IMG/VR virus record: IMGVR_UViG_3300005670_000014
Location: 24,786-88,785 of that record
Source of the DNA: a virus
Lineage: Duplodnaviria > Caudoviricetes
Length of the DNA: 64,000 nt
Reading direction: 5' to 3' (one strand)
This document shows, piece after piece, positions 1-64,000 of the stretch. The notes beneath the pieces were generated by a model, which saw only the letters and a program-made list of their open reading frames with translations, searched no databases and was not told where the DNA came from. The position numbers and the translations under genes were made by a program. How positions within the stretch are numbered: the first letter of the stretch is position 1; the number at the start of each line of letters is the position of its first letter.

Positions 1-176
1 CCATCTCCATTTTGGTAAACAAAACCTTCCACGGTACATGGAGTGGGAAAAGGTCCTTGTTCTTCAATTTGGTTAATGGCCCATTCTTTAACACAGTTAT
101 AGCCGTGTCCGAGAATAATAACATCCTTAATTTTAGAACCGTTCGGTTTCCGAACGGAGATGTTTATCATATTCAT
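1..176 (-). CDS. hypothetical protein, runs off the left edge (MNMINISVRKPNGSKIKDVII...)
   Basis: Translated by hand: GAGGA RBS, ATG at 176, open to position 1; not in the ORF track. Confidence 0.5.
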   Translation of the reverse strand, partial: MNMINISVRKPNGSKIKDVIILGHGYNCVKEWAINQIEEQGPFPTPCTVEGFVYQNGD

Positions 177-177
177 G

Positions 178-348
178 TTAGTTCCTCTTCATGAAATAGT
201 CATCGCTGGAAATACGATGATCGCCTTCATCGTCAGTAATAATAATGGGTTGACCACAAGACCATCGTGCTAAATACATGGCAATGGTTAAGATTGTGCT
301 ATGAAATCGGCAGTGCATCCAAAAAGATTTTAAAGCGGATACCTTCAT
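178..348 (-). CDS. hypothetical 56-aa protein (MKVSALKSFW...DDYFMKRN)
   Basis: Translated by hand; GGAGAATT RBS; stop abuts the next start. Confidence 0.55.
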   Translation of the reverse strand: MKVSALKSFWMHCRFHSTILTIAMYLARWSCGQPIIITDDEGDHRISSDDYFMKRN

Positions 349-369
349 CGTGAATTCTCCAGTGGAATA

Positions 370-430
370 GTTGTACTGGAATATACAGATGTATCTTCCA
401 GTACAACCACTCTGTATTGAGTGGTTGTAC
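370..430 (-). promoter_or_regulatory. overlapping double-hairpin element, copy A
   Basis: Long stem 370-381/396-407 and 12-bp short stem 401-412/419-430 share an arm; just upstream of the RBS of the 178-348 gene. Confidence 0.65.
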
Positions 431-435
431 TTTTA

Positions 436-777
436 CTAGATGTTCATTAACATTCTAGCAATTTTTCGACCCACCTGCTCTACATTGTTAGCCTTCACTA
501 CGAACACATCTTGTCCATAAGCCGTCTTGAGTGACAGTCCGTTGGTAGATTGAAGCGCCACCAAATCTTCAATCAATGAATCTTCCATGCACACCAGCAT
601 CGGAATGTCCAGCATCCTTAACACATTCACCAGTTCACCTATGCCCGGTGTGGTTGCGGCAACTTCCATCTTTCCACCAATCGAAACCATGGTAAAGAAT
701 TTGGATGGATTGTGAAAGTTTCTTGCTTTGGGAAGTATCTTGGACGTTTCGTAGTCTTGGCGATTTTCAATCATCAT
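436..777 (-). CDS. hypothetical 113-aa protein
   Basis: ORF track 436..849, start trimmed to the ATG after GGAGAATTA. Confidence 0.7.
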   Translation of the reverse strand: MMIENRQDYETSKILPKARNFHNPSKFFTMVSIGGKMEVAATTPGIGELVNVLRMLDIPMLVCMEDSLIEDLVALQSTNGLSLKTAYGQDVFVVKANNVEQVGRKIARMLMNI

Positions 778-795
778 TAATTCTCCGATTAGTGG

Positions 796-867
796 GGGTA
801 TATCACACAATACAACAAATCTGCTTGCTGTATTGTGTGATATACCCACATCTTATGATGTGGGTAT
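796..867 (-). promoter_or_regulatory. overlapping double-hairpin element, copy B
   Basis: 19-bp perfect stem 796-814/829-847 and 11-bp stem 842-852/857-867 sharing ATACCC. Confidence 0.7.
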
Positions 868-872
868 TCAGT

Positions 873-1076
873 CTAGCGGTACTGTTGTGTTCGGTAATTC
901 TTCCAGCTTTTGACTTGGTATGAACTTCTGACCCAATCATCCCATGCATTGGGAAGGTTACGTGCGGATCTGGCAGCACGTAATTTGATATTGACATCAA
1001 ATTCTTTTGAGTCAATAATCAGACCTGTCCACAGTTTACGCTCTTGAGTCGTTTTGGGGTGACGGTAATAAGACAT
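873..1076 (-). CDS. small basic phage protein (LPNAWDD...SWK..R..QY)
   Basis: ORF track; AGGAG RBS; motif resembles a recurring phage hypothetical family (from memory). Confidence 0.7.
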   Translation of the reverse strand: MSYYRHPKTTQERKLWTGLIIDSKEFDVNIKLRAARSARNLPNAWDDWVRSSYQVKSWKNYRTQQYR

Positions 1077-1086
1077 GATTCACTCC

Positions 1087-1344
1087 TTAATGTTGTCCAG
1101 AATCTCGGACGCGCCAAGTGTAACCATCATCATCTACACCGACGCACTCCAACAACTGCAATGAACTCCCTAATTCTTCCAGTACAGTATTGAGTTTGTT
1201 CTTGATGGGTTCCATGTCATCCCAATACATGTGATCTGGTATAGCTTCTCCGTAAGCTATGACCGCATCTTCATTAATCTCGGATTCTAGCCAATCCATA
1301 ATTTCTTGATCGTGCAACTTGCCAGACCATTCGATCTTTAACAT
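1087..1344 (-). CDS. acidic hypothetical 85-aa protein
   Basis: ORF track; packed between minus-strand neighbours. Confidence 0.7.
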   Translation of the reverse strand: MLKIEWSGKLHDQEIMDWLESEINEDAVIAYGEAIPDHMYWDDMEPIKNKLNTVLEELGSSLQLLECVGVDDDGYTWRVRDSGQH

Positions 1345-1384
1345 GTTAGTTCTCCGTAAAGTGCCATCCTTGGCAATGGAATCA

Positions 1385-1594
1385 TTAGTTTACTTTAACA
1401 ACACAACCATCTTCAATGGTTGCAGTAGCATACCATTTATGAGGCTGTGGGTAGTGTGGTCCTTCCAATGCTACCTTACCATTCTTGGGAGTATTGCCAC
1501 CAAAAGGTCCGGGCTGGAAAATGGTCACGCGATCACCTTTGGCAATTGCTTCCTTCAAAGCTTTCTTTGTTTGAAAATTGGTGGAAGTATACAT
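1385..1594 (-). CDS. phage hypothetical protein (NFxTKKALKEA...QPGPFG...LEGPHYPQPHKWYA)
   Basis: ORF track trimmed to the ATG after GGAGAATTAAC; motif recalled from other phage genomes. Confidence 0.75.
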   Translation of the reverse strand: MYTSTNFQTKKALKEAIAKGDRVTIFQPGPFGGNTPKNGKVALEGPHYPQPHKWYATATIEDGCVVKVN

Positions 1595-1630
1595 GTTAAT
1601 TCTCCAAGTTGTTCGTGGGTTGCGCAAAAT

Positions 1631-1672
1631 TGGCGCAATCGCAGTGTATCACGCCAATGAAGATTTTGCAAT
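1631..1672 (-). promoter_or_regulatory. early promoter P1
   Basis: TTGCAA-18-TACACT with extended -10 TG and downstream GCGCCA. Confidence 0.55.
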
Positions 1673-1675
1673 GAA

Positions 1676-1849
1676 TTATACTAAAAACACAGTCAAAATC
1701 TTGAATGTGTTTAAAGTAAAATCTTGGCTGAGTAAATTCTCCACAGCCAATCTTGCCATTTCAGCGCATGTTGCGCCAAATCGAAAAGAACTTTTACGAA
1801 TACTGTTCTTACGAGTCACAGCAATGTACGTAATTCTGAATTCGTTCAT
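1676..1849 (-). CDS. hypothetical 57-aa protein (MNEFRITYIAV...)
   Basis: ORF track 1676..1969 trimmed to the ATG after GGAGAATTAGTC; promoter P2 lies in the trimmed part. Confidence 0.55.
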   Translation of the reverse strand: MNEFRITYIAVTRKNSIRKSSFRFGATCAEMARLAVENLLSQDFTLNTFKILTVFLV

Positions 1850-1886
1850 GACTAATTCTCCAAGTTTTCCAGTGCTTACACCATGC

Positions 1887-1927
1887 TGGCGCATGGCAAT
1901 TTTAACACGGCATTTAAGAGTTTGCAA
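1887..1927 (-). promoter_or_regulatory. early promoter P2
   Basis: TTGCAA-actctt...-17-TAAAAT, TG extension, GCGCCAG 6 nt downstream. Confidence 0.65.
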
Positions 1928-2091
1928 ATAATACTTGACAACTAACTTTAGTTTCTGTATAGTGAACACACTCCGTAGTAAGAGAAAAGAGTGCTAAAGA
2001 TTTTATATCAGGTTGCTTTGTTTGATGTTCGGTTCTGCACTCCGATTACTACCTTCAAACAAAACAACCTTTTTATTTGGAGATTTTTAAA

Positions 2092-2973
2092 ATGATTACG
2101 TTAAAACGTCGAGAAATAAAGCCCGTTTTAGTTTCCAATCAAGACGGTAAATTGAAAACGGATTCTTTAATTGTGGCGCGAGTGTTTGAAAAAGAGCATT
2201 TTAATCTGATGCGTGATATTAGAAACATTACAGAATCAGATACGTATCTGAAGCGAATTAAAAATGGTACACAACCCAATTTTGAATTGTGCTTTAGAAT
2301 CAATGAATTAGCCAATGGTAAAAGAGTTCCTTACTACGAAATGGATCGTCAAGGTTTTGAAATTCTGGCAATGGGCTTTACGGGTGAAAAAGCACTAGAA
2401 TGGAAATTTAAATATTCTGATGCATTTGCTGCAATGGAAGAATTGTTGAAAAAGGAGCGTATTGTTGTTCAAGATAATCCGTTCAATTTGGAAGAGTTAG
2501 GTTTGGGATTGTTGCAAGTTGGATCTGAGCAACGACAAACAGCTAAACAGGTGCGTTGTCGTTGGGTGAACATCTTGCAAAATTCCATTGGTTGTGGAAA
2601 CATCTGGGTTTGTCGTTTGACTAATGAAATCTACCAAAGTTTGTTGAATTGTCCGCAAGCAAACGCCAGAAATTTTCGTCAGCACATGAATCTTCCATTG
2701 ATCTCTGCCATATTTTTGACGCGGGATCAATTAGAGGGCCACATACAGTCTTTCGTTACCGACATTGAATTGAGTGCAATCAGATTGTATTCTTTAAATC
2801 GTGAAGTCACCTTTGGCGAAATTCGGGAATTTATGTTGGGACAAGCTAAGATGTACCATAAGCAGTTGGTACGAATTGCACAGCAACCACCTTCAGCATT
2901 AGTGTTTGATCATGAATACAATGTGGTGCCAATTCTTCCATACCGTGGAAGAAGGATGCAACAAACAGAGTAA
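2092..2973 (+). CDS. rha: Rha-family phage regulatory protein with C-terminal helical extension
   Basis: TDSLIVARVFEKEHFNLMRDIRN and YEMDRQGFEILAMGFTGEKALEWKFKYSDAFAAME are typical Rha motifs; GGAG RBS before ATG 2092. Confidence 0.88.
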   Translation: MITLKRREIKPVLVSNQDGKLKTDSLIVARVFEKEHFNLMRDIRNITESDTYLKRIKNGTQPNFELCFRINELANGKRVPYYEMDRQGFEILAMGFTGEKALEWKFKYSDAFAAMEELLKKERIVVQDNPFNLEELGLGLLQVGSEQRQTAKQVRCRWVNILQNSIGCGNIWVCRLTNEIYQSLLNCPQANARNFRQHMNLPLISAIFLTRDQLEGHIQSFVTDIELSAIRLYSLNREVTFGEIREFMLGQAKMYHKQLVRIAQQPPSALVFDHEYNVVPILPYRGRRMQQTE

Positions 2974-3082
2974 TACACTCCACTCTGCCAATACGCCGGG
3001 GTGATGTAAATTTTCATCTTAATCATTGCAATTCATCAGATTTTACAGATAAAGTCTTAACGCCACTTCTCAATCTCGCCCC

Positions 3083-3105
3083 AAAAATCCCGCCCGAAGG
3101 CGGGA
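3083..3105 (-). terminator. intrinsic terminator
   Basis: On the minus strand TCCCGCC-TTCG-GGCGGGA followed by TTTTT. Confidence 0.8.
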
Positions 3106-3120
3106 GTGGAAGATCATAGT

Positions 3121-3240
3121 TTAAACTGCGTGATAATCTCCGGTGAACGAATTGGGCGGGTTAATGATTTCTACAATAATCATCGACCCGATCAGATAGT
3201 ACGTGTAACCCGGATATTGAAACGTAGTAAAAGGCAGCAT
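3121..3240 (-). CDS. 39-aa mini-protein (MLPFTTFQYPGYTYYLIGSMIIVEIINP...)
   Basis: Translated by hand; GGAGAATT RBS; ends just before the terminator; similar to its upstream neighbour. Confidence 0.55.
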   Translation of the reverse strand: MLPFTTFQYPGYTYYLIGSMIIVEIINPPNSFTGDYHAV

Positions 3241-3251
3241 ACAATTCTCCG

Positions 3252-3395
3252 TCACAATAAGTTCAGTTCTAAATCCCACAATGGGAAGGTGAAAACCTTG
3301 TACTCATTGACGGGTTGATGAATCTGCATGACGCAATGTTCAGCCAGCAGATAAAATGTTACGTCATCACCTGGCAAAGCGGCAAATGGTAGCAT
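3252..3395 (-). CDS. 47-aa mini-protein (MLPFAALPGDDVTFYLLAEHCVMQIHQP...)
   Basis: Translated by hand; GGAG RBS; ungapped similarity to 3121-3240. Confidence 0.55.
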   Translation of the reverse strand: MLPFAALPGDDVTFYLLAEHCVMQIHQPVNEYKVFTFPLWDLELNLL

Positions 3396-3406
3396 GTAAG
3401 TCTCCA

Positions 3407-3712
3407 TTATGGTTGGAAACCAAATTCAGAATCATCGGGGTCGTCATAGCCCCCTTGTTCCGGGCATTCTTCATCGTGCGTATCGGGGTCACAAACACCA
3501 CCACAATCTGCGCACACCCACACGCTGTTCTCTTTGGACGTGGCAAATCGGTCATAACGACCTTTTGTTTCCAGCGGGTAATCTTCCGTGAGTGCCTTTT
3601 GTATGGTTTCGTGGTATGCCGTAGCACACCCAGTTTCTTCATCACATGGGAAAAATCCATCTTCCGACCGATAATCTTCCCAACCGGGGCAACCCGTATT
3701 GAACATGCACAT
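3407..3712 (-). CDS. acidic Cys-rich 101-aa protein (CxxCxxxC)
   Basis: ORF track trimmed to the ATG after GAGGAGAATT; about 25 D/E versus 6 K/R. Confidence 0.7.
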   Translation of the reverse strand: MCMFNTGCPGWEDYRSEDGFFPCDEETGCATAYHETIQKALTEDYPLETKGRYDRFATSKENSVWVCADCGGVCDPDTHDEECPEQGGYDDPDDSEFGFQP

Positions 3713-3725
3713 GGTAATTCTCCTC

Positions 3726-3947
3726 TTACGCGGAATAGCGATTAATGATCTGACGATCCACGATGTAATCAAACCCTTGCCGATCTACATCGGCCAGCGT
3801 GAATAATGGACGACTCTCTTCATCCAGCACCACAATGGACACTAGATTTTCACGATGGTCTTGTGCCAACAATTCGTTAGCCCATTCTACCAACGCATCA
3901 AATGACGAATCGTTCTTCCATTGTGCAAATGACATGGCGCGAAGCAT
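3726..3947 (-). CDS. hypothetical 73-aa protein
   Basis: ORF track trimmed to the ATG after GGAGAAATT. Confidence 0.65.
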   Translation of the reverse strand: MLRAMSFAQWKNDSSFDALVEWANELLAQDHRENLVSIVVLDEESRPLFTLADVDRQGFDYIVDRQIINRYSA

Positions 3948-3985
3948 ACTTAATTTCTCCGTAGTGTTGGGGTGTTTACGCTTAC

Positions 3986-4026
3986 TGGCGTAAGCGCAGT
4001 TTAGCACGGTTTAAAAGAGTTTGCAA
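3986..4026 (-). promoter_or_regulatory. early promoter P3
   Basis: TTGCAA-actctt...-17-TAAACT with TG extension. Confidence 0.65.
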
Positions 4027-4332
4027 CTATGGAACGATCTTGGGTGTACGAAGTACCACAAATTCTTCCAATGTCGCACCGAGTTCTTCCATTTTGTCGG
4101 CAGTGATCTCCATACCCCGTAAATCTGCTGGAATGTTTAATACCAGATGGAAGTAACGTCCTTGTCGATCCCAAATTTCGGCAGCGAGATGGATGGGTAG
4201 TGTTCCCAACACCACGTCACCTTTTTCGACAGTCTTCACATCGAAATGCTCAACAATCTGAGCATCAAAGCCTTTACGCGCTGCCCAATCTTTGGCACCT
4301 TGATGCCGGGTCACAAAATAAGTCTTAGCCAT
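4027..4332 (-). CDS. csx16: Csx16 (VVA1548)-family protein, putative cyclic oligoadenylate ring nuclease
   Basis: 101 aa with FVTRHQGAKDWA, VEHFD, GDVVLGTLPIHLAAE, YFHLVLNIPADLRGMEITADKMEELGATLEEF, matching the Csx16 pattern as I recall it. Confidence 0.82.
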   Translation of the reverse strand: MAKTYFVTRHQGAKDWAARKGFDAQIVEHFDVKTVEKGDVVLGTLPIHLAAEIWDRQGRYFHLVLNIPADLRGMEITADKMEELGATLEEFVVLRTPKIVP

Positions 4333-4472
4333 GTTAGCGATCTCGTCTAAAAGTAGTGGACAAAATATAAAGAATCATGCCGAAAATAACGGCAAGCATA
4401 ATGATCTCACTCATCAAACACCTCCATTAATTCGTGGATAAAAGCCATCCTTGGCTCAAGAATGCTGTTTAG

Positions 4473-5123
4473 CTAGTTTTTGAATTGCCGCCAGCACTCT
4501 CTAACATGGTCTACAACATTCATCGGATTATGACCTCCGATCTTGTTGCGTGGATGTTCTTCATCAATCCATGGGGAGTCGTTATACTCTAGCCAGTGCC
4601 AAAATTGGTTTTGGACTCTGGCTACAGCTTCTTTACCACCCAAGTCGCCTTCACACGCGACTAGCCATTCACGTCTGACGTATACGGGATGCGTCGGCAG
4701 TATAAATTCTGCTGATGTAGCGGGGATGCTACCTTCGGGCCGCTTGACATCTACCCACCACGCATACGGTGCGTGTTGGTAATTCTTCAATTCACTATCT
4801 AACACTGGAAAATCTTCCAGTGCTGATGCACCCAAGCACAAGTAGCCGTAGTAATCTCCATCCTCAACGAGTTCGTCATCATCCGTGGGAAACGGAATCT
4901 CGGCAATGAACACAGTGATCTCCACCGGACCCAATCTGTGTTCCGGGTCAATGGTATCCCACAGCGGGATGGGTGTCTTAACCTTCCATAGTTGGCCCAC
5001 ATTTGCATCTTTCGGCTGTACATGTGCAAAGTCTGCCCGTGCTTTGGTGGTGCGGGCGATGGCGTCTTTCACGAACGCTGGAACTTCTACCACTTGAGCA
5101 GTGGCCTTTTGAAACTCGGACAT
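4473..5123 (-). CDS. hypothetical 216-aa protein
   Basis: ORF track; GGAG RBS; preceded by double-hairpin copy C. Confidence 0.75.
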   Translation of the reverse strand: MSEFQKATAQVVEVPAFVKDAIARTTKARADFAHVQPKDANVGQLWKVKTPIPLWDTIDPEHRLGPVEITVFIAEIPFPTDDDELVEDGDYYGYLCLGASALEDFPVLDSELKNYQHAPYAWWVDVKRPEGSIPATSAEFILPTHPVYVRREWLVACEGDLGGKEAVARVQNQFWHWLEYNDSPWIDEEHPRNKIGGHNPMNVVDHVRECWRQFKN

Positions 5124-5154
5124 GGAGTATCTCCGGGTGGATGAAACAACAAAT

Positions 5155-5220
5155 GGGTTTTAATGCAAGCATACCTTGTGACGACATGCTTGCATTAAAA
5201 CCCACTCTTGCGAGTGGGTT
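5155..5220 (-). promoter_or_regulatory. overlapping double-hairpin element, copy C
   Basis: 18-bp stem 5155-5172/5186-5203 and 9-bp stem 5199-5207/5212-5220 with GCAA loop on the minus strand. Confidence 0.7.
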
Positions 5221-5227
5221 ATGGGGA

Positions 5228-6103
5228 TTACGCCGCCTTGGCCGCCTTGGCCGCTTTGCCCGACTTGCCAGTCTTGACAACTGGGGGCTTGATGACCTTA
5301 ACGGTAGCATCCGGCTTGGCAGTCTCGGGCTTGGTCTCTGCCGCTTTAGCCAAAGTAGCGGCCTTTTGCGCCTGGACTTTCTTCATCGCCGCTTGTGCAG
5401 CCGTGGCGAAGTCTTTAGCACCCGACAATCGCTTGGCAACGGTCAAGCCACCTTCCGCTAGCAAGTTAGCAAATTTCTTTTGCGACTCAATGGCTTGCAG
5501 CACCTCATCGGTGGGCAACAATTCTTGATTTTCATGGAAGCAGCGAATCTCGGATGCACTCCCATCCATAGCGTAGTCTTCCATGCAGCCGTAATCTAGT
5601 GTGGTATACGCTGATGGAATCTTAGTAATGGGCGCACCCACCTTTACTGAACGGGAAGTACCTACCCACAACGATTGGGTAGCGGCCATTCTCCAGCTTT
5701 GCGCCCACGCAATGAACTCTTGTGGCCTACCCGTCTTGGCAGCATCCTTACTCTTGTGCCGATCCACCTTTGACTTGCTGTTGGCGTTAAACGCCAATAC
5801 AAATCTGGGTGCTGTTCCGCAAGCATAGCCTACGCTCACGGGATCGGCAATCGTTTGGTATTCTTTGGGGATGAATTCCCCTTTTTGGAAAGTTTCCCAG
5901 TTCTCCAGCATCCATGCGATTGTGGGGAAATTCCCTGCGTTGCACAAAAGGTGTGCGAACATATTCGCTTCCATGCTCTTATTACTCACCGCCAAACCTG
6001 CGGTTGCCGTAGCACACCGTTTCAATTCTAGCCCGGTGATCTGTTTGATCAGTACCAAAGCCTCTTCGCGTTGTTGCTTCACTAAACTGTTATCTTTAGC
6101 CAT
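5228..6103 (-). CDS. hypothetical 291-aa protein with Lys/Ala-rich basic C-terminal tail
   Basis: ORF track trimmed to the ATG after GGAGAATATAGC; ends ...KTGKSGKAAKAAKAA. Confidence 0.8.
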   Translation of the reverse strand: MAKDNSLVKQQREEALVLIKQITGLELKRCATATAGLAVSNKSMEANMFAHLLCNAGNFPTIAWMLENWETFQKGEFIPKEYQTIADPVSVGYACGTAPRFVLAFNANSKSKVDRHKSKDAAKTGRPQEFIAWAQSWRMAATQSLWVGTSRSVKVGAPITKIPSAYTTLDYGCMEDYAMDGSASEIRCFHENQELLPTDEVLQAIESQKKFANLLAEGGLTVAKRLSGAKDFATAAQAAMKKVQAQKAATLAKAAETKPETAKPDATVKVIKPPVVKTGKSGKAAKAAKAA

Positions 6104-6171
6104 GCTATATTCTCCGCAGCGCATTAAAGCGCATTTAAAAGTCTCAAAAAAAGCGCCATGCATTGCCATGC

Positions 6172-6212
6172 TGGCGCAAATGGATTTTAGCACACTCGAA
6201 AAGAATGTGCAA
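6172..6212 (-). promoter_or_regulatory. early promoter P4
   Basis: TTGCAC-attctt...-17-TAAAAT, TG extension, GCGCCAG 6 nt downstream. Confidence 0.65.
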
Positions 6213-6221
6213 CGGTTAATT

Positions 6222-6389
6222 TTAAAATTCTGGCAATGCAATTACATCCAGCACTTCATCTGCCCATGTAGCTGCTTTCAGCACCTGATGCTTAGCATCC
6301 GCCTCATTAACAGCCATCAGACACAAATTGATTTCCGTTCCATGGAAATCATCTTCAATAACATACACCACCACGATGAATTCTTTCAT
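6222..6389 (-). CDS. 55-aa acidic protein (MKEFIVVVYVIEDDFHG...)
   Basis: Translated by hand; GGAGAATA RBS; directly after promoter P5. Confidence 0.6.
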   Translation of the reverse strand: MKEFIVVVYVIEDDFHGTEINLCLMAVNEADAKHQVLKAATWADEVLDVIALPEF

Positions 6390-6426
6390 GACGTATTCTC
6401 CGTAAATGCGCTAGTCCACTATGTGC

Positions 6427-6467
6427 TGGCGCGTTTGCAGCATAACATGCTGCGGAAGAGTTTGCAA
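6427..6467 (-). promoter_or_regulatory. early promoter P5
   Basis: TTGCAA-actctt...-17-TATGCT, TG extension, GCGCCAG 6 nt downstream. Confidence 0.65.
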
Positions 6468-6475
6468 CTATTTCG

Positions 6476-6685
6476 TTAAGAGTGTTGCAAACTATTTGCA
6501 GAACTAAATGCACGATCTCCGTGCTTATCCCAACATGATGGGTAAATCACCTGTTGTTTCCGGCTCTCATAAAAGCCGGAACCATCCAAAAAGAGCGTCA
6601 ACATTACATCGGGTGCTAAGATGATGTTGATGCCAGTATCTTTGTATCCAAATGATGCGAATTTCTCCGCCATTGAACCGTTCAT
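6476..6685 (-). CDS. hypothetical 69-aa protein
   Basis: ORF track; AGGAG RBS; overlaps the upstream stop. Confidence 0.6.
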   Translation of the reverse strand: MNGSMAEKFASFGYKDTGINIILAPDVMLTLFLDGSGFYESRKQQVIYPSCWDKHGDRAFSSANSLQHS

Positions 6686-6870
6686 GTTAACTCCTTATAA
6701 ATCACATCGTCCAAATATCTGGACGCTTGGGTGTAAGTGACTTTAAATTCTTTAGCAAAGTCACACAAAAAGGCGTGGGTTGCAGCGGGGGACGTCTTGC
6801 CACGCAAGATGAAATCCATCACACGCTCTTTGCATTTCAAATCCAATGCGCTCATCTGACTCATTTCCAA
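6682..6870 (-). CDS. hypothetical 62-aa protein
   Basis: ORF track; coupled to its neighbours. Confidence 0.6.
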   Translation of the reverse strand: MEMSQMSALDLKCKERVMDFILRGKTSPAATHAFLCDFAKEFKVTYTQASRYLDDVIYKELT

Positions 6871-7172
6871 TCCTCCATCTCTGCTAGTTCATCGTAGTAC
6901 AACTCTGTTTCCTCGTCATAGTCATCATCTGACCATTTCTGGGCAGTAGTTTGGAATGATGAAAAATTAGCCAAGTTGCTCAAGTAGAACATTTTGAACA
7001 TCTTGGTTTTGCCGGTAACATCATCCCAATCCAGCAAGTTTTCTTCGTACACATACGATCCATCCTTGAGTTTATGGATGACATCCGATTCTTCCATGGG
7101 TTCGAATCTGGATTCGACAACATTTTGTAAATCTAACTGCTGATTTTCTACAACCATGTGGGCTAACGACAT
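6861..7172 (-). CDS. acidic 103-aa protein (C-terminus WSDDDYDEETELYYDELAEMEDWK)
   Basis: ORF track trimmed to the ATG after GGAGATATT; preceded by double-hairpin copy D. Confidence 0.7.
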   Translation of the reverse strand: MSLAHMVVENQQLDLQNVVESRFEPMEESDVIHKLKDGSYVYEENLLDWDDVTGKTKMFKMFYLSNLANFSSFQTTAQKWSDDDYDEETELYYDELAEMEDWK

Positions 7173-7194
7173 GACAATATCTCCAGTTGTGGAT

Positions 7195-7252
7195 GGGTAC
7201 ATCGGTATATACATTTGCATATACCGATGTACCCACTCTTGCGAGTGGGTAC
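7195..7252 (-). promoter_or_regulatory. overlapping double-hairpin element, copy D
   Basis: 16-bp stem 7195-7210/7219-7234 and 10-bp stem 7229-7238/7243-7252 with GCAA loop. Confidence 0.75.
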
Positions 7253-7260
7253 TAAAACTC

Positions 7261-7497
7261 TTACACGGCCATATCCAATCGGAAAACCATCTTCCGATAG
7301 CTTTCCAACTTCTGCCGCTTGGGCTGCAAGTAGTCTTTACGATCACGGTTGCGCGATCCCATCTTGGAACCATCGCGCACTTCCTTAGCGCAATTCTCCA
7401 ACAGCCGTGCCAACCACATGGCATCTCCAGTTTGCCATGCGTGATACAGCGGCAAATCTTTGGATTTCGTTTGTGGACTACGGAAAGTTCTGCTCAT
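7261..7497 (-). CDS. basic hypothetical 78-aa protein
   Basis: ORF track trimmed to the ATG next to the upstream stop. Confidence 0.6.
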   Translation of the reverse strand: MSRTFRSPQTKSKDLPLYHAWQTGDAMWLARLLENCAKEVRDGSKMGSRNRDRKDYLQPKRQKLESYRKMVFRLDMAV

Positions 7498-7498
7498 T

Positions 7499-7738
7499 TC
7501 ACACCTCCCAAGCTGACCAATCAAAGTCGGCAGATTTCACAATCCAGTTGCCATCTTTAAAAATGGCGCTTTTCGCTTCCAAACCTTTGCCGCATTTCTC
7601 CACGGCGGCAACTGCATAGTCCATGACTTCTTGAGCCGTAGCATCCTTACCAACCCGTCCGTAGTAGACGGGGTTGGACTCTCCCCATTGGACAAGCACT
7701 TGCCCTTTGGGGTTGGGCAGTTTAAATTCTTTCAGCAT
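7499..7738 (-). CDS. hypothetical 79-aa protein
   Basis: ORF track trimmed to the ATG after GAGGA; preceded by double-hairpin copy E. Confidence 0.7.
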   Translation of the reverse strand: MLKEFKLPNPKGQVLVQWGESNPVYYGRVGKDATAQEVMDYAVAAVEKCGKGLEAKSAIFKDGNWIVKSADFDWSAWEV

Positions 7739-7760
7739 GGCATTTTCCTCTTTTATGGAT

Positions 7761-7823
7761 GGGTACATCAGTAAGTACATCTTGCACTTACTGATGTACC
7801 CACACCTTTCACAGTGTGGGTAC
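7761..7823 (-). promoter_or_regulatory. overlapping double-hairpin element, copy E
   Basis: 16-bp stem 7761-7776/7786-7801 and 10-bp stem 7796-7805/7814-7823; homologous to copy D with compensatory changes. Confidence 0.75.
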
Positions 7824-7832
7824 GGAAACGAA

Positions 7833-8069
7833 TTACTCGATAATCTCATTGGGGACAGCACCGCCCCAATCTTCCAGCCGCAACCGGAATTTATCTGACG
7901 GATATGCTGCACGAATCCGTTTTAGCTCTTTCAAAGCCGACTCTCGTGTAATGGGACGCATGACTTTGAAATCTACGAATTCACCCGTTTCCAGGATCTC
8001 AATGACCGCATTATCCACATTTCCGGGAATTAAGAACGGACGACTAAAAACCGGAATTGAATAGTTCAT
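7833..8069 (-). CDS. hypothetical 78-aa protein
   Basis: ORF track trimmed; TAATG stop/start overlap with the upstream gene. Confidence 0.6.
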   Translation of the reverse strand: MNYSIPVFSRPFLIPGNVDNAVIEILETGEFVDFKVMRPITRESALKELKRIRAAYPSDKFRLRLEDWGGAVPNEIIE

Positions 8070-8293
8070 TACAGTTTCTCCACGACGATGGTGATCGTTT
8101 CCTGCTCGTTTGAGCAACTAAATCCTTCGCGCACACTTCCTTGTATGCTATACCCTTTTTGCTGCAAAAGCCCGCGAAGCTCTTTCAAAAACTGCACCAT
8201 CTTGGTGCCATCTTTGACATCTGTCATCCGACGACCTTGCCGCAGCACATCTACAGCATACGAATTACGGGGTAAAATACCTGTCAAGTTCAT
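8069..8293 (-). CDS. hypothetical 74-aa protein
   Basis: ORF track trimmed to the ATG after GGAGAATTGAC. Confidence 0.65.
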   Translation of the reverse strand: MNLTGILPRNSYAVDVLRQGRRMTDVKDGTKMVQFLKELRGLLQQKGYSIQGSVREGFSCSNEQETITIVVEKL

Positions 8294-8370
8294 GTCAATT
8301 CTCCGTGGTTGTGGGGGTAAAGTCTCTTCATTCGGTGGTACGAATGAACGCACCACCTGATGAAATTACT

Positions 8371-8718
8371 CTACATGGAAATTAAGCAATCTTTGCGTGG
8401 CGAATACTTGAATTTCCATTGTTTATTATCTTTTAGTCCCGTGAATACGTATTTTTTGGATACGATTTGGGCCTTGACATCAGCATATCCATTCTTTTCC
8501 AGTGTTCGACACAGTGTGTTACGATCTTTCACCGGAAGTTTGGAATGCCAATCTTCCGATACCCATGATATTGCTCTTTGTGGCTCTCCATTTTCGTTGG
8601 TGCCGCAAATCAGCAAATCCAATTCTGGCTTACTTTGCACAACGTAAGCGATACACTCATCTTTCGATCCATAAAACCGGAACGATCCCCCGCATTCTTG
8701 CACGATTACGAAGTTCAT
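8371..8718 (-). CDS. hypothetical 115-aa protein
   Basis: ORF track trimmed to the ATG after GGAGAATTGATC. Confidence 0.7.
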   Translation of the reverse strand: MNFVIVQECGGSFRFYGSKDECIAYVVQSKPELDLLICGTNENGEPQRAISWVSEDWHSKLPVKDRNTLCRTLEKNGYADVKAQIVSKKYVFTGLKDNKQWKFKYSPRKDCLISM

Positions 8719-8720
8719 GA

Positions 8721-8828
8721 TCAATTCTCCGTCAGTTCTTTGATTGAAGTGGGTCTTTGTAGCCATAAATTGGCTACAAATAAATATGCCAAAGTCTGCG
8801 CTCTGGCAAACGCTTGCTCTTTACTCAT
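8721..8828 (-). CDS. 35-aa mini-protein (MSKEQAFARAQTLAYLF...)
   Basis: Translated by hand; GGAGAATTAAC RBS; stop abuts the next start. Confidence 0.45.
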   Translation of the reverse strand: MSKEQAFARAQTLAYLFVANLWLQRPTSIKELTEN

Positions 8829-8896
8829 GTTAATTCTCCGTGGTGGACAAAATAAACTCAACAATAGCCGCATAAGAACGCGGCTATCAGCAAAGT

Positions 8897-9136
8897 TTAT
8901 TCAGCCTGCATCTGAGCAGCTTCTAATTCAGCTTGCATCTCATCGAATTCTTTTGTCCATGCATGTCCATTCCATTCGATCTGGCGTCCGTTGCTCCCTT
9001 TAACGAAATGGGTATACATCACCCCATGTTCATGTGTCACCTTCACTAAGTACAAGTGAATCTGTTTTCCGTCAAATTTGACGTAGTTGGGGTCATTCTC
9101 AACAACCCGGAACAATGCTTTAGTCTGATACATCAT
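8897..9136 (-). CDS. hypothetical 79-aa protein
   Basis: ORF track; GGAGAATT RBS; directly after promoter P6. Confidence 0.65.
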   Translation of the reverse strand: MMYQTKALFRVVENDPNYVKFDGKQIHLYLVKVTHEHGVMYTHFVKGSNGRQIEWNGHAWTKEFDEMQAELEAAQMQAE

Positions 9137-9188
9137 AATTCTCCCGAAAGTTAAAACATCTTAAATAAGTACGCCAAGCTATATAGCT

Positions 9189-9228
9189 TGGCGCAACCCA
9201 TTTTAAATCCGATTGAAAGAGTTTGCAA
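9189..9228 (-). promoter_or_regulatory. early promoter P6
   Basis: TTGCAA-actctt...-17-TAAAAT with GCGCCA 5 nt downstream. Confidence 0.65.
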
Positions 9229-9318
9229 ACATTATTTTCATGACATCTGAAAATAATTTGCCCAAAAACATAGACATAGCGTTCAACGCCATGTCCACGT
9301 CTGCTCCCAAATTCCATG

Positions 9319-9468
9319 TCAGAAGCTGTGAATAATCTGCTCGCGCAAACCCATCAAGAGTTTGAACTCAAATTCTCGTACCACGCTTTTCTTAGCGTGG
9401 ACAAAATGCCGACAACCTCCATGTTGAAGTTTCCAGCACACGAATCCCACACGTATAAGAGTGTTCAT
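9319..9468 (-). CDS. 49-aa mini-protein (MNTLIRVGFVCWKLQHGGCRHFVH...)
   Basis: Translated by hand; GGAGAATTGGC RBS. Confidence 0.5.
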   Translation of the reverse strand: MNTLIRVGFVCWKLQHGGCRHFVHAKKSVVREFEFKLLMGLREQIIHSF

Positions 9469-9482
9469 GCCAATTCTCCCAG

Positions 9483-10022
9483 TTAAACTTTACTTTGCAA
9501 ACACAACTTGTAAAGCTCAAGATCAAATTCTCCACGCCGCCAGTCTTCGAATAACTCCAACGCATCGAAGAGGAATTGTGTTTCTTTGAACAGCATGGGA
9601 AAACCACGACCCCCTTTAGCCGCACCATCGAAGATACCAAATTCTCGCATACAGTTCTCCCATTCCCGACCATGCGGATATACGGTTATCTTCATTAGCG
9701 AAGCATTGAAGTACTTTTTCTGGATAATCCCATGACACACCTCATGAACTGCCGTGTGTGCCACCTGATAAAACAAATCTAGTTGATTTTCAATTCTTCG
9801 TAAATCCACGATGGTAGCGGGAGACAGCGTCACCGACGAAATCCCTTTGTCGTAGTAGTACGTACACGATCCTAAAGAACGTGCTCTGGAATCTTTACCG
9901 ATGCTGATGTGTTCAGCATCTCGACCCCGCAGCATTTTGCTTTTCGTAACAAAAAGTTGGAAAAGGTACCATGCTGAGTTGATTTCGTTCTGCCGGTTTG
10001 AAACTTTGCAAAAAGCTTTCAT
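9483..10022 (-). CDS. SprT-like zinc metalloprotease
   Basis: AVHEVCH (HExxH) followed by PHGREWENCMREFG, the SprT HG.EW motif; RARSLGSC upstream. Confidence 0.8.
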   Translation of the reverse strand: MKAFCKVSNRQNEINSAWYLFQLFVTKSKMLRGRDAEHISIGKDSRARSLGSCTYYYDKGISSVTLSPATIVDLRRIENQLDLFYQVAHTAVHEVCHGIIQKKYFNASLMKITVYPHGREWENCMREFGIFDGAAKGGRGFPMLFKETQFLFDALELFEDWRRGEFDLELYKLCLQSKV

Positions 10023-10094
10023 GACTCAATTCCCCAAGTGAGTAGAGCGATCACATGCTCTCTGAAAAGACAAAAATCTCTGAAAAAGACAGTT

Positions 10095-10132
10095 GAAAAA
10101 ACGTCGGGAAAAACAACTGTTATTCCCGACGT
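10095..10132 (-). terminator. intrinsic terminator after the 678-aa gene
   Basis: 10-bp stem ACGTCGGGAA/TTCCCGACGT (10101-10110/10123-10132) followed by a T-run on the minus strand. Confidence 0.7.
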
Positions 10133-10133
10133 G

Positions 10134-10155
10134 ATTTGTTTCATATGAAACAAAT
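10134..10155. repeat. 22-bp perfect palindrome with GTTTCATATGAAAC core
   Basis: ATTTGTTTCAT|ATGAAACAAAT, directly after the stop codon at 10156. Confidence 0.85.
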
Positions 10156-12192
10156 TTATTTCAACCCCGCCCAAGTCTGGTTGCGGACTTCTCCATCGAA
10201 AAACATCTTGCGGAACTGCACGGGTTTACGGTAAGCAGTTAATATCTGCTTAATATCCGAAGTATCCATCCCGCAATCTTCAACCAACTGTCTAGCCCGT
10301 TGCAATCTTTCCAGCTCTTCCATGTTAATACAACGAGCCAACACCGTCACGTCTTCCGGGAACAAGTGTTCACGGATATTGAGCCACGGCGAATCTCCAT
10401 CCATGTAAACGCTCTCGATGGATAAATCGTTCAACCGGATCATGTAACTCTTCAGCATCCGTTCCAAATCATCTTTCGTCAATTTCGCATTCAGTCCATG
10501 AGTAAAGCCTTTTTCCAACTCTTCAGCCGCAAAGCCTCCGAAGTTGAATCCCAACTCTCCGAACTTCTCCACCATGCCAGCAGCATCGACAATTCCGGCA
10601 AACTGATCTAACTCATGTCCGGGCGCTGTGATCTGAATCCAAATCGTACTTTCCGTCAATACGGCTGATCTGGCACCATTGACCGTACATGATTTGTCTC
10701 CGTTCCGCAGTTTGGAACTCTTGGACTTGTACATCTTACCAACATTCTTCGAAGCATTCCGAGCCAATTCCCGGTTAGCATTCTTCGAACTTTGAACCCA
10801 TGATTTAGCCAAGTTCTTCCGTGCCATCTCCAAGTACGTCAATCCCGACTCTGGATCGTAAATTTCGTCGTAATAATCGGATACGTCATTATCTCCGACT
10901 AAATTTTCCACCGAATTATTACGACGACCACCTAACAGCTTGCGGATCTGATCATCCAGATTCCACTGGATGAACCGTTCGCAGTTCTGCGATTGCCGCA
11001 TTGCATCCAATGCCGGAATGTATATCTTTGGAGCTAAACCATTCTTGTTCAGCCGACTACTTGAAACACCTGCCATCGCATTGATGGCTAATTTCTTGGA
11101 ATCTTTGCTTGGAAACTTCCAAGCATAGTACGATTCCAGTGGATTGGGACAATCTGCCAGCCACGCTTCCATGACTGACCAATCTGAAGCTTCCGAGCAG
11201 TAAGCTGATAATTCTCCATGACACGCATTCCATGCTGCCAAATTGACCGCTTCACCTCCCACGTTGATCCATCCACCTGCACAGCGGCATTGCCGATGTC
11301 TGACGTATGGGACTAAACCCACCATGAAAATCTCCCGGCGACCATCTGCCGTTAAATCCATGTTCTTTGACGACATCGGAATCGAAATTATTTTCAGAGC
11401 TTCAAATTCCTCTTTCAGCATGATGCCGCACTCGATGGAATTCTCCAGTGGTTCATGGACGAGCACTTCCTTCTTAAACACCGTCCCATTCTTTTCCACT
11501 TCAATCTCGACACTTGGATGCTTGGCAACGGAAACGGGACGGAGCGAAATCACAGTCTTCCCGTATTGCCGTGAACTGGACATGAACGTGGGCTTGTTCT
11601 TTTCATTCAAGCCACCGTCGAAGACTTTGATGGTTCCCGATGATTGCGAACCACGGGGATTCTTCAGTTGTGAATCCCAGTCTGAGCCGAATTTCATGCT
11701 CATGGCAACATCGAATGCACTCTTGATTCGACGTTCTGTTACCACGGAAGATGCTGTAATCGGAACAACGGTTACGCGGTCAATCACTTTTTCATCTTCG
11801 AAAAATTGACCGTCGACTTCCACTATTTCTTTCACAGTTTCCTTCCAATGGTATTCTGTGTCATCTTTGGAAACAGTGGAATGAACTGCGTAATCCACTT
11901 CTTCATCTTCCGTATCCAGTCGTTTCACGAGTTCCAGTCTGAATGCTGCTTGCTGGAACGATAAAACATCTCGTTCGGATTCAGCAGCCAGTTGCGAACC
12001 TCCGTAGCCAATCCATGCTATCTGATCCGTGGCATCCAATGCCCGGTAGTAGTTCTCCAAACATGCAGCATCCAAGCCACCAAAATCAAGAGCTTCGATA
12101 CTGCTCCATACTGCCGATACCACGGCGGACTCTGCACCCGAACATTCCAGCCGGAGTTTCATCTCCAGCAAACGTTGGTCAATGTGGTTCAT
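10156..12192 (-). CDS. large orphan protein, 678 aa
   Basis: ORF track; GGAGAATTAAG RBS; no recognisable motif. Confidence 0.85.
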   Translation of the reverse strand: MNHIDQRLLEMKLRLECSGAESAVVSAVWSSIEALDFGGLDAACLENYYRALDATDQIAWIGYGGSQLAAESERDVLSFQQAAFRLELVKRLDTEDEEVDYAVHSTVSKDDTEYHWKETVKEIVEVDGQFFEDEKVIDRVTVVPITASSVVTERRIKSAFDVAMSMKFGSDWDSQLKNPRGSQSSGTIKVFDGGLNEKNKPTFMSSSRQYGKTVISLRPVSVAKHPSVEIEVEKNGTVFKKEVLVHEPLENSIECGIMLKEEFEALKIISIPMSSKNMDLTADGRREIFMVGLVPYVRHRQCRCAGGWINVGGEAVNLAAWNACHGELSAYCSEASDWSVMEAWLADCPNPLESYYAWKFPSKDSKKLAINAMAGVSSSRLNKNGLAPKIYIPALDAMRQSQNCERFIQWNLDDQIRKLLGGRRNNSVENLVGDNDVSDYYDEIYDPESGLTYLEMARKNLAKSWVQSSKNANRELARNASKNVGKMYKSKSSKLRNGDKSCTVNGARSAVLTESTIWIQITAPGHELDQFAGIVDAAGMVEKFGELGFNFGGFAAEELEKGFTHGLNAKLTKDDLERMLKSYMIRLNDLSIESVYMDGDSPWLNIREHLFPEDVTVLARCINMEELERLQRARQLVEDCGMDTSDIKQILTAYRKPVQFRKMFFDGEVRNQTWAGLK

Positions 12193-12285
12193 GACTTAAT
12201 TCTCCAGTTGAAGCCAAGTTCTTGCCAAATACCCCGTCAAAACGGAATTTGGCAAGTGTATTTTACCACGATTACTCAGATTTTG

Positions 12286-12465
12286 CTACCGAGTCTGAGT
12301 AAAGTGGGATAACGAATGTTTCCAATCTTCCGCTGAACTGCGAATGGGAGTGTTGGAAAGTTGAAAGATAAAGAACCCAAGTGTACCCCATAGCAAGATG
12401 AGACGGGGAATTTCTGGGAGTACGAAACAACATAACCAATCCAGAATTTCGAGTAAGGTTTTCAT
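12286..12465 (-). CDS. small predicted membrane protein, 59 aa
   Basis: ORF track trimmed to the ATG after GGAGAATTAAG; hydrophobic LILLWGTLGFFIFQL. Confidence 0.55.
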   Translation of the reverse strand: MKTLLEILDWLCCFVLPEIPRLILLWGTLGFFIFQLSNTPIRSSAEDWKHSLSHFTQTR

Positions 12466-12521
12466 CTTAATTCTCCGGTTGTAAAACATGTCTGGTCATT
12501 TTGACCGCTGAAAAATGATGC

Positions 12522-12560
12522 TGGCGCATCCATGATAAACCCCATTTGCAGAGTTTTCAA
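12522..12560 (-). promoter_or_regulatory. early promoter P7
   Basis: TTGAAA-actct...-17-TATCAT with GCGCCAG 4 nt downstream. Confidence 0.55.
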
Positions 12561-12896
12561 CCATTTTCGGTTGAATGCCTGCGGGTTGGATTCAAAACCC
12601 GTTCAAAAATCGTCTGGAAACCCGCCAAAATCGTCTCACAAGCCACGCAATCCAGAAAGTAGTATGATGGTAGCGGGTAGAGGAATGACCCCTCTCAAAT
12701 CGTCTCGTTGGGGCTTTGTCGAACGTGGGTCGTTTGAGAGTTTGATTTCTGGATGGGAATGTTGTGTCCAATTTCTTGGAAGCTTCCGATTTGCTGGCTG
12801 ATTTCATCTTAAATTCAAGAATATTGTAGCCAAGCCACAGCATTTCAGATGGTGCTACATTCTCCAATGGAACCACCCCTCCGGGTCGGTAAACGC

Positions 12897-12925
12897 AGTT
12901 TAACACGAATCAAATCAGATGTCAA
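12897..12925 (-). promoter_or_regulatory. sigma70-type promoter P8
   Basis: TTGACA-17-TAAACT with TG extension and AT-rich upstream tract. Confidence 0.65.
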
Positions 12926-13215
12926 TACTTTTCTCAACAAAATAATAAATAAATATTCATTCATAAAGAGTTTCATATTATGTAATTACTGTATAACTCT
13001 TCATGACACAATTCTTTAACCATATGGAATCTTCGTACAAACTCTTTCAAATTTCAATCTCAGTATGGAGAGTTTGCAACGCCGACTCTGCGCCTGCTCC
13101 CAAAAAGAGGGTTAAAAACTCTTCATAGTTGTCAAATTCCCGCACTACATAGCTTGATTTCTCCAGTACGTAGTGCTATGCTGTTCCTCTACGTAGTTAC
13201 TTATTGGAGAGTTTG

Positions 13216-13515
13216 ATGAAAAAGTTATCGTTGGAAGAGCGTTGGGTTAGTAAGATTGATGAATCTTCGGATGACAACTCTTGTTGGTTGTGGAAAGGAA
13301 GTCGATCTACTCAAGGGTATGGACAGATGTGTGTTAATAAGAAACAAGTGTTGGCACACCAGATCGGCTGGCAACTCATGGGTAAATCTATATGTAGAGG
13401 GAAAACACATCTCCGAAACAGGTGTGGTAACAAACTCTGTGTTAATCCCGATCATTGGGAAAAAGAGTTGAAAGTGAAGTCTTTGTTCGTATGTACTGGG
13501 GAAGATCTGGATTAA
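13216..13515 (+). CDS. short HNH (His-Cys box-like) endonuclease, possibly inactive
   Basis: CWLWKG...GYG...LAHQ...RNRCGNKLCVNPDH; the usual His of V.H.CDN reads Asn. Confidence 0.8.
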   Translation: MKKLSLEERWVSKIDESSDDNSCWLWKGSRSTQGYGQMCVNKKQVLAHQIGWQLMGKSICRGKTHLRNRCGNKLCVNPDHWEKELKVKSLFVCTGEDLD

Positions 13516-13564
13516 AACTCTTTTGTCCATGCGTTTTTACGTCAGTACATAGTCTAGTCAATTC

Positions 13565-13610
13565 AGCGTGAAGGTATTACGTAATATGTACCATGTAATA
13601 CCTTCACGCT
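13565..13610. terminator. 16-bp hairpin between convergent genes
   Basis: AGCGTGAAGGTATTAC ... GTAATACCTTCACGCT. Confidence 0.5.
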
Positions 13611-13615
13611 TGAAT

Positions 13616-14125
13616 CTAATCTAGCATGTCCCACACATCTTCACTGATGTCGTCAATGATCTGTTGTAACAGATCTGGACGAGTGAATTCTTGAGTCCAG
13701 GTGAAACTCAAGTCTTTCGCTTTGGGACGTTTCACACCTAACTCTTTCATACATTTTCTCCATTCATAGCCATGATGTTGGGTGTATGAGAGCATACTTT
13801 CATAATGCCATCCTTCATCCATCATCACTAAAGTCTGTCGTTGATGCCCCGTTTCATGGAGTGCTAACATGATATTCAGAGTTAGAAGAACATTACCTCT
13901 GCGCTCTTTGGGTAGACTCAAGACACGACTCTCCATCCAGTCGGGATCAAAGCCATAGTAGAATGTTAGACCTTCATGATCCGTATATGAAGTTCTGACA
14001 AACGCAATGGAGTGATCTTCTCGATCTGGAATAAAGAGTTGTTTGAAAGGTGTAAGATAGTTCCACTCAATGCGCTGATGCACAGAGCGAACAGTGTGGT
14101 GATACAATTCTTCGTACTGATTCAT
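13616..14125 (-). CDS. SprT-like zinc metalloprotease, second copy
   Basis: ALHETGH (HExxH) and HHGYEWRKCMKELG; GGAGAGTTAATC RBS. Confidence 0.8.
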   Translation of the reverse strand: MNQYEELYHHTVRSVHQRIEWNYLTPFKQLFIPDREDHSIAFVRTSYTDHEGLTFYYGFDPDWMESRVLSLPKERRGNVLLTLNIMLALHETGHQRQTLVMMDEGWHYESMLSYTQHHGYEWRKCMKELGVKRPKAKDLSFTWTQEFTRPDLLQQIIDDISEDVWDMLD

Positions 14126-14127
14126 GA

Positions 14128-14598
14128 TTAACTCTCCGTGATAATACGCATGGAAATGATATCTGATGGTAAGATCAAAGCTTCCACCAGATGGGGAGTA
14201 TCCCGCCAAACCTCTTCACAGTCAAACTCTTCGCCAAACTCCAACCAGCGAGAGTATGACGCACAACTACGACCTTGAATTCTCCACCACTTACTCTTAA
14301 CTCGTTTCATTCTTGGATGCTCGAATGGAGAGTCTGCATTGTCGCTCCATGACATGAAATCTGATTTCAACCATCTCTTCGTGGGTTGTAATGACAGATC
14401 ACGGATGCATGTCACTTCTAACTCTACCAATGTGGTTCTCCAATCATCCAAGTTGTGGGAGAGCTGCAATGCCCAAGCCAGAGCTTGGTCCACTGATCTT
14501 GTTACAAAGATCGCATCACCGATTCCTTCTTGGAAGAGCATACCCCAATCATTGGCGGTAGATGGATTATCTGGATTAACAACTTTGTACACTTTCAT
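14128..14598 (-). CDS. hypothetical 156-aa protein, possible ADP-ribosyltransferase-like fold
   Basis: GGAGAATTAATC RBS; VYKV / IFVTRSVDQALAWA / LVELEV / EALILPSDI follows ART-like strand order (fold call is weak). Confidence 0.7.
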   Translation of the reverse strand: MKVYKVVNPDNPSTANDWGMLFQEGIGDAIFVTRSVDQALAWALQLSHNLDDWRTTLVELEVTCIRDLSLQPTKRWLKSDFMSWSDNADSPFEHPRMKRVKSKWWRIQGRSCASYSRWLEFGEEFDCEEVWRDTPHLVEALILPSDIISMRIITES

Positions 14599-14640
14599 GA
14601 TTAATTCTCCCATGCAAACTGAATTTCAACTTGAGGAATG

Positions 14641-15120
14641 TCACCGAAGATTTCTTGGATCAGCGTTCTTACAATGCCTGATTTGCCTCTGCTCCCAAAT
14701 CTTTTTATACGTGTGGTAGTAAAAATCTCCAGTATCCATGTGCCAATGGGGATCACGACAGAGCCGTGAGTACACTTTCCGACGTTGTGGATCTGCGCTA
14801 CGGATCATAAACCTCCAACGAGGTTTATTGTCGGGTTGATTTTTGATCTGGTCAATCACGGTATAGATCTGCCGTTTCAGCCACAGCAACCTGGACAATC
14901 CCTCTTGTCGAGTTTCCAACGCATCAATACTCTTCCGGGCTTGCCGTACTGCCCGAACATCATCTACCCGAATGCGGGCAAAACCACTGAAGACTGCATA
15001 GACTTTAACGTCAGATTCAGTCCACCATTCAATGCCGAGAACAAAGTCTTGATCACGAATACAGGTGAAGCCAACGTCTCCGACGCCCAATGGCCGGAAG
15101 TATTGAGGTGAGTATTTCAT
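14641..15120 (-). CDS. hypothetical 159-aa protein
   Basis: ORF track; GGAGAATTAATC RBS. Confidence 0.75.
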   Translation of the reverse strand: MKYSPQYFRPLGVGDVGFTCIRDQDFVLGIEWWTESDVKVYAVFSGFARIRVDDVRAVRQARKSIDALETRQEGLSRLLWLKRQIYTVIDQIKNQPDNKPRWRFMIRSADPQRRKVYSRLCRDPHWHMDTGDFYYHTYKKIWEQRQIRHCKNADPRNLR

Positions 15121-15148
15121 GATTAATTCTCCAAGTAATATTTCATGA

Positions 15149-15182
15149 AGAGCGTTACGTATTACATCTTACGTAACGCTCT
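15149..15182. promoter_or_regulatory. 13-bp perfect intergenic hairpin
   Basis: AGAGCGTTACGTA-ttacatct-TACGTAACGCTCT between two minus-strand genes. Confidence 0.5.
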
Positions 15183-15188
15183 ATGATT

Positions 15189-15395
15189 TTAGCCGTGACC
15201 AACTGGCACGAAGGTGCCATAGTCATCCATGAAACCTGTCCAGTCGGCGTTATCAGCGCCGACTCCCCAGATTTCGTTCATCCCGAAGAAATTATGTCCA
15301 GTTTCCCGGACGATAAAGAGCGTAATGCTCTTTTCAAATGTTGAGTCTTGCTGTAACAAGGCTTTGTATTCTTCGTTGGTTAAGTACATGCTCAT
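15189..15395 (-). CDS. hypothetical 68-aa protein
   Basis: ORF track; GGAG RBS. Confidence 0.65.
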   Translation of the reverse strand: MSMYLTNEEYKALLQQDSTFEKSITLFIVRETGHNFFGMNEIWGVGADNADWTGFMDDYGTFVPVGHG

Positions 15396-15924
15396 CTCCA
15401 GCGGCTAACGCCGCGCTAGTGTTCAGATGGGAAATCCATCTGATTTAATGGGGGTCGGTCTCATTGAACCGGCCCCGGTCGAGTGCGAAGAACGTTTGTT
15501 CAGCGCACACCTAAAGCACGGAAAATGTTTGAAAAATCAAGCATTTGCCCGTGAACCCCGGTGGGGTATGTATATTGTACACACATTTATAAGGAGTGTC
15601 AAGTACCCCAGTGAAAATAATTCAGAGCGATGTAGAGGGCGAATACGCTCTGTTCATGTCTGATCATGAGAGTTAGAGGACTTTCGAATTAGAGTAGATT
15701 GTTGACCTTTAATATGAGATGGTAGAGGGAAGGTGGGAGATGTCAGATGGGTAGATGGAAGGGCTGTAGAGTGGGGTCGTAGGTGGAAATTCAAGGTGGT
15801 CATACCAGAATCCCCTCTCAACCTACAGTACACTCTAACGCCTAATGTCTTGTTTGACCGCCCCTGCCCATGGACGGGCGCGGGGCGGCGCATTTTTCGT
15901 GCCAGCCGCGTGTGTCCATTGCGT

Positions 15925-16054
15925 GTTACGTAACGTGTGGGTGACGGTATGCATACACCATGCCAACCATTGACTGTATAACACATGTTACGTAACAGTG
16001 TTATGACAGTATAACCCCATGCCGGGTAATATGTCAAACATGTGTTACGTAACA
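15925..16054. repeat. three copies of the palindrome GTTACGTAAC
   Basis: At 15925-15934, 15987-15996 and 16044-16053; degenerate copy at 16138. Confidence 0.8.
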
Positions 16055-16222
16055 ACACTGTACAGTATGCAGTGTCGCAATCGGTTGACATGCAGCACAA
16101 GTTATACATGCAACCACCTGATACATGATGGGTGCATGTTACGTCAATACAATGCAACAGTCCTGGAATTGTGACTGTAGCATTGTTGGGTTGTTTCATG
16201 TAAAACAAAACTAGGACAGCAT

Positions 16223-16250
16223 TAGTTTTGTTTCATATGAAACAAAACTA
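16223..16250. repeat. 28-bp perfect palindrome with GTTTCATATGAAAC core
   Basis: TAGTTTTGTTTCAT|ATGAAACAAAACTA. Confidence 0.85.
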
Positions 16251-16401
16251 GCGCCCTGCTACAATCCAGTGACAGGGCGCATTGTGTTACTTTTTGACAA
16301 TATCCTTAATTGTCAAGGGTTTAGTTAGCAGCATGTTTGCTGCTGTCAGATATGCTAGGGTCTGTGCCCTAGCAGTGGCTTGTTCAACGTTGAGCATTGC
16401 C

Positions 16402-16572
16402 TTATTCTCTAAACAAGCAAAATAGACAAATATCGCCGATAACAGCAACTATAATCATTAGTTGCAATGCTAGCGCTTCAATACTGTAGCCGCCAGCTAA
16501 GAGCGTAAAACTTAAAACAATAAGCACTAACAAGCTTACAACAAACTCCAAAAAGTCTGGAAACGTTTTCAT
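16402..16572 (-). CDS. small two-helix membrane protein, 56 aa
   Basis: ORF track trimmed to the ATG after GGAGTATT; two hydrophobic stretches. Confidence 0.6.
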   Translation of the reverse strand: MKTFPDFLEFVVSLLVLIVLSFTLLAGGYSIEALALQLMIIVAVIGDICLFCLFRE

Positions 16573-16615
16573 CGTAATACTCCAAGTTAGTGACACATCC
16601 TTGTGTCAGTGTGTG

Positions 16616-16825
16616 TTAGTCAGTGCTACGTTTTGTTACATTGAGTTCAACATCATACCCTCTTGCATACAAGAATTCCTTTAATTCTAGTAAAGTTTTA
16701 CACCAAACTTTAGTGTAACCTTTTGGCGCATCTTTACTTACAGCTTCTGGCAAGTAGTAAAAATGGTCTACTATCCAAGTAGCTAGTTCATTGTTACCAA
16801 TGTTATCAAGGCTAATCTTAGTCAT
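16616..16825 (-). CDS. hypothetical 69-aa protein
   Basis: ORF track; GGGAATTGAC RBS. Confidence 0.65.
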   Translation of the reverse strand: MTKISLDNIGNNELATWIVDHFYYLPEAVSKDAPKGYTKVWCKTLLELKEFLYARGYDVELNVTKRSTD

Positions 16826-16877
16826 GTCAATTCCCTACATTGTGCCAGTGTATTAGATCGGGTACACTGACTAACCC

Positions 16878-16928
16878 GCCTAATCCTGTATCGTTAGGGA
16901 GACAGCCGGATTAGGCTGACTGTCTCCC
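16878..16928 (-). ncRNA. candidate H-type pseudoknot (cis element or ncRNA)
   Basis: Two interleaved perfect 9-bp stems: 16878-16886/16908-16916 and 16897-16905/16920-16928. Confidence 0.45.
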
Positions 16929-16939
16929 ATTTGAGACTG

Positions 16940-17068
16940 TCACTGTGCGAGGACAGCCTCAATTTGCGCTATCCGACTGACGCGCAATTCAGTAAAATCG
17001 GATTTTATTGAAAATGTGGTATAAATAAAACCACAAATCAGGCCAAGTATAAAAAGATTGCGTAACAT
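16940..17068 (-). CDS. 42-aa protein with N-terminal hydrophobic segment (MLRNLFILGLICGFIYTTF...)
   Basis: Translated by hand; GGAGAAAC RBS. Confidence 0.5.
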   Translation of the reverse strand: MLRNLFILGLICGFIYTTFSIKSDFTELRVSRIAQIEAVLAQ

Positions 17069-17094
17069 TGTTGTTTCTCCATGTTTGAGTTTAT

Positions 17095-17120
17095 GCCAGT
17101 GTTTCATATGAAACACTGGC
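17095..17120. repeat. 26-bp perfect palindrome with GTTTCATATGAAAC core
   Basis: GCCAGTGTTTCAT|ATGAAACACTGGC, 9 nt after the stop at 17130. Confidence 0.85.
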
Positions 17121-17129
17121 TGTTATGGG

Positions 17130-17753
17130 TTATACTGCTTTGGGCGCTTTAGCCTTACCTTTACCTTTTTTAATCGTTTCCGACTGGACTGTTTCTGCCT
17201 TAACAGTTTGCGGTTTAGCGGGTTTAGAATACTTTTCCAATATCGCCGCTATTGACAGAGAGGCATTCTCAAAAGCAGCGCGATTATTGTCATGTTTTGC
17301 GCTTTCCAGCGCTAACACTTCTTTACTGCCAACTTGCCGTGCTTTGGGATTGCTTTGTGCGCTAACCATGCTAGCAGCAAGGCGGCCCTCTACACTTCCA
17401 AGACTTGAATCTTGGCGCGGTCTAGCAAACGCCATGCCGGATTTTATCGCTTGCTCGTTAACTCCACGTAGCGCTACGTGGGCGTTTTTAGTCCAATTTT
17501 GCGTTAAAGCGTAGCAAAACTGTGCTAGCACAAAGTCGTGACTACGCCCCTTAATACCGTCACCCGCCAGAGGTACTGTGAAGTATGCCAAGGGGTTAGA
17601 CATAGTAGACTGTACCTTGCCATTGACATGGAGTTTATACTGTTTAGCTAGCAGTCCAGTCCAGTATGACAACGTGTCACTACTGCATGACACTGAATTC
17701 ATAGCGGATTGAAGCTTAGTGATTGCATTATTCAAAGAAGTTTGAGTAGCCAT
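17130..17753 (-). CDS. hypothetical 207-aa protein with basic C-terminal tail
   Basis: ORF track; GGAGAGTTAATC RBS; ends ...IKKGKGKAKAPKAV. Confidence 0.8.
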   Translation of the reverse strand: MATQTSLNNAITKLQSAMNSVSCSSDTLSYWTGLLAKQYKLHVNGKVQSTMSNPLAYFTVPLAGDGIKGRSHDFVLAQFCYALTQNWTKNAHVALRGVNEQAIKSGMAFARPRQDSSLGSVEGRLAASMVSAQSNPKARQVGSKEVLALESAKHDNNRAAFENASLSIAAILEKYSKPAKPQTVKAETVQSETIKKGKGKAKAPKAV

Positions 17754-18080
17754 GATTAACTCTCCAATTTTGCAGCTTTGCGGAATTGCTTGGCTTGCGC
17801 TTGGAATGATGCGAGCATTGTGCCAAGTTCCAAAACTATTTTATAAGTTCCTATTTTCAAACGATTTTTATTTTCATTGCTTTGAATTAGCTTTTGCTTA
17901 ATTGTTGTTTGCAATAAAGCGCTGTAGTGATAACTTGCTGATTTCATAGAAAAATAAATATTTTCAATCCAGTTTTTGAAACTCGAAAACAGGGTGACTA
18001 GCATGGGCATATTGTGACGTTGCGCGTCAACTTTTGACATTCACAAACACTAGGCGAAGCCCTTGGAGACAGCGCTTATT

Positions 18081-18271
18081 CTATAAACCGAACCTAACGC
18101 CAATTTTTCAAAGCTTGTTTCATACGAAACAAGCACATAGGACTTAATCTATAAACCCTAGCAGAAATCTAACACCAATTTTTCAAAACATTGTTTCATA
18201 TGAAACAAAATAAAACCTTGACCATACACAAAACCAAATGACCACTTCAAAGTAGTGTTTCATATGAAACA
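18081..18271. repeat. imperfect tandem units of about 65-80 bp, each ending in a GTTTCATAYGAAAC palindrome
   Basis: Palindromes at 18113-18134 (1 mismatch), 18191-18208 and 18256-18271; CTATAAACC...CTAAC.CCAATTTTTCAAA shared by the first two units. Confidence 0.8.
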
Positions 18272-18513
18272 AACCAAATTATGTACTGCGTATTTTTCTC
18301 TCACATTAGCTAACCATGCCAAATACCTCACCTTCTTCTCTAACCACCCACTACCACCAATTACCATTATATCTAACACATGTCACACAACCTAACAACC
18401 CAATACTCACACACTGACACAGTGATTCCATTCGTAATTTTTCATCTAGTCAAAACAGTTCCATAAAAATTTACAGATTATTTCTAACACCTGAAATTTC
18501 GTTTCAGTAAAAT

Positions 18514-18543
18514 TTGACAGTGATACTGTCCATCATATATAGT
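18514..18543 (+). promoter_or_regulatory. rightward sigma70-type promoter
   Basis: TTGACA-18-TATAGT with a GACAG-N5-CTGTC inverted repeat overlapping the -35. Confidence 0.55.
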
Positions 18544-18576
18544 ATCCATTCATTCATTATATTGGAGTGCTTGATC

Positions 18577-18750
18577 ATGCTAGAACATTACAACATTCAA
18601 ATTGCCGTGTTAGAAAAACTGGTAGATTCACATAAAACAGAACTGACTGTACGACATGTGTTGGATGAATTAGAATATCTGAAACACTGTATACGCACTA
18701 TGGAAGATGAAGTATATCATTGGGAGTTGTATTTCGGACGGTTACCTTAA
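18577..18750 (+). CDS. hypothetical 57-aa protein
   Basis: ORF track trimmed to the ATG after GGAG. Confidence 0.6.
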   Translation: MLEHYNIQIAVLEKLVDSHKTELTVRHVLDELEYLKHCIRTMEDEVYHWELYFGRLP

Positions 18751-18811
18751 TTGTTAATATGCTTCATGGCCTTCTGCCATGAAGCATTCTTTAAGAATAT
18801 AGAGTTTAAGT

Positions 18812-19513
18812 ATGAACGCTATTGGTAAAAAATACGGAAAACTAACTATTATCGCTTATGTAGATTACACTTGGAGTGCTCGGTATTTATGTCAGTGTGA
18901 ATGTGGAAATACAAAAGTAGAAGCGTTGAGTAATTTAAATCGTAGAAAACGAACTCGATTTGATTGTGGTAAATGTCCAAAAACTGATGAAGAATACAAA
19001 CAATGGTTTTTATCGAAAGTGGTTAAAACAGATTCATGTTGGCTGTGGAATCAATCCTTAGATCGAGATGGTTATGGTTCTGTTAACATAGAAAACATTC
19101 GATTAAAAGCTCATCGTGCAGCTTACTTTTTATTTGTAGGTGACTTTGAAGATGATAAATTTGTATGTCATACGTGCGATAATCCACGTTGTGTAAATCC
19201 AGATCATTTGTTTTTGGGAACTCATCAAGACAACGAACGTGATAAAGATTTGAAAGGTCGTCGCCCGATTACTTCAAATGGCAAAGTGACTGCTTTAAAA
19301 GACGCAGATGTAATAACCATTCGAGAGCAGTTTGAATTATTATCAGGTACTAATTTACAACGTTATCATTATCTTGCTGAAAAATTCCAATGTAATGCAC
19401 GAATCATAGAACGTATTGTTAAACGACAATTCTTTAAAAATGTGAAGTCTAAAGAAATTAAACCTTCGAATAAAGTCAATCCATTTTCTTTTTTATCGAG
19501 ACTAAAACAATGA
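18812..19513 (+). CDS. free-standing HNH homing endonuclease
   Basis: N-terminal YGKLT...CQCECG, VCHTCDNPRCVNPDHLFLGTHQDNERD HNH core, C-terminal HTH-like segment. Confidence 0.9.
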   Translation: MNAIGKKYGKLTIIAYVDYTWSARYLCQCECGNTKVEALSNLNRRKRTRFDCGKCPKTDEEYKQWFLSKVVKTDSCWLWNQSLDRDGYGSVNIENIRLKAHRAAYFLFVGDFEDDKFVCHTCDNPRCVNPDHLFLGTHQDNERDKDLKGRRPITSNGKVTALKDADVITIREQFELLSGTNLQRYHYLAEKFQCNARIIERIVKRQFFKNVKSKEIKPSNKVNPFSFLSRLKQ

Positions 19514-20043
19514 ATATTATGAAATCTTATAATTTCTGTTACGCACACCGTGTATGGAATCAAGTACTGAGTACAGGTGTAACGTGTAAGTGCAGATATT
19601 GTCACGGACATTCTGGTAAAATCGATCTGTGTTTGACTGGTAATCTTGTAAACGGAATGATCATTGATTTCAACGAGTTACAGTTCATTAAAACATTTAT
19701 TGATTCAGTGATCGATCATCATATGCTGTGTGATATCTACGATCCATTGGTTCCACATTATTTTAAGTTACTGAACAGCAACGTATTATGTTTCGAGGAT
19801 CGGGGGCTTTATCGAGTGGTGAATCAAAACTTTATGAAAGACTTGGCTGTGGAACTGCAAGAGTTTGGTTCTTCATTAGTGTTTATTGATGGAGTGCCCA
19901 GTGCTGAGAATTTAGCTTTATGGTTGGGTACAATGATTACCGAATTGTTATTACAGAATAAAGTGTGTGAAGAACGAAATGTTCGTTTAGTGTCATTGAA
20001 GTGGTGGGAATCTGAAACAAGCTATGCAGAGTACATTGTATGA
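19510..20043 (+). CDS. queD: 6-carboxy-5,6,7,8-tetrahydropterin synthase
   Basis: FCYAHR, CHGHS, GMIIDFNEL, DH..L, PSAENLA, WESETSYAEY. Confidence 0.88.
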   Translation: MNIMKSYNFCYAHRVWNQVLSTGVTCKCRYCHGHSGKIDLCLTGNLVNGMIIDFNELQFIKTFIDSVIDHHMLCDIYDPLVPHYFKLLNSNVLCFEDRGLYRVVNQNFMKDLAVELQEFGSSLVFIDGVPSAENLALWLGTMITELLLQNKVCEERNVRLVSLKWWESETSYAEYIV

Positions 20044-20738
20044 ATACTCAAAAACCCACTCCGGTGAATTACTCCAATTCGCAGTGTGAAGTAGAAGAAA
20101 TATTCTATACTTTGCAAGGGGAAGGTCCTTTTACTGGACATCCTGCGGTGTTCATTCGATTATCAGGTTGCACTCTTCTTTGTTCGCTCTGCGATACGAA
20201 TTACAGTTCATTTCATTCAATGACGGTAGATGACGTGGTGGAGCAAGCTATAAACATCCAACACAACGCCCAATTAGCCGTTGTAACGGGCGGTGAACCG
20301 TTCCGGCAGTACCCATTGGCTCCATTGATTGATGCACTGCTACAGCGGTTTTTGACGGTACAAATTGAAACTTCCGGGTCATGCTACCAACCCACATTTA
20401 CCGCTTTGAAAAAAGCATATCCTGAACATATCAAAGTGGTGTGCAGCCCCAAAACACCCCGACTCCATCCGCTAATTCTGCAACACATTGATGCTTATAA
20501 ATACGTCGTGCGCTTTGGAGCAGTGGATAAAGATGGATTACCCAATGAAGAACCCCAAAAGTTTCGTACTACTCCCGTCGCCAAACCCCACGATCCCCAT
20601 ATTCCCGTGTATATTTCGCCATGGGATGAAAAAGATTTAGAACTGAATATTCTAAATACGCAACAAGCCGTGGATGTGTGTTTAAAACACGGGTATTTTT
20701 TATCATTGCAAATTCATAAGATCGTGAACTTGCCTTAA
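20040..20738 (+). CDS. queE: 7-carboxy-7-deazaguanine synthase (radical SAM)
   Basis: EIFYTLQGEGPFTGHPAVFIRLSGCTLLCSLCDT (CxxxCxxC), VTGGEP, IETSG, SLQIHK. Confidence 0.92.
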   Translation: MNTQKPTPVNYSNSQCEVEEIFYTLQGEGPFTGHPAVFIRLSGCTLLCSLCDTNYSSFHSMTVDDVVEQAINIQHNAQLAVVTGGEPFRQYPLAPLIDALLQRFLTVQIETSGSCYQPTFTALKKAYPEHIKVVCSPKTPRLHPLILQHIDAYKYVVRFGAVDKDGLPNEEPQKFRTTPVAKPHDPHIPVYISPWDEKDLELNILNTQQAVDVCLKHGYFLSLQIHKIVNLP

Positions 20739-20758
20739 CTTTAAGAGCGTAGATTTTT

Positions 20759-21247
20759 ATGGAACGTAGAAATATTGAACTTCGTCCCAATCGTGCGGTG
20801 ACTCGTAGTATCCAAGCCATTCCTCCCAGTCAGCGAAATTTAAAAATTTCAGCGGATGAATCCCATATTGTGGATGCAATGGAAAAGAAACCCGAAAATC
20901 ATTTCGGGACTTTAGCCCATCACACCAAAACTCTGGATATGGATTTATTGACTAAACGAATCTTGAAAAAAGGATCAAAAGAGTTTGAACCGCCGGTTAA
21001 AGAGTTGATTGGTGAGGTGCCACCTGGTCATGAAAACGGTGTACTTTTAACACATAGCCAAGTCTGTCGAATGTTTGATGTAACAGGTATGACTGTGTAT
21101 GACTGGCGTAAACGTTTAAATCTTCCTGTCATTGTTTTATCCGGGGGTAAGCGACCACCCGTTCGTTATGATGAAGGGGTGGTGTTGGCTTGGGCAGAGT
21201 TACACAGTCGTAAAATAGTAAAAAACGATTATCGAGAGTGGATGTAA
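20759..21247 (+). CDS. excisionase/MerR-like HTH DNA-binding protein
   Basis: LLTHSQVCRMFDVTGMTVYDWRKRLNLP...VRYDEGVVLAW. Confidence 0.75.
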   Translation: MERRNIELRPNRAVTRSIQAIPPSQRNLKISADESHIVDAMEKKPENHFGTLAHHTKTLDMDLLTKRILKKGSKEFEPPVKELIGEVPPGHENGVLLTHSQVCRMFDVTGMTVYDWRKRLNLPVIVLSGGKRPPVRYDEGVVLAWAELHSRKIVKNDYREWM

Positions 21248-21256
21248 CATGGAGAA

Positions 21257-21748
21257 TTGAGTATGAGTGAAGAAACATTAAAACAAATCCGTCAATTACT
21301 ACCTTCGTTAGTGGACAGTGAACTGCAACAAATCATCTTATTAGCGACAAAATTACGTACTCGTGAAAATCAAGAATCGAGTGTCAATGCATGGTACATT
21401 GCACTCAGTACGGCATTGATGTCACGAATGGATTGGCGGACTCCTCCCATCAAAGCTTTACCCGATCATACCAAAACCCAAATTCAGAAAACGGGTGATG
21501 GTTTATTGGTTTGGCTCAATGAAGTGTTTGAACCACCATTAACCAAGATTGAACAACAATGGGCATTGAACTGGTGTGCTCAGTTGTTGGCAGATTCGTT
21601 AATGGATCGAGAGCGTCCATTGTGTTTGAATGGATTACTCAATGCCGCACCTGAAATTCCTTGGGTAATTAATCAAGCGTTTCCGGGTTACATTAAAAAC
21701 GGAGCATTGCGTTGGGTTATTAAGAATTCGATTAACGGTCATGTTTGA
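21257..21748 (+). CDS. hypothetical 163-aa protein
   Basis: ORF track; GGAG RBS; coupled to primase. Confidence 0.75.
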   Translation: MSMSEETLKQIRQLLPSLVDSELQQIILLATKLRTRENQESSVNAWYIALSTALMSRMDWRTPPIKALPDHTKTQIQKTGDGLLVWLNEVFEPPLTKIEQQWALNWCAQLLADSLMDRERPLCLNGLLNAAPEIPWVINQAFPGYIKNGALRWVIKNSINGHV

Positions 21749-22763
21749 CTTTGTGCAGTTTTGCGAAGAACATCGAATTCCGTATATTGTTCGTGGTGTC
21801 AATAAAAAAGTCTCAGACGATTGTAATATCAGTTGCCCATTTTGTAATGCCAGTGCTGACCCCGATCCTTCTATGCATTTGGGAATTGATTCACAAAAAG
21901 GCGTTTATTCATGTTGGCGCAATCCACGACAACACCGAGGACGTACTCTTCATAAATTAATTATGAAGTTGATCCGTTGCTCATATTATACCGCGTGTGA
22001 ACTGTTAGGTCAGCAAACGATCTGGTTAAAAGAAGGATCTTTTGAATTATTAGCGGATGATCCCAACAACTTTTTTAAAGAATCTAATATTGAAAAACAA
22101 GAATTAATGTTATTGGAAGAGTTTCGAGATTTTGGTACACCACTTCAAGCCGAACAGCGATTTATCGGCTATTTGCAACAGCGGGGATTTTCTGCAAAAC
22201 AAGTTACAGCTTTGGTTCGTGAATTCCATTTAAAATGGGCCATTACGGGTCGATATAAGCAACGGATTATCATTCCATTGCACCATCAACAACAGTTGGT
22301 GGGATGGACTTCGCGTAGTATTCACAGTAAAGAGTCTATTCGATATTTAACTTTATCCGATGCTGAAGGGGCTTTAATCAATATTAAGAAAATGATCTTT
22401 AATTGGGATCAACTCATTGAACATCCTACGGACATTGCAGTAGTGTGTGAAGGTCCATTTGACGCTATGACTTTAGATCTACATGGACGAAAATATGGGA
22501 TTCGGGCGACGTGTTTATTTAATCAGATGGCAACAATGGAACAGATTGCTTATATTGCAGCATTGACCGATCTGTATCAATACGTACTGATTTTATTGGA
22601 TGATACTGCAACGGTATATGCACAATCGATTAAAGATCAATTGCCCGGTTATCCTTTGGAAGTGATTCAACTCCCGGATGGAATTCACGATCCGGGTGAA
22701 TTAACGATGGCACAGGTATGGACATTGAGTAAGCAGTGGTTTAAACAACTGGAGATTAAGTAA
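21741..22763 (+). CDS. DnaG-type DNA primase
   Basis: CPFC...H...C zinc finger, RIIIP, TOPRIM VVCEGPFDAM, LLDDT, DPGEL. Confidence 0.88.
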   Translation: MFDFVQFCEEHRIPYIVRGVNKKVSDDCNISCPFCNASADPDPSMHLGIDSQKGVYSCWRNPRQHRGRTLHKLIMKLIRCSYYTACELLGQQTIWLKEGSFELLADDPNNFFKESNIEKQELMLLEEFRDFGTPLQAEQRFIGYLQQRGFSAKQVTALVREFHLKWAITGRYKQRIIIPLHHQQQLVGWTSRSIHSKESIRYLTLSDAEGALINIKKMIFNWDQLIEHPTDIAVVCEGPFDAMTLDLHGRKYGIRATCLFNQMATMEQIAYIAALTDLYQYVLILLDDTATVYAQSIKDQLPGYPLEVIQLPDGIHDPGELTMAQVWTLSKQWFKQLEIK

Positions 22764-23050
22764 TGGCACGGCAATTGGGAAAAACCACGCAACAACTCAG
22801 TGATGCTCCTACTTCAGCAATTTATGTTTGGTGTAACAGTAATTTGGAATATCCCAAGTATCTTGCTAGGAAATTACAACGTACTGATTTGTTTATTGTT
22901 AGTCCTAGTTGGTTGACTGAATATCGTTGGAGGGGTCAAACGTTCAATGATGTTATTGTTGATCATGCGTTGAATTTTACATTGGAAGAGTTAGAAGCTC
23001 TTAGGGAAGTTAGATTTAGATGCGGTCGTAATAAAAAGATTGAAATTTAA
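22763..23050 (+). CDS. 95-aa protein with P-loop-like RQLGKTT
   Basis: ORF track; RQLGKTT and a Walker-B-like VIVDHA. Confidence 0.65.
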   Translation: MARQLGKTTQQLSDAPTSAIYVWCNSNLEYPKYLARKLQRTDLFIVSPSWLTEYRWRGQTFNDVIVDHALNFTLEELEALREVRFRCGRNKKIEI

Positions 23051-23064
23051 TTGGAGATTAAATA

Positions 23065-23586
23065 ATGGCTTATATTATGGTAGATGTTGAAGCTGATGGG
23101 CCATGTCCCGGTTTATACAGTATGATTAGTTTGGGGGCTGTCGTCGTAGAACCTTCATTAAATCGAACATTTTATATGCAGTTTAAACCGATTTCCGATC
23201 AATGGATTCCGCAAGCTTTAGCAGTATCGGGACATTCTCGTATTGAGTGTTTAGAATTTATGGAACCAAAAATTGGAATGGAATGTTTTGATGGTTGGTT
23301 AAAGACTTTAAATACAAAAGTTTATTTTATGAGTGACAATAATGGCTTTGATTGGCAGTTTGTCAATTACTATTTTTGGAAGTTTTTAAATAAAAATCCA
23401 TTTGGATACAGTTCCATTAATTTAGGATCTTTGTACAAAGGACTGGAACGAAACATGTTTAAAAACTTTAAGCATCTTCGTAAAACAAAACATACCCATC
23501 ATCCCGTTGATGATGCAAGAGGAAATGCGGAAGCTTTTTTGACGATTCAAAATCAGTTTCAATTGAAAACTGTAAAGAGTAAGTAA
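23065..23586 (+). CDS. DEDDh 3'-5' exonuclease
   Basis: MVDVEADG, SDNNGFDWQF, HHPVDDA. Confidence 0.88.
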   Translation: MAYIMVDVEADGPCPGLYSMISLGAVVVEPSLNRTFYMQFKPISDQWIPQALAVSGHSRIECLEFMEPKIGMECFDGWLKTLNTKVYFMSDNNGFDWQFVNYYFWKFLNKNPFGYSSINLGSLYKGLERNMFKNFKHLRKTKHTHHPVDDARGNAEAFLTIQNQFQLKTVKSK

Positions 23587-23587
23587 T

Positions 23588-25450
23588 ATGACACCTAAAG
23601 CTCTTACACTTAGATCTTTTAAGTGTTTTTCGGGTGAAACTAAATTTACATTTCCCGTTGAATCGGGATTGTATTTAGTCCAAGGTCGTAATGAAGTTCA
23701 ACCATCATTGGAAGGTAATGGCTGTGGTAAGAGTACATTATTTGGTGATGCGTTAACATGGTGTTTGTTTGGGAAAACGCCCCGCTTATTGAAAGCTTCA
23801 GATATTCTAAATTGGGAAGCGGGGTCTGCTGGATCAGTTTATTTTGAGTTTACCATGGAAGGCAAAGAATATGGACTATTACGAACTCAAACTCCCAATT
23901 CTTTATGTTTAGATGCTGACGGAATTCGTAAAACCGCAACTCAAGAACAAGTCAATGAATTGTTGGGATTGGACTTTGATCAATTTGTCGCCAGTATTGT
24001 CTTTGCCCAATTCGGTACAATGTTCTTTGACTTGTCTGCGGCTGATAAATCTACATTGTTGTCAGCAATTTTAGATTTAGATGTATGGGATACCGCTACG
24101 GATACCGCTAAAAAATCATCAAATCAATTGGAATCTTCGATTACTACTGTAAAAATGGATACAGCCAGTGTTGAAGGTCGTATTGAAGGTTTACAATCAC
24201 AAGATTTTGATGACAAAATTAAGCAATGGGAACAAAATTTTGAAGATCAACATCAAAATTTGATGGAACAAAATGATCTGTTCTATCAAAAACTGGAAAA
24301 ATTGATTAAACAAGGTTCCAAAATTGAAGATCAACTAAAAGAACATCAAGAGCAGCTAGATGAATTGGCTGAAATCGAACAAGAAGTTCAATTGGACGGT
24401 CGTAAGTTGGAAAAACAACGGAGTTCTTTACAAGATAAACGTAATGAACAAGAATTTTTATTAAAAAATCTTAAAAATGAACTGAAAAAGTTCGAAACTG
24501 TGGATAAAACATGTCCATATTGTTTACAAGATGTTCCAAAAGCTCATTTACAACAAGAAATGGGCAAGTTACAAACACAGATTTATAATGCGCAATCCAA
24601 GAGTGCTGATTTTAGAGCTTTGATTGATGAAAAAGATTCTGAATTGAATCAATATCGGATAGATTTGACAACTATACAGCAAACTCGAAAGGAATTTTTA
24701 GCGGAACAACGCGAAACACTGGATAAAAAGTCATTTTTAAAGGCAGAGTTGGCTAAAATCAAAGTTCAACAGCAAACAGTGGAGCGTGATTTAGCTAAAT
24801 TACAAAATTCAGTCAATCCGTACTATTTGGAACAGCAACAACAGCAGCAACATATCGAAAAACTGCAAGATAAGCTAAAAATCAATGAAAAACAGTTAAA
24901 AGAACTGAACAAAGAGCTGTTTGCTACCCAATACTGGGTTAAAGCATTTCGTGAAGTACGTTTATCGTTAATTAGTGAAGTGTTAACGCAGTTAGAGTTG
25001 GAAGTAAATAATAAATTGTTCCAATTAGGTCTTGAAAATTGGAAAGTGCTGTTTTCAGTGGAAGGTTTGACTAAAGGCGGTAAAGTTAAGAAAGGTTTTA
25101 CGGTCAATATCATCACGCCATACAATTTAGAACCCGTTCATTGGAACGCATGGAGTGGAGGCGAGTCACAACGCTTGCGTTTAGCCGGTGCTTTGGGTAT
25201 GTCGGATTTAATTACTGCTAAATGCAAGCAACAGCCGACGTTTGAGGTGTTCGACGAACCCTCAAGTTACTTATCTGAAGCAGGTATCACATCATTGTTA
25301 TCCATTCTTAAAGATCGTGCTAGACAATTGAACAAGCAGATCTTTTTAATTGATCATCGAAAGCTGGATAGTGTCGCTTTTGATGGAACCATATCTGTAA
25401 TCAAAAACCATGATGGAATTGACATTGAATCATCATGGGCAGTGTGTTAA
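23588..25450 (+). CDS. SbcC/Rad50 (gp46-like) SMC ATPase
   Basis: GNGCGKST Walker A, coiled coil with CPYC hook, WSGGE signature, FDEP Walker B, IDH. Confidence 0.92.
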   Translation: MTPKALTLRSFKCFSGETKFTFPVESGLYLVQGRNEVQPSLEGNGCGKSTLFGDALTWCLFGKTPRLLKASDILNWEAGSAGSVYFEFTMEGKEYGLLRTQTPNSLCLDADGIRKTATQEQVNELLGLDFDQFVASIVFAQFGTMFFDLSAADKSTLLSAILDLDVWDTATDTAKKSSNQLESSITTVKMDTASVEGRIEGLQSQDFDDKIKQWEQNFEDQHQNLMEQNDLFYQKLEKLIKQGSKIEDQLKEHQEQLDELAEIEQEVQLDGRKLEKQRSSLQDKRNEQEFLLKNLKNELKKFETVDKTCPYCLQDVPKAHLQQEMGKLQTQIYNAQSKSADFRALIDEKDSELNQYRIDLTTIQQTRKEFLAEQRETLDKKSFLKAELAKIKVQQQTVERDLAKLQNSVNPYYLEQQQQQQHIEKLQDKLKINEKQLKELNKELFATQYWVKAFREVRLSLISEVLTQLELEVNNKLFQLGLENWKVLFSVEGLTKGGKVKKGFTVNIITPYNLEPVHWNAWSGGESQRLRLAGALGMSDLITAKCKQQPTFEVFDEPSSYLSEAGITSLLSILKDRARQLNKQIFLIDHRKLDSVAFDGTISVIKNHDGIDIESSWAVC

Positions 25451-25471
25451 AATAAACCTTTTGGAGGTATT

Positions 25472-25927
25472 ATGCGTAATATTGATGTAAAAATCTTACA
25501 TCCCACGTTTTATCAACAATGGGATTTACCCCAGTATGCAACTTCAGAATCGGCAGGATTAGATTTACGAGCTTGTATTGATGATGAATTAATTTTGGCT
25601 CCAAAAATTAAATTTTTATGTCCTACAGGATTGGCAGTAGATTTAAATGATAAAGAATTAGCAATGTTTTTATTACCTAAATCAGGTTTGGGCCATAAAA
25701 AAGGGTTGATCTTATCTAATTCCGTTGGTCTCATAGATTCAGACTATCATCTCGAAGTTTTTGTAAGTTTGTGGAATCAAGGCAGTGAGAGAATTAAAAT
25801 TACACCAGGTATGTTTATTGCTCAAGCGTATTTTGCTCCGATTGTTCGAGTTCAATTGAACGTAGTAAAAGAATTTGATCGAATTGTGGAGCGAACAGGT
25901 GGTTTTGGATCAACAGGAACTCATTGA
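25472..25927 (+). CDS. dut: trimeric dUTPase
   Basis: AGLDLRA, KSGLG, VGLIDSDY, IAQ, RTGGFGSTG. Confidence 0.95.
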   Translation: MRNIDVKILHPTFYQQWDLPQYATSESAGLDLRACIDDELILAPKIKFLCPTGLAVDLNDKELAMFLLPKSGLGHKKGLILSNSVGLIDSDYHLEVFVSLWNQGSERIKITPGMFIAQAYFAPIVRVQLNVVKEFDRIVERTGGFGSTGTH

Positions 25928-26241
25928 TGTCTGAACAACACGCTGTTGGTTATAAAGCAGATGTTGGAAAGAATCGACTCACTCTCATCATGCACGGCTT
26001 TGCGCGTGCATTACTAGAAGTGGGCAAAGTGGGAACCTTCGGCGCACAAAAATACACGGATGATGGATGGTGTGAAGTGGTTAATGCGGAGCAGCGTTAT
26101 ACCGATGCATTGTACCGTCATCTGTTAGCTGAAGCGACGAATGAAGTATTTGATGAAGAATCTGGATTACTCCATGCTGCACATTCTGCATGGAACGCTC
26201 TCGCAAGATTGGAATTACAGCTTCGTAATTCTAAACAATAA
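25924..26241 (+). CDS. dATP/dGTP diphosphohydrolase-domain protein (DUF5664-like)
   Basis: KADVGKNRL, FGAQKY..DGW, YTDALYRHL, DEESGLLHAAHSAWNAL. Confidence 0.85.
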   Translation: MMSEQHAVGYKADVGKNRLTLIMHGFARALLEVGKVGTFGAQKYTDDGWCEVVNAEQRYTDALYRHLLAEATNEVFDEESGLLHAAHSAWNALARLELQLRNSKQ

Positions 26242-26247
26242 CAGTCC

Positions 26248-26277
26248 ATGCACGATAATTTATATCGTGCATTTTTT
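26248..26277 (+). terminator. intrinsic terminator
   Basis: ATGCACGATA-attta-TATCGTGCAT followed by TTTTT. Confidence 0.7.
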
Positions 26278-26290
26278 ATTGCCATGAGGT

Positions 26291-29200
26291 TTGATTATGT
26301 CTTTTCAATCCGTATCTAACTCTGTATATTCCAATAAATATCAATTGTTCGATAAGCATGGCAATGAGGTCGATGAGAGTAGAAGTCATAGTTTTATGCG
26401 AGTGGCTCAAGCATTGGCTAAAAATGAAAAAGATTGTCGATATTGGACGGATGTCTTTTTTGAAGCAATGGTGAGTGGTGCAATACCTGCTGGAAGAATT
26501 ATGAGTAATGCGGGTGCTGAGGAACACAAACCAAATACTTCGCAGATCAACTGCGTCGTTGCAGATACAATCTATGACTCTATCGAATCAATTGGACAAT
26601 CCGTAAAAGATTCTTTAATTACTCTATCTGGTGGTAGCGGAATTGGTTACGACTTCAGTTCTTTACGTCCCAAAGGATCTTTTGTTAATGGAGTGGGTAG
26701 CACCACATCTGGCCCGTTACCTTTTGCTGATATTTTTGATAAAGGCTGTTTTACCATTGCATCAGCCGGTGGAAGACGTGGTGCACAGATGGCAACATTT
26801 GATTTACGTCATCCAGATGTGTTAGCTTTTATTAAAGCTAAACGAGAAAATGGACGATTTCGACAATTTAATATTAGTGTGCTCGTTCCTCATTCATTTT
26901 TTAATGAAGAAAAAGATTGGATATTTCGTTTTCCCATTCGTAGTTCTGATCCTGCATTGGATACTGCGGAAACGATGTGGGATACATGGCATATTAAAGA
27001 TGCTGCATATATCACGAATGAACATGGACAGACTTTATTTAAAATTTATGGCAAGATGCCAAAATCAGAATTATGGAATTTAATACTTCAATCTAATTAT
27101 GAGTATGCTGAACCAGGTGTTATTTTTATAGATCGCGTGAACGAAGAAAATAATTTATGGTTTTGTGAAGAAATTAGAGCTTCTAATCCGTCAATGCCAG
27201 CGGGAACTTTGGTACACACCAATCTTGGTATTTTGCCTATTGAAGAATTAGAAAATCAACTTTTTTCAGTAAGATCTTTAGATGGTTGTTGGGCACCTGC
27301 AAGTTGTCGTTTGTCAGGAGAAGCCGAAACTCTTATGGAAATTAATTTTGGTAACTATAAGACTATCCAAGCTACACCTAAACATCTATGGCCGGTTTTA
27401 AATTCTTTTGGAAAAATTGTAAAGAAAGAAACTAGTGAATTAAAAGCTGGTGATTTAATTCCTCTCAATCTAAATCTTCCATTAGAATTCAATGTAGACC
27501 CTACATTGACTGAAGATGAGGGATTTTTAGTGGGCGTTTTTATGGGAAATGGCTGGCTTTCATCCCGCGTTGATGGTACAGGTTATGCTTTTGGGATTAG
27601 TTTTAACAAGTTGGATATTAAAGTAGCTGAAAGAACCCTGTCAATTTTAAATCAGTACAAAAACAATCCTTCGTCCATCAAGGAAAATGCACATGAATTA
27701 AGTATTCAACTTACTTCAAAGGCATTTATTGAATGGTTTATGTTGCGTTTTGGAATTTTTCCTAAAACTAAAGATTTACCTTTAGTTTTATTTAAAAGCA
27801 ATGATTACTTCATTCGAGGTTTTATTGATGGGTTGTTTTCAACGGATGGCAGTATTTCTGAAGGCAATGATTTTCGTGGAGGTTGTATAATTTTTAGTCA
27901 AAAATCAGAGTCTTTTACTATGAACTTAGCTAAATTGCTGAGTTTTTATGGAATAAAAACATCTGTTTGGAAAACTGAAAGTTCTAACACTGTATTTCCA
28001 AATGGAAAATCGTATAATAAAAGTTACACAGCTTTCGCTGTGAAACTTGCTAATTCAGCATCAAAAGCATTTGCTTCGTTATTTAATTTAACTTGTGAAA
28101 GAAAACAAGCAAAATTAGATTTTTTGGTTTTAAGAAAACCAAAAAAATCTAAAATAACAAATCTTTATAATGAAGTAAAAACTGTTACATATGTTCAAGG
28201 TGCTCATAAAGTTTGGGATATTTCAGTACAACATGATCAACATGTTTTTCCAACTGAATGGGGTTATACAGGAAACTGTGGCGAACAGATGCTTCCACCA
28301 AACAATTCATGTTTATTAGGTTCTATTGATCTGACTCAGTTTGTTGAACAACCTTTCACGGATGATGCTCATTTTGATTTCAGTAATTTTTCCAACACTG
28401 TAGATGTATTTACACGAATGTTGGATAATGTAGTAGAGTTTAATAATTTACCGTTAAAGTCTCAACAAGATGAAATTTTACAAAAACGTCGGCATGGAAT
28501 GGGCTTTTTTGGTTTAGGCTCTGCTTTAATTATGCTGTGTATTCATTATGATTCTAAAACAGCGTTAGACTTTGCAGAAAAAGTAACGAAATTGATGGCA
28601 ATTCGTGGGTATGTCACGGGTTGTGCATTGGCTGAAGAAAAAGGTTGTGCACCCGTACTGAATGAGTATTTTGAGATTACTCCAGAGATTGTTAGAAAGA
28701 ATGAATTATTTAAAGATCAGTTAGGACAAAAAGTTAAAGGTATTGAATTATTTTTGGCAAGTCCATACATGCAACGTTTATTAGCAGATGAACCTGAATT
28801 AAAAGATCGATTGTTGAGACATGGCTGCCGTTTTAGTCATCACACCTCTATTGCACCTACGGGTACAATCTCTTTAGCATTTGGAAACGGAGCATCTGGA
28901 GGTATCGAACCTTCTTTCTCCCATTGTTATTTTCGTAATTTAACAGTACAAGATAAGAAAACTCGACAACAGGAAGCCGTGTACAGTAAAGAGTTTTTGT
29001 TGTATAAAGAATTATATGGACAAAATAAAACGGACGAAGAATTGTTAAAACATCTACCGGATTATTTTGTGACTGCGGATACCATTTCATGGAAAGCCCA
29101 TATAGACATGGTGGCTGTCGTACAAAAGTGGGTGGACTCTTCAATTAGTAAAACCTGTAATGTACCCACTAATATTACTTTAGAAGAGTTTAAAGGTATT

Positions 29201-29440
29201 TATGATTATGCCTATAAAGTAGGTTGTAAGGCAGTCTCCACATTTCGTTATAATCCTGAAACTTTAGGGTCGATTTTAAGTCGAAGTGAAGACTTAGCCA
29301 ATAGTAGGTATGAATTTAAATTAGCTGATGGTACGGTGATCCAATGTGCAGGTGGTGATCGTGTTGAATACGATGGTGAAATAACCACGGCTGAAAATTT
29401 GTTTTCCGCTTTGAAAGAGAATACTTATGGAAAATTCTAA
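26291..29440 (+). CDS. nrdJ: class II (B12-dependent) ribonucleotide reductase, large subunit, intein-containing
   Basis: PAGRIMSNAG, NC, GGSGIGYDFSSLRP, GGRRGAQM, EPGVIF, NP|CGEQ, SIAPTGTIS, GIEP. Confidence 0.93.
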   Translation: MIMSFQSVSNSVYSNKYQLFDKHGNEVDESRSHSFMRVAQALAKNEKDCRYWTDVFFEAMVSGAIPAGRIMSNAGAEEHKPNTSQINCVVADTIYDSIESIGQSVKDSLITLSGGSGIGYDFSSLRPKGSFVNGVGSTTSGPLPFADIFDKGCFTIASAGGRRGAQMATFDLRHPDVLAFIKAKRENGRFRQFNISVLVPHSFFNEEKDWIFRFPIRSSDPALDTAETMWDTWHIKDAAYITNEHGQTLFKIYGKMPKSELWNLILQSNYEYAEPGVIFIDRVNEENNLWFCEEIRASNPSMPAGTLVHTNLGILPIEELENQLFSVRSLDGCWAPASCRLSGEAETLMEINFGNYKTIQATPKHLWPVLNSFGKIVKKETSELKAGDLIPLNLNLPLEFNVDPTLTEDEGFLVGVFMGNGWLSSRVDGTGYAFGISFNKLDIKVAERTLSILNQYKNNPSSIKENAHELSIQLTSKAFIEWFMLRFGIFPKTKDLPLVLFKSNDYFIRGFIDGLFSTDGSISEGNDFRGGCIIFSQKSESFTMNLAKLLSFYGIKTSVWKTESSNTVFPNGKSYNKSYTAFAVKLANSASKAFASLFNLTCERKQAKLDFLVLRKPKKSKITNLYNEVKTVTYVQGAHKVWDISVQHDQHVFPTEWGYTGNCGEQMLPPNNSCLLGSIDLTQFVEQPFTDDAHFDFSNFSNTVDVFTRMLDNVVEFNNLPLKSQQDEILQKRRHGMGFFGLGSALIMLCIHYDSKTALDFAEKVTKLMAIRGYVTGCALAEEKGCAPVLNEYFEITPEIVRKNELFKDQLGQKVKGIELFLASPYMQRLLADEPELKDRLLRHGCRFSHHTSIAPTGTISLAFGNGASGGIEPSFSHCYFRNLTVQDKKTRQQEAVYSKEFLLYKELYGQNKTDEELLKHLPDYFVTADTISWKAHIDMVAVVQKWVDSSISKTCNVPTNITLEEFKGIYDYAYKVGCKAVSTFRYNPETLGSILSRSEDLANSRYEFKLADGTVIQCAGGDRVEYDGEITTAENLFSALKENTYGKF
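27191..28276 (+). mobile_element. 362-aa intein with LAGLIDADG domain at the RNR NP|CGEQ site
   Basis: Starts SMPAGT, block B TPKH, LAGLIDADG-like VGVFMGNG and DGLFSTDG, ends YTGN before Cys+1. Confidence 0.9.
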
Positions 29441-30056
29441 AATTGTACAAATTAAAAGTCCCATTGTTGATTTCAAATACTTGGGAGATTCTAATGAGAG
29501 TTCAATTTCTAAAGAATTGTCAATGGAAAAGTTATGCGAGACAACGGAACGTCCAGCGATTCTCGAGGGAAGAACCTATAAATTACGATCTCCAGTGTAC
29601 GATGCCGCCTTGTACATTACCATTAACGACATTATCCTTAATCACGGTACTGAGCATGAGCAAAAACGACCGTTTGAGATTTTCATTAACTCAAAAGCCA
29701 TGGAAAGTTTTCAGTGGATCGTTGCTCTCACACGAATGATCAGTGGTGTGTTTCGTAAAGGGGGCGATGTTACTTTTATTGTAGAAGAATTAAGAGCTGT
29801 TAACGATCCAAAAGGCGGTTATTGGAAAAAAGGGCAGTATATTCCCAGTATTGTGGCCGAAATTGCTTTAGTCATTGAAGAGCATTTCATTCAATTGGGA
29901 TTATTAACAGCCACGGAAAAGCCCGTTGCCGTGGTTGAACCCGCAGTAAAAGATTTACCTGCTATGAGAATCTGTCCTAAATGTAATATGCCTACATTGA
30001 CACGGGAATCAGGATGTGATAAATGTTTATCATGTTCTTGGTCAAGGTGTGGATAA
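29427..30056 (+). CDS. nrdJb: NrdJb/TSCPD-domain RNR accessory subunit
   Basis: ALYITIND, RPFEIFINSK, ALTRMISGVFRKGGDV, SIVAEIA, C-terminal CPKC...GCDKCLSC. Confidence 0.85.
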   Translation: MENSKIVQIKSPIVDFKYLGDSNESSISKELSMEKLCETTERPAILEGRTYKLRSPVYDAALYITINDIILNHGTEHEQKRPFEIFINSKAMESFQWIVALTRMISGVFRKGGDVTFIVEELRAVNDPKGGYWKKGQYIPSIVAEIALVIEEHFIQLGLLTATEKPVAVVEPAVKDLPAMRICPKCNMPTLTRESGCDKCLSCSWSRCG

Positions 30057-30448
30057 TGTCTGAAAAAGCATTTCATTTAGAAGCAGTTCAATCTTTTGAA
30101 CGAACCTTCCGGTGCATCTTCCGTCAAGCAAATGAAGAAGTAGATCGTTTAGAACGAATTAATTCAGCAATGAACTTGCTGGAAAATCGTTTACTAGATC
30201 CTGAAACGATTGATGCCATGGACACCATGCAGCAAATTGCGTTAATGGAATTGCTTTCAAAGAATCAACAAGCCGCAATTAAAAATGTCATGGGGTTTAG
30301 TGGTACGTTATCCAAAGTCAAGAATGTGGTAGGAGTCTTTGACGGAATCCAACGTTACGCTTCGTTGCCGGATTCACCGGATGGAGATTTTCCTGAATTG
30401 GACTACGAAGATCGTCCTTTGATCGGACAATTGATGGATGAAGAGTAA
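30056..30448 (+). CDS. hypothetical 130-aa protein
   Basis: ORF track trimmed to the TAATG-coupled ATG. Confidence 0.7.
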   Translation: MSEKAFHLEAVQSFERTFRCIFRQANEEVDRLERINSAMNLLENRLLDPETIDAMDTMQQIALMELLSKNQQAAIKNVMGFSGTLSKVKNVVGVFDGIQRYASLPDSPDGDFPELDYEDRPLIGQLMDEE

Positions 30449-30755
30449 CATGCGGCAACAAGAGTTTGATACACTATTAAAGTGGTTAGCGTATCCCGCA
30501 TTGTTCAAAAATGCCATTCGTAAATCTGTGGAAACAGGTTTAGCATTTAGAATCTTAACGGATCAAACGCTAACGGATGAGTTGAAAAATCAATTTAAAG
30601 TATTAATGCAAGAAGCAATTCCTCAAGCTGATTTACAACAACTAATGAAGGTATATGAACGAACCTTTCCACAGATTCAACATCAAAATTTTAATAATCA
30701 GATTTATAAATTACATTCTGATGTTTTAAGAATTACACCATCGCAAAGAGTTTAA
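30438..30755 (+). CDS. hypothetical 105-aa protein
   Basis: ORF track; coupled to its neighbours. Confidence 0.65.
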   Translation: MKSNMRQQEFDTLLKWLAYPALFKNAIRKSVETGLAFRILTDQTLTDELKNQFKVLMQEAIPQADLQQLMKVYERTFPQIQHQNFNNQIYKLHSDVLRITPSQRV

Positions 30756-31207
30756 TGATGAATATTATGACCCCGGCTGAAGCTTTTGAACGTTATTATG
30801 ATTTAGGTGTTAAGCGTAATTTATTACGTTTATCTAAGATCATTGGTATTGAATTTGATTTATTGTCCAGTTGGGCGGATGGTTATGCATGGGATGAAAA
30901 AGTTGAAGCACGGGATAAAGAAGTTAATCGAGTTTTTGAACAAGTATACAAACAACGTACTTTAGACATTCGAAATCGACTAGTAAGACAGATTGATACT
31001 TTATTAAAAGATATGGAAAGTTGTAGTTTGGGGTTGCCATTCGGGGTAACGTCTCCTGCTGAATTACGTTCAGTTGCACAGGCGTATCGAGAGTTAGTTC
31101 AAGCGAATGTATTAGCGATGACTAAAGGTGTGGATATGGGTGGTGGTAAAGCGCCTAAGACTTGGAGTGATTTGTTAGAGCAAATTGAAAATACGGAAAC
31201 TGAATGA
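30755..31207 (+). CDS. probable terminase small subunit
   Basis: Directly upstream of TerL; HTH-like AFERYY...LSKIIG...LSSWADGYAW followed by a helical oligomerisation segment. Confidence 0.65.
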   Translation: MMNIMTPAEAFERYYDLGVKRNLLRLSKIIGIEFDLLSSWADGYAWDEKVEARDKEVNRVFEQVYKQRTLDIRNRLVRQIDTLLKDMESCSLGLPFGVTSPAELRSVAQAYRELVQANVLAMTKGVDMGGGKAPKTWSDLLEQIENTETE

Positions 31208-31208
31208 C

Positions 31209-33884
31209 ATGGATCGTAAAAAGAATTGGAAAAGTGAACTTGTTTTACGTGGACGACAAGATCCAGCTTGGTGGATTGAGAGTGTTTTAGGTGGAAGTCT
31301 TTGGGAAAAACAAAAAGAGATTTGCAAAGCTTTAGTTAAGTATGAAAGAGTCGCGGTAGCAGGTGCGTTTGGCTTTGGCAAATGTGTTGCTTTTGGTGAG
31401 CGCATAGTACTTTCCAATGGCAATGTTGCTAACGCTGAAGATTTGATTGGTAAATCTTTTAAAGTTCTTGCTTGGGATGAAAAAACTGGACAACAAATCG
31501 AAGCTGAGGCTTTTGCTGAAGATAATGGTTTAAAACCAGTTTGTAAGATCACTACTAAATCGGGGCGTTGCATTATTCGTACTGAAAACCATCCTTTATA
31601 CACTTGCTATCTTCCAAAACGAAATGTTCATCGGATACCAACATTGCCAAAATGGAGACCTATTAATAATTTAAGGGGTAATATGGTTGTTGCCGTACCT
31701 TTGAAATTGAATGTTTTAGCAACAAAAACAATTACAGAAGATGAAGCTAAGTTGATTGGCTATTTATTGGGAGATGGCGGTACGACAACTGGTATAACCT
31801 TTACACAAGAGTTGGGAAAAACTCTTGATGATTTTAGAGATATTGTTAATCGTTTTAACTGTGATGTTATCAAAAAAACTGATTCACGATACGATTATCG
31901 TGTGATTGGACGTGAACGTACTGAAGATAATATAAATAGATACAATCCACTGTTGGAAAAATTTCGTGCATGGGGATTAATTGGACATAAAGCTAAACAT
32001 AAATATTTACCAGATTTTATTTGGGAATTAAATGATGATTCTTTAGCTTTAATTATGAATCGTTTATTTGCTTGTGACGGTTGGGTGTATATACCAAAAA
32101 CAGATCGTGAAACATCTAGAATTGCTATTACTTTAGCATCTGAAAAATTAATTCGTGATATTGAATTAGTGATGCTTCGTTTGGGTATTTATGGAAATGT
32201 TTCTTATGGACAAAAAACTTGCAATGGTAAAAAGTTTGACGCTTGGACTTGGCAAGTTTTTAAAGGTGTAGAAGTTTTAAAATTTATTGATCGTGTTGGA
32301 ATTTTTGGAAAAGAAATTAAATTAGAAAAATGTCGTCAATTTGTTTTAACAAAAACCAGTTTTAAGCATACACTGGAATGGCCTTTTAAAAGTCTTCCAG
32401 AAGGTTATGCTTGGGAACAAATAAGATCGATTGAATATTTAGGATTGCAACCAACTGTGGGTATTTGTGTACCGGAATATAATACGTACTTGACTACGTT
32501 TGTAGAACATAACACTCATTTGGCCGCGAGATTAATGTTATGGTTTTTGCTCTGTCATCCAAATTCTAAAGTAGTATCCACGGCTCCCACACAGAGGCAG
32601 GTGAAAGATTTACTTTGGTCAGAATTACGTGCAGCACATGCTAAAGCAATTATGCCGTTAGGTGGAGAACTTTTACAGTTACAATACAAATTGGGCGAAG
32701 ATCATTTTGCGGTTGGTTTTAGTACAGATTCTGAAAATATAGATCGATTTACGGGCTACCATGCACCTCATCAGTTGGTAGTTTTTGATCAAGCTGGAGG
32801 TATTGATAGTCCAATTTGGGAAGCCGCAGAAGGTTTAATGACTTCTGCAAATTGTCGTTGGTTAGCTATTTCCAATACAGCTATTTCCAGTTGCGAATTA
32901 GCTAACATCTGTATGCCAGATCGTAAAACCAAGTTTGGTGACTGGCACGTTATTCGGGTAAAAGCAACTGAAACGCCTAATGTCTTAGCTGGTAAAAATA
33001 TTTATCCCGGTTTGATTGCTTATGATTGGGTAAAAAAGCGTGAAGAAGCTTGGGGTCGGGATGATCCATTATACAAAATCTTCGTAGAAGCAGAGTTTAT
33101 TCCTGACTCTGAAATGGTGGTTGTACCGTACAAAGCGATTGTTGATGCATTCAATATGAATGGGGAGTTGGGTTCGCATATTGAAGTGGGCTTAGACGTA
33201 GCGCGAATGGGGACGGACAGTACCGTATGGACTGCGGTTAGTGGTTCACGGGTGATGGAAGTCAAGCGAGTCACGGGCAATACCACCATGCAAGTGGTAG
33301 GTTTGACGGTAGAGTTTGTAAAGCATTTACAAGAAACTTATGGTTTACCCGTAACTGCGGTAAAGATTGACGTAATTGGTTTAGGTGCGGGTGTATATGA
33401 TCGATTGATAGAATTGGATGACGACAATATTGAAATTCCCGTAGTGGCAGTCAATAATGCGGAAGTCAATATTGTGGTAGATAAAGAACGTTATTCTAAT
33501 GTTCGTGCGGAGATGGCTTGGGCATTTCGTTATCGAATTGATCATGGTAATGTGGGATTGGCGGCGGTACAAGTTCACGATTATGAAATTAAAGAGTATA
33601 TTCGTGGTGATATTCAAGCCATGCGTTATAAGATCACTTCACAAGGTAAGATTCAGTTATTACCCAAAGAAGAACTTAAAAAGAATTTAGGACGATCTCC
33701 TGACTATTGGGATTCATTAGTTATGGCATTTGAAACACCGGGTGGTGGACCTCCGATGCTGGAATCGATATCTTCAAAGAAAGAACGTGAAGAAGAGTTT
33801 TCAATTTCAGAAGAAGAGTGGCAAATTTTAATGGGTACGCGGATGCCCATGGATGATCGATTTTTCCGAGACGTACAATTTTAA
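31209..33884 (+). CDS. terL: terminase large subunit, intein-containing
   Basis: VAVAGAFGFGK|TH Walker A, STAPT, VVFDQA Walker B, ISN, nuclease GLDVARMGTD, IDVIGLG, RSPDYWDSL; start trimmed to ATG 31209. Confidence 0.92.
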   Translation: MDRKKNWKSELVLRGRQDPAWWIESVLGGSLWEKQKEICKALVKYERVAVAGAFGFGKCVAFGERIVLSNGNVANAEDLIGKSFKVLAWDEKTGQQIEAEAFAEDNGLKPVCKITTKSGRCIIRTENHPLYTCYLPKRNVHRIPTLPKWRPINNLRGNMVVAVPLKLNVLATKTITEDEAKLIGYLLGDGGTTTGITFTQELGKTLDDFRDIVNRFNCDVIKKTDSRYDYRVIGRERTEDNINRYNPLLEKFRAWGLIGHKAKHKYLPDFIWELNDDSLALIMNRLFACDGWVYIPKTDRETSRIAITLASEKLIRDIELVMLRLGIYGNVSYGQKTCNGKKFDAWTWQVFKGVEVLKFIDRVGIFGKEIKLEKCRQFVLTKTSFKHTLEWPFKSLPEGYAWEQIRSIEYLGLQPTVGICVPEYNTYLTTFVEHNTHLAARLMLWFLLCHPNSKVVSTAPTQRQVKDLLWSELRAAHAKAIMPLGGELLQLQYKLGEDHFAVGFSTDSENIDRFTGYHAPHQLVVFDQAGGIDSPIWEAAEGLMTSANCRWLAISNTAISSCELANICMPDRKTKFGDWHVIRVKATETPNVLAGKNIYPGLIAYDWVKKREEAWGRDDPLYKIFVEAEFIPDSEMVVVPYKAIVDAFNMNGELGSHIEVGLDVARMGTDSTVWTAVSGSRVMEVKRVTGNTTMQVVGLTVEFVKHLQETYGLPVTAVKIDVIGLGAGVYDRLIELDDDNIEIPVVAVNNAEVNIVVDKERYSNVRAEMAWAFRYRIDHGNVGLAAVQVHDYEIKEYIRGDIQAMRYKITSQGKIQLLPKEELKKNLGRSPDYWDSLVMAFETPGGGPPMLESISSKKEREEEFSISEEEWQILMGTRMPMDDRFFRDVQF
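31383..32513 (+). mobile_element. 377-aa intein with LAGLIDADG endonuclease inside the TerL P-loop
   Basis: Starts CVAFGE, block B TENH, GYLLGDG and RLFACDG motifs, ends VEHN before Thr+1. Confidence 0.92.
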
Positions 33885-33947
33885 ATTTTTATTGACAAGG
33901 ATGTAATTTCATGGCACAGTATTCGAATCAGACTATTAGGCTTATTC

Positions 33948-35537
33948 ATGAGCTTTAAAATCTTTTCATTTAATGATTGGTTATCCGAAGGCGGCGCTGC
34001 GGGGCTGCGTTCTTTTGTTCTTAATAATTCTTATGAAAGGATGTGTTGGGTATATGCGTGTGTTAATCGCATTGCCACATCTGCCAGTTCAGCACCTTTA
34101 GTTTTTTATCAAGGAAAACCAGATCGTATCCCTTCAGATGCTCCAAATGAAAAAGAACGGATCAAAGATCGAGAGCATCTAGTCTATCAATTATTTAATC
34201 CACCAAATCCTCCCACAATCATTAGTTTAAAACAATTAATGTATCGTACTTTTGTGCATGTCAGTATTGATGGATTGGTTTTTTGGATTATTGAACGTAA
34301 GAAAGGTGTAGCAACATCCATTGATATTCGTTTAAAGACTGAATTACGCCCCATTTTAGTGTACACCAATGCTGATCCAGCCCGTCCGCAATTACGCGGT
34401 TGGGAAGATTCATCGGGTAAAAAATATTTACCAGAAGATGTACTTCCGTTGGATAATTATAATCCAAAAGATCCTTTAGCGGGATTATCACAACTCAGTC
34501 CTTCACGGATGAGTTTAGAATCAGAGTTTAGTATTGCGGGATGGAATTCGGCTTTTTTCCGTTCCGGGATGAAAAACCCATTATTGATTCAAGCAAAAGG
34601 TCAGTTAACCCGCGAACAAAAGAAAGACATTCGCAGTGAAGTGGTGAATTATTACAGTGGGATTGATGGAGCGCACGGAGCGTTGTTAATGCAAGGTGGA
34701 GTTGAAGTCAAACCGCTCGTTGTCAATCCAAAAGATGTTGATTTCATTCGTGGTAAAGAATTAAACCGTGAAGAAGTACTTGCAGTGTTTGGTGTCCCTC
34801 CATCAATTGTGGGTATTTTTAGTTACAGTAATTACAGTAATGTGAGAGAACAAATTAGAATCTTTTGGGAACATACTTTATTACCCAAAATGAATCACGT
34901 TTTAGAACTCATTCAATTTAATATTTTAGATCGTGATTTTCCTGGCGTGTATGCGCAATGGGATGTTAGTAAAGTCGCTGGTTTAGCTCCTGATCCTGTT
35001 GAATTAGCAGCACCAGCATCTCAGTATCATGCCATGGGCTATTCCCCGTCACAAACTGCGACCATTTTAAAATGTCCAGGACTAGAACCAGATAAAGATT
35101 TTAAAAAGCCGGAACCCATTAAGCCACAGATGCCAACAGCAGATAATGAAGATGACGAAACATCTGCTGAAAAGCCCAAAAAACCTAAAAAGCCAAAAGA
35201 TCCTAATGCTGGTGATCCGAAGCCTTCGGATAAGCCCAAACCCGATAATAACAATTCTTATTTAAAAGAATTGTTAATGGATAAGATATATTTATTTGCA
35301 ATCAATGTTCCTTTATCGGCTCCAACACATAAACAAATTTTTGCTCTTTGGCAAGATTTGGTAATTTCTGTATTACAAGAAAAGTTTAAAGGTTTTGATT
35401 TTTTACAATTTAATTTATTACCTGAGATGCTTTGTCAAAAACCAACTGAAAAGATGCGACAAGAATTCATTAAAAATAGTGAGTTAATAGCTGAAAAAAT
35501 GCTAAACACTATTTACAAAGCAAAAGTAAGACTATAG
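33948..35537 (+). CDS. HK97-type portal protein
   Basis: WVYACVNRIA, GLSQL, FFRSGMKNP, LLMQGG, VFGVPPSIVG, YSNVREQ; P/K/D-rich linker near the C-terminus. Confidence 0.9.
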   Translation: MSFKIFSFNDWLSEGGAAGLRSFVLNNSYERMCWVYACVNRIATSASSAPLVFYQGKPDRIPSDAPNEKERIKDREHLVYQLFNPPNPPTIISLKQLMYRTFVHVSIDGLVFWIIERKKGVATSIDIRLKTELRPILVYTNADPARPQLRGWEDSSGKKYLPEDVLPLDNYNPKDPLAGLSQLSPSRMSLESEFSIAGWNSAFFRSGMKNPLLIQAKGQLTREQKKDIRSEVVNYYSGIDGAHGALLMQGGVEVKPLVVNPKDVDFIRGKELNREEVLAVFGVPPSIVGIFSYSNYSNVREQIRIFWEHTLLPKMNHVLELIQFNILDRDFPGVYAQWDVSKVAGLAPDPVELAAPASQYHAMGYSPSQTATILKCPGLEPDKDFKKPEPIKPQMPTADNEDDETSAEKPKKPKKPKDPNAGDPKPSDKPKPDNNNSYLKELLMDKIYLFAINVPLSAPTHKQIFALWQDLVISVLQEKFKGFDFLQFNLLPEMLCQKPTEKMRQEFIKNSELIAEKMLNTIYKAKVRL

Positions 35538-35562
35538 TATTCACTGATTATAGGAGATTACC

Positions 35563-36981
35563 ATGTTTAGTATTTGCCAATTTGATTTTAAAAGACCTAC
35601 TTTATTGAAAAAAGGGGTCGGTATTAAAAACGTATATACCGCGATTGCCAGTACGGCGGCTGTAGATCGTCATAAAGAAATTTTAGTACCTCGCGGGGTC
35701 ATTACTGATGCTTTTATGAAGAATCCAGTGATGTTGGATATTCATAATTCGCGGACTTATCCAGTGGGTAAGGTCGTTGAAATTAAGGTCAGTAAAGAAT
35801 CTGTTGAAATTCATTTTGAATTTGCAGATACTGAAGAAGGTGTTAAACTGGAAAAACTTTATACTTCCGGTTTTATGAACGCTTTTTCGGTAGGTTTTAT
35901 TCCTAAGAATTATATTGATCTATATGACATGCGGGGTGATGATGGCAAGTTATCCATCACTTCGTTAGAAGTTGAATTGCCCAATGGCGAAAAGGAACTT
36001 TTAGATCTGAGTCAATACAAAGAAATTCCTTATGGAATTATTTCCAAATGGGAACTCTTAGAAGTGAGTCCTGTTTCAGTTCCGGCCAATCCCGAAGCGT
36101 TAATGCTCCGTGCGAAAGATGACATTGTTCGTAAATACTTGGACTCCGGTCATCATCAAGTTGCTGCCAAGTTGCTAGATGCACAACTCAGTGAGCATAT
36201 TACCGAACTGCGTAAGCATTTTGATGATCTTTTGAATACGTCAAAAGATGAACATGTTGAAATGAGTTACGCTGTTCCATTCCAAGATTCTAAGGCTTTA
36301 GATCAAGAATGGGATGCTTCGGAAGCTCGTGCATGTTTGGCATTATGGTCAAGTGAAGATAAGACTGGTGAAAAGGAAACTTTGAACTGGTCTAAATTCG
36401 CTAAAGGCTTTGGTTGGATCGATCTGGAAAAAGCCGATCAGTTCCGTAGCTATCGTTATATTCATCATACTGTAGAAGGTGATGAATTGTATGTTGTGGC
36501 TGAAGGTTTGAAAGCGGCCATGGCGGATTTGTTAACGGATAAGTCAGTTAATAATGCTGAAGAAGTTTACGCACATCTAGCGAAGCATTATGAAGCTTTT
36601 GATCTGACTGCACCAGAATTTAAAGATTATACTGAGGATGAATTGCAAAAGATTCGTTCCGGTGAATCTTTGATTGAAACCATCGAAGAGACTGAATTGG
36701 AAAGTTCAGAATCTGAAAAAGATGTTAATCCAGATGTTCTTAAAGATTTGATCAATATTGGATTTACTGAAGTTAAAGATCAAATTTCCGAATTGGAAGA
36801 AACAGTTCGGTTGCGTATGAACATCCTCAGTAAGATGTTTGACGAGTTGCAGAAAGAATTGTTGACTTCTAAGCCAACCACTGAGACTGTTACAGTCGAA
36901 GATGATTCTGATGAAGTCAAACTGTTTGCTGATAAACTCACTGCATTATCTTCCATGTTTGAAGATATTCGTGTTCAATAA
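35563..36981 (+). CDS. HK97-family prohead protease with long C-terminal extension
   Basis: ASTAAVDRHKE, NPVMLDIH, PVGKV, AFSVGF, WELLEVSPVSVPANPEAL. Confidence 0.9.
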   Translation: MFSICQFDFKRPTLLKKGVGIKNVYTAIASTAAVDRHKEILVPRGVITDAFMKNPVMLDIHNSRTYPVGKVVEIKVSKESVEIHFEFADTEEGVKLEKLYTSGFMNAFSVGFIPKNYIDLYDMRGDDGKLSITSLEVELPNGEKELLDLSQYKEIPYGIISKWELLEVSPVSVPANPEALMLRAKDDIVRKYLDSGHHQVAAKLLDAQLSEHITELRKHFDDLLNTSKDEHVEMSYAVPFQDSKALDQEWDASEARACLALWSSEDKTGEKETLNWSKFAKGFGWIDLEKADQFRSYRYIHHTVEGDELYVVAEGLKAAMADLLTDKSVNNAEEVYAHLAKHYEAFDLTAPEFKDYTEDELQKIRSGESLIETIEETELESSESEKDVNPDVLKDLINIGFTEVKDQISELEETVRLRMNILSKMFDELQKELLTSKPTTETVTVEDDSDEVKLFADKLTALSSMFEDIRVQ

Positions 36982-37004
36982 AACCTTTGTGGAGTGTATG
37001 TAAC

Positions 37005-38147
37005 ATGTTAGATCATGATATGAAAAAGCAGTTTGACGAATTTTCGAGTTCGGTTAAAGAATCTATTGCATTGTTTAAGAATCAAGATGCTTTGGTTAAA
37101 ACTTTGCAACAGCGGATTGGTGAACTAGAACAGCGTGTACTGGATAACAGTGTTTGCACGATCTTAGAGTCTACTCATGGCGAAGTGGGCTTTACTGATC
37201 CTAAAAAAGCTAAAGAGTTTGTTACTTTAGTTCGTCACATCTTTAACAAGGATGATTATGCGGTTAAAGATTTGGTTGAAGGTCGTGATGCAGATGGTGG
37301 ATATCTGGTTCAGCCCGAATATCGCAACACCATGATGTCGTTGATTGAACAGTATGGCGTGGCTCGGCAGTTTTGTACGGTCATTCCCATGTCTACCACT
37401 GAACTGATCATGCCGAAGCTGACAGGTGGCGTTCAAGTTTACTGGATTGGTGAAGGCCAAACAATTACTGAGACTCAGCCGACGTTTGGTGAGTTCCGTA
37501 TGACCGTCAAGAAATTGGCGGCATTGGTTCCGATGACCAGTGAATTGCTGAATGACGCGAATCTAGCTATTGCTAACTTGTTGGCAACTCTGTTTGCTCA
37601 AGCGTTGGCTAAGGAAGAAGATCGTATCGTATTTGTGGGTAATACTGCTGCCAGTGATCCGTTCAATGGTGTGCTCCGTGATCCTGGTGTCTACAGTCAT
37701 ATTTTGGGCAGTGGCAAGACCAAGTTCACTAGTGCTACGGCTGGAGATTTGGCTGACGTGACTTCGCGTAATTCGTTGTATACGCAAGGTGCTCGTTGGT
37801 TCATGCACCGCACGATCTTTAACGTGATTCGTCAGTTGCAAGATGGTGATGGCATGTACATTTGGGGTAATCCCACGCAAAGTTCTGATCAAGGTCTTAT
37901 TTGGGGCTATCCGTACACCTTGGTTGAAAATATGCCAGCGGTTACGGCGACTGCGGTCAGTACTCCGTATATCTTCTTTGGTAATCTGATGCATTACTAC
38001 ATTGGTGATCGTCAGCAGATGACTTTGGCCCGTTCGGAGCATGTTGGCTTTGCGGCGGACAAAGTGTATCTTCGTGTACTTCAGCGTGAAGGTATGGCTT
38101 ATGCTTTACCGGAAACCGGCGTTGCGGTAACGACTGCGGCTAGCTAA
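37005..38147 (+). CDS. HK97-fold major capsid protein
   Basis: N-terminal coiled coil, DGGYLVQPEY, WIGEG, KKLAALVPMTSELLND, LIWGYP, IFFGNL, IGDRQQMT; start at ATG 37005. Confidence 0.93.
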   Translation: MLDHDMKKQFDEFSSSVKESIALFKNQDALVKTLQQRIGELEQRVLDNSVCTILESTHGEVGFTDPKKAKEFVTLVRHIFNKDDYAVKDLVEGRDADGGYLVQPEYRNTMMSLIEQYGVARQFCTVIPMSTTELIMPKLTGGVQVYWIGEGQTITETQPTFGEFRMTVKKLAALVPMTSELLNDANLAIANLLATLFAQALAKEEDRIVFVGNTAASDPFNGVLRDPGVYSHILGSGKTKFTSATAGDLADVTSRNSLYTQGARWFMHRTIFNVIRQLQDGDGMYIWGNPTQSSDQGLIWGYPYTLVENMPAVTATAVSTPYIFFGNLMHYYIGDRQQMTLARSEHVGFAADKVYLRVLQREGMAYALPETGVAVTTAAS

Positions 38148-38155
38148 GTTTGATA

Positions 38156-38190
38156 GAGTGGGACTGCGAATTTTACAGTCCCACTCATTT
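38156..38190 (+). terminator. stem-loop after the capsid gene
   Basis: GAGTGGGACTG-cgaatttta-CAGTCCCACTC with a short T-run. Confidence 0.55.
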
Positions 38191-38203
38191 CCAAGGAGTT
38201 TTT

Positions 38204-38560
38204 ATGTTATATCAAGCAACAAGACAGTTTGGTGATTTTGTTAATGGAATTGAAATTCCTTATGGTGGTTATGTTGAAACGGATTGTATTAAATGGGTAC
38301 AACGGATTGGTCCTTTTTTAAGACCTTTGTCACCCAGTGAAAAGCCAAAAGGAAAAATAATCAGTGTTAAAGATACACTTGAAGATGTTGTAGTTGAAGT
38401 GGTGATTAAGGAAGATATCGCTATTAAGGAAGAAGTACTTGAAGAGCCTATTCTTGAAATTACTGAAGAAGCTCTGGTTGAAGAAACTGATGTTACGGAA
38501 GAATCTGTGGTTGAAACGACACCTTTACGTCGTAAAATTAAACCATTACGTAATAATTAA
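38204..38560 (+). CDS. head-associated hypothetical protein with acidic C-terminal half
   Basis: ORF track trimmed to the ATG after AAGGAG; position after the capsid gene. Confidence 0.7.
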   Translation: MLYQATRQFGDFVNGIEIPYGGYVETDCIKWVQRIGPFLRPLSPSEKPKGKIISVKDTLEDVVVEVVIKEDIAIKEEVLEEPILEITEEALVEETDVTEESVVETTPLRRKIKPLRNN

Positions 38561-38571
38561 GGATTTTTAGC

Positions 38572-39249
38572 ATGTTAGATGATATTGACTCTTTTGTTGA
38601 ATTGGTTGTTACTGAGGCATGTGATCTGTTGCAATTAACAGCACCAGAAACTTATGCTAAAGTAACAACTGATTCAAGAGTCAATTTATGTGCTCGTGCT
38701 GCATATACACAGATTACTCATTATTTAAATCGAGATTTGATTTATAAAGAACATTACGAAGAATATTTCGAAGAAGATACTACAATTACATTAAGATGCA
38801 CACCTGTTTCAGAAATTACATTAGTGAGTATTAGTGATACTCGTTATTCTGAAGTGTTGTCAGATCCAGATAAATTCACAGTTTTAGATCCAGATGAAGA
38901 TTATCGTTTAGTTCGTGAAAAACGTTTAGTGATTTATAATTTAATTAAACTAGGTGAGATCGTTGGAAGTACGACTCAACGGATAAATGCGTATGTGGAA
39001 TATACAGGTGGTTATTATACTAGTGAAGATATTCCAATCGTTCATAATGCTTTAGTGATGCAAACGGTTGCCAATTATAATCGAGTTCCCGCTTTAGGTT
39101 TGACGCAAATTGAAGGTGGGGGTGGCGATGCTAAAGGTGGTCGATTATTGTTAAATTTAAATTTAGTAGATGCTGGACAGTTGCTAGATTCTGTTAAAAT
39201 AATGTTAGATCCTTTTATTTATTATGGCAGTGCGGAGGATTTGACATGA
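38572..39249 (+). CDS. head-tail connector (gp6-like adaptor)
   Basis: Position; ITHYLNRDLI...LRCTPVSEI...VEYTGGY...ALVMQ adaptor pattern. Confidence 0.7.
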   Translation: MLDDIDSFVELVVTEACDLLQLTAPETYAKVTTDSRVNLCARAAYTQITHYLNRDLIYKEHYEEYFEEDTTITLRCTPVSEITLVSISDTRYSEVLSDPDKFTVLDPDEDYRLVREKRLVIYNLIKLGEIVGSTTQRINAYVEYTGGYYTSEDIPIVHNALVMQTVANYNRVPALGLTQIEGGGGDAKGGRLLLNLNLVDAGQLLDSVKIMLDPFIYYGSAEDLT

Positions 39250-39983
39250 GCTTTAAATTTTATGTTTCGACGAATCAGCTTTTACGAGATTTAACAAAAT
39301 TGTTGAAAGATGTAGAGGATTATCCTAAAACAAAATTAGGTGCTCCACGAATTGCTATTCAATATCAAAATAATAAAGTTTTTCAAGATATTTTGTGGAA
39401 TAATTTAATTACTAATTTAAGAAATTTAGGTGGTGGTTTTGCTTCGGGACATTCGATTGTTGAACAAGAATTACAAGTAAATCCCGGTTCCGGTTCGGGT
39501 AAACGGGGTGTTGCGGCATATCAAGCTGGATTTAAGAATACCGTTCGTGGAACAAAAGCTTTTAAGATTGCTAGTATTTGGGATCAAGGTGGAACGATTT
39601 GGCCGCGTAAAGCGAAGTATTTAACGCAACCTTTATCTGATGGTAAGAAAATTGATTTATCACCATTGGAATACGATGATGCAGAACATGTTGCACAATT
39701 TTATAAAGGTATTGGTTCGCCTTCTCGTCATCCGCTCATTCAACAAAGTGTTCACGGGTTGATGGTGATTCGTAAACGCCCAGTTAAATCTTTAGTCCGG
39801 CGTAAAAAAGGTGAAAAGAGAAATTTGGGTCAACATGTTGCAACCTTTTTAGTATTGAACTATCAAAAGCATTTGAGTACTCAATGGATCTATCACGCTG
39901 CATTAAAAACTCGTACTGAAGTGCTTCCTTTAATGATTAAAACAGGTAAAGAGTATATTAAATCTCAAAAGGTCTTGTCATGA
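39246..39983 (+). CDS. neck/tail-completion protein (HK97 gp10-like)
   Basis: Position; basic; IASIWDQGGTIWPRKAKYLTQP motif. Confidence 0.6.
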   Translation: MSFKFYVSTNQLLRDLTKLLKDVEDYPKTKLGAPRIAIQYQNNKVFQDILWNNLITNLRNLGGGFASGHSIVEQELQVNPGSGSGKRGVAAYQAGFKNTVRGTKAFKIASIWDQGGTIWPRKAKYLTQPLSDGKKIDLSPLEYDDAEHVAQFYKGIGSPSRHPLIQQSVHGLMVIRKRPVKSLVRRKKGEKRNLGQHVATFLVLNYQKHLSTQWIYHAALKTRTEVLPLMIKTGKEYIKSQKVLS

Positions 39984-40444
39984 TTTTGGCAGATCCACGC
40001 ACATTGATCATGGATGAAATGAAGCGAAGATTAAACTTGGCATTTCCCAATGTGATGCAATATGAAGGTGCTGGATCGGTTTGGGGTGAATGGTCAAGAT
40101 CATTACCTTGTATTCATATTTATGAACATACTGAAGAATGTAAAAGCAGTAAAATTGCTGCTAAAGATGTATATTTAAATACCTTACCAGTACAAATAGA
40201 ATTTGTTTCCAAACTGCAAAATCAAGCATTGTTGTTTACGGAAGGCAGAAAAAAGCGATTAAGTTTACGTCAAGCTATTGAATTGGACGACCGTTTCATG
40301 CAAAATAAAGGCTTGGAAACTGAAGGCCAAAATTTGGTAGTAAGCTATTTGATGACTGCAAATGAAATTGTACATGTAATACCTGGCGTAGTAGATGTTG
40401 CAGTGATTTACGATTTTGTTTACATCGAGAAATTTTTTGGTTAA
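39980..40444 (+). CDS. tail terminator-like protein
   Basis: Position before the tail tube; LPCIHIYE pattern. Confidence 0.6.
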   Translation: MILADPRTLIMDEMKRRLNLAFPNVMQYEGAGSVWGEWSRSLPCIHIYEHTEECKSSKIAAKDVYLNTLPVQIEFVSKLQNQALLFTEGRKKRLSLRQAIELDDRFMQNKGLETEGQNLVVSYLMTANEIVHVIPGVVDVAVIYDFVYIEKFFG

Positions 40445-40463
40445 CGATTGAGGAGTTTTTTTC

Positions 40464-41480
40464 ATGTCTACACCTAATGTTGAAAATTATACACTTGGCC
40501 GTGGGATGTTGTATTGGGATCCTTGGGATTCGACTAATTTGCGGTATGAAGGCGAACGTGCTTTAGGTAATGCTCCTGAAATTAGCATCAATATGAATGC
40601 GACGTTCTTGGATCATTATTCCAGCATGAGTGGTTTCAAATCGAAGGATAAGACTGTTGTTAATGAATTGGCTCCGCAGATTACATTTGCATTGGATGAG
40701 TTGGTTTCTGATAACTGGCAGATGCTAGTATTCGGTAACAAGACTGAAGTTAGTCAGAGTGCTGATGATTCGAATACGTTGGTTATTGCTTCTCCGTTGA
40801 AAGATCGTTATTATGATCTTGGTGCGCGGGCAATTGCCAGTACTCGTATTACTCATGGTACAGTTACGGGAGGTCCTTTCCAGGTTGGTGAGACTATTCG
40901 TAATGCTGCTGCTCCCAATAATGCTACTGCTGTTGTTGTAGAAGTGGGTGCGACTTGGTTGATCGTCAATACCGTTGCGGTTAATGGTACTGGAACAGCA
41001 TTTGCAGCGTCTGATACCTTGACTGGTGCTACAAGCTCTGCTACGGCTACTGCCAGTACTGGTGCGGTAGCGGTATCGGGATTGGTGTCGTTGAAGACCA
41101 CTTCCGGTTCTACTTACTATACTCCCACCACTGATTTTACTGTGGATGCGGTAAGTGGACGTATTTACTTTCCTTCGACCTCGACCATTGTTGAAGGCAC
41201 GAGCTTGACGGTTAATTTTGGCGTTGCTGCGACAACTTATAGCAAGATCACTGCGTTGACTGCGGTGGGCCAAGATGGTAAGATCCGGTACGTGTCCGAT
41301 AACCCAGTGGGCGGCTCGTATGAGATGATCATCTGGAAGGTGCGTATCAAGCCGAATGGTGATACTGCTCTGATCGGTGATGACTGGGCGCGGTTGCCGT
41401 TCCAAGGTGACATTCTGCGTGACGCCACGTACCACCCGACATCTCCTTATATGGATATGATCGTCGCCGACGCGGCGTAA
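40464..41480 (+). CDS. major tail (tube) protein with inserted beta domain
   Basis: ENYTLGRGMLY...LGNAPE...DHYSSMSGFKSKD, RYVSDNPVG, IWKVRIKPNGD; followed by a terminator. Confidence 0.85.
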   Translation: MSTPNVENYTLGRGMLYWDPWDSTNLRYEGERALGNAPEISINMNATFLDHYSSMSGFKSKDKTVVNELAPQITFALDELVSDNWQMLVFGNKTEVSQSADDSNTLVIASPLKDRYYDLGARAIASTRITHGTVTGGPFQVGETIRNAAAPNNATAVVVEVGATWLIVNTVAVNGTGTAFAASDTLTGATSSATATASTGAVAVSGLVSLKTTSGSTYYTPTTDFTVDAVSGRIYFPSTSTIVEGTSLTVNFGVAATTYSKITALTAVGQDGKIRYVSDNPVGGSYEMIIWKVRIKPNGDTALIGDDWARLPFQGDILRDATYHPTSPYMDMIVADAA

Positions 41481-41494
41481 TATCTTGTTGTAGT

Positions 41495-41523
41495 AAAAAG
41501 CCCGCCATCATAGCGGGCTTTTT
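41495..41523 (+). terminator. bidirectional intrinsic terminator
   Basis: AAAAAGCCCGC-catcata-GCGGGCTTTTT. Confidence 0.85.
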
Positions 41524-41597
41524 GTTGTTTAAAATATTTGCACCCGTTCGTAAAATTTGATAAGCTAGTTTTGAAACTCAAAACTTGGAGATGTTTC

Positions 41598-42032
41598 GTG
41601 GCTGACAAAGTAAAAAAACTATCGGAATCTGATTGGGAAATTCTTTTCCAAGCAACAGATTACAAAATTGGTTCCACTGTTTTAGAATTGACCCCATTGT
41701 CTTTAGCGTCTTTAGCACGGATTACTCGTCGTTTAACGGCGATTGTGGATAAAGTCAGTGTTTTAGAATTGAGTTTGGAATCTTTAGGATCAGATGCCAG
41801 TAAAATTATTTTATTGGTAGAATTGTTACTCACTGATTGTCCAGAAATTTTATCTGAATTATCGGGTTTAGATGTGAATGATGTTCAACGTTTGCCGTTA
41901 GATATTGCTGTTGAGTTGTTTAACGTGTGCGTCGATGTCAATTTACAATCCCAGGATAATTTAGTAAAAAACTTCAAGGGGTTGGGGGGGAAAGTAGCCA
42001 AGTTCATGAGCGGGACGAACACCGTTCAATAG
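41598..42032 (+). CDS. tail assembly chaperone (gpG-like)
   Basis: Between tube and TMP; GTG after GGAG; slippery A AAA AAC near the end. Confidence 0.8.
   Translation: MADKVKKLSESDWEILFQATDYKIGSTVLELTPLSLASLARITRRLTAIVDKVSVLELSLESLGSDASKIILLVELLLTDCPEILSELSGLDVNDVQRLPLDIAVELFNVCVDVNLQSQDNLVKNFKGLGGKVAKFMSGTNTVQ
41966..41972 (+). promoter_or_regulatory. -1 programmed frameshift slippery site A AAA AAC
   Basis: X XXY YYZ in the correct phase; the -1 frame is open into ORF 42038..42313. Confidence 0.75.
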
Positions 42033-42037
42033 GCGCA

Positions 42038-42313
42038 TTGATTCAGTTCTTAGTGGATCATGGACATGCATGGAAGGATGTCCAAGGCTACACCCTCAGC
42101 CAAGTGGGTATTTTTTTAAAGGAAGCATCAAAGTTGGATGAAACAAAACATAAGCATGATATTTTAGCGGCATGGTTAGGTTTTAATTTTGATCAAAAAG
42201 GATTGAAAAAGATCCTTGAAGAAAAAGTAATCAGTAAAAAACCCGAAGATCAGCATAAAGCACATGCTGAAAATTGGAATAAATTGTCGGCATTTGTTCG
42301 ACAAATGAGGTAG
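42038..42313 (+). CDS. gpT-like C-terminal part of the frameshifted chaperone
   Basis: -1 frame relative to the upstream ORF; FLVDHGH...GYTLSQV..FL pattern. Confidence 0.75.
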   Translation: MIQFLVDHGHAWKDVQGYTLSQVGIFLKEASKLDETKHKHDILAAWLGFNFDQKGLKKILEEKVISKKPEDQHKAHAENWNKLSAFVRQMR

Positions 42314-42318
42314 AGTAC

Positions 42319-45300
42319 ATGGCTGTTCAAAACGAAATTATCAAATTACTGTTGCAGTTTGAAACAGCCTTTACGTCTCAAGATACGTTCAGTAATTTTG
42401 TTAAAAAAACTACTACAGAATTAAACAATCTTGATAGTAAGATAAAAGATAGTTCTGAAGAATTTAATAAACTTTTTAATGTTTTAAAACTTGGAAATTC
42501 GGGTGTTGTTCCTTTAAAGGAATTGTTTAAAGACTTATCGCAAGCTTCTGATGTAAAAGTAATTGTTGAAAATACAAAAATTCTTAAACAATCGATTGAA
42601 TCTCTTCAACAAGTTTTAGATAAAAAACTAAATATAACGAATTTAGAAACTTCGTTAGCTAAAATACAAGAAAAATTTATTCCATCAAAAGGGATTGGTG
42701 CTGAAAAATCTGCTGATTTTGCTGGTAAGTTTTTAAAGACTATTGAAGAACAATTTAAATCTTTTGCCAGTGGTTCAATGGATTTAAATACTTTTTTTGA
42801 TAATTTATTTCCAAAAGATATTACAGCTAAAGGAACTACTGCAAAAATTAAAGCAGAGTTAGCGAATCTCAAAAGTGAAGTTGAAAAAGGTATTACCGAT
42901 TTAACAAATTTAACAACTGAAAAACGAGTTGAAGTTCTTGAATTTATTAGTAAAAAAATTCTTGCTGATTCTACAAAACTTAGTGTAGCGGCTAATGCAG
43001 TAAAAGGTGATGGTAAACAATTAGTAGATGCCATTGTTAATATGGCAACATCACTTCAAGATATTGGATTTTTACCACCAAAAGACTTTTTTCCTAATTT
43101 TACACAAGGTTTAAAAGAACAAAGTGCTGTGCAAAAAGACGTTATTCGTAACGTACTTAAAGACTTAATGGCACAGTTTAATGTTGCTGGTTTTGAACTT
43201 GAGAAAAGTGATATTGCTTTTAAGTTGTTAGAACGTTTAGGATTTAATAAGAGCACACTTGAAGCACAGTTCAAAGAATTAAGTAGTACTGCTCAAAAAG
43301 AATTTGAAAAGTTTAATAGCAGTATACGACAAGCGATTGAATCTCCAAAAACTTTAAATTTAGATACATATGTAAAAGAATTTCAAAGTTTCATGACCAA
43401 TGCATTTAAAAATAATGCATTGGTCAGTTTTGGTGATGAATTCCAAGCACAGTTTAAAAAAGTTTCAACAGAATTAAATGGATTTACTAGAACTGCAACT
43501 CAAAGTTTGGGGGAAGTTAATAACTTTGAACAAGGAATTAAATCTTTAATTAATGCGTTAGATTCTGGAAAAGGTGCAGGTACTCCAGCATCTTTAGCAT
43601 TAAAAGAACTTTTAGAAACTTATTTACAAGTTGAAAAACAATTTCGATTTGATCAAGTATTAAAAACTCAAGAACAAGCGATTAGTGAATTTGATAAAAA
43701 ATTTAAAGAATTAACAAATACTTTAAAAAATAACCAACCTCCAGAATATTCTTTAAAATTAGTTACTAAGGCTAGTGCCGGTGATGAAGCGTTTAAAGAA
43801 CGTGAAGTGGCTTTAGCGACGTATAACACGTTACTGAAACAAACAACAGAAGAATTAGATCGTACTGCTCGTAGTATTGCGCATTTAGAAAATATTCAAA
43901 AATCAACTACTGCAACTGAAGATCAAAAAACATCTTTAAATAATTTAATTGATAGATATAAAACATATCAACAATCGTTAAGTGATGAAGCTAATATTTT
44001 AAGAAAAAATCAAGCAGATTGGGATGCTACTTGGTTAAGAAAAACGCAAGATTTAAGTCTTGCAGAAGAAAGAGTTAAAAACTTTTTTAAAGTTTTAAAT
44101 CAATCTTCTGATGCTGGCACGATTACCGGAACAACCGGTTATCTAAAAGGTCTTTTAGATATTGGTGTTAAATCTACTGAATCTGCTCAAGCTTTAGAAT
44201 CTGCTTTTAAAATCTTTAGTAATTTTGGTGGTGTTACTAAAGAATCTTTACAATACCTTGAGTTATTTGAAAAGGCCATTGGTTCATTATTTAAATCAAT
44301 GGGTCAAGGTGAAGGTAAGGTTACTTTAATTGATCTAAGCGGTTTAAAAGCTCAAGCTGACGGTACAGTTGTTGCAACTGAAACATTACGCAATAAACTC
44401 ATTAAATTAGCAGGTAGTTCTAAAGAAGCACAAGAAAATTTCCAAAATTTAGCATTTGCTAACGATTTTTTAGCAAAGACACAAGGTGCTGCTGACACAG
44501 CTTTCGGAAAACAAATTTCTGCATTATTTACATTAGCTCAAGCCGCTAAATTATATGTCAATAATATTGAAACTTTAATCTTAAAAAATGAACTCTATGA
44601 ACAAAACTTACGAAAGGTTCAAGCGGCTGAATTAGAAGTTAAAGAAAGTTTTAAAAAAGTACAAGATTCTCCTCAAGATCCTTCTGCTGTTAATGCATTG
44701 ACACAAGCGTATCAAAAATATACGAGAGAAATAGCTGCGGCTGAACTCAGACTTAAAGAATTAAAAAATCTTCAAACTGAACTGGCGACACAAAAAAACA
44801 CATTCGGTTTTACCGAAGCTGGTCAACAGTTACCCGGACTAGAAGCTGGAATTAGATCTACTACAGCTTTAATAGAACAATTAAAAAATAAAATTTTAGA
44901 TTTAAGAACTTCTGGTGGCGGTTCTAAAATTTTTGAAGATATTATTAGAGGTGTTGAACAGGGCAATCAACAATTAAAATCTTCATTCGATGCTCTCGAA
45001 AAAGATCTTTCTGGTCGCTTGTTGGCGATTACTGAAAAATTAAACACTAATTTATCAAAAGGTAGTATTGGTAAAGGTTTATTTAAGCAAATTCAAGGTG
45101 AAATTAGTAATTTATCTATTGCATTAAAAACAGTTAATGTTGATGGAGCTTTACAAGCTATCCAAGCACTGGTTGCTAAAATTCAAACGGCTTTAGATCC
45201 TAAAAATGTTCCTGTTAATAAAGAACTCGCTCAAACATATTTAGCTCCCATTAAAGAGTTGTTAAATGGTTTAGAAATTGCTCAAGGTGCTATTGCTAGA

Positions 45301-48300
45301 ATTATTCCTAAATTGGGTGAAGGACAAAAAGGGAAAGCTGAGGAACTTCTAAAAAATGTTCAAACTCAAATTATCGCTACGAATACAGCTTTAAATGATT
45401 TTGGTAAGAATGCGAATACCGCTCAGTTAACTACACGTTTTGAAGAAGCCAAACTGAAAGCTCGTGAACTCAATGCTGAGATTTCTCGACTCGGTAAAGG
45501 TTCATTTGATCAAACAAAGTACAATGATTTTGAACTTCGTTTACAAGGAATAAATAACCAATATAAAGCAATTAGTAAAGAAAATGAATCATTTGGTGCA
45601 GGTCTTAGAATTAGTGAACTGAATAATTTAATTGATACAGCTAGTCGCTCATTAAAAGATTTTGGCAAAACAACAAACTTTGATACTTTAAATAATCAAC
45701 TAATTGCATTAAGAGATAAGTTTCCTACATTAAATGCAGATATTGCTGATTTTGATAAACTGTTTAGAGAAGCTTTTGCAGGAACCAAAACAGCAATCAA
45801 TATTAAACCTTTGATTGATTTAAAAAATGAAGTCCAAGATGTTAAAAATAATTTAAAAAATCCAGCACAAGATACACTTTATACTACGTTATTAAGACAA
45901 CTAGATGCTTTAATTAACAAAACAACGATCTACAACGCTACTGTTAAAGCAGGTGCAAGTAAAGCAGATGTAGGTGTTCAAGCATTTATAGATCCTGCTG
46001 CTGTTAATGCTTCTAAAGCTAGTTTACAAGCTTTAGAAGCAGAATTAAATAATAATAAAATTGCTTTAGATACCTTTTTAAAATCCGGTAATCAAACAAA
46101 AGAAACAGCCACACAAATTGCAGAAGGTTTTAAAGTTACCGATAACAGTGTTAAAAGTTTAACTGCTGAAATTGGTTTATTATCAGGTGTTAGTTCAAAT
46201 CTTTTACATCACATTAATGCTTTAAAAGCGGAGGGTGCTGATGCTTCGGCTTTTGAAGCATTTAGAGCTTCCATTGAAGCAATTATTAAAACCAAAAAAG
46301 ATTTAGATACGCAATTTAAAGGTGGAAGTCTTACTGGAAAATTAAAAGAAGATTTAGATCGTTTAGTAGATGTTAAAGATGCGTTATCACAATTTAAAAC
46401 GGTAGGTGATAGTTTTAAGAGTGCTGCATTTTTTGAATCAACTTCATACAGTGCTCGTCAAGCGTTAGAGGAGATACAACGCTTAACATCTGCTATGCGA
46501 ACTGTTTCTAGCGATATTGGTAAAAGTTTATCGGTTAGTCGTACTGGACCCATTAATCCAGAAATTGAAAAAGAATTAAGAGCGCAACAAAAATTAGCAG
46601 ATGAAGCGATTATTAAATTGCGAGAAATGGGAGCCGTTTACTCCCAATTAAATTCCAAACCTAAGAATGAATCATTTCAACAATTAAAAGAAACGATAGA
46701 ACAAGCTTTCGGTGGTGGTGTTACTGGTTTACGGGCTTTTAGAACTGAATTTGATACATTAATCAGAGGTGTGAGTACATCTTCAGCATCTTTAATTAGT
46801 GGTGTTGCACCACTAACGGAAACTTTAATTAATAGTTTTAAACAACAATCTGAAAGTATTATAGCGACACGTACACAATATGAAGCATGGTTAAATTTAT
46901 TAAGAAGTGAAAAAGCAGCAGGTCAAAAAACATTTACATTACCTGATGGATCAACAAGATCTATTGATCGATTGATTACTGTTTTTCAGAATTTATTGGA
47001 TAAAGCTAATGCCGTTAAAGCTCCCATTGAAGCTGCGGCAACAACTTTAAAAGGTAAGTTAGACACGGCTGCAGGACAAGCTGAAGTTCGTATTGACAAA
47101 CTCGTTAATAAATTCACCCAGTTACAAGATCGAATTAATACATTAAATCCGGGAAGTTCGATCAATGAAATGTATGGCAGCATTAAAGAATTAATGATGC
47201 TGTTAGATCGTCCATATAAAACAGGTCCATTTTTTACTTTACCGAAAGAATCTTTTGCTCCAATTCGGAATGAACTTCAAAGTGTTTTAGAAGTTGCTAA
47301 AAATGTGCAAGCAGGTTTAGAATTTAATTTAACATCATTAACTAAAGGTTCGTTAGCGTACAAAGACACTCAAACCGCAATTAAAGCAGTTAGAGAGGAA
47401 GTTGAACGCTTAACAGCAGCATCACAAAAACTCTCTGAATTTGAAAAAAACGCATCTCACTTTTCTTCCTTACGTGGAAATCTTCATGGTGCATCAACCA
47501 CTTTATCAGAATTAGCGCATGAAGGGGCTTTTATTTATAAAGGTCTGAACGCATTATTTCAAAATATTGCTAAAAATATTGCTCCTAAATTAGATTTTGA
47601 TACCAGTGTTGTTACTGCAAAAATAAAAGAACTCAATGATCAATTTCGTGTAACAGGTACGGCGGCTGATATTCTTGAAAAGAAAATAAAAGAAGCATTA
47701 AATGCACAGATAGGAGGGGGTGGTTTAGCCGCAGCAAGAGAATATGAAAGAGCTTTTCAACAGTTAGAAGAAGCTTTTGTAAAATTCCGTTCGGGGTTAA
47801 CCCAAGCGGCAATGGGCTTCCAGATGTTAGGCGACAGTTTACTGGAACCATTCAAAAAAGCTAAAGAGGGATTTGAACAATTTTCCGATACCATGGGCGT
47901 TGTCAATGCGGTTTCAAACGCCACACAAGCCCAATTTAAAGCGTTAAAGGATCAAGCGCTGCTGATGGGAGCCACAACCCGCTTCACGGCTGAACAGGCC
48001 GCTGAGGGGCTTAAACAACTGGCTAAAGCAGGCTATACAGCAGAGGAACAAATTGCGTCATTACCCACAGTCATGCGTTTAGCACAAGCAGCAGCAACAG
48101 ATTTAGCAACTGCTGCTACTATAGCTACAGTAGTCATGAAAGAGTTTCGGATGGACCCGGATCAATTTAATGAAGCCGCAGATAAGATTACTTTGGCTGC
48201 GAATCGGACATTAGGAACTGTTGAAGATTTAGGTTATTCATTTAAGTATGTGGGTGCTCTTGCAGCGAACATTGGTGCAGATTTTGGTGATTTAACTGCG

Positions 48301-51300
48301 GCGATTGGTTTATTGCATAATGCAGGTTTGAAAGGAACTTTGGCCGGAACAGCTCTTCGTGGCATGTTAATGGCATTGTATAACCCCACTCGTGATGAAA
48401 CAAAACTCATTGCAGAGTTAGGTGAACGAATTGGTGGTTTGGGATTACAAATTCAAGATGCTTCGGGTAATTTTGTTGGTTATGGAAAAATTGTTAAGCA
48501 GTTAGAACAAGCGGGTATTACTACGGGTGAAGTTTTACGATTTTTTGGTCAACGTGCCGGGCCGGGTATGGCCGCATTATTGGCACAAGGTAGTGATGCA
48601 TTAAAGAATTTAGAAGATGATTTAAAAAATGCAGAAGGCACTACGGCTCACATGGCGGAGATCATGGAGCAGACGTTAAAAGGTCGATTATTGTTAATGC
48701 GGTCGGCTTTTGAAGCGTTATCAGATAGCATTGGTTATAATTTAGCGCCTACCTTATCATCAGCCGCGAATGTGATGGCTGATTTTGTGAGTCGTTTTGT
48801 AGCAATTCGTCAAGAATTTCCTGCATTAGCAACCGCAGTAGATCATGTATTAGCCGGTTTTGCATTACTTGCTAGTACTTTAGGTGGTTTAGCCGTTACT
48901 TTTGCATTTATCATTGTTCCCGTTCGTCAATTTATGGGGTTTTTAAAGACTTTACTAGTAACCACTTGGGCGGGTTCCGCAGCTATAGGATCTTTAAGTG
49001 CTGCAATGGCATTTAATGCAGCCGTTGTTACACGAACAAGTCTTGCTTTTGAAAGAGCAATGGTAGCAGAGTTAGCAAAAGTTGGAGCTACTGCTGCTGA
49101 TGCGACTGCTACACAAATTCATACTGCAATTACAGCGATTAATACAAAAGCTCTTTATGAACAAGCTGTTGCATATGAAACCGCTACTGCTGGTGCTCTT
49201 CATCATGCTACTGCACAAACAGGTCTTTGGGCTGGTATTAAAAATGCACTATCCATTGTGGGTGGTTTGTTGCGTGGTTTATTGGGATGGTGGGGTTTAG
49301 CATTGGGGGCTGTTGCTGCTTTAGTCACCTTTACTTTACTCCATAGTAAGTCGGTAGCCCAAACTAACATTGAGTTAGAAAAACAGAATCAACTTATTGA
49401 ATATAGCCGTAAAAGTACAGTTAATTTAAATAAAGAATTAATTAATACATCGGCACAGTTAAAACGGAATCAACAAGCGTTAGCTGATCTCAATAGTAAA
49501 GATAATCCGAAACGTGATTTAGTAGCACCTGAAAATCAAACAACTGCAAAAACGCAGTTGCAGTTAGATATTGATCAAAATAAGAAAGATTTACAAAGTC
49601 AGTTAAAACAACTCATCACTCAAATTACCGAATCTGGGTTTTTAAAAGATAAACTGGTATTGGATGTTGGTTTTGACAAAGATGGTAATTTTGATAAATT
49701 TAAAGTAAAAGTAGTAGAAAGTAATGAAGTGATTAATGTTTTAGAAAATGGTTTAACAGGTATTGCAACTACTGGAAACCGTGTCACCTCAGTTATCAAT
49801 GCATTAAGCAACGCTCAACAACAATATAACAAGCAGTTAGAACTTACTAACATCTTAAAAGAAAAGTTCAATACTTCTGAAACAGGGAGTTGGGAATCCA
49901 TCTTTGAAACACTTACGGATACATTTGAAAGTAACAGTGAAAAGATAAATAATTTATCTTCGAGATTAGTAGCATTAAATGTTATCTTAGAGAAGATAAA
50001 AACAGGAAAACCAATTCTTGAAAAAGACATTATTGATGCAAATTTAGATTTTGATATTGGATTTAAATTCGCTAAAAAATTTCAAAGTGAAGAAGAAACA
50101 CGAAGAGTTGTTCAAGAAAGATTTAATTCATTAACGAATGAAATTAGTAAATTATCTTTAGATCAACAAGTAACCATTGATACCGTTGTTAAAGCTTTTG
50201 TAGATAGAGCTGAAACTATTTTAGGACGTTCACAAACAGAAATTGCAACTGCGGTTAATCGAAATGATCTATTAAAGTTTTTTGTAGAAACTCAAAAAGG
50301 TCAAGCAAACTTATTACCTCAAACTGCTGAAGAACTTTTAAGAGCTTTAGATAATTATTATGAAACTTTGAAAAAAGGTTTGTCAGCTAAACAAATTGTG
50401 GGTTCAAACCTTAAAACACCTGTCATTGGTTTAGTCAATGCGACTAAAGATTTAGTTACTTATTTGGAAGCTACAAATAAAGAATTAAAAACAAAAATTG
50501 ATGAACAAAAGAAAATCTTTGATGAAGCTAAAGTAGTCGTAGATGCGGTTAAAGCATATCAAACGGCTATTGCCACAGCAGCTAAAGATACACTTGATGT
50601 AAGAAATCAAGAAATTGAATTTGAAGCTAACGTTAAAATAGAAAATTTAAATCAAAGTTTTGAAGATCAATTACGTAAACTGGAAAATGAAAATCGAGTT
50701 ATTGAATTACCATTCAAAGTTCAACTATTAACGGATGAAGCAGCACAAACTGGATTTAAAACACTCAGTAATTTATCTGCTTTGTTGTTAGATTACGAAC
50801 GTAAGAATACAACTGAATTTACTAAATTACAGATTGCAAATAGTCAATCTCAAGTTGATATTAAACTTAAAGAATTAGACGATAAACAAACGGCAACTGA
50901 TCAATACTATCAAACACTTAAAGGCCATTATTCGGTTGATAGTGCGGATTATTTAAAAGCACAACAAGATCAAGCTAGTGCAAATAAAGAAAATTTAGAT
51001 AATAAATTGCAAGCTGTCCAAGATCATTTAAAAAATCTATTAAAATTATATGAAGATAATGCTAATGCCATTATTGATCTTGAAAAACAAAAAATTAAAT
51101 TTGAATCACAAATCCAAGCAACAAGAGTTAAAGTAGGTAATGCTCAATTACTACCTTCTGAACAATTCGCTAAAGCGAAAGCAGATTTAGAAGATCTTGA
51201 TTCAGCTCTAAAGGCTGCAATTGAGACAAAAAACTGGGATGGTGCGATTGCGTATTTAACTGAACGTCAACGGATGGTTGATAATATTGCTTCAACTATT

Positions 51301-54300
51301 AGTTTAGAACCTGAATCACCAAAACAATCTGAAAAATTACAATTTAAGTTAGATGTTATAAGTATTGAAACTGAATTTAGAAAAGCTCAAATTACTATAG
51401 AAGATGCTGCTTTAGGTTTAGGTAGAAAAATATCTGAAATTCCTATCTTCAAACGTAATCTTGTTTTACAAAGTGGTTTGGTTCCTCAATTAGAAGATGG
51501 GAATGTTAACATTCGTAAAGCACTACAAACCGCAGCCGCAATTTTCGAACAAGAAAGTAAGGTGCTACAACAAAGAGCTGATGCTAATTTTAAAGGTGTT
51601 ATTGGAGGCTTTAATATTTTAAAGACTGCATCTTCAGATGTTCTAAAATTGTTTGATAAAACTGCAACTGAAGATTTACGGTTTGATTCTATGCAACGGA
51701 GTGTTGAAGCTTTTGGCGATATGATGGAAGATGCGTTAAATGTTCGTCCAGTTACTGATCTTATTAAAAATGTTGATGATCTACAAGCAAGTATCAAGCA
51801 AACTTCACAAGCACAAGATGGTTTGCGTGAAATAATGACAGGAAAAGTCAATATTCCATTACTGAGTAATATTAGTGAAACTGGCGAAACTGGGATAATA
51901 ACTCTTCGTAATATTAAAGGTGAATTACTTGCATTAAGTCTTCAAGCTTCTGGTAAAATTAAACCTTTAGAAGGTTTAACAACAGACATTCAAAAAGCTA
52001 AAGAAGAACTCACTGGATTTAAAGCATTAGTTGATACTCAAATTGATGAATTGACTCGTGGAAATGAAGTTGTAGAGTTACCTATTAGTTTTAAAACATC
52101 GGTTGATGCATTTAATACAACATCACTCGCAAAATACAGTGCTGAAGTTTTGACTTATGAAAAAAATCTAAATAAACAATTATTAGATTTACAACAAGGA
52201 CGTATTGAAGCCGATCTTGCAATGTCTGAAGAAGCTTATGCTACAAAGCGAGTTGAAACAGATAATTTTATTACTGTCATTAAATCTGCGTATCAAAAAC
52301 AATTGGGAAGTCAACAAGCTTGGTCAAAACAAGATTTAACAGAATATAAATCTATCTTACAAGATAAATATACGGATTATCAACAATTTTTACAAGATGA
52401 ATTAAGCGCGACAGAAACAGCATACCAATCTTTATACCAACTTCGTGAAAATTTATTAAATAAAAATGTTAGTTTAGAAAAACAATTTATTAACTTCGTA
52501 GCTAATTCAACAAAGAATTTTCAAGCGATTGATAATGTTGGTCGCTCAGATAGTGAAAAAGCATATTTAGCCCGTCAACAAAGTCTTAATTTACAAGCAG
52601 ATGCTGAAGCGGCTATTGCTCAAAAAGACTATGATCGGGCCAAAGCGTTGTTAGAACAACGTCAACAACTCATTGATGCAGCAGTTGGCAGTTTAAAACC
52701 AGAAGATACTATCAGTAAGTTCTTTTTAAAACAAGATCAAACCGAAGCAGTGGATGCGTATAAGCAAGTTATTGATGGATTAAAACAACAAAATACAACA
52801 GCGGCTCAAGAAATTGAAAGTCGTTTAAATACCGTTACTGATAAAATTACAGCATTACGTGATAGAATTAAAGATGCCAATATTATTTTACAAAATTTTG
52901 TAAAAGATTTACTTAAACTGCCCAGTAAGAAATTTCAAGTAGATGTAGATTTCGTAGTTGAACAAACAAATAAAACTGAAGATTTTTCTAATCAGATATT
53001 TCCAGGAGGTATTCAACAACGTAAAGAACAACAAGATGTTTTAAATGGAGCAATTCAAACGACTCGTAATCAACAAGAAGCATTGACTAAAACCTATAAA
53101 GAACAAGGTGGATTACTTCATGATTTAATTGCTACAATTAAAGAAAAACAACTTGTTAAAATTGGCATTGATCCTGAATCTTACGAAGAAGTTTTGGCTT
53201 ATGCTAAGTTTTATTTAGATTCGATGGATGTCATTAGTAAAGATAAATTAAACAATCAAGTAGCCAGAGTTAAACTTGCAGATCTTGAAAAACAGTTTGC
53301 AGAATTACAAAAATCAAAGCAAGCGGCTGAAGAATTAGAAAAGATTTTAACAACTGTTGCCGAACTTAGAACTAAACAAAAAGAATTAGGTGGTTTAAGT
53401 GGTTTAAGTAATACCTTTGATACAGCTATTACCAGTGCTAAAGCATTAAGTGACATTCTTACAAATACGAAAGGTCCGTTAGATGAGACTAAGCAAGCGG
53501 AAGTTAAAAAGCTGTTAGAAGAATTAAGAACTTCTAGTATTGGTTTTAAAGAAGCTCTTAAAGATGTACAAATTCCAGATGACCTTAAAGATGAAATTAA
53601 AGGTTTAATGGCAAGTTTTGTAATTAGTGATAAAGATATTATTGATCCAGAAAAATTAAATGTTTTTGGTCAACTGGCTGCAACTAATTTAGCGAAATTG
53701 GAGAAATATAAGCGAGATAATGATAAAGAAATTCAAGAAATTGCACAAAAAACAGCAACAGATACTGCTGGTGTTTTATTATCCAGTATTTTAGCAATTC
53801 GGGAAATTATTAAAACCAATATTTTAAATGTAGAAGTTAAAGATATAGATATTAAAACTGTTGAAAAACAGGTTAAAGATCAAGTTAAACTTTTAAATGA
53901 TGTTGTCAATAATATTGAAACAGGTGGTAATGTTGAACAAATCAAAGAAATCGGACCTCTAAAAGATTTATTAAAAGAAATTGATCTTATCTTAAAGAGT
54001 TCACAAACAACTGAAGAAAAGATTAATAATTTAAAAACGGCAAATGTCAAGCTGGAAGCTGCGGCAGTTGCATATAAAAAGCAACAAGAAGAGGCTGCAA
54101 AACAACAGCAAGCTAATGCGGAAACACAAGTTCAACAATCTAAAGTATTAGTTGCCAATCAACAAGCTCAAAGTAAGGCTGCTCAAGATACGGTACAATC
54201 ACAAGAATCCATAGCACAAGCCGCGAATGACACGGCTGATGCATGGGCAAAAGCAACACCAAACGAACAATCTCAAGTATTAACTAATATTCAAGATATT

Positions 54301-56307
54301 ATCGATGAAATTAGTCAAGCTGGTTTACAGTTAGTTAAACCAGAAGATCAAAAACAAATTTCTAGTTTGTTTGATCAATTAAAGAATGCTCAAACTAAGT
54401 TAAGTCAAGCTTTCGAATCGGGTGATACCGCAGCTATTACTCAAGCCATTACTGAGATTAAAGAATTAGGTATTCAATTTAAGAATACTGCTGGACTAAG
54501 TGAAGTTGCCCGTCAAAAATTTGGTGAATTAGCTAACATTCCGTCGTTTGATGTAGCTATCAAAGTTAATACATCAAGTATACCTCCAGCTAAACAAGCC
54601 GTAGCGGAATTACAAGCAACCACTCAAAAAGATACTTCAGTGACAATGTCTACTGAAGAAGTTACTTTAGCTGTTAATAAATTAAAAGATGTTGAAAATG
54701 AAATTACCAAATTAAAAGGATTAAGTGCTGTTGAGTTTAAAGGTTACACCAATGTAGATGTTGAAAAAAGTAAACAAGAGTTAGAAGCGTTTGCTCAACG
54801 AGCCAAAGCATTATTGGAAGTTCCCATTTCCGCCCGTGATGAAGAATTTAAAACTAAACTAAGAGCGTTGTTTATCGATTATGATCAATTTAGATCTCAA
54901 TTACAACCCATTAAAATTGAAGGTGATGTGAGTGGATTCAACAACACATATCAAAAAGCTTTAAGTACGCTACAGAATCTTCGTGATCAAGCAAAACTTG
55001 TGGGAGCTACGGAACAAGCACAAAAATATAGTAAGATTTTAAATGAGTTACTTCAAGCAAGATTGGACATTCAATCCAATGACATTAATATTCGAACCCA
55101 AGGTTATGAGAAACTTAAAACTCTTATTAATGGCACTAAAGAACTTGATAAAGTTCTGACTGAAGCTGATAAAAAGTCATTGAATGTTGAAATGACTACA
55201 ATTGGTAAAGACGTTGTAGTGTCGGATTTGCAGAGTGTTCAAAATGAGTTAAATAATACTGCTAATAAAGCACAGTCTATGCAGAATGTGCTCAGTAAAA
55301 TTGGCACTAGTTTAAATACTGTTGGAACCGTACCTGGATTAGAATCTCCTGCTCAAGAATTTGAACGTCTGAATACGACACTTACTGAAACAAAAGAGCG
55401 TTTTAAAGAGGCTTTTGCTAAAGGTGATTTAAATACGGCTGCTATTGATGCGTATAAAACCCGCATTTTGAACTTGATTGATCAGATTACCAAAATTAAA
55501 GGTGTTACACCAGACCTGCAAAAGGCTCTTCGTGATGGATTAGATGTAGAATTAAAAGATTATATATTTAAAGCGACTCCAGAAATACAAGAACCAAAAA
55601 GAGCTGATCCAATCCCTGTTGAATTGGCTCCAGAACCATTAAAAGTAACACCTCCAGATCCAGTTACCGTACCTTTAACACCACAAACTGACTGGACAAC
55701 AATACCGGAGCCACCTCCGGTTACAATAACGTCTTTAGTAGATTCAGCTTTATCAGGAATTTATTCTGTTATTAAGGCTTTAAGTGAATTACCTTATTCA
55801 CGAACCATTGTAATTAATACTGAATATCGCACATCTGGATCTCCACCTACTCAAAATGCTAATAAAGGGGGTTTGATTAGTGGGTTACAGTATTTCGCAA
55901 ATGGTGGATTAGCTAAATTTAAAGAATTAGCTTCTCAATTTGTACCGGGTGCTGGAGATACAGATACGGTTCCGGCGATGCTCACTCCCGGTGAGTTTGT
56001 CATCAAAAAAGATCGAGTTAAAGATCTTGGTGTTGGCTTTTTAAATGCATTGAATGATGGTTTGATTCAATTTAAATCTGCTGGTGGAATGATTTATAAT
56101 TCGCCCATCAACACTTTAAATTCAATGTCAGCGTTTATAAAACCCAATTTTCAAATACCACAACAAGTTCAATCAGCAGGTGGACCCCCCATTGATATTA
56201 ACTTGACAATTAAGGATAAAACATTTAATATCAAAACACCACGAGATGAGGCTAAAAAATTAGTATCTGCTTTACAATATTTAGAACGTGGCATTACTAA
56301 AAAGTGA
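42319..56307 (+). CDS. very large tape measure protein, 4662 aa
   Basis: Follows the chaperones; TP901-type core near aa 1845 (VNAVSNAT...LMGATTRFTAEQAAEGLKQLAKAG); C-terminal FANGG...GAGDTDTVPAMLTPGEFVI. Confidence 0.93.
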   Translation: MAVQNEIIKLLLQFETAFTSQDTFSNFVKKTTTELNNLDSKIKDSSEEFNKLFNVLKLGNSGVVPLKELFKDLSQASDVKVIVENTKILKQSIESLQQVLDKKLNITNLETSLAKIQEKFIPSKGIGAEKSADFAGKFLKTIEEQFKSFASGSMDLNTFFDNLFPKDITAKGTTAKIKAELANLKSEVEKGITDLTNLTTEKRVEVLEFISKKILADSTKLSVAANAVKGDGKQLVDAIVNMATSLQDIGFLPPKDFFPNFTQGLKEQSAVQKDVIRNVLKDLMAQFNVAGFELEKSDIAFKLLERLGFNKSTLEAQFKELSSTAQKEFEKFNSSIRQAIESPKTLNLDTYVKEFQSFMTNAFKNNALVSFGDEFQAQFKKVSTELNGFTRTATQSLGEVNNFEQGIKSLINALDSGKGAGTPASLALKELLETYLQVEKQFRFDQVLKTQEQAISEFDKKFKELTNTLKNNQPPEYSLKLVTKASAGDEAFKEREVALATYNTLLKQTTEELDRTARSIAHLENIQKSTTATEDQKTSLNNLIDRYKTYQQSLSDEANILRKNQADWDATWLRKTQDLSLAEERVKNFFKVLNQSSDAGTITGTTGYLKGLLDIGVKSTESAQALESAFKIFSNFGGVTKESLQYLELFEKAIGSLFKSMGQGEGKVTLIDLSGLKAQADGTVVATETLRNKLIKLAGSSKEAQENFQNLAFANDFLAKTQGAADTAFGKQISALFTLAQAAKLYVNNIETLILKNELYEQNLRKVQAAELEVKESFKKVQDSPQDPSAVNALTQAYQKYTREIAAAELRLKELKNLQTELATQKNTFGFTEAGQQLPGLEAGIRSTTALIEQLKNKILDLRTSGGGSKIFEDIIRGVEQGNQQLKSSFDALEKDLSGRLLAITEKLNTNLSKGSIGKGLFKQIQGEISNLSIALKTVNVDGALQAIQALVAKIQTALDPKNVPVNKELAQTYLAPIKELLNGLEIAQGAIARIIPKLGEGQKGKAEELLKNVQTQIIATNTALNDFGKNANTAQLTTRFEEAKLKARELNAEISRLGKGSFDQTKYNDFELRLQGINNQYKAISKENESFGAGLRISELNNLIDTASRSLKDFGKTTNFDTLNNQLIALRDKFPTLNADIADFDKLFREAFAGTKTAINIKPLIDLKNEVQDVKNNLKNPAQDTLYTTLLRQLDALINKTTIYNATVKAGASKADVGVQAFIDPAAVNASKASLQALEAELNNNKIALDTFLKSGNQTKETATQIAEGFKVTDNSVKSLTAEIGLLSGVSSNLLHHINALKAEGADASAFEAFRASIEAIIKTKKDLDTQFKGGSLTGKLKEDLDRLVDVKDALSQFKTVGDSFKSAAFFESTSYSARQALEEIQRLTSAMRTVSSDIGKSLSVSRTGPINPEIEKELRAQQKLADEAIIKLREMGAVYSQLNSKPKNESFQQLKETIEQAFGGGVTGLRAFRTEFDTLIRGVSTSSASLISGVAPLTETLINSFKQQSESIIATRTQYEAWLNLLRSEKAAGQKTFTLPDGSTRSIDRLITVFQNLLDKANAVKAPIEAAATTLKGKLDTAAGQAEVRIDKLVNKFTQLQDRINTLNPGSSINEMYGSIKELMMLLDRPYKTGPFFTLPKESFAPIRNELQSVLEVAKNVQAGLEFNLTSLTKGSLAYKDTQTAIKAVREEVERLTAASQKLSEFEKNASHFSSLRGNLHGASTTLSELAHEGAFIYKGLNALFQNIAKNIAPKLDFDTSVVTAKIKELNDQFRVTGTAADILEKKIKEALNAQIGGGGLAAAREYERAFQQLEEAFVKFRSGLTQAAMGFQMLGDSLLEPFKKAKEGFEQFSDTMGVVNAVSNATQAQFKALKDQALLMGATTRFTAEQAAEGLKQLAKAGYTAEEQIASLPTVMRLAQAAATDLATAATIATVVMKEFRMDPDQFNEAADKITLAANRTLGTVEDLGYSFKYVGALAANIGADFGDLTAAIGLLHNAGLKGTLAGTALRGMLMALYNPTRDETKLIAELGERIGGLGLQIQDASGNFVGYGKIVKQLEQAGITTGEVLRFFGQRAGPGMAALLAQGSDALKNLEDDLKNAEGTTAHMAEIMEQTLKGRLLLMRSAFEALSDSIGYNLAPTLSSAANVMADFVSRFVAIRQEFPALATAVDHVLAGFALLASTLGGLAVTFAFIIVPVRQFMGFLKTLLVTTWAGSAAIGSLSAAMAFNAAVVTRTSLAFERAMVAELAKVGATAADATATQIHTAITAINTKALYEQAVAYETATAGALHHATAQTGLWAGIKNALSIVGGLLRGLLGWWGLALGAVAALVTFTLLHSKSVAQTNIELEKQNQLIEYSRKSTVNLNKELINTSAQLKRNQQALADLNSKDNPKRDLVAPENQTTAKTQLQLDIDQNKKDLQSQLKQLITQITESGFLKDKLVLDVGFDKDGNFDKFKVKVVESNEVINVLENGLTGIATTGNRVTSVINALSNAQQQYNKQLELTNILKEKFNTSETGSWESIFETLTDTFESNSEKINNLSSRLVALNVILEKIKTGKPILEKDIIDANLDFDIGFKFAKKFQSEEETRRVVQERFNSLTNEISKLSLDQQVTIDTVVKAFVDRAETILGRSQTEIATAVNRNDLLKFFVETQKGQANLLPQTAEELLRALDNYYETLKKGLSAKQIVGSNLKTPVIGLVNATKDLVTYLEATNKELKTKIDEQKKIFDEAKVVVDAVKAYQTAIATAAKDTLDVRNQEIEFEANVKIENLNQSFEDQLRKLENENRVIELPFKVQLLTDEAAQTGFKTLSNLSALLLDYERKNTTEFTKLQIANSQSQVDIKLKELDDKQTATDQYYQTLKGHYSVDSADYLKAQQDQASANKENLDNKLQAVQDHLKNLLKLYEDNANAIIDLEKQKIKFESQIQATRVKVGNAQLLPSEQFAKAKADLEDLDSALKAAIETKNWDGAIAYLTERQRMVDNIASTISLEPESPKQSEKLQFKLDVISIETEFRKAQITIEDAALGLGRKISEIPIFKRNLVLQSGLVPQLEDGNVNIRKALQTAAAIFEQESKVLQQRADANFKGVIGGFNILKTASSDVLKLFDKTATEDLRFDSMQRSVEAFGDMMEDALNVRPVTDLIKNVDDLQASIKQTSQAQDGLREIMTGKVNIPLLSNISETGETGIITLRNIKGELLALSLQASGKIKPLEGLTTDIQKAKEELTGFKALVDTQIDELTRGNEVVELPISFKTSVDAFNTTSLAKYSAEVLTYEKNLNKQLLDLQQGRIEADLAMSEEAYATKRVETDNFITVIKSAYQKQLGSQQAWSKQDLTEYKSILQDKYTDYQQFLQDELSATETAYQSLYQLRENLLNKNVSLEKQFINFVANSTKNFQAIDNVGRSDSEKAYLARQQSLNLQADAEAAIAQKDYDRAKALLEQRQQLIDAAVGSLKPEDTISKFFLKQDQTEAVDAYKQVIDGLKQQNTTAAQEIESRLNTVTDKITALRDRIKDANIILQNFVKDLLKLPSKKFQVDVDFVVEQTNKTEDFSNQIFPGGIQQRKEQQDVLNGAIQTTRNQQEALTKTYKEQGGLLHDLIATIKEKQLVKIGIDPESYEEVLAYAKFYLDSMDVISKDKLNNQVARVKLADLEKQFAELQKSKQAAEELEKILTTVAELRTKQKELGGLSGLSNTFDTAITSAKALSDILTNTKGPLDETKQAEVKKLLEELRTSSIGFKEALKDVQIPDDLKDEIKGLMASFVISDKDIIDPEKLNVFGQLAATNLAKLEKYKRDNDKEIQEIAQKTATDTAGVLLSSILAIREIIKTNILNVEVKDIDIKTVEKQVKDQVKLLNDVVNNIETGGNVEQIKEIGPLKDLLKEIDLILKSSQTTEEKINNLKTANVKLEAAAVAYKKQQEEAAKQQQANAETQVQQSKVLVANQQAQSKAAQDTVQSQESIAQAANDTADAWAKATPNEQSQVLTNIQDIIDEISQAGLQLVKPEDQKQISSLFDQLKNAQTKLSQAFESGDTAAITQAITEIKELGIQFKNTAGLSEVARQKFGELANIPSFDVAIKVNTSSIPPAKQAVAELQATTQKDTSVTMSTEEVTLAVNKLKDVENEITKLKGLSAVEFKGYTNVDVEKSKQELEAFAQRAKALLEVPISARDEEFKTKLRALFIDYDQFRSQLQPIKIEGDVSGFNNTYQKALSTLQNLRDQAKLVGATEQAQKYSKILNELLQARLDIQSNDINIRTQGYEKLKTLINGTKELDKVLTEADKKSLNVEMTTIGKDVVVSDLQSVQNELNNTANKAQSMQNVLSKIGTSLNTVGTVPGLESPAQEFERLNTTLTETKERFKEAFAKGDLNTAAIDAYKTRILNLIDQITKIKGVTPDLQKALRDGLDVELKDYIFKATPEIQEPKRADPIPVELAPEPLKVTPPDPVTVPLTPQTDWTTIPEPPPVTITSLVDSALSGIYSVIKALSELPYSRTIVINTEYRTSGSPPTQNANKGGLISGLQYFANGGLAKFKELASQFVPGAGDTDTVPAMLTPGEFVIKKDRVKDLGVGFLNALNDGLIQFKSAGGMIYNSPINTLNSMSAFIKPNFQIPQQVQSAGGPPIDINLTIKDKTFNIKTPRDEAKKLVSALQYLERGITKK

Positions 56308-56311
56308 TCTT

Positions 56312-56704
56312 ATGCAAATCGTGTCTTTAGGTTCAGTGACATTTAATGATATTGTGGAACAAGGTCTTTATATTGATGAAGAGCATAAATGGCTTCCTGT
56401 AGGTCAATCTATTCGTTACGCATTAGCTGGAAATCCAGTCATTATCGAAAATGCTAGATCTGGAAAACCTTTAACATTAATTGCACAAGAAGATCGTGGT
56501 TGGGTTACTAAAGCAACTTTATTAGAATTAAAAACATTAGCTTCTTTAGTCAACACCACACATGTATTGACTTTAGTGAATGATAGCAATGTCACTGAAA
56601 CTAGAAATGTACGATTTAAACGAGATAATTATCCGTTAGATTTAAATCCTTTAGATTCTGCACATAATTATTATGTTGGATCTATTCATTTAATTCAAGT
56701 TTAG
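56312..56704 (+). CDS. distal tail-like protein
   Basis: First gene after TMP; W.PV.Q...ALAG....SGKPLTL...RGW pattern. Confidence 0.7.
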   Translation: MQIVSLGSVTFNDIVEQGLYIDEEHKWLPVGQSIRYALAGNPVIIENARSGKPLTLIAQEDRGWVTKATLLELKTLASLVNTTHVLTLVNDSNVTETRNVRFKRDNYPLDLNPLDSAHNYYVGSIHLIQV

Positions 56705-56715
56705 AGAGAAATGTA

Positions 56716-57696
56716 ATGGCGATTACTGGCAGTGAACTGAATTATTATCAATCGAAGGTCGTCAACGACACAGCTTCGAATGGTGGGCGAATTTCCACTA
56801 CCTTAGTGGTCTCGGGAACTTCGAATACCTGGTGGCCCAACATTACCGAAGCGCAACTCACTTCGGGGGTCACTCAATGGCGAAAAGGCTTTGTACGAGT
56901 CGATAATGCCGCCAATGAAGTCGCCTCCAACCTTCGTGTGGGTTTGTGGCGTCCGACTCCTGGCAGTGATGAACTGTATTTGGCCGAAGGATCGCAAACC
57001 AATATTCAATCGGCGTTTGGTACTCCCGACCTGTACGGTTGTGGATCGTTGGATACTTCGGTACTCACCGGCGCAAATTCATTCGATGTGTTGGTAGAAG
57101 ATGGTGCGGTCATTCTGTTTCGGGATAACGAGTTGATTCGCATTTCGAGTGAGACTGCACTCGGTACGGGAACGGCTGAGATTCATACGATCAATGGCAC
57201 TCCCAGTATTTCGGGGGATGTGGTCACGATCACCATTGATGGCACGTTGGCGAACGATTATTCGGATACCAACACCTACGTCAGTTCGTTGATTGAAGCC
57301 ACGAACGTCACTGGAACCACGACCGGCAAGGTGGTGACGAGTACCGCCGGAACGTTTGCCGAAGCCTCCATGGTGGTGGGCAATCTCGGATCGATCTATC
57401 AAGTGTTGACCTTCACTTTCACCAGTGCGACAGCCTTCACGGTGACGAGTGATGAAGGCATTACCTTGGCTGGCGGGACGATCAGCAGTACCTATGCCCC
57501 AACGAATATGAGTGTGGGCGCGAGTTACTTCTCGGTGCCTCCTGCGTGTTGGGGTGGAACGTTTGCCGCAGCCGATACCGTCATCATTACCACGATCCCT
57601 CCTTGTGTACCCATTCTGGAGAAGCGAGTGGTGCCTGCTGGATCGGCTGCGATCAGTACCCAAGCCCGTGGTTTGATGTTCTTCGTCGAGTCATAA
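56716..57696 (+). CDS. tail-tip structural protein
   Basis: SKVVNDTASNGGRIS...WWPNI...G..QWRKGF; T/S/G-rich beta composition. Confidence 0.75.
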   Translation: MAITGSELNYYQSKVVNDTASNGGRISTTLVVSGTSNTWWPNITEAQLTSGVTQWRKGFVRVDNAANEVASNLRVGLWRPTPGSDELYLAEGSQTNIQSAFGTPDLYGCGSLDTSVLTGANSFDVLVEDGAVILFRDNELIRISSETALGTGTAEIHTINGTPSISGDVVTITIDGTLANDYSDTNTYVSSLIEATNVTGTTTGKVVTSTAGTFAEASMVVGNLGSIYQVLTFTFTSATAFTVTSDEGITLAGGTISSTYAPTNMSVGASYFSVPPACWGGTFAAADTVIITTIPPCVPILEKRVVPAGSAAISTQARGLMFFVES

Positions 57697-57697
57697 G

Positions 57698-58804
57698 ATG
57701 GCTGAAAAGCTTGTTGCTACACTGAATATTCCCTTCTCCGGCGATGGCGACGGAGTGGGGGATGATGCGGGCAAGAATAAGATTGTTTTGCAGCAGATGA
57801 CAACGCGCCTGGACTCGAAAGGTCAGTTGAGGGCGCGGTGCTTCCCCTCCAGTGGAGTGAAGTTCACCGCCAGTGTCGGGACGGTGACGCCTGGGGAAGT
57901 GCGCAGTCAATCGTTCAGTGAAGGACTGAAGTTCTCAAACAGTGCGAAGGCCAACTTGAAGTATCCAGGCGCTTCTGGAGTCACGATAGATACTGCCGCT
58001 TCGGTCTTGATGAAGAAAACCAAGGATATTTACGGACACACCACGATTGTTCCCGCCAGCGTCTCGTTAACCTATGATGCGGATCAAGGTGCTGTGATCG
58101 CGATGAGTGGAGGAGTCGAAACACCGATTTATGGCGCGTGCTTTGTTCGTTATTCAGCCTTGTATCAAATGCTGTATTACAAGCCGTATTCATTGACCAT
58201 TCCCGTGGGTGGCGGTAGCAATGCAATCTCGTATCATGTGGGAACGATCTTCGGTTATAACGATTATACGGTTGAAACGCTCGACCTGGAGTTGGATATT
58301 AGTTCGTCTCCCGATTGGGTAGAGTATGCACGAGTCACTTCCAAGATCGTATTGGATGCGAAGGGCGTATGGGAGTTTCCGCCGAATTGGGAAAGCACCT
58401 ATCAAGGTAATAAAGATAAAGTCGGTGATCGACGAGAGGATTATTCAGAACCTGGTAAATTTTCTGGATTTTCTTCAGAGATTGATCAAGATAATTCATT
58501 TGTCGATACGCGAATTCATTGTGTGGTGGAAGTGAATACCATCGGCACCTTGCGATTCAATGATCATAACAATGGCGGTTCCGGTTATTGGGCATGGTAT
58601 GCACCGTATTTTGGCTCTTCCTCCTGGAATCCAAAATATGAAGTAAAATTTTCTGATCCTCCGGGAGGCAAGAAAGCGAACAGTACCCAAGATTTTCAAT
58701 ACGATCTCAACCACTCGACGTGGCGGGATGTGTTTCTCAGTATCAATAAAACCGAAGTGATTGAAGACTTGCAAAACGATTATCCTGGAGTGGTTGAAGC
58801 ATGA
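57698..58804 (+). CDS. tail-tip structural protein
   Basis: ORF track; coupled within the tail operon. Confidence 0.75.
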   Translation: MAEKLVATLNIPFSGDGDGVGDDAGKNKIVLQQMTTRLDSKGQLRARCFPSSGVKFTASVGTVTPGEVRSQSFSEGLKFSNSAKANLKYPGASGVTIDTAASVLMKKTKDIYGHTTIVPASVSLTYDADQGAVIAMSGGVETPIYGACFVRYSALYQMLYYKPYSLTIPVGGGSNAISYHVGTIFGYNDYTVETLDLELDISSSPDWVEYARVTSKIVLDAKGVWEFPPNWESTYQGNKDKVGDRREDYSEPGKFSGFSSEIDQDNSFVDTRIHCVVEVNTIGTLRFNDHNNGGSGYWAWYAPYFGSSSWNPKYEVKFSDPPGGKKANSTQDFQYDLNHSTWRDVFLSINKTEVIEDLQNDYPGVVEA

Positions 58805-60996
58805 GCGGGCATGGCAATCGAGACATTACGGGGCTGCGATTCAGCTTTGGTTCGTTGGTGGCGTTCACCTGGAGACCGGAAGGCTTTTGGGTGTTTCAAA
58901 ATGATGGAGCTGATCCTTTTGTTTATCGTTCAGATTGTTTAATCAATCGGTTTGAAAATAATAATTATCCTGATCGTGAAGGGATGGCTGACGAATTGAG
59001 AGCGGATTCACGATTTGAAGAAAAGGATCGTATTTCGACTTCCGATCATCTCATCAAGACTTGGCCCCCTGCTGAACGTCCAGTGGCTCCGGCGTTTGGT
59101 GTTGCAGCAACCGAGAAGAATCAAGATCCGAAAGAAAAAGAAGGTAAGTTTTCCGGTAAAAAGATTACGGGAACTTTAAAACATAAGCTTCCGAAGAATT
59201 TAGCTTCATACGAACTCGCTTATCCAGAAGAAGTAAAAACCGATTGGTTTCTTCATGAACCAAAACATGTCGTCTATTTACCCGAAGAAGGCGAAAAAGT
59301 TGAGAACCGTTTAGATCGAATGGTGCAGCATTACATTCTCGTCTACTCGAATGAGTTGCGCCCTAGCGCACCGTTCTTAACACCATTACGCGGCGAGTAT
59401 TCACCGGCTCAATGGATTGCAGAGTTTTGTAAAAAAGCAGAAGTATTGGCGCATGACAGCGCCGAGTATCCAGAAGATTATGTTAGTGGTCAAGATCGAA
59501 TAGAAAAAACCCGACAATTTCCTTTGGATGATAATGGCTTTAAATGGTGGTATGGTGAAAACTTGCTTTACCATCCGTCGATTGAGATTAATTCAGCATC
59601 TTCACAAGAAGAACAAGCAAAAGTTATTGCGCGGGCCGTGGTTGACGAATGGATTGCTTCGCCTCCTCATTACGCTAATTTAATTAAAAATCGATCCAGT
59701 TGGCATAAAAATTGGGCGCTTCTGGATATTGGAAGAGCAGGACATTACTATTCTCAAGTCTTCATGGGTGCGCCTCACTGGTTGCAGGCCGGAAATTGCA
59801 CTTGGCAAGGCAATGAGTCATGGAAAGTTTTAAGTTGGAACTCGATAGAAAACCATCGTTATATGCCAACGATTAATGGTTATTTATACTTCAAAGGGCG
59901 TTCTATTTATTTTGGAAATGTTTTAGGGGCCTGTTTGCATGAATCCAACGGCAAAACTTATTTGTTGGTTTTTGTTAAGCTAGATAATGGGTTTCAAGCA
60001 ATGGAAGCTGAATTTCATCCATCAAAAAATTATGAGTCTTATACAGCAGACAGTGATTTTACAGTTATTGCAACCCATCAATTTTCAGAAGATTATTCAA
60101 TCAAAGGCACCTATCTTCAATCCTTTTTTGCCAGTCGTGATGGAAAAAAAGCCATCACTCTTCTGTATCTTTACAAACCTTCTGAGCCTTATTGGGGTAC
60201 ACGTAGGCAAATCGTTCGCTATGAAGACGGTGCTTTTTCTCTTGAGGAAGTAGAAGGACAAGGAGGAAATATTGTTATTCATGGAGCGCAACACGTTGAT
60301 TATTCGGATCAGGAGTTAATTTTAACGGTTGTTCGTTATGCGTCAACGAACTCTCTTGATATGGATTATTTTCTAAATGGTGTTCTTTTGCCGGAAGCTT
60401 CGATACGTAGTAATCTCACTTCCAGTAACCCTATTCCTAGTTATTTTTATGATTGGAGAGATATTCCATTGAGTTTAATAGAAACTCCTGGAAGAGTCTT
60501 GGGTACTAATCACTATGCTTTTACTTATCCTGATCTACCGCTTTATACGGCTTCTGTTGAATCATCTACGTATGGCGAATATTCTACTGGAAAGTGGTAT
60601 ACAAAAAACAGATTCGTGGACTTAAGAAGCAAGGTTTTTGTTGTAAATTCTACATTATATGTTCAAGATGCTGCGTATCCACTTCCAATTACAGATCGAT
60701 TGAAAATTTATACTCGTCAAGCGATTGAAGGTCTTTACGAGTACCCCATTATGGCTAATGTCGGCTCTCGGCCTAAGTATTATTATGAAAATCTGTTAGG
60801 TGTCTGTTTTGCTGAATACGAAGGTTCTTGGGTTTTCTCGATGCGTTGCCATCAAGTAGATGAAATTATTATTCCCAGAAATCTTGGCGTCCAAGTGGTT
60901 AATTACACCACGATCAATCATTTTGTGAGTTCCAATCCTCAAGTCGCGGATCATTTGAACACGCTTACGAAACCTTTTCTTGTTTCAGTCATTTAA
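58801..60996 (+). CDS. 731-aa tail-region protein with CAP/SCP-like domain
   Basis: LAHDS...YGENL...VVDEWIASPPHYANLI...DIG...YYSQVF. Confidence 0.78.
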   Translation: MSGHGNRDITGLRFSFGSLVAFTWRPEGFWVFQNDGADPFVYRSDCLINRFENNNYPDREGMADELRADSRFEEKDRISTSDHLIKTWPPAERPVAPAFGVAATEKNQDPKEKEGKFSGKKITGTLKHKLPKNLASYELAYPEEVKTDWFLHEPKHVVYLPEEGEKVENRLDRMVQHYILVYSNELRPSAPFLTPLRGEYSPAQWIAEFCKKAEVLAHDSAEYPEDYVSGQDRIEKTRQFPLDDNGFKWWYGENLLYHPSIEINSASSQEEQAKVIARAVVDEWIASPPHYANLIKNRSSWHKNWALLDIGRAGHYYSQVFMGAPHWLQAGNCTWQGNESWKVLSWNSIENHRYMPTINGYLYFKGRSIYFGNVLGACLHESNGKTYLLVFVKLDNGFQAMEAEFHPSKNYESYTADSDFTVIATHQFSEDYSIKGTYLQSFFASRDGKKAITLLYLYKPSEPYWGTRRQIVRYEDGAFSLEEVEGQGGNIVIHGAQHVDYSDQELILTVVRYASTNSLDMDYFLNGVLLPEASIRSNLTSSNPIPSYFYDWRDIPLSLIETPGRVLGTNHYAFTYPDLPLYTASVESSTYGEYSTGKWYTKNRFVDLRSKVFVVNSTLYVQDAAYPLPITDRLKIYTRQAIEGLYEYPIMANVGSRPKYYYENLLGVCFAEYEGSWVFSMRCHQVDEIIIPRNLGVQVVNYTTINHFVSSNPQVADHLNTLTKPFLVSVI

Positions 60997-61009
60997 TGGA
61001 GAAATTATT

Positions 61010-61429
61010 ATGGCGACGGTCTTAACGAAATACGCGCATACCAATCGCCGCTTTAAAAAAAGCTGGAATTGGGATGCAGATACCTTCCAGTTGCGATTGC
61101 TGAATTCCAGCTACAACTTCAGTGATACGCATACAATTTGGACAGACTGCTCATCGGCAGAGATTGCTGCCACCGGGAATTATGTCACGGGCGGACAAAC
61201 GTTAACGTGTTGGAGTGATAACACCAAAGTGTCTGCTGATGATGTCATTTTTACAAATCTCACCCATATTTTTCGACAAGGGGTGATTGTACGAACGGGA
61301 ACCGTGGACGGACTTACCGATGCGCTGGTGTGTCATTACTTGTGGGACGACACTTCTGGAGGTACAGACATCAATTTATCCAGCATTGATTTTTTAGTGC
61401 GTATGTCCAACGGTGTTTTTACGCTTTAA
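61010..61429 (+). CDS. small virion structural protein
   Basis: WDADTFQLRLLNSSY...EIAATGNYVTGGQTL pattern; ATG after GGAG. Confidence 0.75.
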   Translation: MATVLTKYAHTNRRFKKSWNWDADTFQLRLLNSSYNFSDTHTIWTDCSSAEIAATGNYVTGGQTLTCWSDNTKVSADDVIFTNLTHIFRQGVIVRTGTVDGLTDALVCHYLWDDTSGGTDINLSSIDFLVRMSNGVFTL

Positions 61430-61439
61430 GGAGAACGGT

Positions 61440-61883
61440 ATGGCCGGTTTAGACTGTTTTGTGAATTCGGGAACACAAGCTCTTGCAGCCGATACGCAAG
61501 AAACCGTGTTGCAAATTAAAGCCGCCTCGAATCATCGAGTCAAGATCAAAGGTTACTCGATTACCATGGGGGGGATTATTGTCAAAGATTTGATTGTGAA
61601 AGTTTTAACCCAAACCGATGCGGGGACTTCAGGAACGACGTTGACTCCGGTCAAGTGGACGATTGGCGCAGCAGAGACCATCCAAACCACGGCATTCACT
61701 AATTTTAGTGTGGAACCGGCTTCTGGAACAACCTTTCAGTACAAGCGCCTGCAATCGTCGTATGAAAAGATCTTTCCGCTGGGTCAAGAGTTGATTTTAG
61801 CGGGAGGCGGTTATTTGGGAATTGCGGTGACTTCGGTCGGTGATTCCTCGGATTTGGCGGCGGAAATTATTTTCGAGGAATAA
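61440..61883 (+). CDS. virion structural protein
   Basis: ORF track trimmed to the ATG after AAGGAG; beta-rich. Confidence 0.7.
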   Translation: MAGLDCFVNSGTQALAADTQETVLQIKAASNHRVKIKGYSITMGGIIVKDLIVKVLTQTDAGTSGTTLTPVKWTIGAAETIQTTAFTNFSVEPASGTTFQYKRLQSSYEKIFPLGQELILAGGGYLGIAVTSVGDSSDLAAEIIFEE

Positions 61884-61885
61884 TC

Positions 61886-62767
61886 ATGTTCTCGATCCCA
61901 GTGAAGGTGTTGACGATCAGTGGCGGAGGCGGCGATCTGCCACTGATGACATGGGATGTGGACAATGCGTGGTACGCTGCAAAGTACACGGCATGGGCGG
62001 ATTATTTTTGGATATTTTCCAATCTCAACACCACTCTTGAAACCGTATCGGGCCACTACGTAAAGGCCAAAGGGGAGTATTCCATTGTTCCTGATCGGTG
62101 GTACTTGGAGATGAAATTGAATGTCATTGCCGGTCAATATGGAGCGGTCGGCGTGATTCCCAATTCGACCAGTCTTACAGATGCCTCGATTTATACGAGT
62201 TGTTGGCATCTGCATCAAATGTTTAACGGCAGTCTTGACATTAATGGTTATACATGGGATTCAAGTTATGACAATCCGGTGGTTTACGCCTCCAATGGAA
62301 GCACTTATCGGATATTGTCGTTGGATGGGATCAACCCGATAACGACTTTAGCCACTAACGATATTGTGCAATTGGCGGGAGACCGTTCGGATGGAACTTT
62401 TTGGATTGGTTTGAACGGAAACTGGTTGTATTGGGCGACGGGGGTGTATAATGAAGGATTGGAGATTTATGAATTAGAATGGTCTTTGTTGGGCGATCCA
62501 GAAAACAACACGGCTCCGGTGTACGCGGACTTGCCCTCTTCGATCAATCCTTTCTTCATCTCTTCCGATGACGGTTCAGGCGGGGCGATTGCTGAAAAAG
62601 TGACCTTGTTAACCCACACCGATGATCTGGTGTACACGCCTCCCACTGGATTTTCAGTGGTCAGTGGTGATGCCGAAACCACCTATTTAAATGTTTTGAG
62701 GGATCGCAATTTGATGCCGATTTCACAGCCGACGGATCATGTAATGATGGGAGCGTTAGGGCTATGA
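61886..62767 (+). CDS. SPRY/concanavalin-like domain tail protein, candidate receptor-binding component
   Basis: RWYLEM...AVGV...DIVQLAGDRSDGTFWIGLNGNW...YTPPTGF. Confidence 0.7.
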   Translation: MFSIPVKVLTISGGGGDLPLMTWDVDNAWYAAKYTAWADYFWIFSNLNTTLETVSGHYVKAKGEYSIVPDRWYLEMKLNVIAGQYGAVGVIPNSTSLTDASIYTSCWHLHQMFNGSLDINGYTWDSSYDNPVVYASNGSTYRILSLDGINPITTLATNDIVQLAGDRSDGTFWIGLNGNWLYWATGVYNEGLEIYELEWSLLGDPENNTAPVYADLPSSINPFFISSDDGSGGAIAEKVTLLTHTDDLVYTPPTGFSVVSGDAETTYLNVLRDRNLMPISQPTDHVMMGALGL

Positions 62768-63669
62768 CCATTCGCCTCCGGGAGTCCGTATTAACTCCGA
62801 TCAGTGGTCGGGGTTCCTCGTTCTTTTCGGGGGCGGTGCATCTTCTTAATCCTTACGCAGTGGCTCCATTGCCGGATGAATTGCCTCTCGATCCAATTCA
62901 TCCGGTCATTATTTCTCCGCTGATTGTCGAAGCGACTTCCGTAGCTCTTCCACTGAATGAAGCCAGTGCCAGTTGTTATGTCTCTTTGGAAGCGACCACT
63001 GCTCTTGCTCTTACTTCTATTACGCCCACACTCATTTATGGAGCCGAGGCTTTACACGAAAGCTATTATTGGACCCCCCATTTCAAAATTCATCAAACCG
63101 CCTATCAATCGGAAAACAGCCTGGCTCAAGTTTTACATGAAGTCTCTTGGGAAAACTCCTCTTTTGCTCTTCACGAATCCCACTATCAATCTTTGGCATC
63201 CAGTGTGGATCAGATTCAACACACCGTTTCATGGGCCTCGGTGGGTAGTGCAACGGCAGCGAATCATCTCCATGAAGTCTCGTGGGCCTCGGTGGGGAGT
63301 GCATCGAGTGATTCTGCTTTTCACACTGTTGATTACGCATCGTTTCAATTAGTATCGGATTATAGATTACACGAAACCACTTGGCAGTCTTTGGGTGGAT
63401 CAACCTCCGCTGCTTATCTCCACGAAACGAGTTGGCAATCTTTGGGTGGAGCATCATCCGCCTCGTCATTCCATACCATTTCCTGGACATGGAGTCCGGC
63501 GATTCGTCGGCAACACGATGTTTTGTGGAAATCGATTGAAGCCCATGAACGATTCCATACGACGGCTTGGAACTCGGACACCTCCATTCATCGTTTACAC
63601 GAAGCGCGGTATCGCTCGAACACCACGACACCTACCTTCATGGACAGTCTGTTTTACGTGAGGGTGTAA
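62764..63669 (+). CDS. tail-region protein with His-anchored tandem repeats
   Basis: At least 11 copies of [LFQ]H[ETD]xx[WY]; 51-bp DNA repeats. Confidence 0.75.
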   Translation: MTIRLRESVLTPISGRGSSFFSGAVHLLNPYAVAPLPDELPLDPIHPVIISPLIVEATSVALPLNEASASCYVSLEATTALALTSITPTLIYGAEALHESYYWTPHFKIHQTAYQSENSLAQVLHEVSWENSSFALHESHYQSLASSVDQIQHTVSWASVGSATAANHLHEVSWASVGSASSDSAFHTVDYASFQLVSDYRLHETTWQSLGGSTSAAYLHETSWQSLGGASSASSFHTISWTWSPAIRRQHDVLWKSIEAHERFHTTAWNSDTSIHRLHEARYRSNTTTPTFMDSLFYVRV

Positions 63670-64000
63670 TGGCCGACCTTGAATTTCTTGCCTTATCGAT
63701 ATCTTGTGATGAAGACTCCTCGTATTACCAAGGGGAAGTCACTCTGAAAGATGCGCAAGAGTATCAGAAGTTTCCACGAGATACGCCGTTCATTCTGCAT
63801 CTCCTCGATGTGGATTATCACTTGATCGTGGATACCCGTAATCTCACTCGACAGATCGATGACGCAGGGAATTACTCGGAGACCTGCACGATTACTGGAC
63901 TTTCACCGTTGGTGCGTTATGCCTCGCCTCGTGCGACGAAGATGACGAAGACCTGGGACACGCCCACACTAGCCTCGGTCATCGTTGAAGAACTGATTGG
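63669..64000 (+). CDS. tail/baseplate hub-like protein, runs off the right edge
   Basis: Translated by hand from the TAATG-coupled ATG (MADLEFLALSISCDEDSS...), open to the window end. Confidence 0.65.
   Translation, partial: MADLEFLALSISCDEDSSYYQGEVTLKDAQEYQKFPRDTPFILHLLDVDYHLIVDTRNLTRQIDDAGNYSETCTITGLSPLVRYASPRATKMTKTWDTPTLASVIVEELI

Follow-up and report, generated by a model that had tools for sequence, protein, structure and literature searches.

Five intergenic sites in the early block of an uncultured activated-sludge phage shared one layout on the minus (sense) strand, X-loop-X'-Y-loop-Y'-X, in which two abutting hairpins compete for a single common arm (X'). We tentatively regard these elements, at a little under an even chance, as an mRNA punctuation module, concerned with processing by cleavage and with stability, that travels with orphan gene cassettes. 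All positions refer to the window, the whole stretch of 64,000 nucleotides that was analysed. A preliminary description had claimed five copies of an overlapping double hairpin, and folding, a layout script and shuffles bore out all five.

Architecture and gene context

The segments of the five elements, all on the minus strand, were as follows.

Element A, 370-430, minus strand: 5'X 419-430, loop 413-418, X' 401-412, Y 391-400, loop 387-390, Y' 377-386, 3'X 370-376
Element B, 796-867, minus strand: 5'X 857-867, loop ATAA 853-856, X' 842-852, Y 825-841, loop 819-824, Y' 802-818, 3'X 796-801
Element C, 5151-5220, minus strand: 5'X 5212-5220, loop GCAA 5208-5211, X' 5199-5207, Y 5183-5198, loop 5176-5182, Y' 5160-5175, 3'X 5151-5159
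Element D, 7193-7252, minus strand: 5'X 7243-7252, loop GCAA 7239-7242, X' 7229-7238, Y 7217-7228, loop 7213-7216, Y' 7201-7212, 3'X 7193-7200
Element E, 7759-7823, minus strand: 5'X 7814-7823, loop 7806-7813, X' 7796-7805, Y 7783-7795, loop 7780-7782, Y' 7767-7779, 3'X 7759-7766

Elements were 60 to 72 nt long. Hairpin 1 (5'X with X') measured 9-12 bp in each of the five, with a conserved stem (CCCAC..GUGGG) and no U-tract. Hairpin 2 adjoined it with zero spacer and, at full length, captured 6-9 nt of its 3' arm. Over eight elements, three of them from relatives, the duplex of hairpin 2 was 17-27 bp in this long form versus 10-17 bp once hairpin 1 had formed. Stems were continuous, with at most one isolated mismatch. 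The arm TGGGT/ACCCA, previously attributed to four copies, was indeed seen in B, C, D and E, while A displayed GTGGTTGTAC/GTACAAC instead. D and E shared X and X', and their 3' flanks agreed over a further 14 nt. The 3'X overlapped a recurrent ACCCA/CCCAC motif of the C/A-rich leader lying just 5' of the next ribosome-binding site.

All sites occupied gaps separating small genes and had the same sense orientation. Elements started 5-9 nt after a stop codon, and a Shine-Dalgarno site followed their end as anticipated, but nearer (8-16 nt) than the approximately 10-25 nt first proposed. Element A was situated between two genes (436-777 and 178-348) that, among the three phage lineages compared, were particular to this phage; B separated the conserved gene 873-1076 from the phage-specific gene 436-777, and D had phage-specific genes on both sides. 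None of the genes flanking the elements displayed a Pfam match.

Folding z-scores were -5.7 (A), -8.1 (B), -5.4 (C), -6.0 (D) and -7.0 (E), and none of 200 shuffles folded as well. A script enforcing the strict layout retrieved from the 88.8-kb genome these five elements and one odd look-alike, and the same architecture had no occurrence in 15 dinucleotide-preserving shuffles of the genome.

Covariation, folded strand and related phages

Two related uncultured phages (G001 and G002) contributed three further double elements and three lone copies of hairpin 1, which is thus also found alone in relatives. A shared arm without spacer was encountered in all eight doubles, representing at least six independent sequence lineages. 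The site of E, located 5' of the gene family of 7499-7738, was retained in both relatives (contig L033, 3532-3622, in G002 and contig L003, around 6690-6765, in G001); hairpin 2 of the G001 copy was nevertheless unrelated in sequence. At the place of C, G002 displayed hairpin 1 without hairpin 2.

The comparison covered three phage lineages in all. Scanning metagenomes for more relatives yielded a fragment of one near-identical strain and another copy of the G002 type, whereas a scan of genomes yielded nothing useful. Nineteen protein homologues were gathered, several of them on contigs of 39-67 kb. The phage record collection held no close cultured relatives, by DNA or by capsid protein. Among viral contigs, G002 was the sole match to a D-type pattern, and the exact 20-mer of hairpin 1 matched nothing but ordinary terminators with a T-tract in two unrelated phages.

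Three compensatory pairs had been reported between D and E, and these were found as G-C to A-U, U-A to A-U and A-U to G-C. In an alignment of D, E, the G002 copy and the L037 copy, 97.5% of cells were paired and seven of the 20 pairs had changed on both sides, a result matched by none of 500 shuffles. This covariation supports the earlier suggestion that structure is the selected trait. Three-way covariation was seen among independent copies, in which the three arms (5'X, X' and 3'X) altered their outer bases in concert, the sets being GUAC/GUAC/GUAC, AUAC/GUAU/AUAC, AAC/GUU/AAC and CACC/GGUG/UACC.

Transition mismatches within the stems were all G.U on the sense strand; under symmetric scoring, 22 G.U juxtapositions stood against six A.C, the latter confined to outer ends. 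The sense strand folded better in eight out of ten copies, with a summed advantage of 41.9 kcal/mol. Of the 11 hairpin-1 loops in the three phages, six were GNRA tetraloops (GCAA five times, GUAA once). Covariance-model scores likewise favoured the sense over the antisense strand, with 39.7 versus 18.5 bits for A; B and C reached 38.5 and 24.5 bits, and D 100.5 bits, D being however one of the four sequences from which the model was built. Because of the covariation, the G.U-only stem mismatches and the GNRA-type loops, the sequences indicate an RNA folded on the sense strand. Single-stranded DNA can likewise accommodate G.T wobble, and the strand asymmetry alone is therefore compatible with a DNA hairpin on that strand.

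The elements had been presented as unannotated, and Rfam 15 returned no match over the whole window at gathering thresholds; in E-value mode only microRNA-precursor models appeared, with 21.7-28.8 bits against thresholds of 80-100.

The two alternative folds differed by -3.5 to +1.2 kcal/mol in seven of the eight elements, the outlier being the G002 copy (+7.7 kcal/mol). The two-state switch proposed earlier thus retained its two folds of near-equal energy, but their balance drifted by several kcal/mol, uncompensated, in close variants: the L037 copy of D had lost pairs in 3'X and that of C carried an uncompensated U-C mismatch. Such drift disfavours a finely tuned switch. Occlusion of the ribosome-binding site was rejected, as the Shine-Dalgarno site showed no consistent pairing.

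Candidate roles of the elements

As punctuation, the elements would act in cis as sense-strand RNA structures within a long phage transcript that spans many genes and is produced by the host polymerase. Hairpin 1 would cap the 3' end of the upstream cistron. Hairpin 2, variable in sequence and nearly perfect, would take over the 3' arm of hairpin 1 by means of the second X copy, and a nuclease of the RNase III type, specific for double strands, would cut the resulting duplex of about two helical turns. Once released, X' would re-pair with 5'X, so that the upstream message ends in a protective hairpin, and the downstream cistron would keep an open leader and its Shine-Dalgarno site. Neighbouring cassettes would in this way acquire separate stability and translation, and, in the DNA itself, the conserved X arms may double as stretches of microhomology through which cassettes are exchanged.

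RNase III processing sites occur in the early regions of T7 and T3 (R0.3, R0.5, R1, R1.1 and R1.3). They are intercistronic hairpins of about two helical turns on a host-transcribed multi-gene early mRNA, conserved in structure above sequence, and their cutting leaves a protective 3' hairpin. Each is a single composite hairpin whose internal loop directs a single cut. The intercistronic duplexes found here span the approximately 20 bp of such sites, and the 17-27-bp long form is likely an RNase III target, cutting being plausible because this duplex is near-perfect. The T7 kinship put forward earlier holds to that extent, but the elements consist of two abutting hairpins sharing an arm, and their near-perfect helices lack the internal loop. 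By analogy with T7-type sites, this missing loop would count against punctuation. So would the origin of the shared arm, which could be a by-product of palindrome extension during template switching.

The latter point is central to a simpler explanation, unlikely in our estimation, in which the two hairpins are passive and independent, serving as exonuclease barriers or cistron insulators, and the shared arm is functionless. Palindromes would have extended outward during replication by template switching, copying the neighbouring X' into a new 3'X. The early block does contain many further single U-less intercistronic hairpins, hairpin 1 behaves as a stand-alone module in relatives, and the fold balance drifts in close variants. 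Such independence accounts poorly for an arm shared without spacer in eight doubles out of eight across these lineages. Moreover, the extension stays paired through G.U changes rather than decaying, and its 3'X coincides with the leader motif.

An unlikely refinement of punctuation makes the shared arm a gate, hairpin 1 holding X' and so keeping hairpin 2 too short (10-17 bp) for a double-strand nuclease until a ribosome intervenes. The ribosome ending the upstream gene, only 5-9 nt away, would open hairpin 1 and free X', whose pairing with 3'X would complete a duplex of about 22 bp and lead to cutting of the message. If true, the gated element, borne on mobile orphan cassettes, would be a punctuation switch in mRNA of a new class, gated by translation and resealing itself.

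A main role at the DNA level, with X/X' arms as recombination points for orphan cassettes and the RNA fold secondary, appears distinctly unlikely. D, B and A flank phage-specific genes, C marks a breakpoint relative to G002, and both relatives carry one extra gene at the site of E; the sequence shared by D and E and the Pfam-negative neighbours fit the same picture. All five elements coincided with non-conserved junctions, but this is statistically unconvincing in a highly mosaic region: the enrichment is weak (p of about 0.08, by our own count) because some 15 of the 25 junctions there are non-conserved anyway. Homology shared between elements amounts to just 7-14 nt, and what selection has acted on would be a folded single strand, judging by the compensatory changes, the G.U asymmetry and the GNRA loops.

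The suggested analogy with PeSL elements of T4-type phages was likewise only partly upheld. These combine a sigma-70 early promoter with a terminating stem-loop over about 100 bp of conservation (PMC2839356, PMC4122927). Like the elements described here, they are short, repeated intergenic modules beside orphan genes in variable regions, in which a Shine-Dalgarno site comes after a stem-loop, and they are candidate recombination points (PMC2839356, PMC4122927). The present elements do lie at variable gene junctions, but they have no sigma-70-type early promoter, share only those few nucleotides and mostly lack a terminator tail, hairpin 2 of C being the only terminator-like stem-loop. In cluster K mycobacteriophages, start-associated sequences lie near the start codon of a subset of genes and are preceded by an imperfect inverted repeat, the ESAS (PMC3203893). 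There too a leader motif is repeated in one orientation, with an inverted repeat of variable spacer, but the 17-bp repeats themselves have a conserved sequence and are not described as having a second hairpin in competition, whereas here hairpin 2 is sequence-free and overlaps hairpin 1 (PMC3203893).

An action on transcription elongation, either with hairpin 2 as terminator and hairpin 1 as antiterminator or through a direct effect on polymerase like that of HK022 put, is improbable. Seven U close the G001 element (L003, 6692), whose terminator stem would shorten when hairpin 1 forms, and partial U-tracts are present in C and in the G002 copy. Five of the eight doubles have none. Among the five elements of the present phage, C, with a U-rich tail after hairpin 2, is the sole terminator-like copy, and A, B, D and E are without U-tract. 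The bases after hairpin 1 are ACAUC, AUAUC or ACUGG and not the direct U-tract that, with a GC-rich hairpin, defines an intrinsic terminator. These U-less hairpins are not host terminators, because canonical U-tract terminators exist elsewhere in the same block. As in attenuators, one segment (X') has two possible partners in mutually exclusive folds; unlike them, the elements mostly lack a U-tract, come with neither a leader peptide nor a ligand pocket, and offer X' two partners of identical sequence.

HK022 put RNA resembles the elements in size and layout, being about 70 nt of nascent early RNA with two adjacent stem-loops, acting in cis and independently of protein (PMC9378689). It is however conserved in sequence, bulged, forms a triplex and occurs twice per genome, just 3' of PL and PR (PMC9378689). 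The elements number five in this genome, follow stop codons of ORFs rather than promoters, and have perfect, variable helices with unrelated second stems. By the defining features of those systems, they are not T7-type sites, PeSL cassettes or put RNAs.

It is very improbable that folding takes place in single-stranded DNA of the lagging-strand template, in the service of priming or another replication step, or that the X half-sites are a protein operator. Presuming that replication starts at the strand-switch region, a fork travelling leftward from around window position 18000 would have the sense strand of the block as its lagging-strand template, and DNA hairpins accommodate the G.T wobble. 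Fixed distances from stop codon to element and from element to ribosome-binding site, together with GNRA-type loops, speak against it. The operator was rejected because the spacing of the CCCAC-GTGGG half-sites varies from 8 to 12 nt, unsuited to a rigid dimeric protein.

Other candidates were dismissed. No promoter-like site lay inside the five elements, where the phage's own motif (TTGCAA..TG.TAAACT) was also absent; by eye, the hairpin 2 loop GCAAG/GCAAA resembles a -35 box TTGCAA, without a -10 box at workable spacing. Integron attC sites are imperfect palindromes after each cassette that open with RYYYAAC on the 5' side and close with GTTRRRY on the 3' side; arms here end in GGGTAC...GTACCC (in A, GTTGTAC...GTACAAC), opposite in order and outside this consensus. 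A miniature transposon with target site duplication was rejected, as terminal inverted repeats are missing and changes in the internal X' go together with changes in the X that flanks it. Translational bypass of the T4 gene 60 type was rejected as well, the direct repeats being situated past the stop codon and the downstream gene having its own strong ribosome-binding site.

Significance

Early regions of phages are rich in orphan genes, and how the expression of these is set is poorly understood. The elements constitute a compact module at cassette junctions, defined by structure, free in sequence and retained in phages that have diverged. The covariance model derived from them is applicable to further uncultured phages. 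If passive, they would offer a clear case of palindrome growth shaping intercistronic RNA. If cut or fold-switching, they would show that cassettes carry their own rules of mRNA stability, and would provide a reusable natural two-state RNA part.

Gene block and its expression signals

The viral contig was 88.8 kb long (window: bases 24786-88785), carried HK97-like head genes and included one open reading frame of 4662 aa. No close cultured phage was found in the phage record collection, searched by DNA and by capsid protein; relatives were gathered from IMG/VR and an activated-sludge assembly. A block of small genes occupied ~36 kb of the minus strand. These genes were driven by sigma-70-type promoters (TTGCAA..TG.TAAACT) and displayed a highly uniform Shine-Dalgarno site, GGAGAA. 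Early promoters (TTGCAAACTCTT..TG.TAAACT) at window positions 1850-1930, 3948-4026, 6104-6221 and 6390-6475 each displayed a hairpin at the start site, and GCCA loops were frequent among such promoter-proximal hairpins. A Rha-family regulator gene (Pfam PF09669, 1.4e-23; window 2077-2973) lay on the plus strand, opposite to the surrounding block.

Architecture of the double hairpins

The recurrent overlapping double hairpin of the preliminary description was confirmed at all five sites, each reading X, loop 1, X', Y, loop 2, Y', X:

370-430, minus strand: double hairpin A
796-867, minus strand: double hairpin B
5151-5220, minus strand: double hairpin C
7193-7252, minus strand: double hairpin D
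7759-7823, minus strand: double hairpin E

Hairpin 1 (X:X') comprised 9-12 bp and was directly abutted by hairpin 2, with an inner stem (Y:Y') of 10-17 bp. Pairing of X' with the second X copy (3'X) can lengthen hairpin 2 by 6-9 pairs; since X' is claimed by both full-length hairpins, these are mutually exclusive when complete. Elements began 5-9 nt past a stop codon and ended 8-16 nt ahead of the next Shine-Dalgarno site, and their flanking genes had no Pfam match. Folding z-scores ranged from -5.4 to -8.1 (matched by 0 of 200 shuffles). A strict search of the 88.8-kb genome returned the five elements and one dissimilar site, while 15 dinucleotide-preserving whole-genome shuffles contained no double hairpin. 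The dissimilar site (window 16201-16250), near a strand-switch region, was a three-part X-loop-X'-loop-X built from TAGTTTTGTTTC / GAAACAAAACTA without a Y segment, and looks like a member of a separate palindrome family.

The 3'X overlapped a leader motif, ACCCA or CCCAC, present in 24% of block leaders versus 8.5% of random windows. This motif preceded the Shine-Dalgarno site by 6-15 nt (e.g. on the minus strand at window 1595-1675, 3948-4026 and 8294-8370) and lay 3' of promoter-proximal and double hairpins alike. Window 8294-8370 also displayed, on the minus strand, interleaved inverted repeats (GGTGGT..ACCACC and TTCATTCG..CGAATGAA) ahead of the gene that begins at 8293; these repeats might pair as alternative hairpins or as a pseudoknot.

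The elements matched no Rfam family, in agreement with their earlier designation as unannotated, and no promoter was found inside them. Ordinary terminators were ruled out: most copies lacked a U-tract and canonical terminators were present elsewhere in the block. The same 20 hairpin-1 bases followed by a T-tract formed a true terminator in two unrelated phages.

Selection on the fold and distribution in relatives

Selection at the level of structure, also suggested initially, was supported by the D/E group, whose 20-pair long hairpin was paired in 97.5% of cells. Both sides had changed in 7 of 20 pairs, a level reached by 0 of 500 shuffles. In unrelated copies, covariation extended to the outer bases of all three arms (5'X, X' and 3'X). 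Stems contained 22 G.U versus only 6 A.C pairs (both scored alike), the latter confined to outer ends; the sense strand folded better than the antisense strand in eight out of ten copies, and six of 11 hairpin-1 loops, from three phages, were GNRA tetraloops. Together with the conserved site, these features are evidence for selection of a fold on the sense strand.

Three lineages were compared. The related phages G001 (111-kb contig, flanking proteins 53-58% identical) and G002 (65-kb contig, element sequence identical in activated-sludge contig L038) both had gene order in common with the element region. G001 (sequence L003) harbored two double hairpins (~6690 and ~9270) and two lone hairpins 1 (6165 and 8817); G002 harbored one of each. 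Fragment L037 (flanking protein 99% identical) carried C and D in slightly altered form. A covariance model trained solely on the D/E/G002/L037 alignment recovered A, B, C and both G001 doubles, scored the sense strand above the antisense strand, and gave no further convincing matches in the three complete records.

Two single hairpins are described separately. The one at L003 6165-6260 (ACCA loop) was followed by a second predicted hairpin spanning the next gene's Shine-Dalgarno site and start codon. At 18229-18296 of the present phage genome, 6.5 kb before the window, a 13-bp hairpin (CACCACACTCCAT..ATGGAGTGTGGTG) directly preceded a short palindrome (GGTGTACACC); this may be what is left of a double hairpin after loss of its Y-loop-Y' core.

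The gene family of 7499-7738 was preceded by an element in all three phages. In G001 its hairpin 2 was unrelated in sequence to the other copies and the overlap with hairpin 1 was kept. A rival reading takes the elements as passive barrier hairpins, their overlap being a product of palindrome growth.

Junctions, alternative folds and interpretation

The elements could alternatively be DNA-level recombination points, by analogy with the PeSL (promoter-early stem-loop) cassettes of T4-type phages. A, B and D adjoined genes present only in this phage, C marked a breakpoint relative to G002, and one additional gene occupied the site of E in relatives. The proposed cassette boundaries thus did lie at variable junctions, but their enrichment there was weak, since ~15 of 25 junctions in the region (our count) were non-conserved anyway.

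Control of transcription elongation, as in attenuators or the HK022 put RNA, is another rival reading. When either X copy was blocked in turn, the energy difference between the two folds lay between -3.5 and +1.2 kcal/mol for seven of the eight elements, a closeness due partly to the layout itself. The balance shifted without compensation in close variants (+7.7 kcal/mol in G002; also by the L037 changes). Of the suggested two-state switch, two folds close in energy were retained, but fine tuning was therefore not demonstrated. The last rival places the hairpins in single-stranded DNA or takes the element as an operator in DNA. Cluster K mycobacteriophages, with repeated leader motifs and upstream inverted repeats, provide a further analogue.

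The favoured reading is an RNA punctuation module, in which a conserved 3' cap hairpin would be joined to a variable duplex roughly two helical turns long, and this duplex would compete for an arm of the cap. An RNase III-type enzyme may cut the long form, after which hairpin 1 would re-form; this sequence of events would account for the shared arm.

Follow-up and report, generated by a model that had tools for sequence, protein, structure and literature searches.

A Csx16-family gene of an uncultivated activated-sludge phage as a candidate ring-nuclease anti-CRISPR

Introduction

Type III CRISPR systems are hard for phages to evade by point mutation, and for this reason enzymes that destroy the second messenger of these systems are a key form of counter-defence. 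To our knowledge, AcrIII-1, which is faster than Crn1, is the only protein that has been proven as a viral ring nuclease. In PMC13148439, where Athukoralage et al. (2020) is cited for it, AcrIII-1/Crn2 (DUF1874) is introduced as a viral ring nuclease that acts on cyclic tetra-adenylate (cA4) and serves as an anti-CRISPR.

Among the cellular enzymes, purified Csx16 fully degraded a 100-fold excess of cA4 in buffer containing EDTA and left cA3 and cA6 intact even with the enzyme concentration raised 10-fold (Hoikkala et al. 2025, PMC12409355). According to the same study, cellular Csx16 ranks second in frequency among the stand-alone ring nucleases (68 loci) and always occurs together with cA4-dependent effectors, and a search of 28,114 phage genomes found AcrIII-1 in 36, Csx20 in four and Csx16 in two of them (PMC12409355); the published Csx16 screen dropped hits that did not have the highly conserved residues of the family. 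Later papers of this group report that viruses encode ring nucleases acting as anti-CRISPRs, and that Csx15, a related small CARF-like protein, sequesters cA4 well, as a sponge, and is very slow as a nuclease (PMC13148439). The activity of Csx16, the viral ring-nuclease strategy and the existence of csx16 genes in phages are already published, and since this applies to both the activity of the family and its phage copies, the gain of the present analysis is incremental. In the literature that we found, no experiment on a phage Csx16 is reported.

Here, we analysed a csx16 gene of a tailed phage from activated sludge. An initial annotation of this DNA had proposed it as a phage-encoded ring-nuclease anti-CRISPR, on the premise that Csx16 degrades cA4, which is correct for one cellular member of the family (PMC12409355). 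The encoded protein, P0001, resembles cellular Csx16 in that it belongs to the same HMM family, is a stand-alone protein in a size class of about 95-100 aa, keeps the same core residues and has the same predicted Rossmann/CARF-like fold. It differs from the cellular proteins in being encoded by a phage and without neighbouring cas genes, effector or array, in falling into a separate group of the tree with signature residues of its own, in the putatively coupled micro-ORF upstream of its gene, and in a short C-terminal tail found in its closest relatives. The presumed role would be reversed as well, i.e. sabotage of the signal and not its reset. Compared with AcrIII-1, P0001 is proposed to be likewise a small, virus-encoded and metal-independent enzyme, which would destroy cA4 and block all cA4-dependent effectors at once, whereas its sequence lies outside DUF1874: a Pfam scan (E up to 1) returned PF09652 and two chance-level rows, and DUF1874 was absent. 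Csx20 and Crn1 are small dimeric CARF-like proteins cleaving cA4, as is proposed for P0001, but they belong to different sequence families and gave no HMM match here.

Results

The csx16 gene and its conserved core

The csx16 coding sequence is located at 4027..4332 on the minus strand (101 codons plus stop) and is predicted to specify a stand-alone Csx16/Cas_VVA1548 protein with the function of a cA4 ring nuclease; the plus-strand frame across the same interval is riddled with stops. The 101-aa open reading frame and the three motifs that had been described in the initial annotation were all found again, the frame being that of the minus strand, with RHQGAKDW at residues 9-16, GDVVLGTLPIHLAA at residues 38-51 and LNIPADLRGME at residues 65-75. 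The HMM check for Csx16 that this annotation had suggested placed P0001 above the curated cutoffs of both family models, namely Pfam PF09652 (Cas_VVA1548; 111.5 bits, cutoff 25, E=2.2e-32, covering profile positions 1-89 of 91) and NCBIfam TIGR02620, entitled "CRISPR-associated protein Csx16" (93.7 bits, cutoff 46.35, E=5.9e-27). Four PADLOC models of Csx16 were matched as well, the best with E=1.7e-35. Judged by these profiles, membership of P0001 in Csx16 is clearly far beyond chance.

In a 23-sequence alignment, P0001 keeps 15 of the 15 invariant columns. Among 83 cellular Csx16 copies, 27 columns are conserved to 90% or more, and P0001 agrees with 25 of these; the departures from this conserved core are G57Q and the conservative exchange L76I. 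The retained positions include R9, H10, W16, H29, D39, T44, Y60, H62 and R72, and thereby every polar residue that is a candidate for binding or catalysis. The signature residues that mark the phage clade are located at positions 3, 14, 26, 64 and 67. In total, the Csx16 domain was found in 1,648 clusters at 50% identity (proteins P0034-P0183 among them). It also occurs in tandem in two-domain proteins of about 205 aa, and fused to the N or the C terminus of proteins of 400-900 aa.

The AF2 model of P0001 (pLDDT 93.5, pTM 0.82) shows a small, alternating strand-helix, Rossmann-like fold, and its best fold matches are Rossmann-like domains. The weak matches include the Crn1-family structures Sso2081 and Sis0455 (Foldseek E 0.06 for Sis0455); no match at E<=0.001 was obtained when the model was compared by Foldseek with the PDB and with viral models, and a PDB sequence search with P0001 did not find a solved Csx16 structure. 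The prediction of a two-copy complex reached a median score of 0.41, compared with a mark of 0.42.

A tailed phage record without detectable CRISPR components

The window, i.e. the whole stretch of DNA that was analysed, consists of the final 64 kb of a linear IMG/VR record of 88,785 bp from activated sludge (GC 39%), which is about 68% complete according to CheckV. A phage hallmark module at 31185..41480 on the plus strand, recognised by PHROG, comprises the large terminase, portal, head protease, major capsid protein (HK97-type) and major tail protein, with matches such as E=3e-61 for the major head protein and E=8e-49 for the portal. Genes for an SbcC-like nuclease subunit and for a ribonucleotide reductase are present besides this full structural module, and the record contains no host housekeeping genes. 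The 88.8-kb record is a real tailed phage. Among GenBank phages, none has a capsid protein that is more than 32% identical to that of the record, which therefore has no cultured relative.

Three of the large proteins have unusual architectures. A single open reading frame of 4,662 aa (42319-56307, plus strand) matches tape-measure families (best E=3e-78), all of the matches lying within residues 1619-2958. Should the entire protein determine the length of the tail, this tail would be among the longest known. The large subunit of the ribonucleotide reductase (26291-29440, plus strand, 1,049 aa) has its reductase matches split around a central stretch, residues ~407-573, which matches an endonuclease PHROG and resembles an intein or homing-endonuclease insertion. 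In the large terminase (31185-33884, plus strand, 899 aa), the terminase match covers residues 444-856 only, and the roughly 440 extra residues at the N terminus have only a faint helicase-like match.

The absence of cas genes and of an array, which the initial annotation had noted for the window, holds true and extends to the whole record. Profiles of the Cas10 palm, RAMP proteins and Cas1 gave zero matches in the 88,785 bp even at E<=1, and the same was the case for in-house type III and CARF HMMs, which we made from the Cmr1-6 and CARF-effector genes adjoining cellular csx16. Likewise, no CRISPR-like periodic repeat or array was present in the record, so that a phage-borne type III locus outside the window, which had been named as an observation that would speak against the proposal, was not encountered in these 88.8 kb (about 68% of the genome). 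In two related IMG/VR records (111 kb, 75% complete, and 65 kb), Cas10 and RAMP genes were not found. An anti-CRISPR is expected to reside on a mobile element that has no CRISPR system itself, and this is what we found for the phage record and the two related records. A location in or beside a type III locus is typical of Csx16 genes, and the departure from it seen here concerns the function of P0001 and not its homology.

Conservation of csx16 in related phages

Proteins that are 65-97% identical to P0001 are present in a large protein collection, and their context, wherever it was readable, is the same phage region. P0007 (82% identical) is encoded on a 58-kb contig, the contigs of P0014 (66%) and P0012 (68%) share an HNH gene, a gene of about 680 aa without annotation and a pRha gene, and two IMG/VR contigs carry a csx16 gene that is 82% identical to P0001. 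In all of the six related phage loci, csx16 occupies the same syntenic place (82, 82, 82, 66, 68 and 68% identity), while a 337-aa neighbour is 38-64% identical, a 678-aa gene is 34-73% identical and other genes are missing. The gene is among the best-conserved genes of the block in these phages. Among the phage csx16 copies, dN/dS amounts to 0.05-0.21, with synonymous sites being near saturation.

The genes on both sides of csx16 belong to variable cassettes. A 93-aa orphan gene just downstream (3726..4007, minus strand) has no match in Pfam or PHROG, and a 216-aa orphan gene just upstream (4473..5123, minus strand) has none in Pfam, PHROG or PADLOC; among the six related loci, L003 and L005 are the only ones with these two flanking genes. 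Contigs of one sludge DNA run connect position 3713 with 4028, with 29 other bases replacing the 93-aa gene, and position 4332 with 4939. These joints indicate that the cassettes on either side are swapped between strains while csx16 is retained. From this, together with the low dN/dS, we conclude that selection maintains csx16 in phage genomes and that it is not a decaying passenger. Between the 337-aa and the 216-aa genes, a hairpin with a 20-bp stem and a terminator-like tail is located at 5156-5202 (minus strand).

Two short contigs, L094 and L095, carry phage-side csx16 copies (P0013 and P0016) amid small orphan genes. Upstream of csx16, both have a GC-rich terminator hairpin followed by a promoter-like box, TTTTTTGGTATAAGAATA (L094:1080-1267 and L095:1320-1508). 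Besides csx16, they have no gene in common with the phage described here, which suggests that csx16 may move between elements as a unit of its own.

A hydrophobic micro-ORF and a large block of orphan genes

Directly upstream of csx16, a hydrophobic micro-ORF of 26 codons starting with MSEIIMLAVIFG was read from the sequence at 4334..4414 on the minus strand. A strong ribosome-binding site, GGAGG, is located 6 nt 5' of the ATG of the micro-ORF, and a single nucleotide separates its TAA from the ATG of csx16. For csx16 itself, no clear Shine-Dalgarno sequence is apparent, and its translation may be coupled to that of the micro-ORF. Hydrophobic micro-ORFs located directly 5' of csx16 or overlapping its start are of a comparable type in L002 and L004 and of a different type in L005, L006 and L007. 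The pair of micro-ORF and csx16 is accordingly found in six of seven phage-context loci (the window, L002 and L004-L007) and is absent in L003. For cellular proteins, PADLOC includes a profile of Csx16-transmembrane fusions (PDLC01940).

The gene for the phage regulatory protein Rha (pRha; 2077..2973, plus strand; PF09669, 83.7 bits) is a conserved landmark on the opposite strand, which is near csx16 also in L004, L006 and L007. csx16 itself is part of a leftward block on the minus strand (record positions 6028-42825, reaching to about 18040 in the window), which comprises about 37 kb with some 75 open reading frames, mostly shorter than 200 aa, and faces away from the rightward replication and structural genes. 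This block of orphan genes is unusually large. The initial annotation had regarded csx16 as an early gene; judging from its position in the leftward block of small genes, it may be expressed early. The further suggestion that its small neighbours form an anti-defence island found no backing, as a scan of about 30 neighbouring and upstream proteins against Pfam, PHROG and PADLOC matched nothing but pRha. Inspection of the 337-aa neighbour in a protein atlas yielded no clue, and the related contig L004 has a weakly ArdA-like gene, a counterpart of which is absent from this record.

Cellular copies and phylogeny of Csx16

Below about 62% identity to P0001, the context of csx16 switches from phage genes to type III loci. 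The gene for P0015 (62%) is preceded by Cmr3, RAMP, Cmr5 and RAMP genes, that for P0019 (55%) is located ahead of Cmr2/Cas10, Cmr3, Cmr4, Cmr5 and Cmr6, and that for P0017 (59%, Rhodomicrobium) adjoins two CARF-effector genes. The closest cellular copies, at most 62% identical to P0001, are thus tied to type III-B loci or CARF effectors. A genome scan with a 7-sequence alignment as the query, covering one genome per species, yielded 80 named cellular csx16 loci, none of which is more than 57% identical to P0001. They include many from Thiothrix, Thiolinea, Leucothrix and other Thiotrichales, besides Rhizobiales, Chromatiales and Moraxellaceae. Type III or CARF genes are located within 8 kb of csx16 in 40 of 45 cellular loci with at least 12 kb of sequence, compared with none of seven virus-context loci (the six related phage loci and the archaeal virus Drs3), and 50 cellular csx16 loci include a CRISPR array.

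In a quick maximum-likelihood tree (IQ-TREE) of 112 Csx16 domains and 98 columns, 17 phage-context copies, P0013 and P0016 included, are found on one side of a branch that separates them from the 95 others (SH-aLRT 88), and none of 500 label shuffles was as clustered; the context was checked for all but 12 of the 95 other rows. The tree is consistent with a single phage lineage of Csx16, with moderate support, and in this respect agrees with the expectation of the initial annotation that phage copies might form their own clade. The capture of the gene from a host, as had been proposed, would fit the tree as well; its 98 columns do not place the sister group of the phage copies, and hence the donor.

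The sole Csx16 in the GenBank phage collection is ORF 3 of Methanobacterium virus Drs3 (MH674343). Like P0001, it is a stand-alone protein of a tailed virus, encoded amid small genes of unknown function without cas genes. Unlike P0001, it belongs to an archaeal virus; it is 39% identical to P0001 and sits on a very long separate branch, and therefore most likely represents an independent acquisition.

Ecology, potential hosts and transcripts

The region was present at half or more of the sampled words in 17 sequencing runs, and all runs holding it come from 11 studies, nearly all of them on activated sludge, wastewater or bioreactors. We compared the phage DNA (positions 1-20000) with several sets of bacterial genomes. 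Five candidate genomes gave only a 39-bp match of 85% to an Agitococcus MAG, located in ordinary coding sequence and not in an array; no match was obtained with 107 genomes from the order of Thiothrix eikelboomii, in a comparison that is a weak spacer test with few candidates scored per genome; and 201 Moraxellaceae genomes gave only a 70% match inside the conserved pRha, again in a weak spacer test. Furthermore, 676 spacers and 50 repeats from arrays beside cellular csx16 had no match of more than 18 nt to the phage or its relatives, so that there is no spacer link from those arrays, and the phage contains no solitary copies of those repeats. At the level of a reasonable guess, filamentous Thiotrichales could be the host, being frequent in sludge and dominant among the cellular Csx16 matches.

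RNA-library contigs from one activated-sludge sample cover csx16, e.g. at 4045-4248. These contigs, which carry neither timing nor strand, are compatible with transcription in situ. The interval 4412-5617 has no RNA-library contig cover where the DNA runs continue, a gap in contigs that says nothing about transcript ends or levels.

Discussion

We consider it probable, with some reservation, that the phage gene encodes a functional Csx16 ring nuclease, which is carried by a lineage of large, uncultivated tailed phages in activated sludge and disarms the cA4 signalling of type III systems in the host. The evidence that we obtained from several sides agrees with the initial proposal of a candidate ring-nuclease anti-CRISPR: the family assignment, the intact core, the cas-free phage context, purifying selection, the separate grouping of the phage copies in the tree, and the association of the nearest relatives in cells with type III-B loci. 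The cA4-specific, EDTA-resistant activity is taken from the literature on cellular Csx16; this copy would have to share that activity, to act on the type III system of its host and to be produced early enough.

If so, the host type III complex would sense phage RNA and make cA4, which in turn would activate effectors with CARF domains (Csx1, Csm6 and Can types). The phage Csx16, which is probably dimeric, would bind this cA4 and cleave it in a metal-independent reaction to linear di-adenylate products. With their activator gone, the CARF effectors would stay off, as is the case with AcrIII-1.

The phage protein might also bind cA4 with little or no cleavage, i.e. act as a sponge, which would still be an anti-CRISPR by a different mechanism. 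For this, there is a precedent in Csx15, a good cA4 sponge with a very slow nuclease activity (PMC13148439), phage sponges for cyclic nucleotides are known, and the phage clade has signature residues of its own (3, 14, 26, 64 and 67). Against it, P0001 has kept the residues with strong conservation among cellular Csx16 proteins (25 of 27 columns), the one Csx16 that has been assayed turned over a 100-fold excess of cA4 (PMC12409355), and catalysis is more economical against an amplified signal, so that we regard a pure sponge as unlikely. It is rather improbable that P0001 degrades or binds another cyclic nucleotide, such as cA3 or a CBASS-type signal, and counters some defence different from type III CRISPR. 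In favour of this explanation, just one cellular Csx16 has had its specificity measured; yet the tested Csx16 was specific for cA4 even at 10-fold higher enzyme (PMC12409355), P0001 keeps the conserved core, and its relatives in cells are associated with type III-B loci and CARF effectors.

The context of the gene bears on two further explanations. Since the record is about 68% complete and some phages carry CRISPR systems, csx16 could be the off-switch of a type III or CARF system of the phage's own, located in the unsequenced third of the genome. However, there are zero cas or CARF genes in 88.8 kb, the related 111-kb and 65-kb records are without Cas10 or RAMP genes, and in six phage loci csx16 has a conserved position with small orphan genes around it, unlike cellular csx16, which directly adjoins cas genes; such an arrangement is therefore highly improbable. 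The faintest chance of all is that csx16 is a functionless passenger from a host CRISPR locus, or that the contig stems from a host genome. Random uptake of host genes by phages does occur, and the neighbouring genes could not be annotated, but a dN/dS of 0.05-0.21 among copies that have diverged to synonymous saturation and the retention of the gene while both flanks were swapped speak against a passenger, and the full structural module without host housekeeping genes speaks against host DNA.

A small but real chance, in our view, is that the phage Csx16 proteins form a specialised viral branch that works with the upstream hydrophobic peptide, perhaps tethered to the membrane or with altered kinetics or substrate range. 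This possibility is based on the micro-ORF pair in six of seven loci and on the profile of cellular Csx16-transmembrane fusions. Such a branch might, for example, cleave faster or more broadly than cellular Csx16, much as AcrIII-1 compares with Crn1.

Returning to the reading of P0001 as a functional Csx16 ring nuclease directed against host cA4 signalling, the present analysis adds to the published work a conserved and selected lineage of bacterial-phage Csx16 that is distinct from the cellular copies, as well as a recurrent small hydrophobic gene that is apparently coupled upstream of csx16. P0001 is also a practical test case, as it is short, confidently modelled, strongly conserved and abundant in wastewater metagenomes of many studies, and cellular copies of up to 62% identity could serve as controls. 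With this lineage, a Csx16-type anti-CRISPR could be tested cleanly by experiment for the first time. If it proves true, a Csx16-type viral ring nuclease would be a second family, and one of bacterial phages, in a proven viral class, and it would mean that phages recruit cellular "off-switches" more than once.

Follow-up and report, generated by a model that had tools for sequence, protein, structure and literature searches.

The 13,989-bp open reading frame (ORF) at 42319..56307 (+) encodes a 4,662-amino-acid (aa) product that, judged from its sequence, is a genuine tape measure protein (TMP) in a siphovirus-type tail module. Drawing on sequence comparisons, structural models, and analogy with characterized phages, we read it as the full-length, functional TMP of an uncultured siphovirus, probably acting as the ruler for a tail of about 0.6 to 0.75 μm, and we put the probability of this reading at roughly 80%. 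The kind of protein is already known, but its architecture is new: the core is set deep in the chain behind a long helical N-terminal arm, and this layout is common to an uncultured clade.

The window analyzed here is the final 64 kb of an 88,785-bp viral record, which is linear and has an estimated completeness of about 68%. The giant ORF (P0001) has an ATG start with a GAGG Shine-Dalgarno site and accounts for 15.8% of the record. Outside the core, its product abounds in Lys, Glu, Gln, and Leu and has little Gly or Pro, and the whole protein contains 0 Cys, 16 His, and 12 Trp.

The tail module

Upstream of the giant gene, the order is TerL, portal, protease, major capsid, four small ORFs, and major tail protein, and the largest ORF between the capsid and tube genes is at most 245 aa. 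The major tail (tube) protein (40464..41480, +; 338 aa) carries a C-terminal Ig-like domain and matches phrog_807 (E = 3e-45). Its residues 7 to 122 match both YSD1_22 of Salmonella phage YSD1 (6xgr) and a protein named "Tail Tube" (8vhx), with an E value of 1e-26, and the resemblance to YSD1_22 extends to a C-terminal Ig-like decoration. The tail of YSD1 is of ordinary length, about 0.2 μm. Elsewhere, the comparisons made here revealed no relationship between the two phages. Directly 3' of the tube gene lies a terminator-like hairpin with a U-run (41497..41527, +), which was read from the sequence; the fold of its RNA is predicted at -17.9 kcal/mol (z = -5.2 against shuffles), and it is not among the listings of a consensus terminator scan.

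The giant gene is preceded by two small ORFs, one in the 0 frame and one in the -1 frame, which have what is by sequence the classical G/GT chaperone arrangement. The first, a putative tail assembly chaperone G (41598..42032, +), has a GTG start with a GGAG Shine-Dalgarno site 7 nt upstream; it is assigned by position and frame, as a family search returned no match. Near its end is a predicted -1 frameshift site, in which a slippery heptamer, G GGG GGG, is followed by AAAG (41984..41990, +). The 11-mer at this slip site, GGGGGGGAAAG, occurs once in the window, and none of 100 shuffles contains it. The site lies at the identical place in one relative (L005), and the variant in another (L002), GGGGGGC, still fits X_XXY_YYZ. 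From the slip site onward, the -1 frame is open (41990..42313, +; listed ORF 42038-42313) and would supply the T part of G-T. The same -1 reading is also open in L002.

Four genes of 138, 326, 368, and 731 aa (56288..60996, +) follow the TMP gene and are presumed, by position, to be tail-tip genes. They are syntenic in L002. Their PHROG matches are to families of unknown function, and Pfam and PDB searches returned nothing except a weak fibritin-like coiled coil. The progression from tube and chaperones through TMP to downstream genes is also found in L002 and L003. An earlier note on this DNA had placed the giant gene in the canonical position, and for the order of tube, chaperone pair, and TMP this is borne out; the "distal tail" genes that the note included are placed by position and lack a family match. 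The note's other observation, of a single 13,989-bp ORF with no sheath gene, holds as well: PF04984 has no match across the whole 88.8-kb record, an estimated 68% of the genome, and PHROG searches revealed no sheath match. The hallmark of a contractile (myovirus) tail, a sheath gene beside the tube gene, was thus not found with either resource.

Core, arms, and ends of the protein

The TP901-type core, which the earlier note had correctly placed from near aa 1845, spans aa 1855 to 2184 (47881..48870, +), as evidenced by a match to TIGR01760 (tape_meas_TP901; E = 2e-61; 208 bits against a cut-off of 28.8). PF10145 matches aa 1878 to 2065 (E = 3.5e-40; 138.5 bits against a cut-off of 33.2), and 13 PHROG tape measure families match across approximately aa 1619 to 2958. 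The best solved relative is chain w of PDB entry 9g8s, "Tail tape measure" (1,424 aa, three chains; E = 5.6e-31), residues 244 to 634 of which align with aa 1848 to 2238. However, that protein has one third of the length, and its core lies about 240 residues from the N-terminus, compared with about 1,850 here. A Kyte-Doolittle plot (19-residue window, threshold of 1.6) called two hydrophobic segments beyond the core: segment 1, at aa 2167 to 2215 (48817..48963, +), peaks at 2.23 and has numerous invariant columns in the family alignment, while segment 2, at aa 2318 to 2342 (49270..49344, +), also exceeds 1.6. Membrane-type segments in this place are a feature of the TP901 family and are conserved among the relatives of the giant protein.

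The TMP of phage TP901-1 (937 aa, 118-nm tail) shares several features with the giant protein, including a core domain scoring above curated cut-offs, a hydrophobic region directly beyond the core, helical repeats, and a gene that comes after the tube and chaperone genes. Its ruler behavior was established by deletions, and its first hydrophobic region is at aa 390 to 460 (PMC5099701). The protein described here is 5 times longer, with about 1,770 extra residues before the hydrophobic region and about 2,000 after it. Moreover, the 11/18-residue Trp/Phe repeat array of TP901-1 is not evident in the giant protein, whose 12 Trp residues are accompanied by no period-11 power.

Long helical flanks around the core had been claimed from the sequence, and AlphaFold2 models agree. 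In the N-terminal arm (aa 1 to 1854; 42319..47880, +), a model of aa 1 to 1200 is 80% helix with 0 strands (pLDDT 67.5); in the C-terminal arm (aa 2343 to 4420; 49345..55578, +), a model of aa 2461 to 3660 is 82% helix with almost no strand and a longest helix of 96 residues (pLDDT 52). These models, which cover 2,400 residues and used a 10-sequence family alignment, have moderate to low confidence, and as monomers they carry no information on the degree to which the protein is extended inside the tube. A HMMER search with aa 1 to 1200 against 1.84 billion representative proteins found 5, all of them collinear members of the protein's own family. On sequence and model, the N arm appears to be family-specific helical sequence with no recognizable enzyme.

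Both ends of the chain are conserved. At the N-terminal tip, the motif MAxxxE-I/V-I/L-xLxLxF/VxT is found clade-wide and persists where the remaining arm has diverged past detection. Such conservation fits a functional chain end, as predicted from sequence; in TP901-1, the N-terminal end of the tape measure meets the tail terminator or connector (PMC5099701). At the other extremity, a proline-rich linker (aa 4421 to 4472; 55579..55734, +; 29% Pro), in a region whose length varies among relatives, leads to a C-terminal domain (aa 4473 to 4662; 55735..56304, +) with dense invariant columns. This domain is common to the wider clade at 37 to 93% identity, and its likeness to the C-terminus of lambda-type TMPs is a weak lead.

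To our knowledge, gp96 of Thermus phages P23-45 and P74-26 is the sole characterized TMP of comparable size. Like the giant protein, gp96 (5,002 aa) is a siphovirus TMP that contains transmembrane segments and in which a long N-terminal region precedes the ruler part. In P23-45, however, the first ~1,200 aa of gp96 are an active two-barrel RNA polymerase with a DFDGD motif, a metallopeptidase domain is also present, and the polymerase domain remains within the full-size virion protein (PMC10770324). The 5,002-aa precedent thus has a non-ruler N-terminal enzyme, an observation that counts against reading the N arm here as a ruler. No equivalent was found here: DxDxD and HExxH motifs are absent from the entire 4,662-aa protein, the aa 1 to 1200 model contains no pair of double-psi beta-barrels, and domain and family profile searches of the protein returned neither an extra domain nor a peptidase family match. 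Foldseek comparison of the same N-arm model with the PDB yielded generic alpha solenoids, with TM-scores below 0.1, and no polymerase. A P23-45-like RNA polymerase in the N arm was rejected because of the missing DxDxD motif, the lack of strands in the model, and the lack of a polymerase match. A check for embedded domains, which the earlier note had suggested, thus turned up no enzyme and, as membrane-type features, the two hydrophobic segments beyond the core. In addition, gp96 is not among the PDB search matches of the 4,662-aa protein, and the tubes differ, as the P74-26 tube is built from a fused two-domain subunit in trimeric rings, while the tube protein here is of the single-domain YSD1 type with an Ig-like domain.

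Relatives, arm growth, and base composition

A word-indexed search of ENA, Logan, and JGI assemblies uncovered a near family of collinear proteins from at least 8 independent assemblies, with 54 to 97% identity and lengths of 4,552 to 4,889 aa once inteins are removed (4,552 to 5,141 aa unedited); several are 100% collinear. At the two homologue loci that were fetched as DNA, the gene order is the same. Two homologues (5,027 and 5,141 aa) have a 351-residue intein-like insert inside the core that begins with Cys and ends in ...GN, after which comes Thr; Pfam gave no Hint-domain match for this insert, and its matches to inteins in the PDB are weak (E about 0.06). Block lengths within the near family are almost invariant (599/600/500/540/220/320/460/460/300/440), and identity forms a mosaic of 30 to 99%. 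Insertions and deletions are scarce and short; in one stretch of 1,700 aa aligned at 42% identity, 22 events amount to 53 aa.

These relatives bear on whether the ORF is an artifact, either a false fusion of two or more genes or an assembly chimera, the latter being an outcome that the earlier note had named as one that would undo its reading. The suspicion has some basis, in that the sequence comes from a single metagenome-derived contig and base composition shifts along the gene. However, full-length collinear homologues recur in the independent ENA, Logan, and JGI assemblies, and the start, core, hydrophobic segments, and C-terminus stay in register across the family. The gene also contains no tandem or long direct repeats at the DNA level, and the shift in composition is accounted for by amino acid content and codon bias (see below). 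The chimera is thereby refuted, and the chance that such an artifact explains the ORF is close to nil.

Beyond the near family, a distant group of proteins (3,699 to 4,289 aa, 33 to 34% identity) has an N arm that is steady at ~1,700 to 1,730 aa and a C arm that is 400 to 1,000 aa shorter. All of the length change in this group is thus in the C arm, and such a pattern would also suit an N arm that is a discrete module and not a ruler segment. A second, core-based search retrieved 31 proteins of 2,629 to 6,944 aa. Among clade members with the same C-terminal domain, the position at which the core begins varies between aa 808 and aa 2783, and the part after the core measures 1,483 to 2,688 aa. 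Across the clade, one length does not track the other (r = 0.13), as illustrated by the extremes of 808/1,492 and 2,783/1,620 aa for N arm and post-core part, respectively. Such a spread in the N arm, between 808 and 2,783 aa over the wider clade, is what a ruler segment would be expected to show.

The earlier note ranked the predicted tail among the longest of any phage. Compared with cultured phages, this stands, but public proteins with the same core are longer still: four public TMPs with a PF10145 core (P0033-P0036), one of them an NCBI-named phage TMP in a Cyanobacteriota metagenome-assembled genome (MAG), reach 5,801 to 6,944 aa, and so 4,662 aa is extreme without being the longest. Those four differ in architecture, however, since their core is at aa ~170 to 500, all of the extra length is C-terminal, and they lack the clade's C-terminal domain and N arm.

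How the arms attained their length is partly legible in the C arm. Whole-protein self-BLAST produced the identity match alone. Chunked blastp, however, aligned aa 2784 to 2999 with aa 3241 to 3462 (26% identity, E = 3e-11), and an hhalign profile self-comparison defined a module of ~457 aa in at least 2 copies (score of 178, against a maximum of 80 in reversed-sequence controls). By these two comparisons, copy 1 occupies aa 2784 to 3240 (50668..52038, +) and copy 2 occupies aa 3241 to 3700 (52039..53418, +); a weaker third copy may follow. The search for hidden repeats that the earlier note proposed has thus exposed one ancient duplication of ~457 aa. In the shortest relative, deletions take out about one such module. 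At the level of sequence, the C arm is shown to have grown and shrunk as modules were duplicated and lost. The N arm gave periodicity scores of 94 to 110, which are too near the control maximum of 80 and were rejected as evidence of repeats. From the variable length of this arm across the clade, we infer that it, too, may have grown by duplication and loss of modules.

The core is indeed more GC-rich than its flanks, as first noticed by eye, with a GC content of 0.42 to 0.44 at 47.6 to 49.4 kb, compared with 0.29 to 0.35 on either side. The core consists of 15 to 19% Ala and 8 to 11% Gly, a composition that enriches the first and second codon positions in GC. At four-fold sites, GC3 is 0.163 in the N arm, 0.273 in the core, and 0.20 in the C arm, in comparison to 0.40 in other late genes and 0.31 in middle genes. 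It is the arms, not the core, that are the GC3 outliers, and the whole giant gene is AT-shifted relative to its neighbors. This codon-class analysis led us to reject a foreign origin for the GC-rich core, as Ala/Gly content and AT-rich arm codons explain the contrast. The arms may be under weak codon selection and AT-biased drift, with constraint mainly on helix and length. The suggestion that the protein was built by accretion around an ordinary core consequently holds in part: the C-arm duplication and the clade-variable arm lengths favor it, while the GC contrast is no evidence for it.

Tail length and its alternatives

Siphovirus tails are mostly 50 to 200 nm long (PMC10034513). In TP901-1, a 347-aa deletion reduces tail length from 118 to 65 nm, equivalent to 0.153 nm/aa, and about 127 residues do not count toward length (PMC5099701; see also PMC9022992 for ruler scaling and tail assembly). 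Applied to the giant protein, TP901-1 scaling yields ~680 to 700 nm, or 606 to 746 nm at 0.13 to 0.16 nm/aa, with ~165 to 175 rings. The ~0.7-μm tail that the earlier note predicted thus agrees with the range of ~0.6 to 0.75 μm that would follow, by analogy and from the gene alone, at ~0.15 nm per residue. For comparison, the tails of P23-45 and P74-26 exceed 800 nm, with that of P74-26 at almost 1 μm, and have been called the "longest known" (PMC10770324, PMC10034513, PMC9022992).

In the established order of assembly, the C-terminus of the TMP joins the tip initiator, chaperones coat the protein, rings replace the chaperones, and the tail is capped (PMC9022992, PMC5099701). We propose a corresponding course for this phage. 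The C-terminal domain would dock in the tail-tip initiator, as inferred from lambda and TP901-1, and the G/GT proteins would coat the extended TMP. Tube rings would then polymerize along the protein, displacing the chaperones, up to the N-terminal tip, whereupon the tail would be capped. During infection, the protein would be expelled, and its central hydrophobic segments may help to form a membrane channel for DNA. In this scheme, the extra length would consist of helical stretches that flank the core on either side, derived in part from an ancient module duplication and with no fused enzyme.

A shorter tail would result if the N-terminal ~1,850 aa were a cargo or effector module or were processed off, leaving the remaining ~2,800 aa to set a tail of ~0.37 to 0.45 μm. 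P23-45 provides the precedent with its N-terminal ~1,200-aa polymerase (PMC10770324), and the distant group, with an N arm of ~1,700 to 1,730 aa beside a C arm that varies by 400 to 1,000 aa, is compatible with it; moreover, an arm with no homologue outside its family has a function that cannot be read from relatives. Nevertheless, the modeled arm is all helical, contains no DxDxD, HExxH, Cys, or domain match, and resembles solenoids in Foldseek. Its length in the wider clade, anywhere between 808 and 2,783 aa, is also unlike that of a fixed enzyme, and its tip motif shows the conservation seen at ordinary TMP N-termini. As for processing, even the P23-45 polymerase domain stays in the full-size virion protein. 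On balance, we regard a cargo or processed N arm as unlikely.

Less probable again, to the point of being a long shot, is that the protein folds back in the tube lumen with its arms side by side, resulting in a tail of ~0.3 to 0.35 μm. The core does lie near the middle, between arms of similar length (1,854 and ~2,080 aa) that have marginal profile similarity to each other (score of 94). That score, however, barely exceeds the reversed-sequence control of 80, and the absence of covariation between arm lengths across the clade (r = 0.13) is at odds with paired arms. Solved siphovirus tails contain a trimeric rod in the lumen, which also counts against folding back. An extended, full-length ruler thus remains our preferred reading.

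The N arm might also do more than serve as a passive ruler. After ejection, the two arms would flank a membrane-inserting center and could constitute a long trans-envelope conduit or an intracellular scaffold, an idea that we hold as speculative and rather doubtful. If it were true, the phage would deliver ~0.5 MDa of helical protein per chain into, or through, a host envelope of unusual thickness, and the extreme tail would be a by-product of the quantity of protein to deliver. The earlier note's suggestion that the long tail may serve to cross a sheath, capsule, or S-layer is likewise speculative. Searches for the host were unsuccessful: no prophage relatives were found among 185,579 species genomes, the window contains no tRNA genes, and cultured phages reach no more than about 35% identity, whether in the TMP core, the capsid, or the terminase. 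A host assignment from low-identity matches to Microcystis phages, together with the one Cyanobacteriota-MAG protein of a different family, was rejected as too weak.

If the long tail is real, this phage would represent a second ultra-long-tail lineage, independent of the Thermus phages, with a purely helical ruler and an ordinary single-domain YSD1-type tube. It would separate two ideas that are confounded in P74-26, namely, that a fused trimeric tube subunit is needed and that a giant TMP hides an enzyme. The practical value is modest and consists of better annotation of giant ORFs in viral metagenomes. For the biology of tails, the clade is a natural ruler series, from 2,629 to ~5,000 aa with the core at differing depths, that could show whether both sides of the core count equally toward tail length.

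Relatives with an intein-like insertion in the TP901-type core

Two near-family homologues of the window's tape measure protein carry an intein-like insert within the TP901-type core. In P0002, the insert spans 351 aa (aa 2008-2358; L005:7085-8137 in the DNA locus of the relative), and in P0007, it occupies aa 2015-2365. In both proteins, the insert begins with a Cys residue and ends in ...GN, and the residue that follows is Thr. The window protein has an empty insertion site between G2006 and T2007, near nt 48336/48337. Interrupted cores and extra Cys also occur in four further homologues (P0018, P0027, P0029, and P0030). The insert of the relatives has no match to the Pfam Hint domain, and its matches to inteins in the PDB are weak only. 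Inteins within tape measure proteins are reported for actinobacteriophages (bioRxiv 10.1101/2025.01.02.630785).

Pairwise comparison of P0002 with the window protein suggests a recombination boundary close to the insert site, because identity falls from 97-99% before the block that contains the site (aa 1700-2240) to 89% within it and to ~50% past it.

Giant and short tape measure proteins

Tape measure proteins of other families in public protein collections (P0033-P0036) have lengths of 5,801-6,944 aa, and their core lies close to the N-terminus. P0036 has a DnaJ domain (PF00226) in addition, and P0033, from a Cyanobacteriota MAG, is named phage TMP by NCBI. Two shorter homologues, P0015 (1,714 aa) and P0016 (780 aa), align collinearly with the window protein along its N arm, from residue 1 onward. 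Both are probably truncated by contig ends; a split form of the tape measure gene is a less likely alternative.

Composition and expression of the late genes

The large terminase ORF (window 31185-33884; 899 aa) matches terminases only over aa 444-856; its N-terminal ~440 aa have only a weak helicase-like PHROG match, at aa 113-341.

Codon usage in the tape measure gene (42319-56307) was compared with that in window positions 31185-41480 and 56716-63669. At the third positions of four-fold degenerate codons, the tape measure gene has a GC fraction of 0.16-0.27 versus 0.40 in the other late genes and 0.31 in the middle genes, a sharp codon-usage gradient inside the genome. Just 3' of this AT-rich gene lies a GC-rich island (56600-58700; GC of 0.51-0.54 and GC3 of 0.49-0.57) that spans genes for products of 326 and 368 aa, of which the former weakly matches a fibritin-like coiled coil. 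A fibre or tip module that has been exchanged could account for this island.

A strong terminator-like hairpin (41497-41527; -17.9 kcal/mol and z of -5.2 by RNA folding) lies directly 3' of the tube gene and 5' of the chaperone and tape measure genes. This hairpin may keep the downstream proteins, which are present in few copies, at a lower expression level than the ~1,000-copy tube protein.
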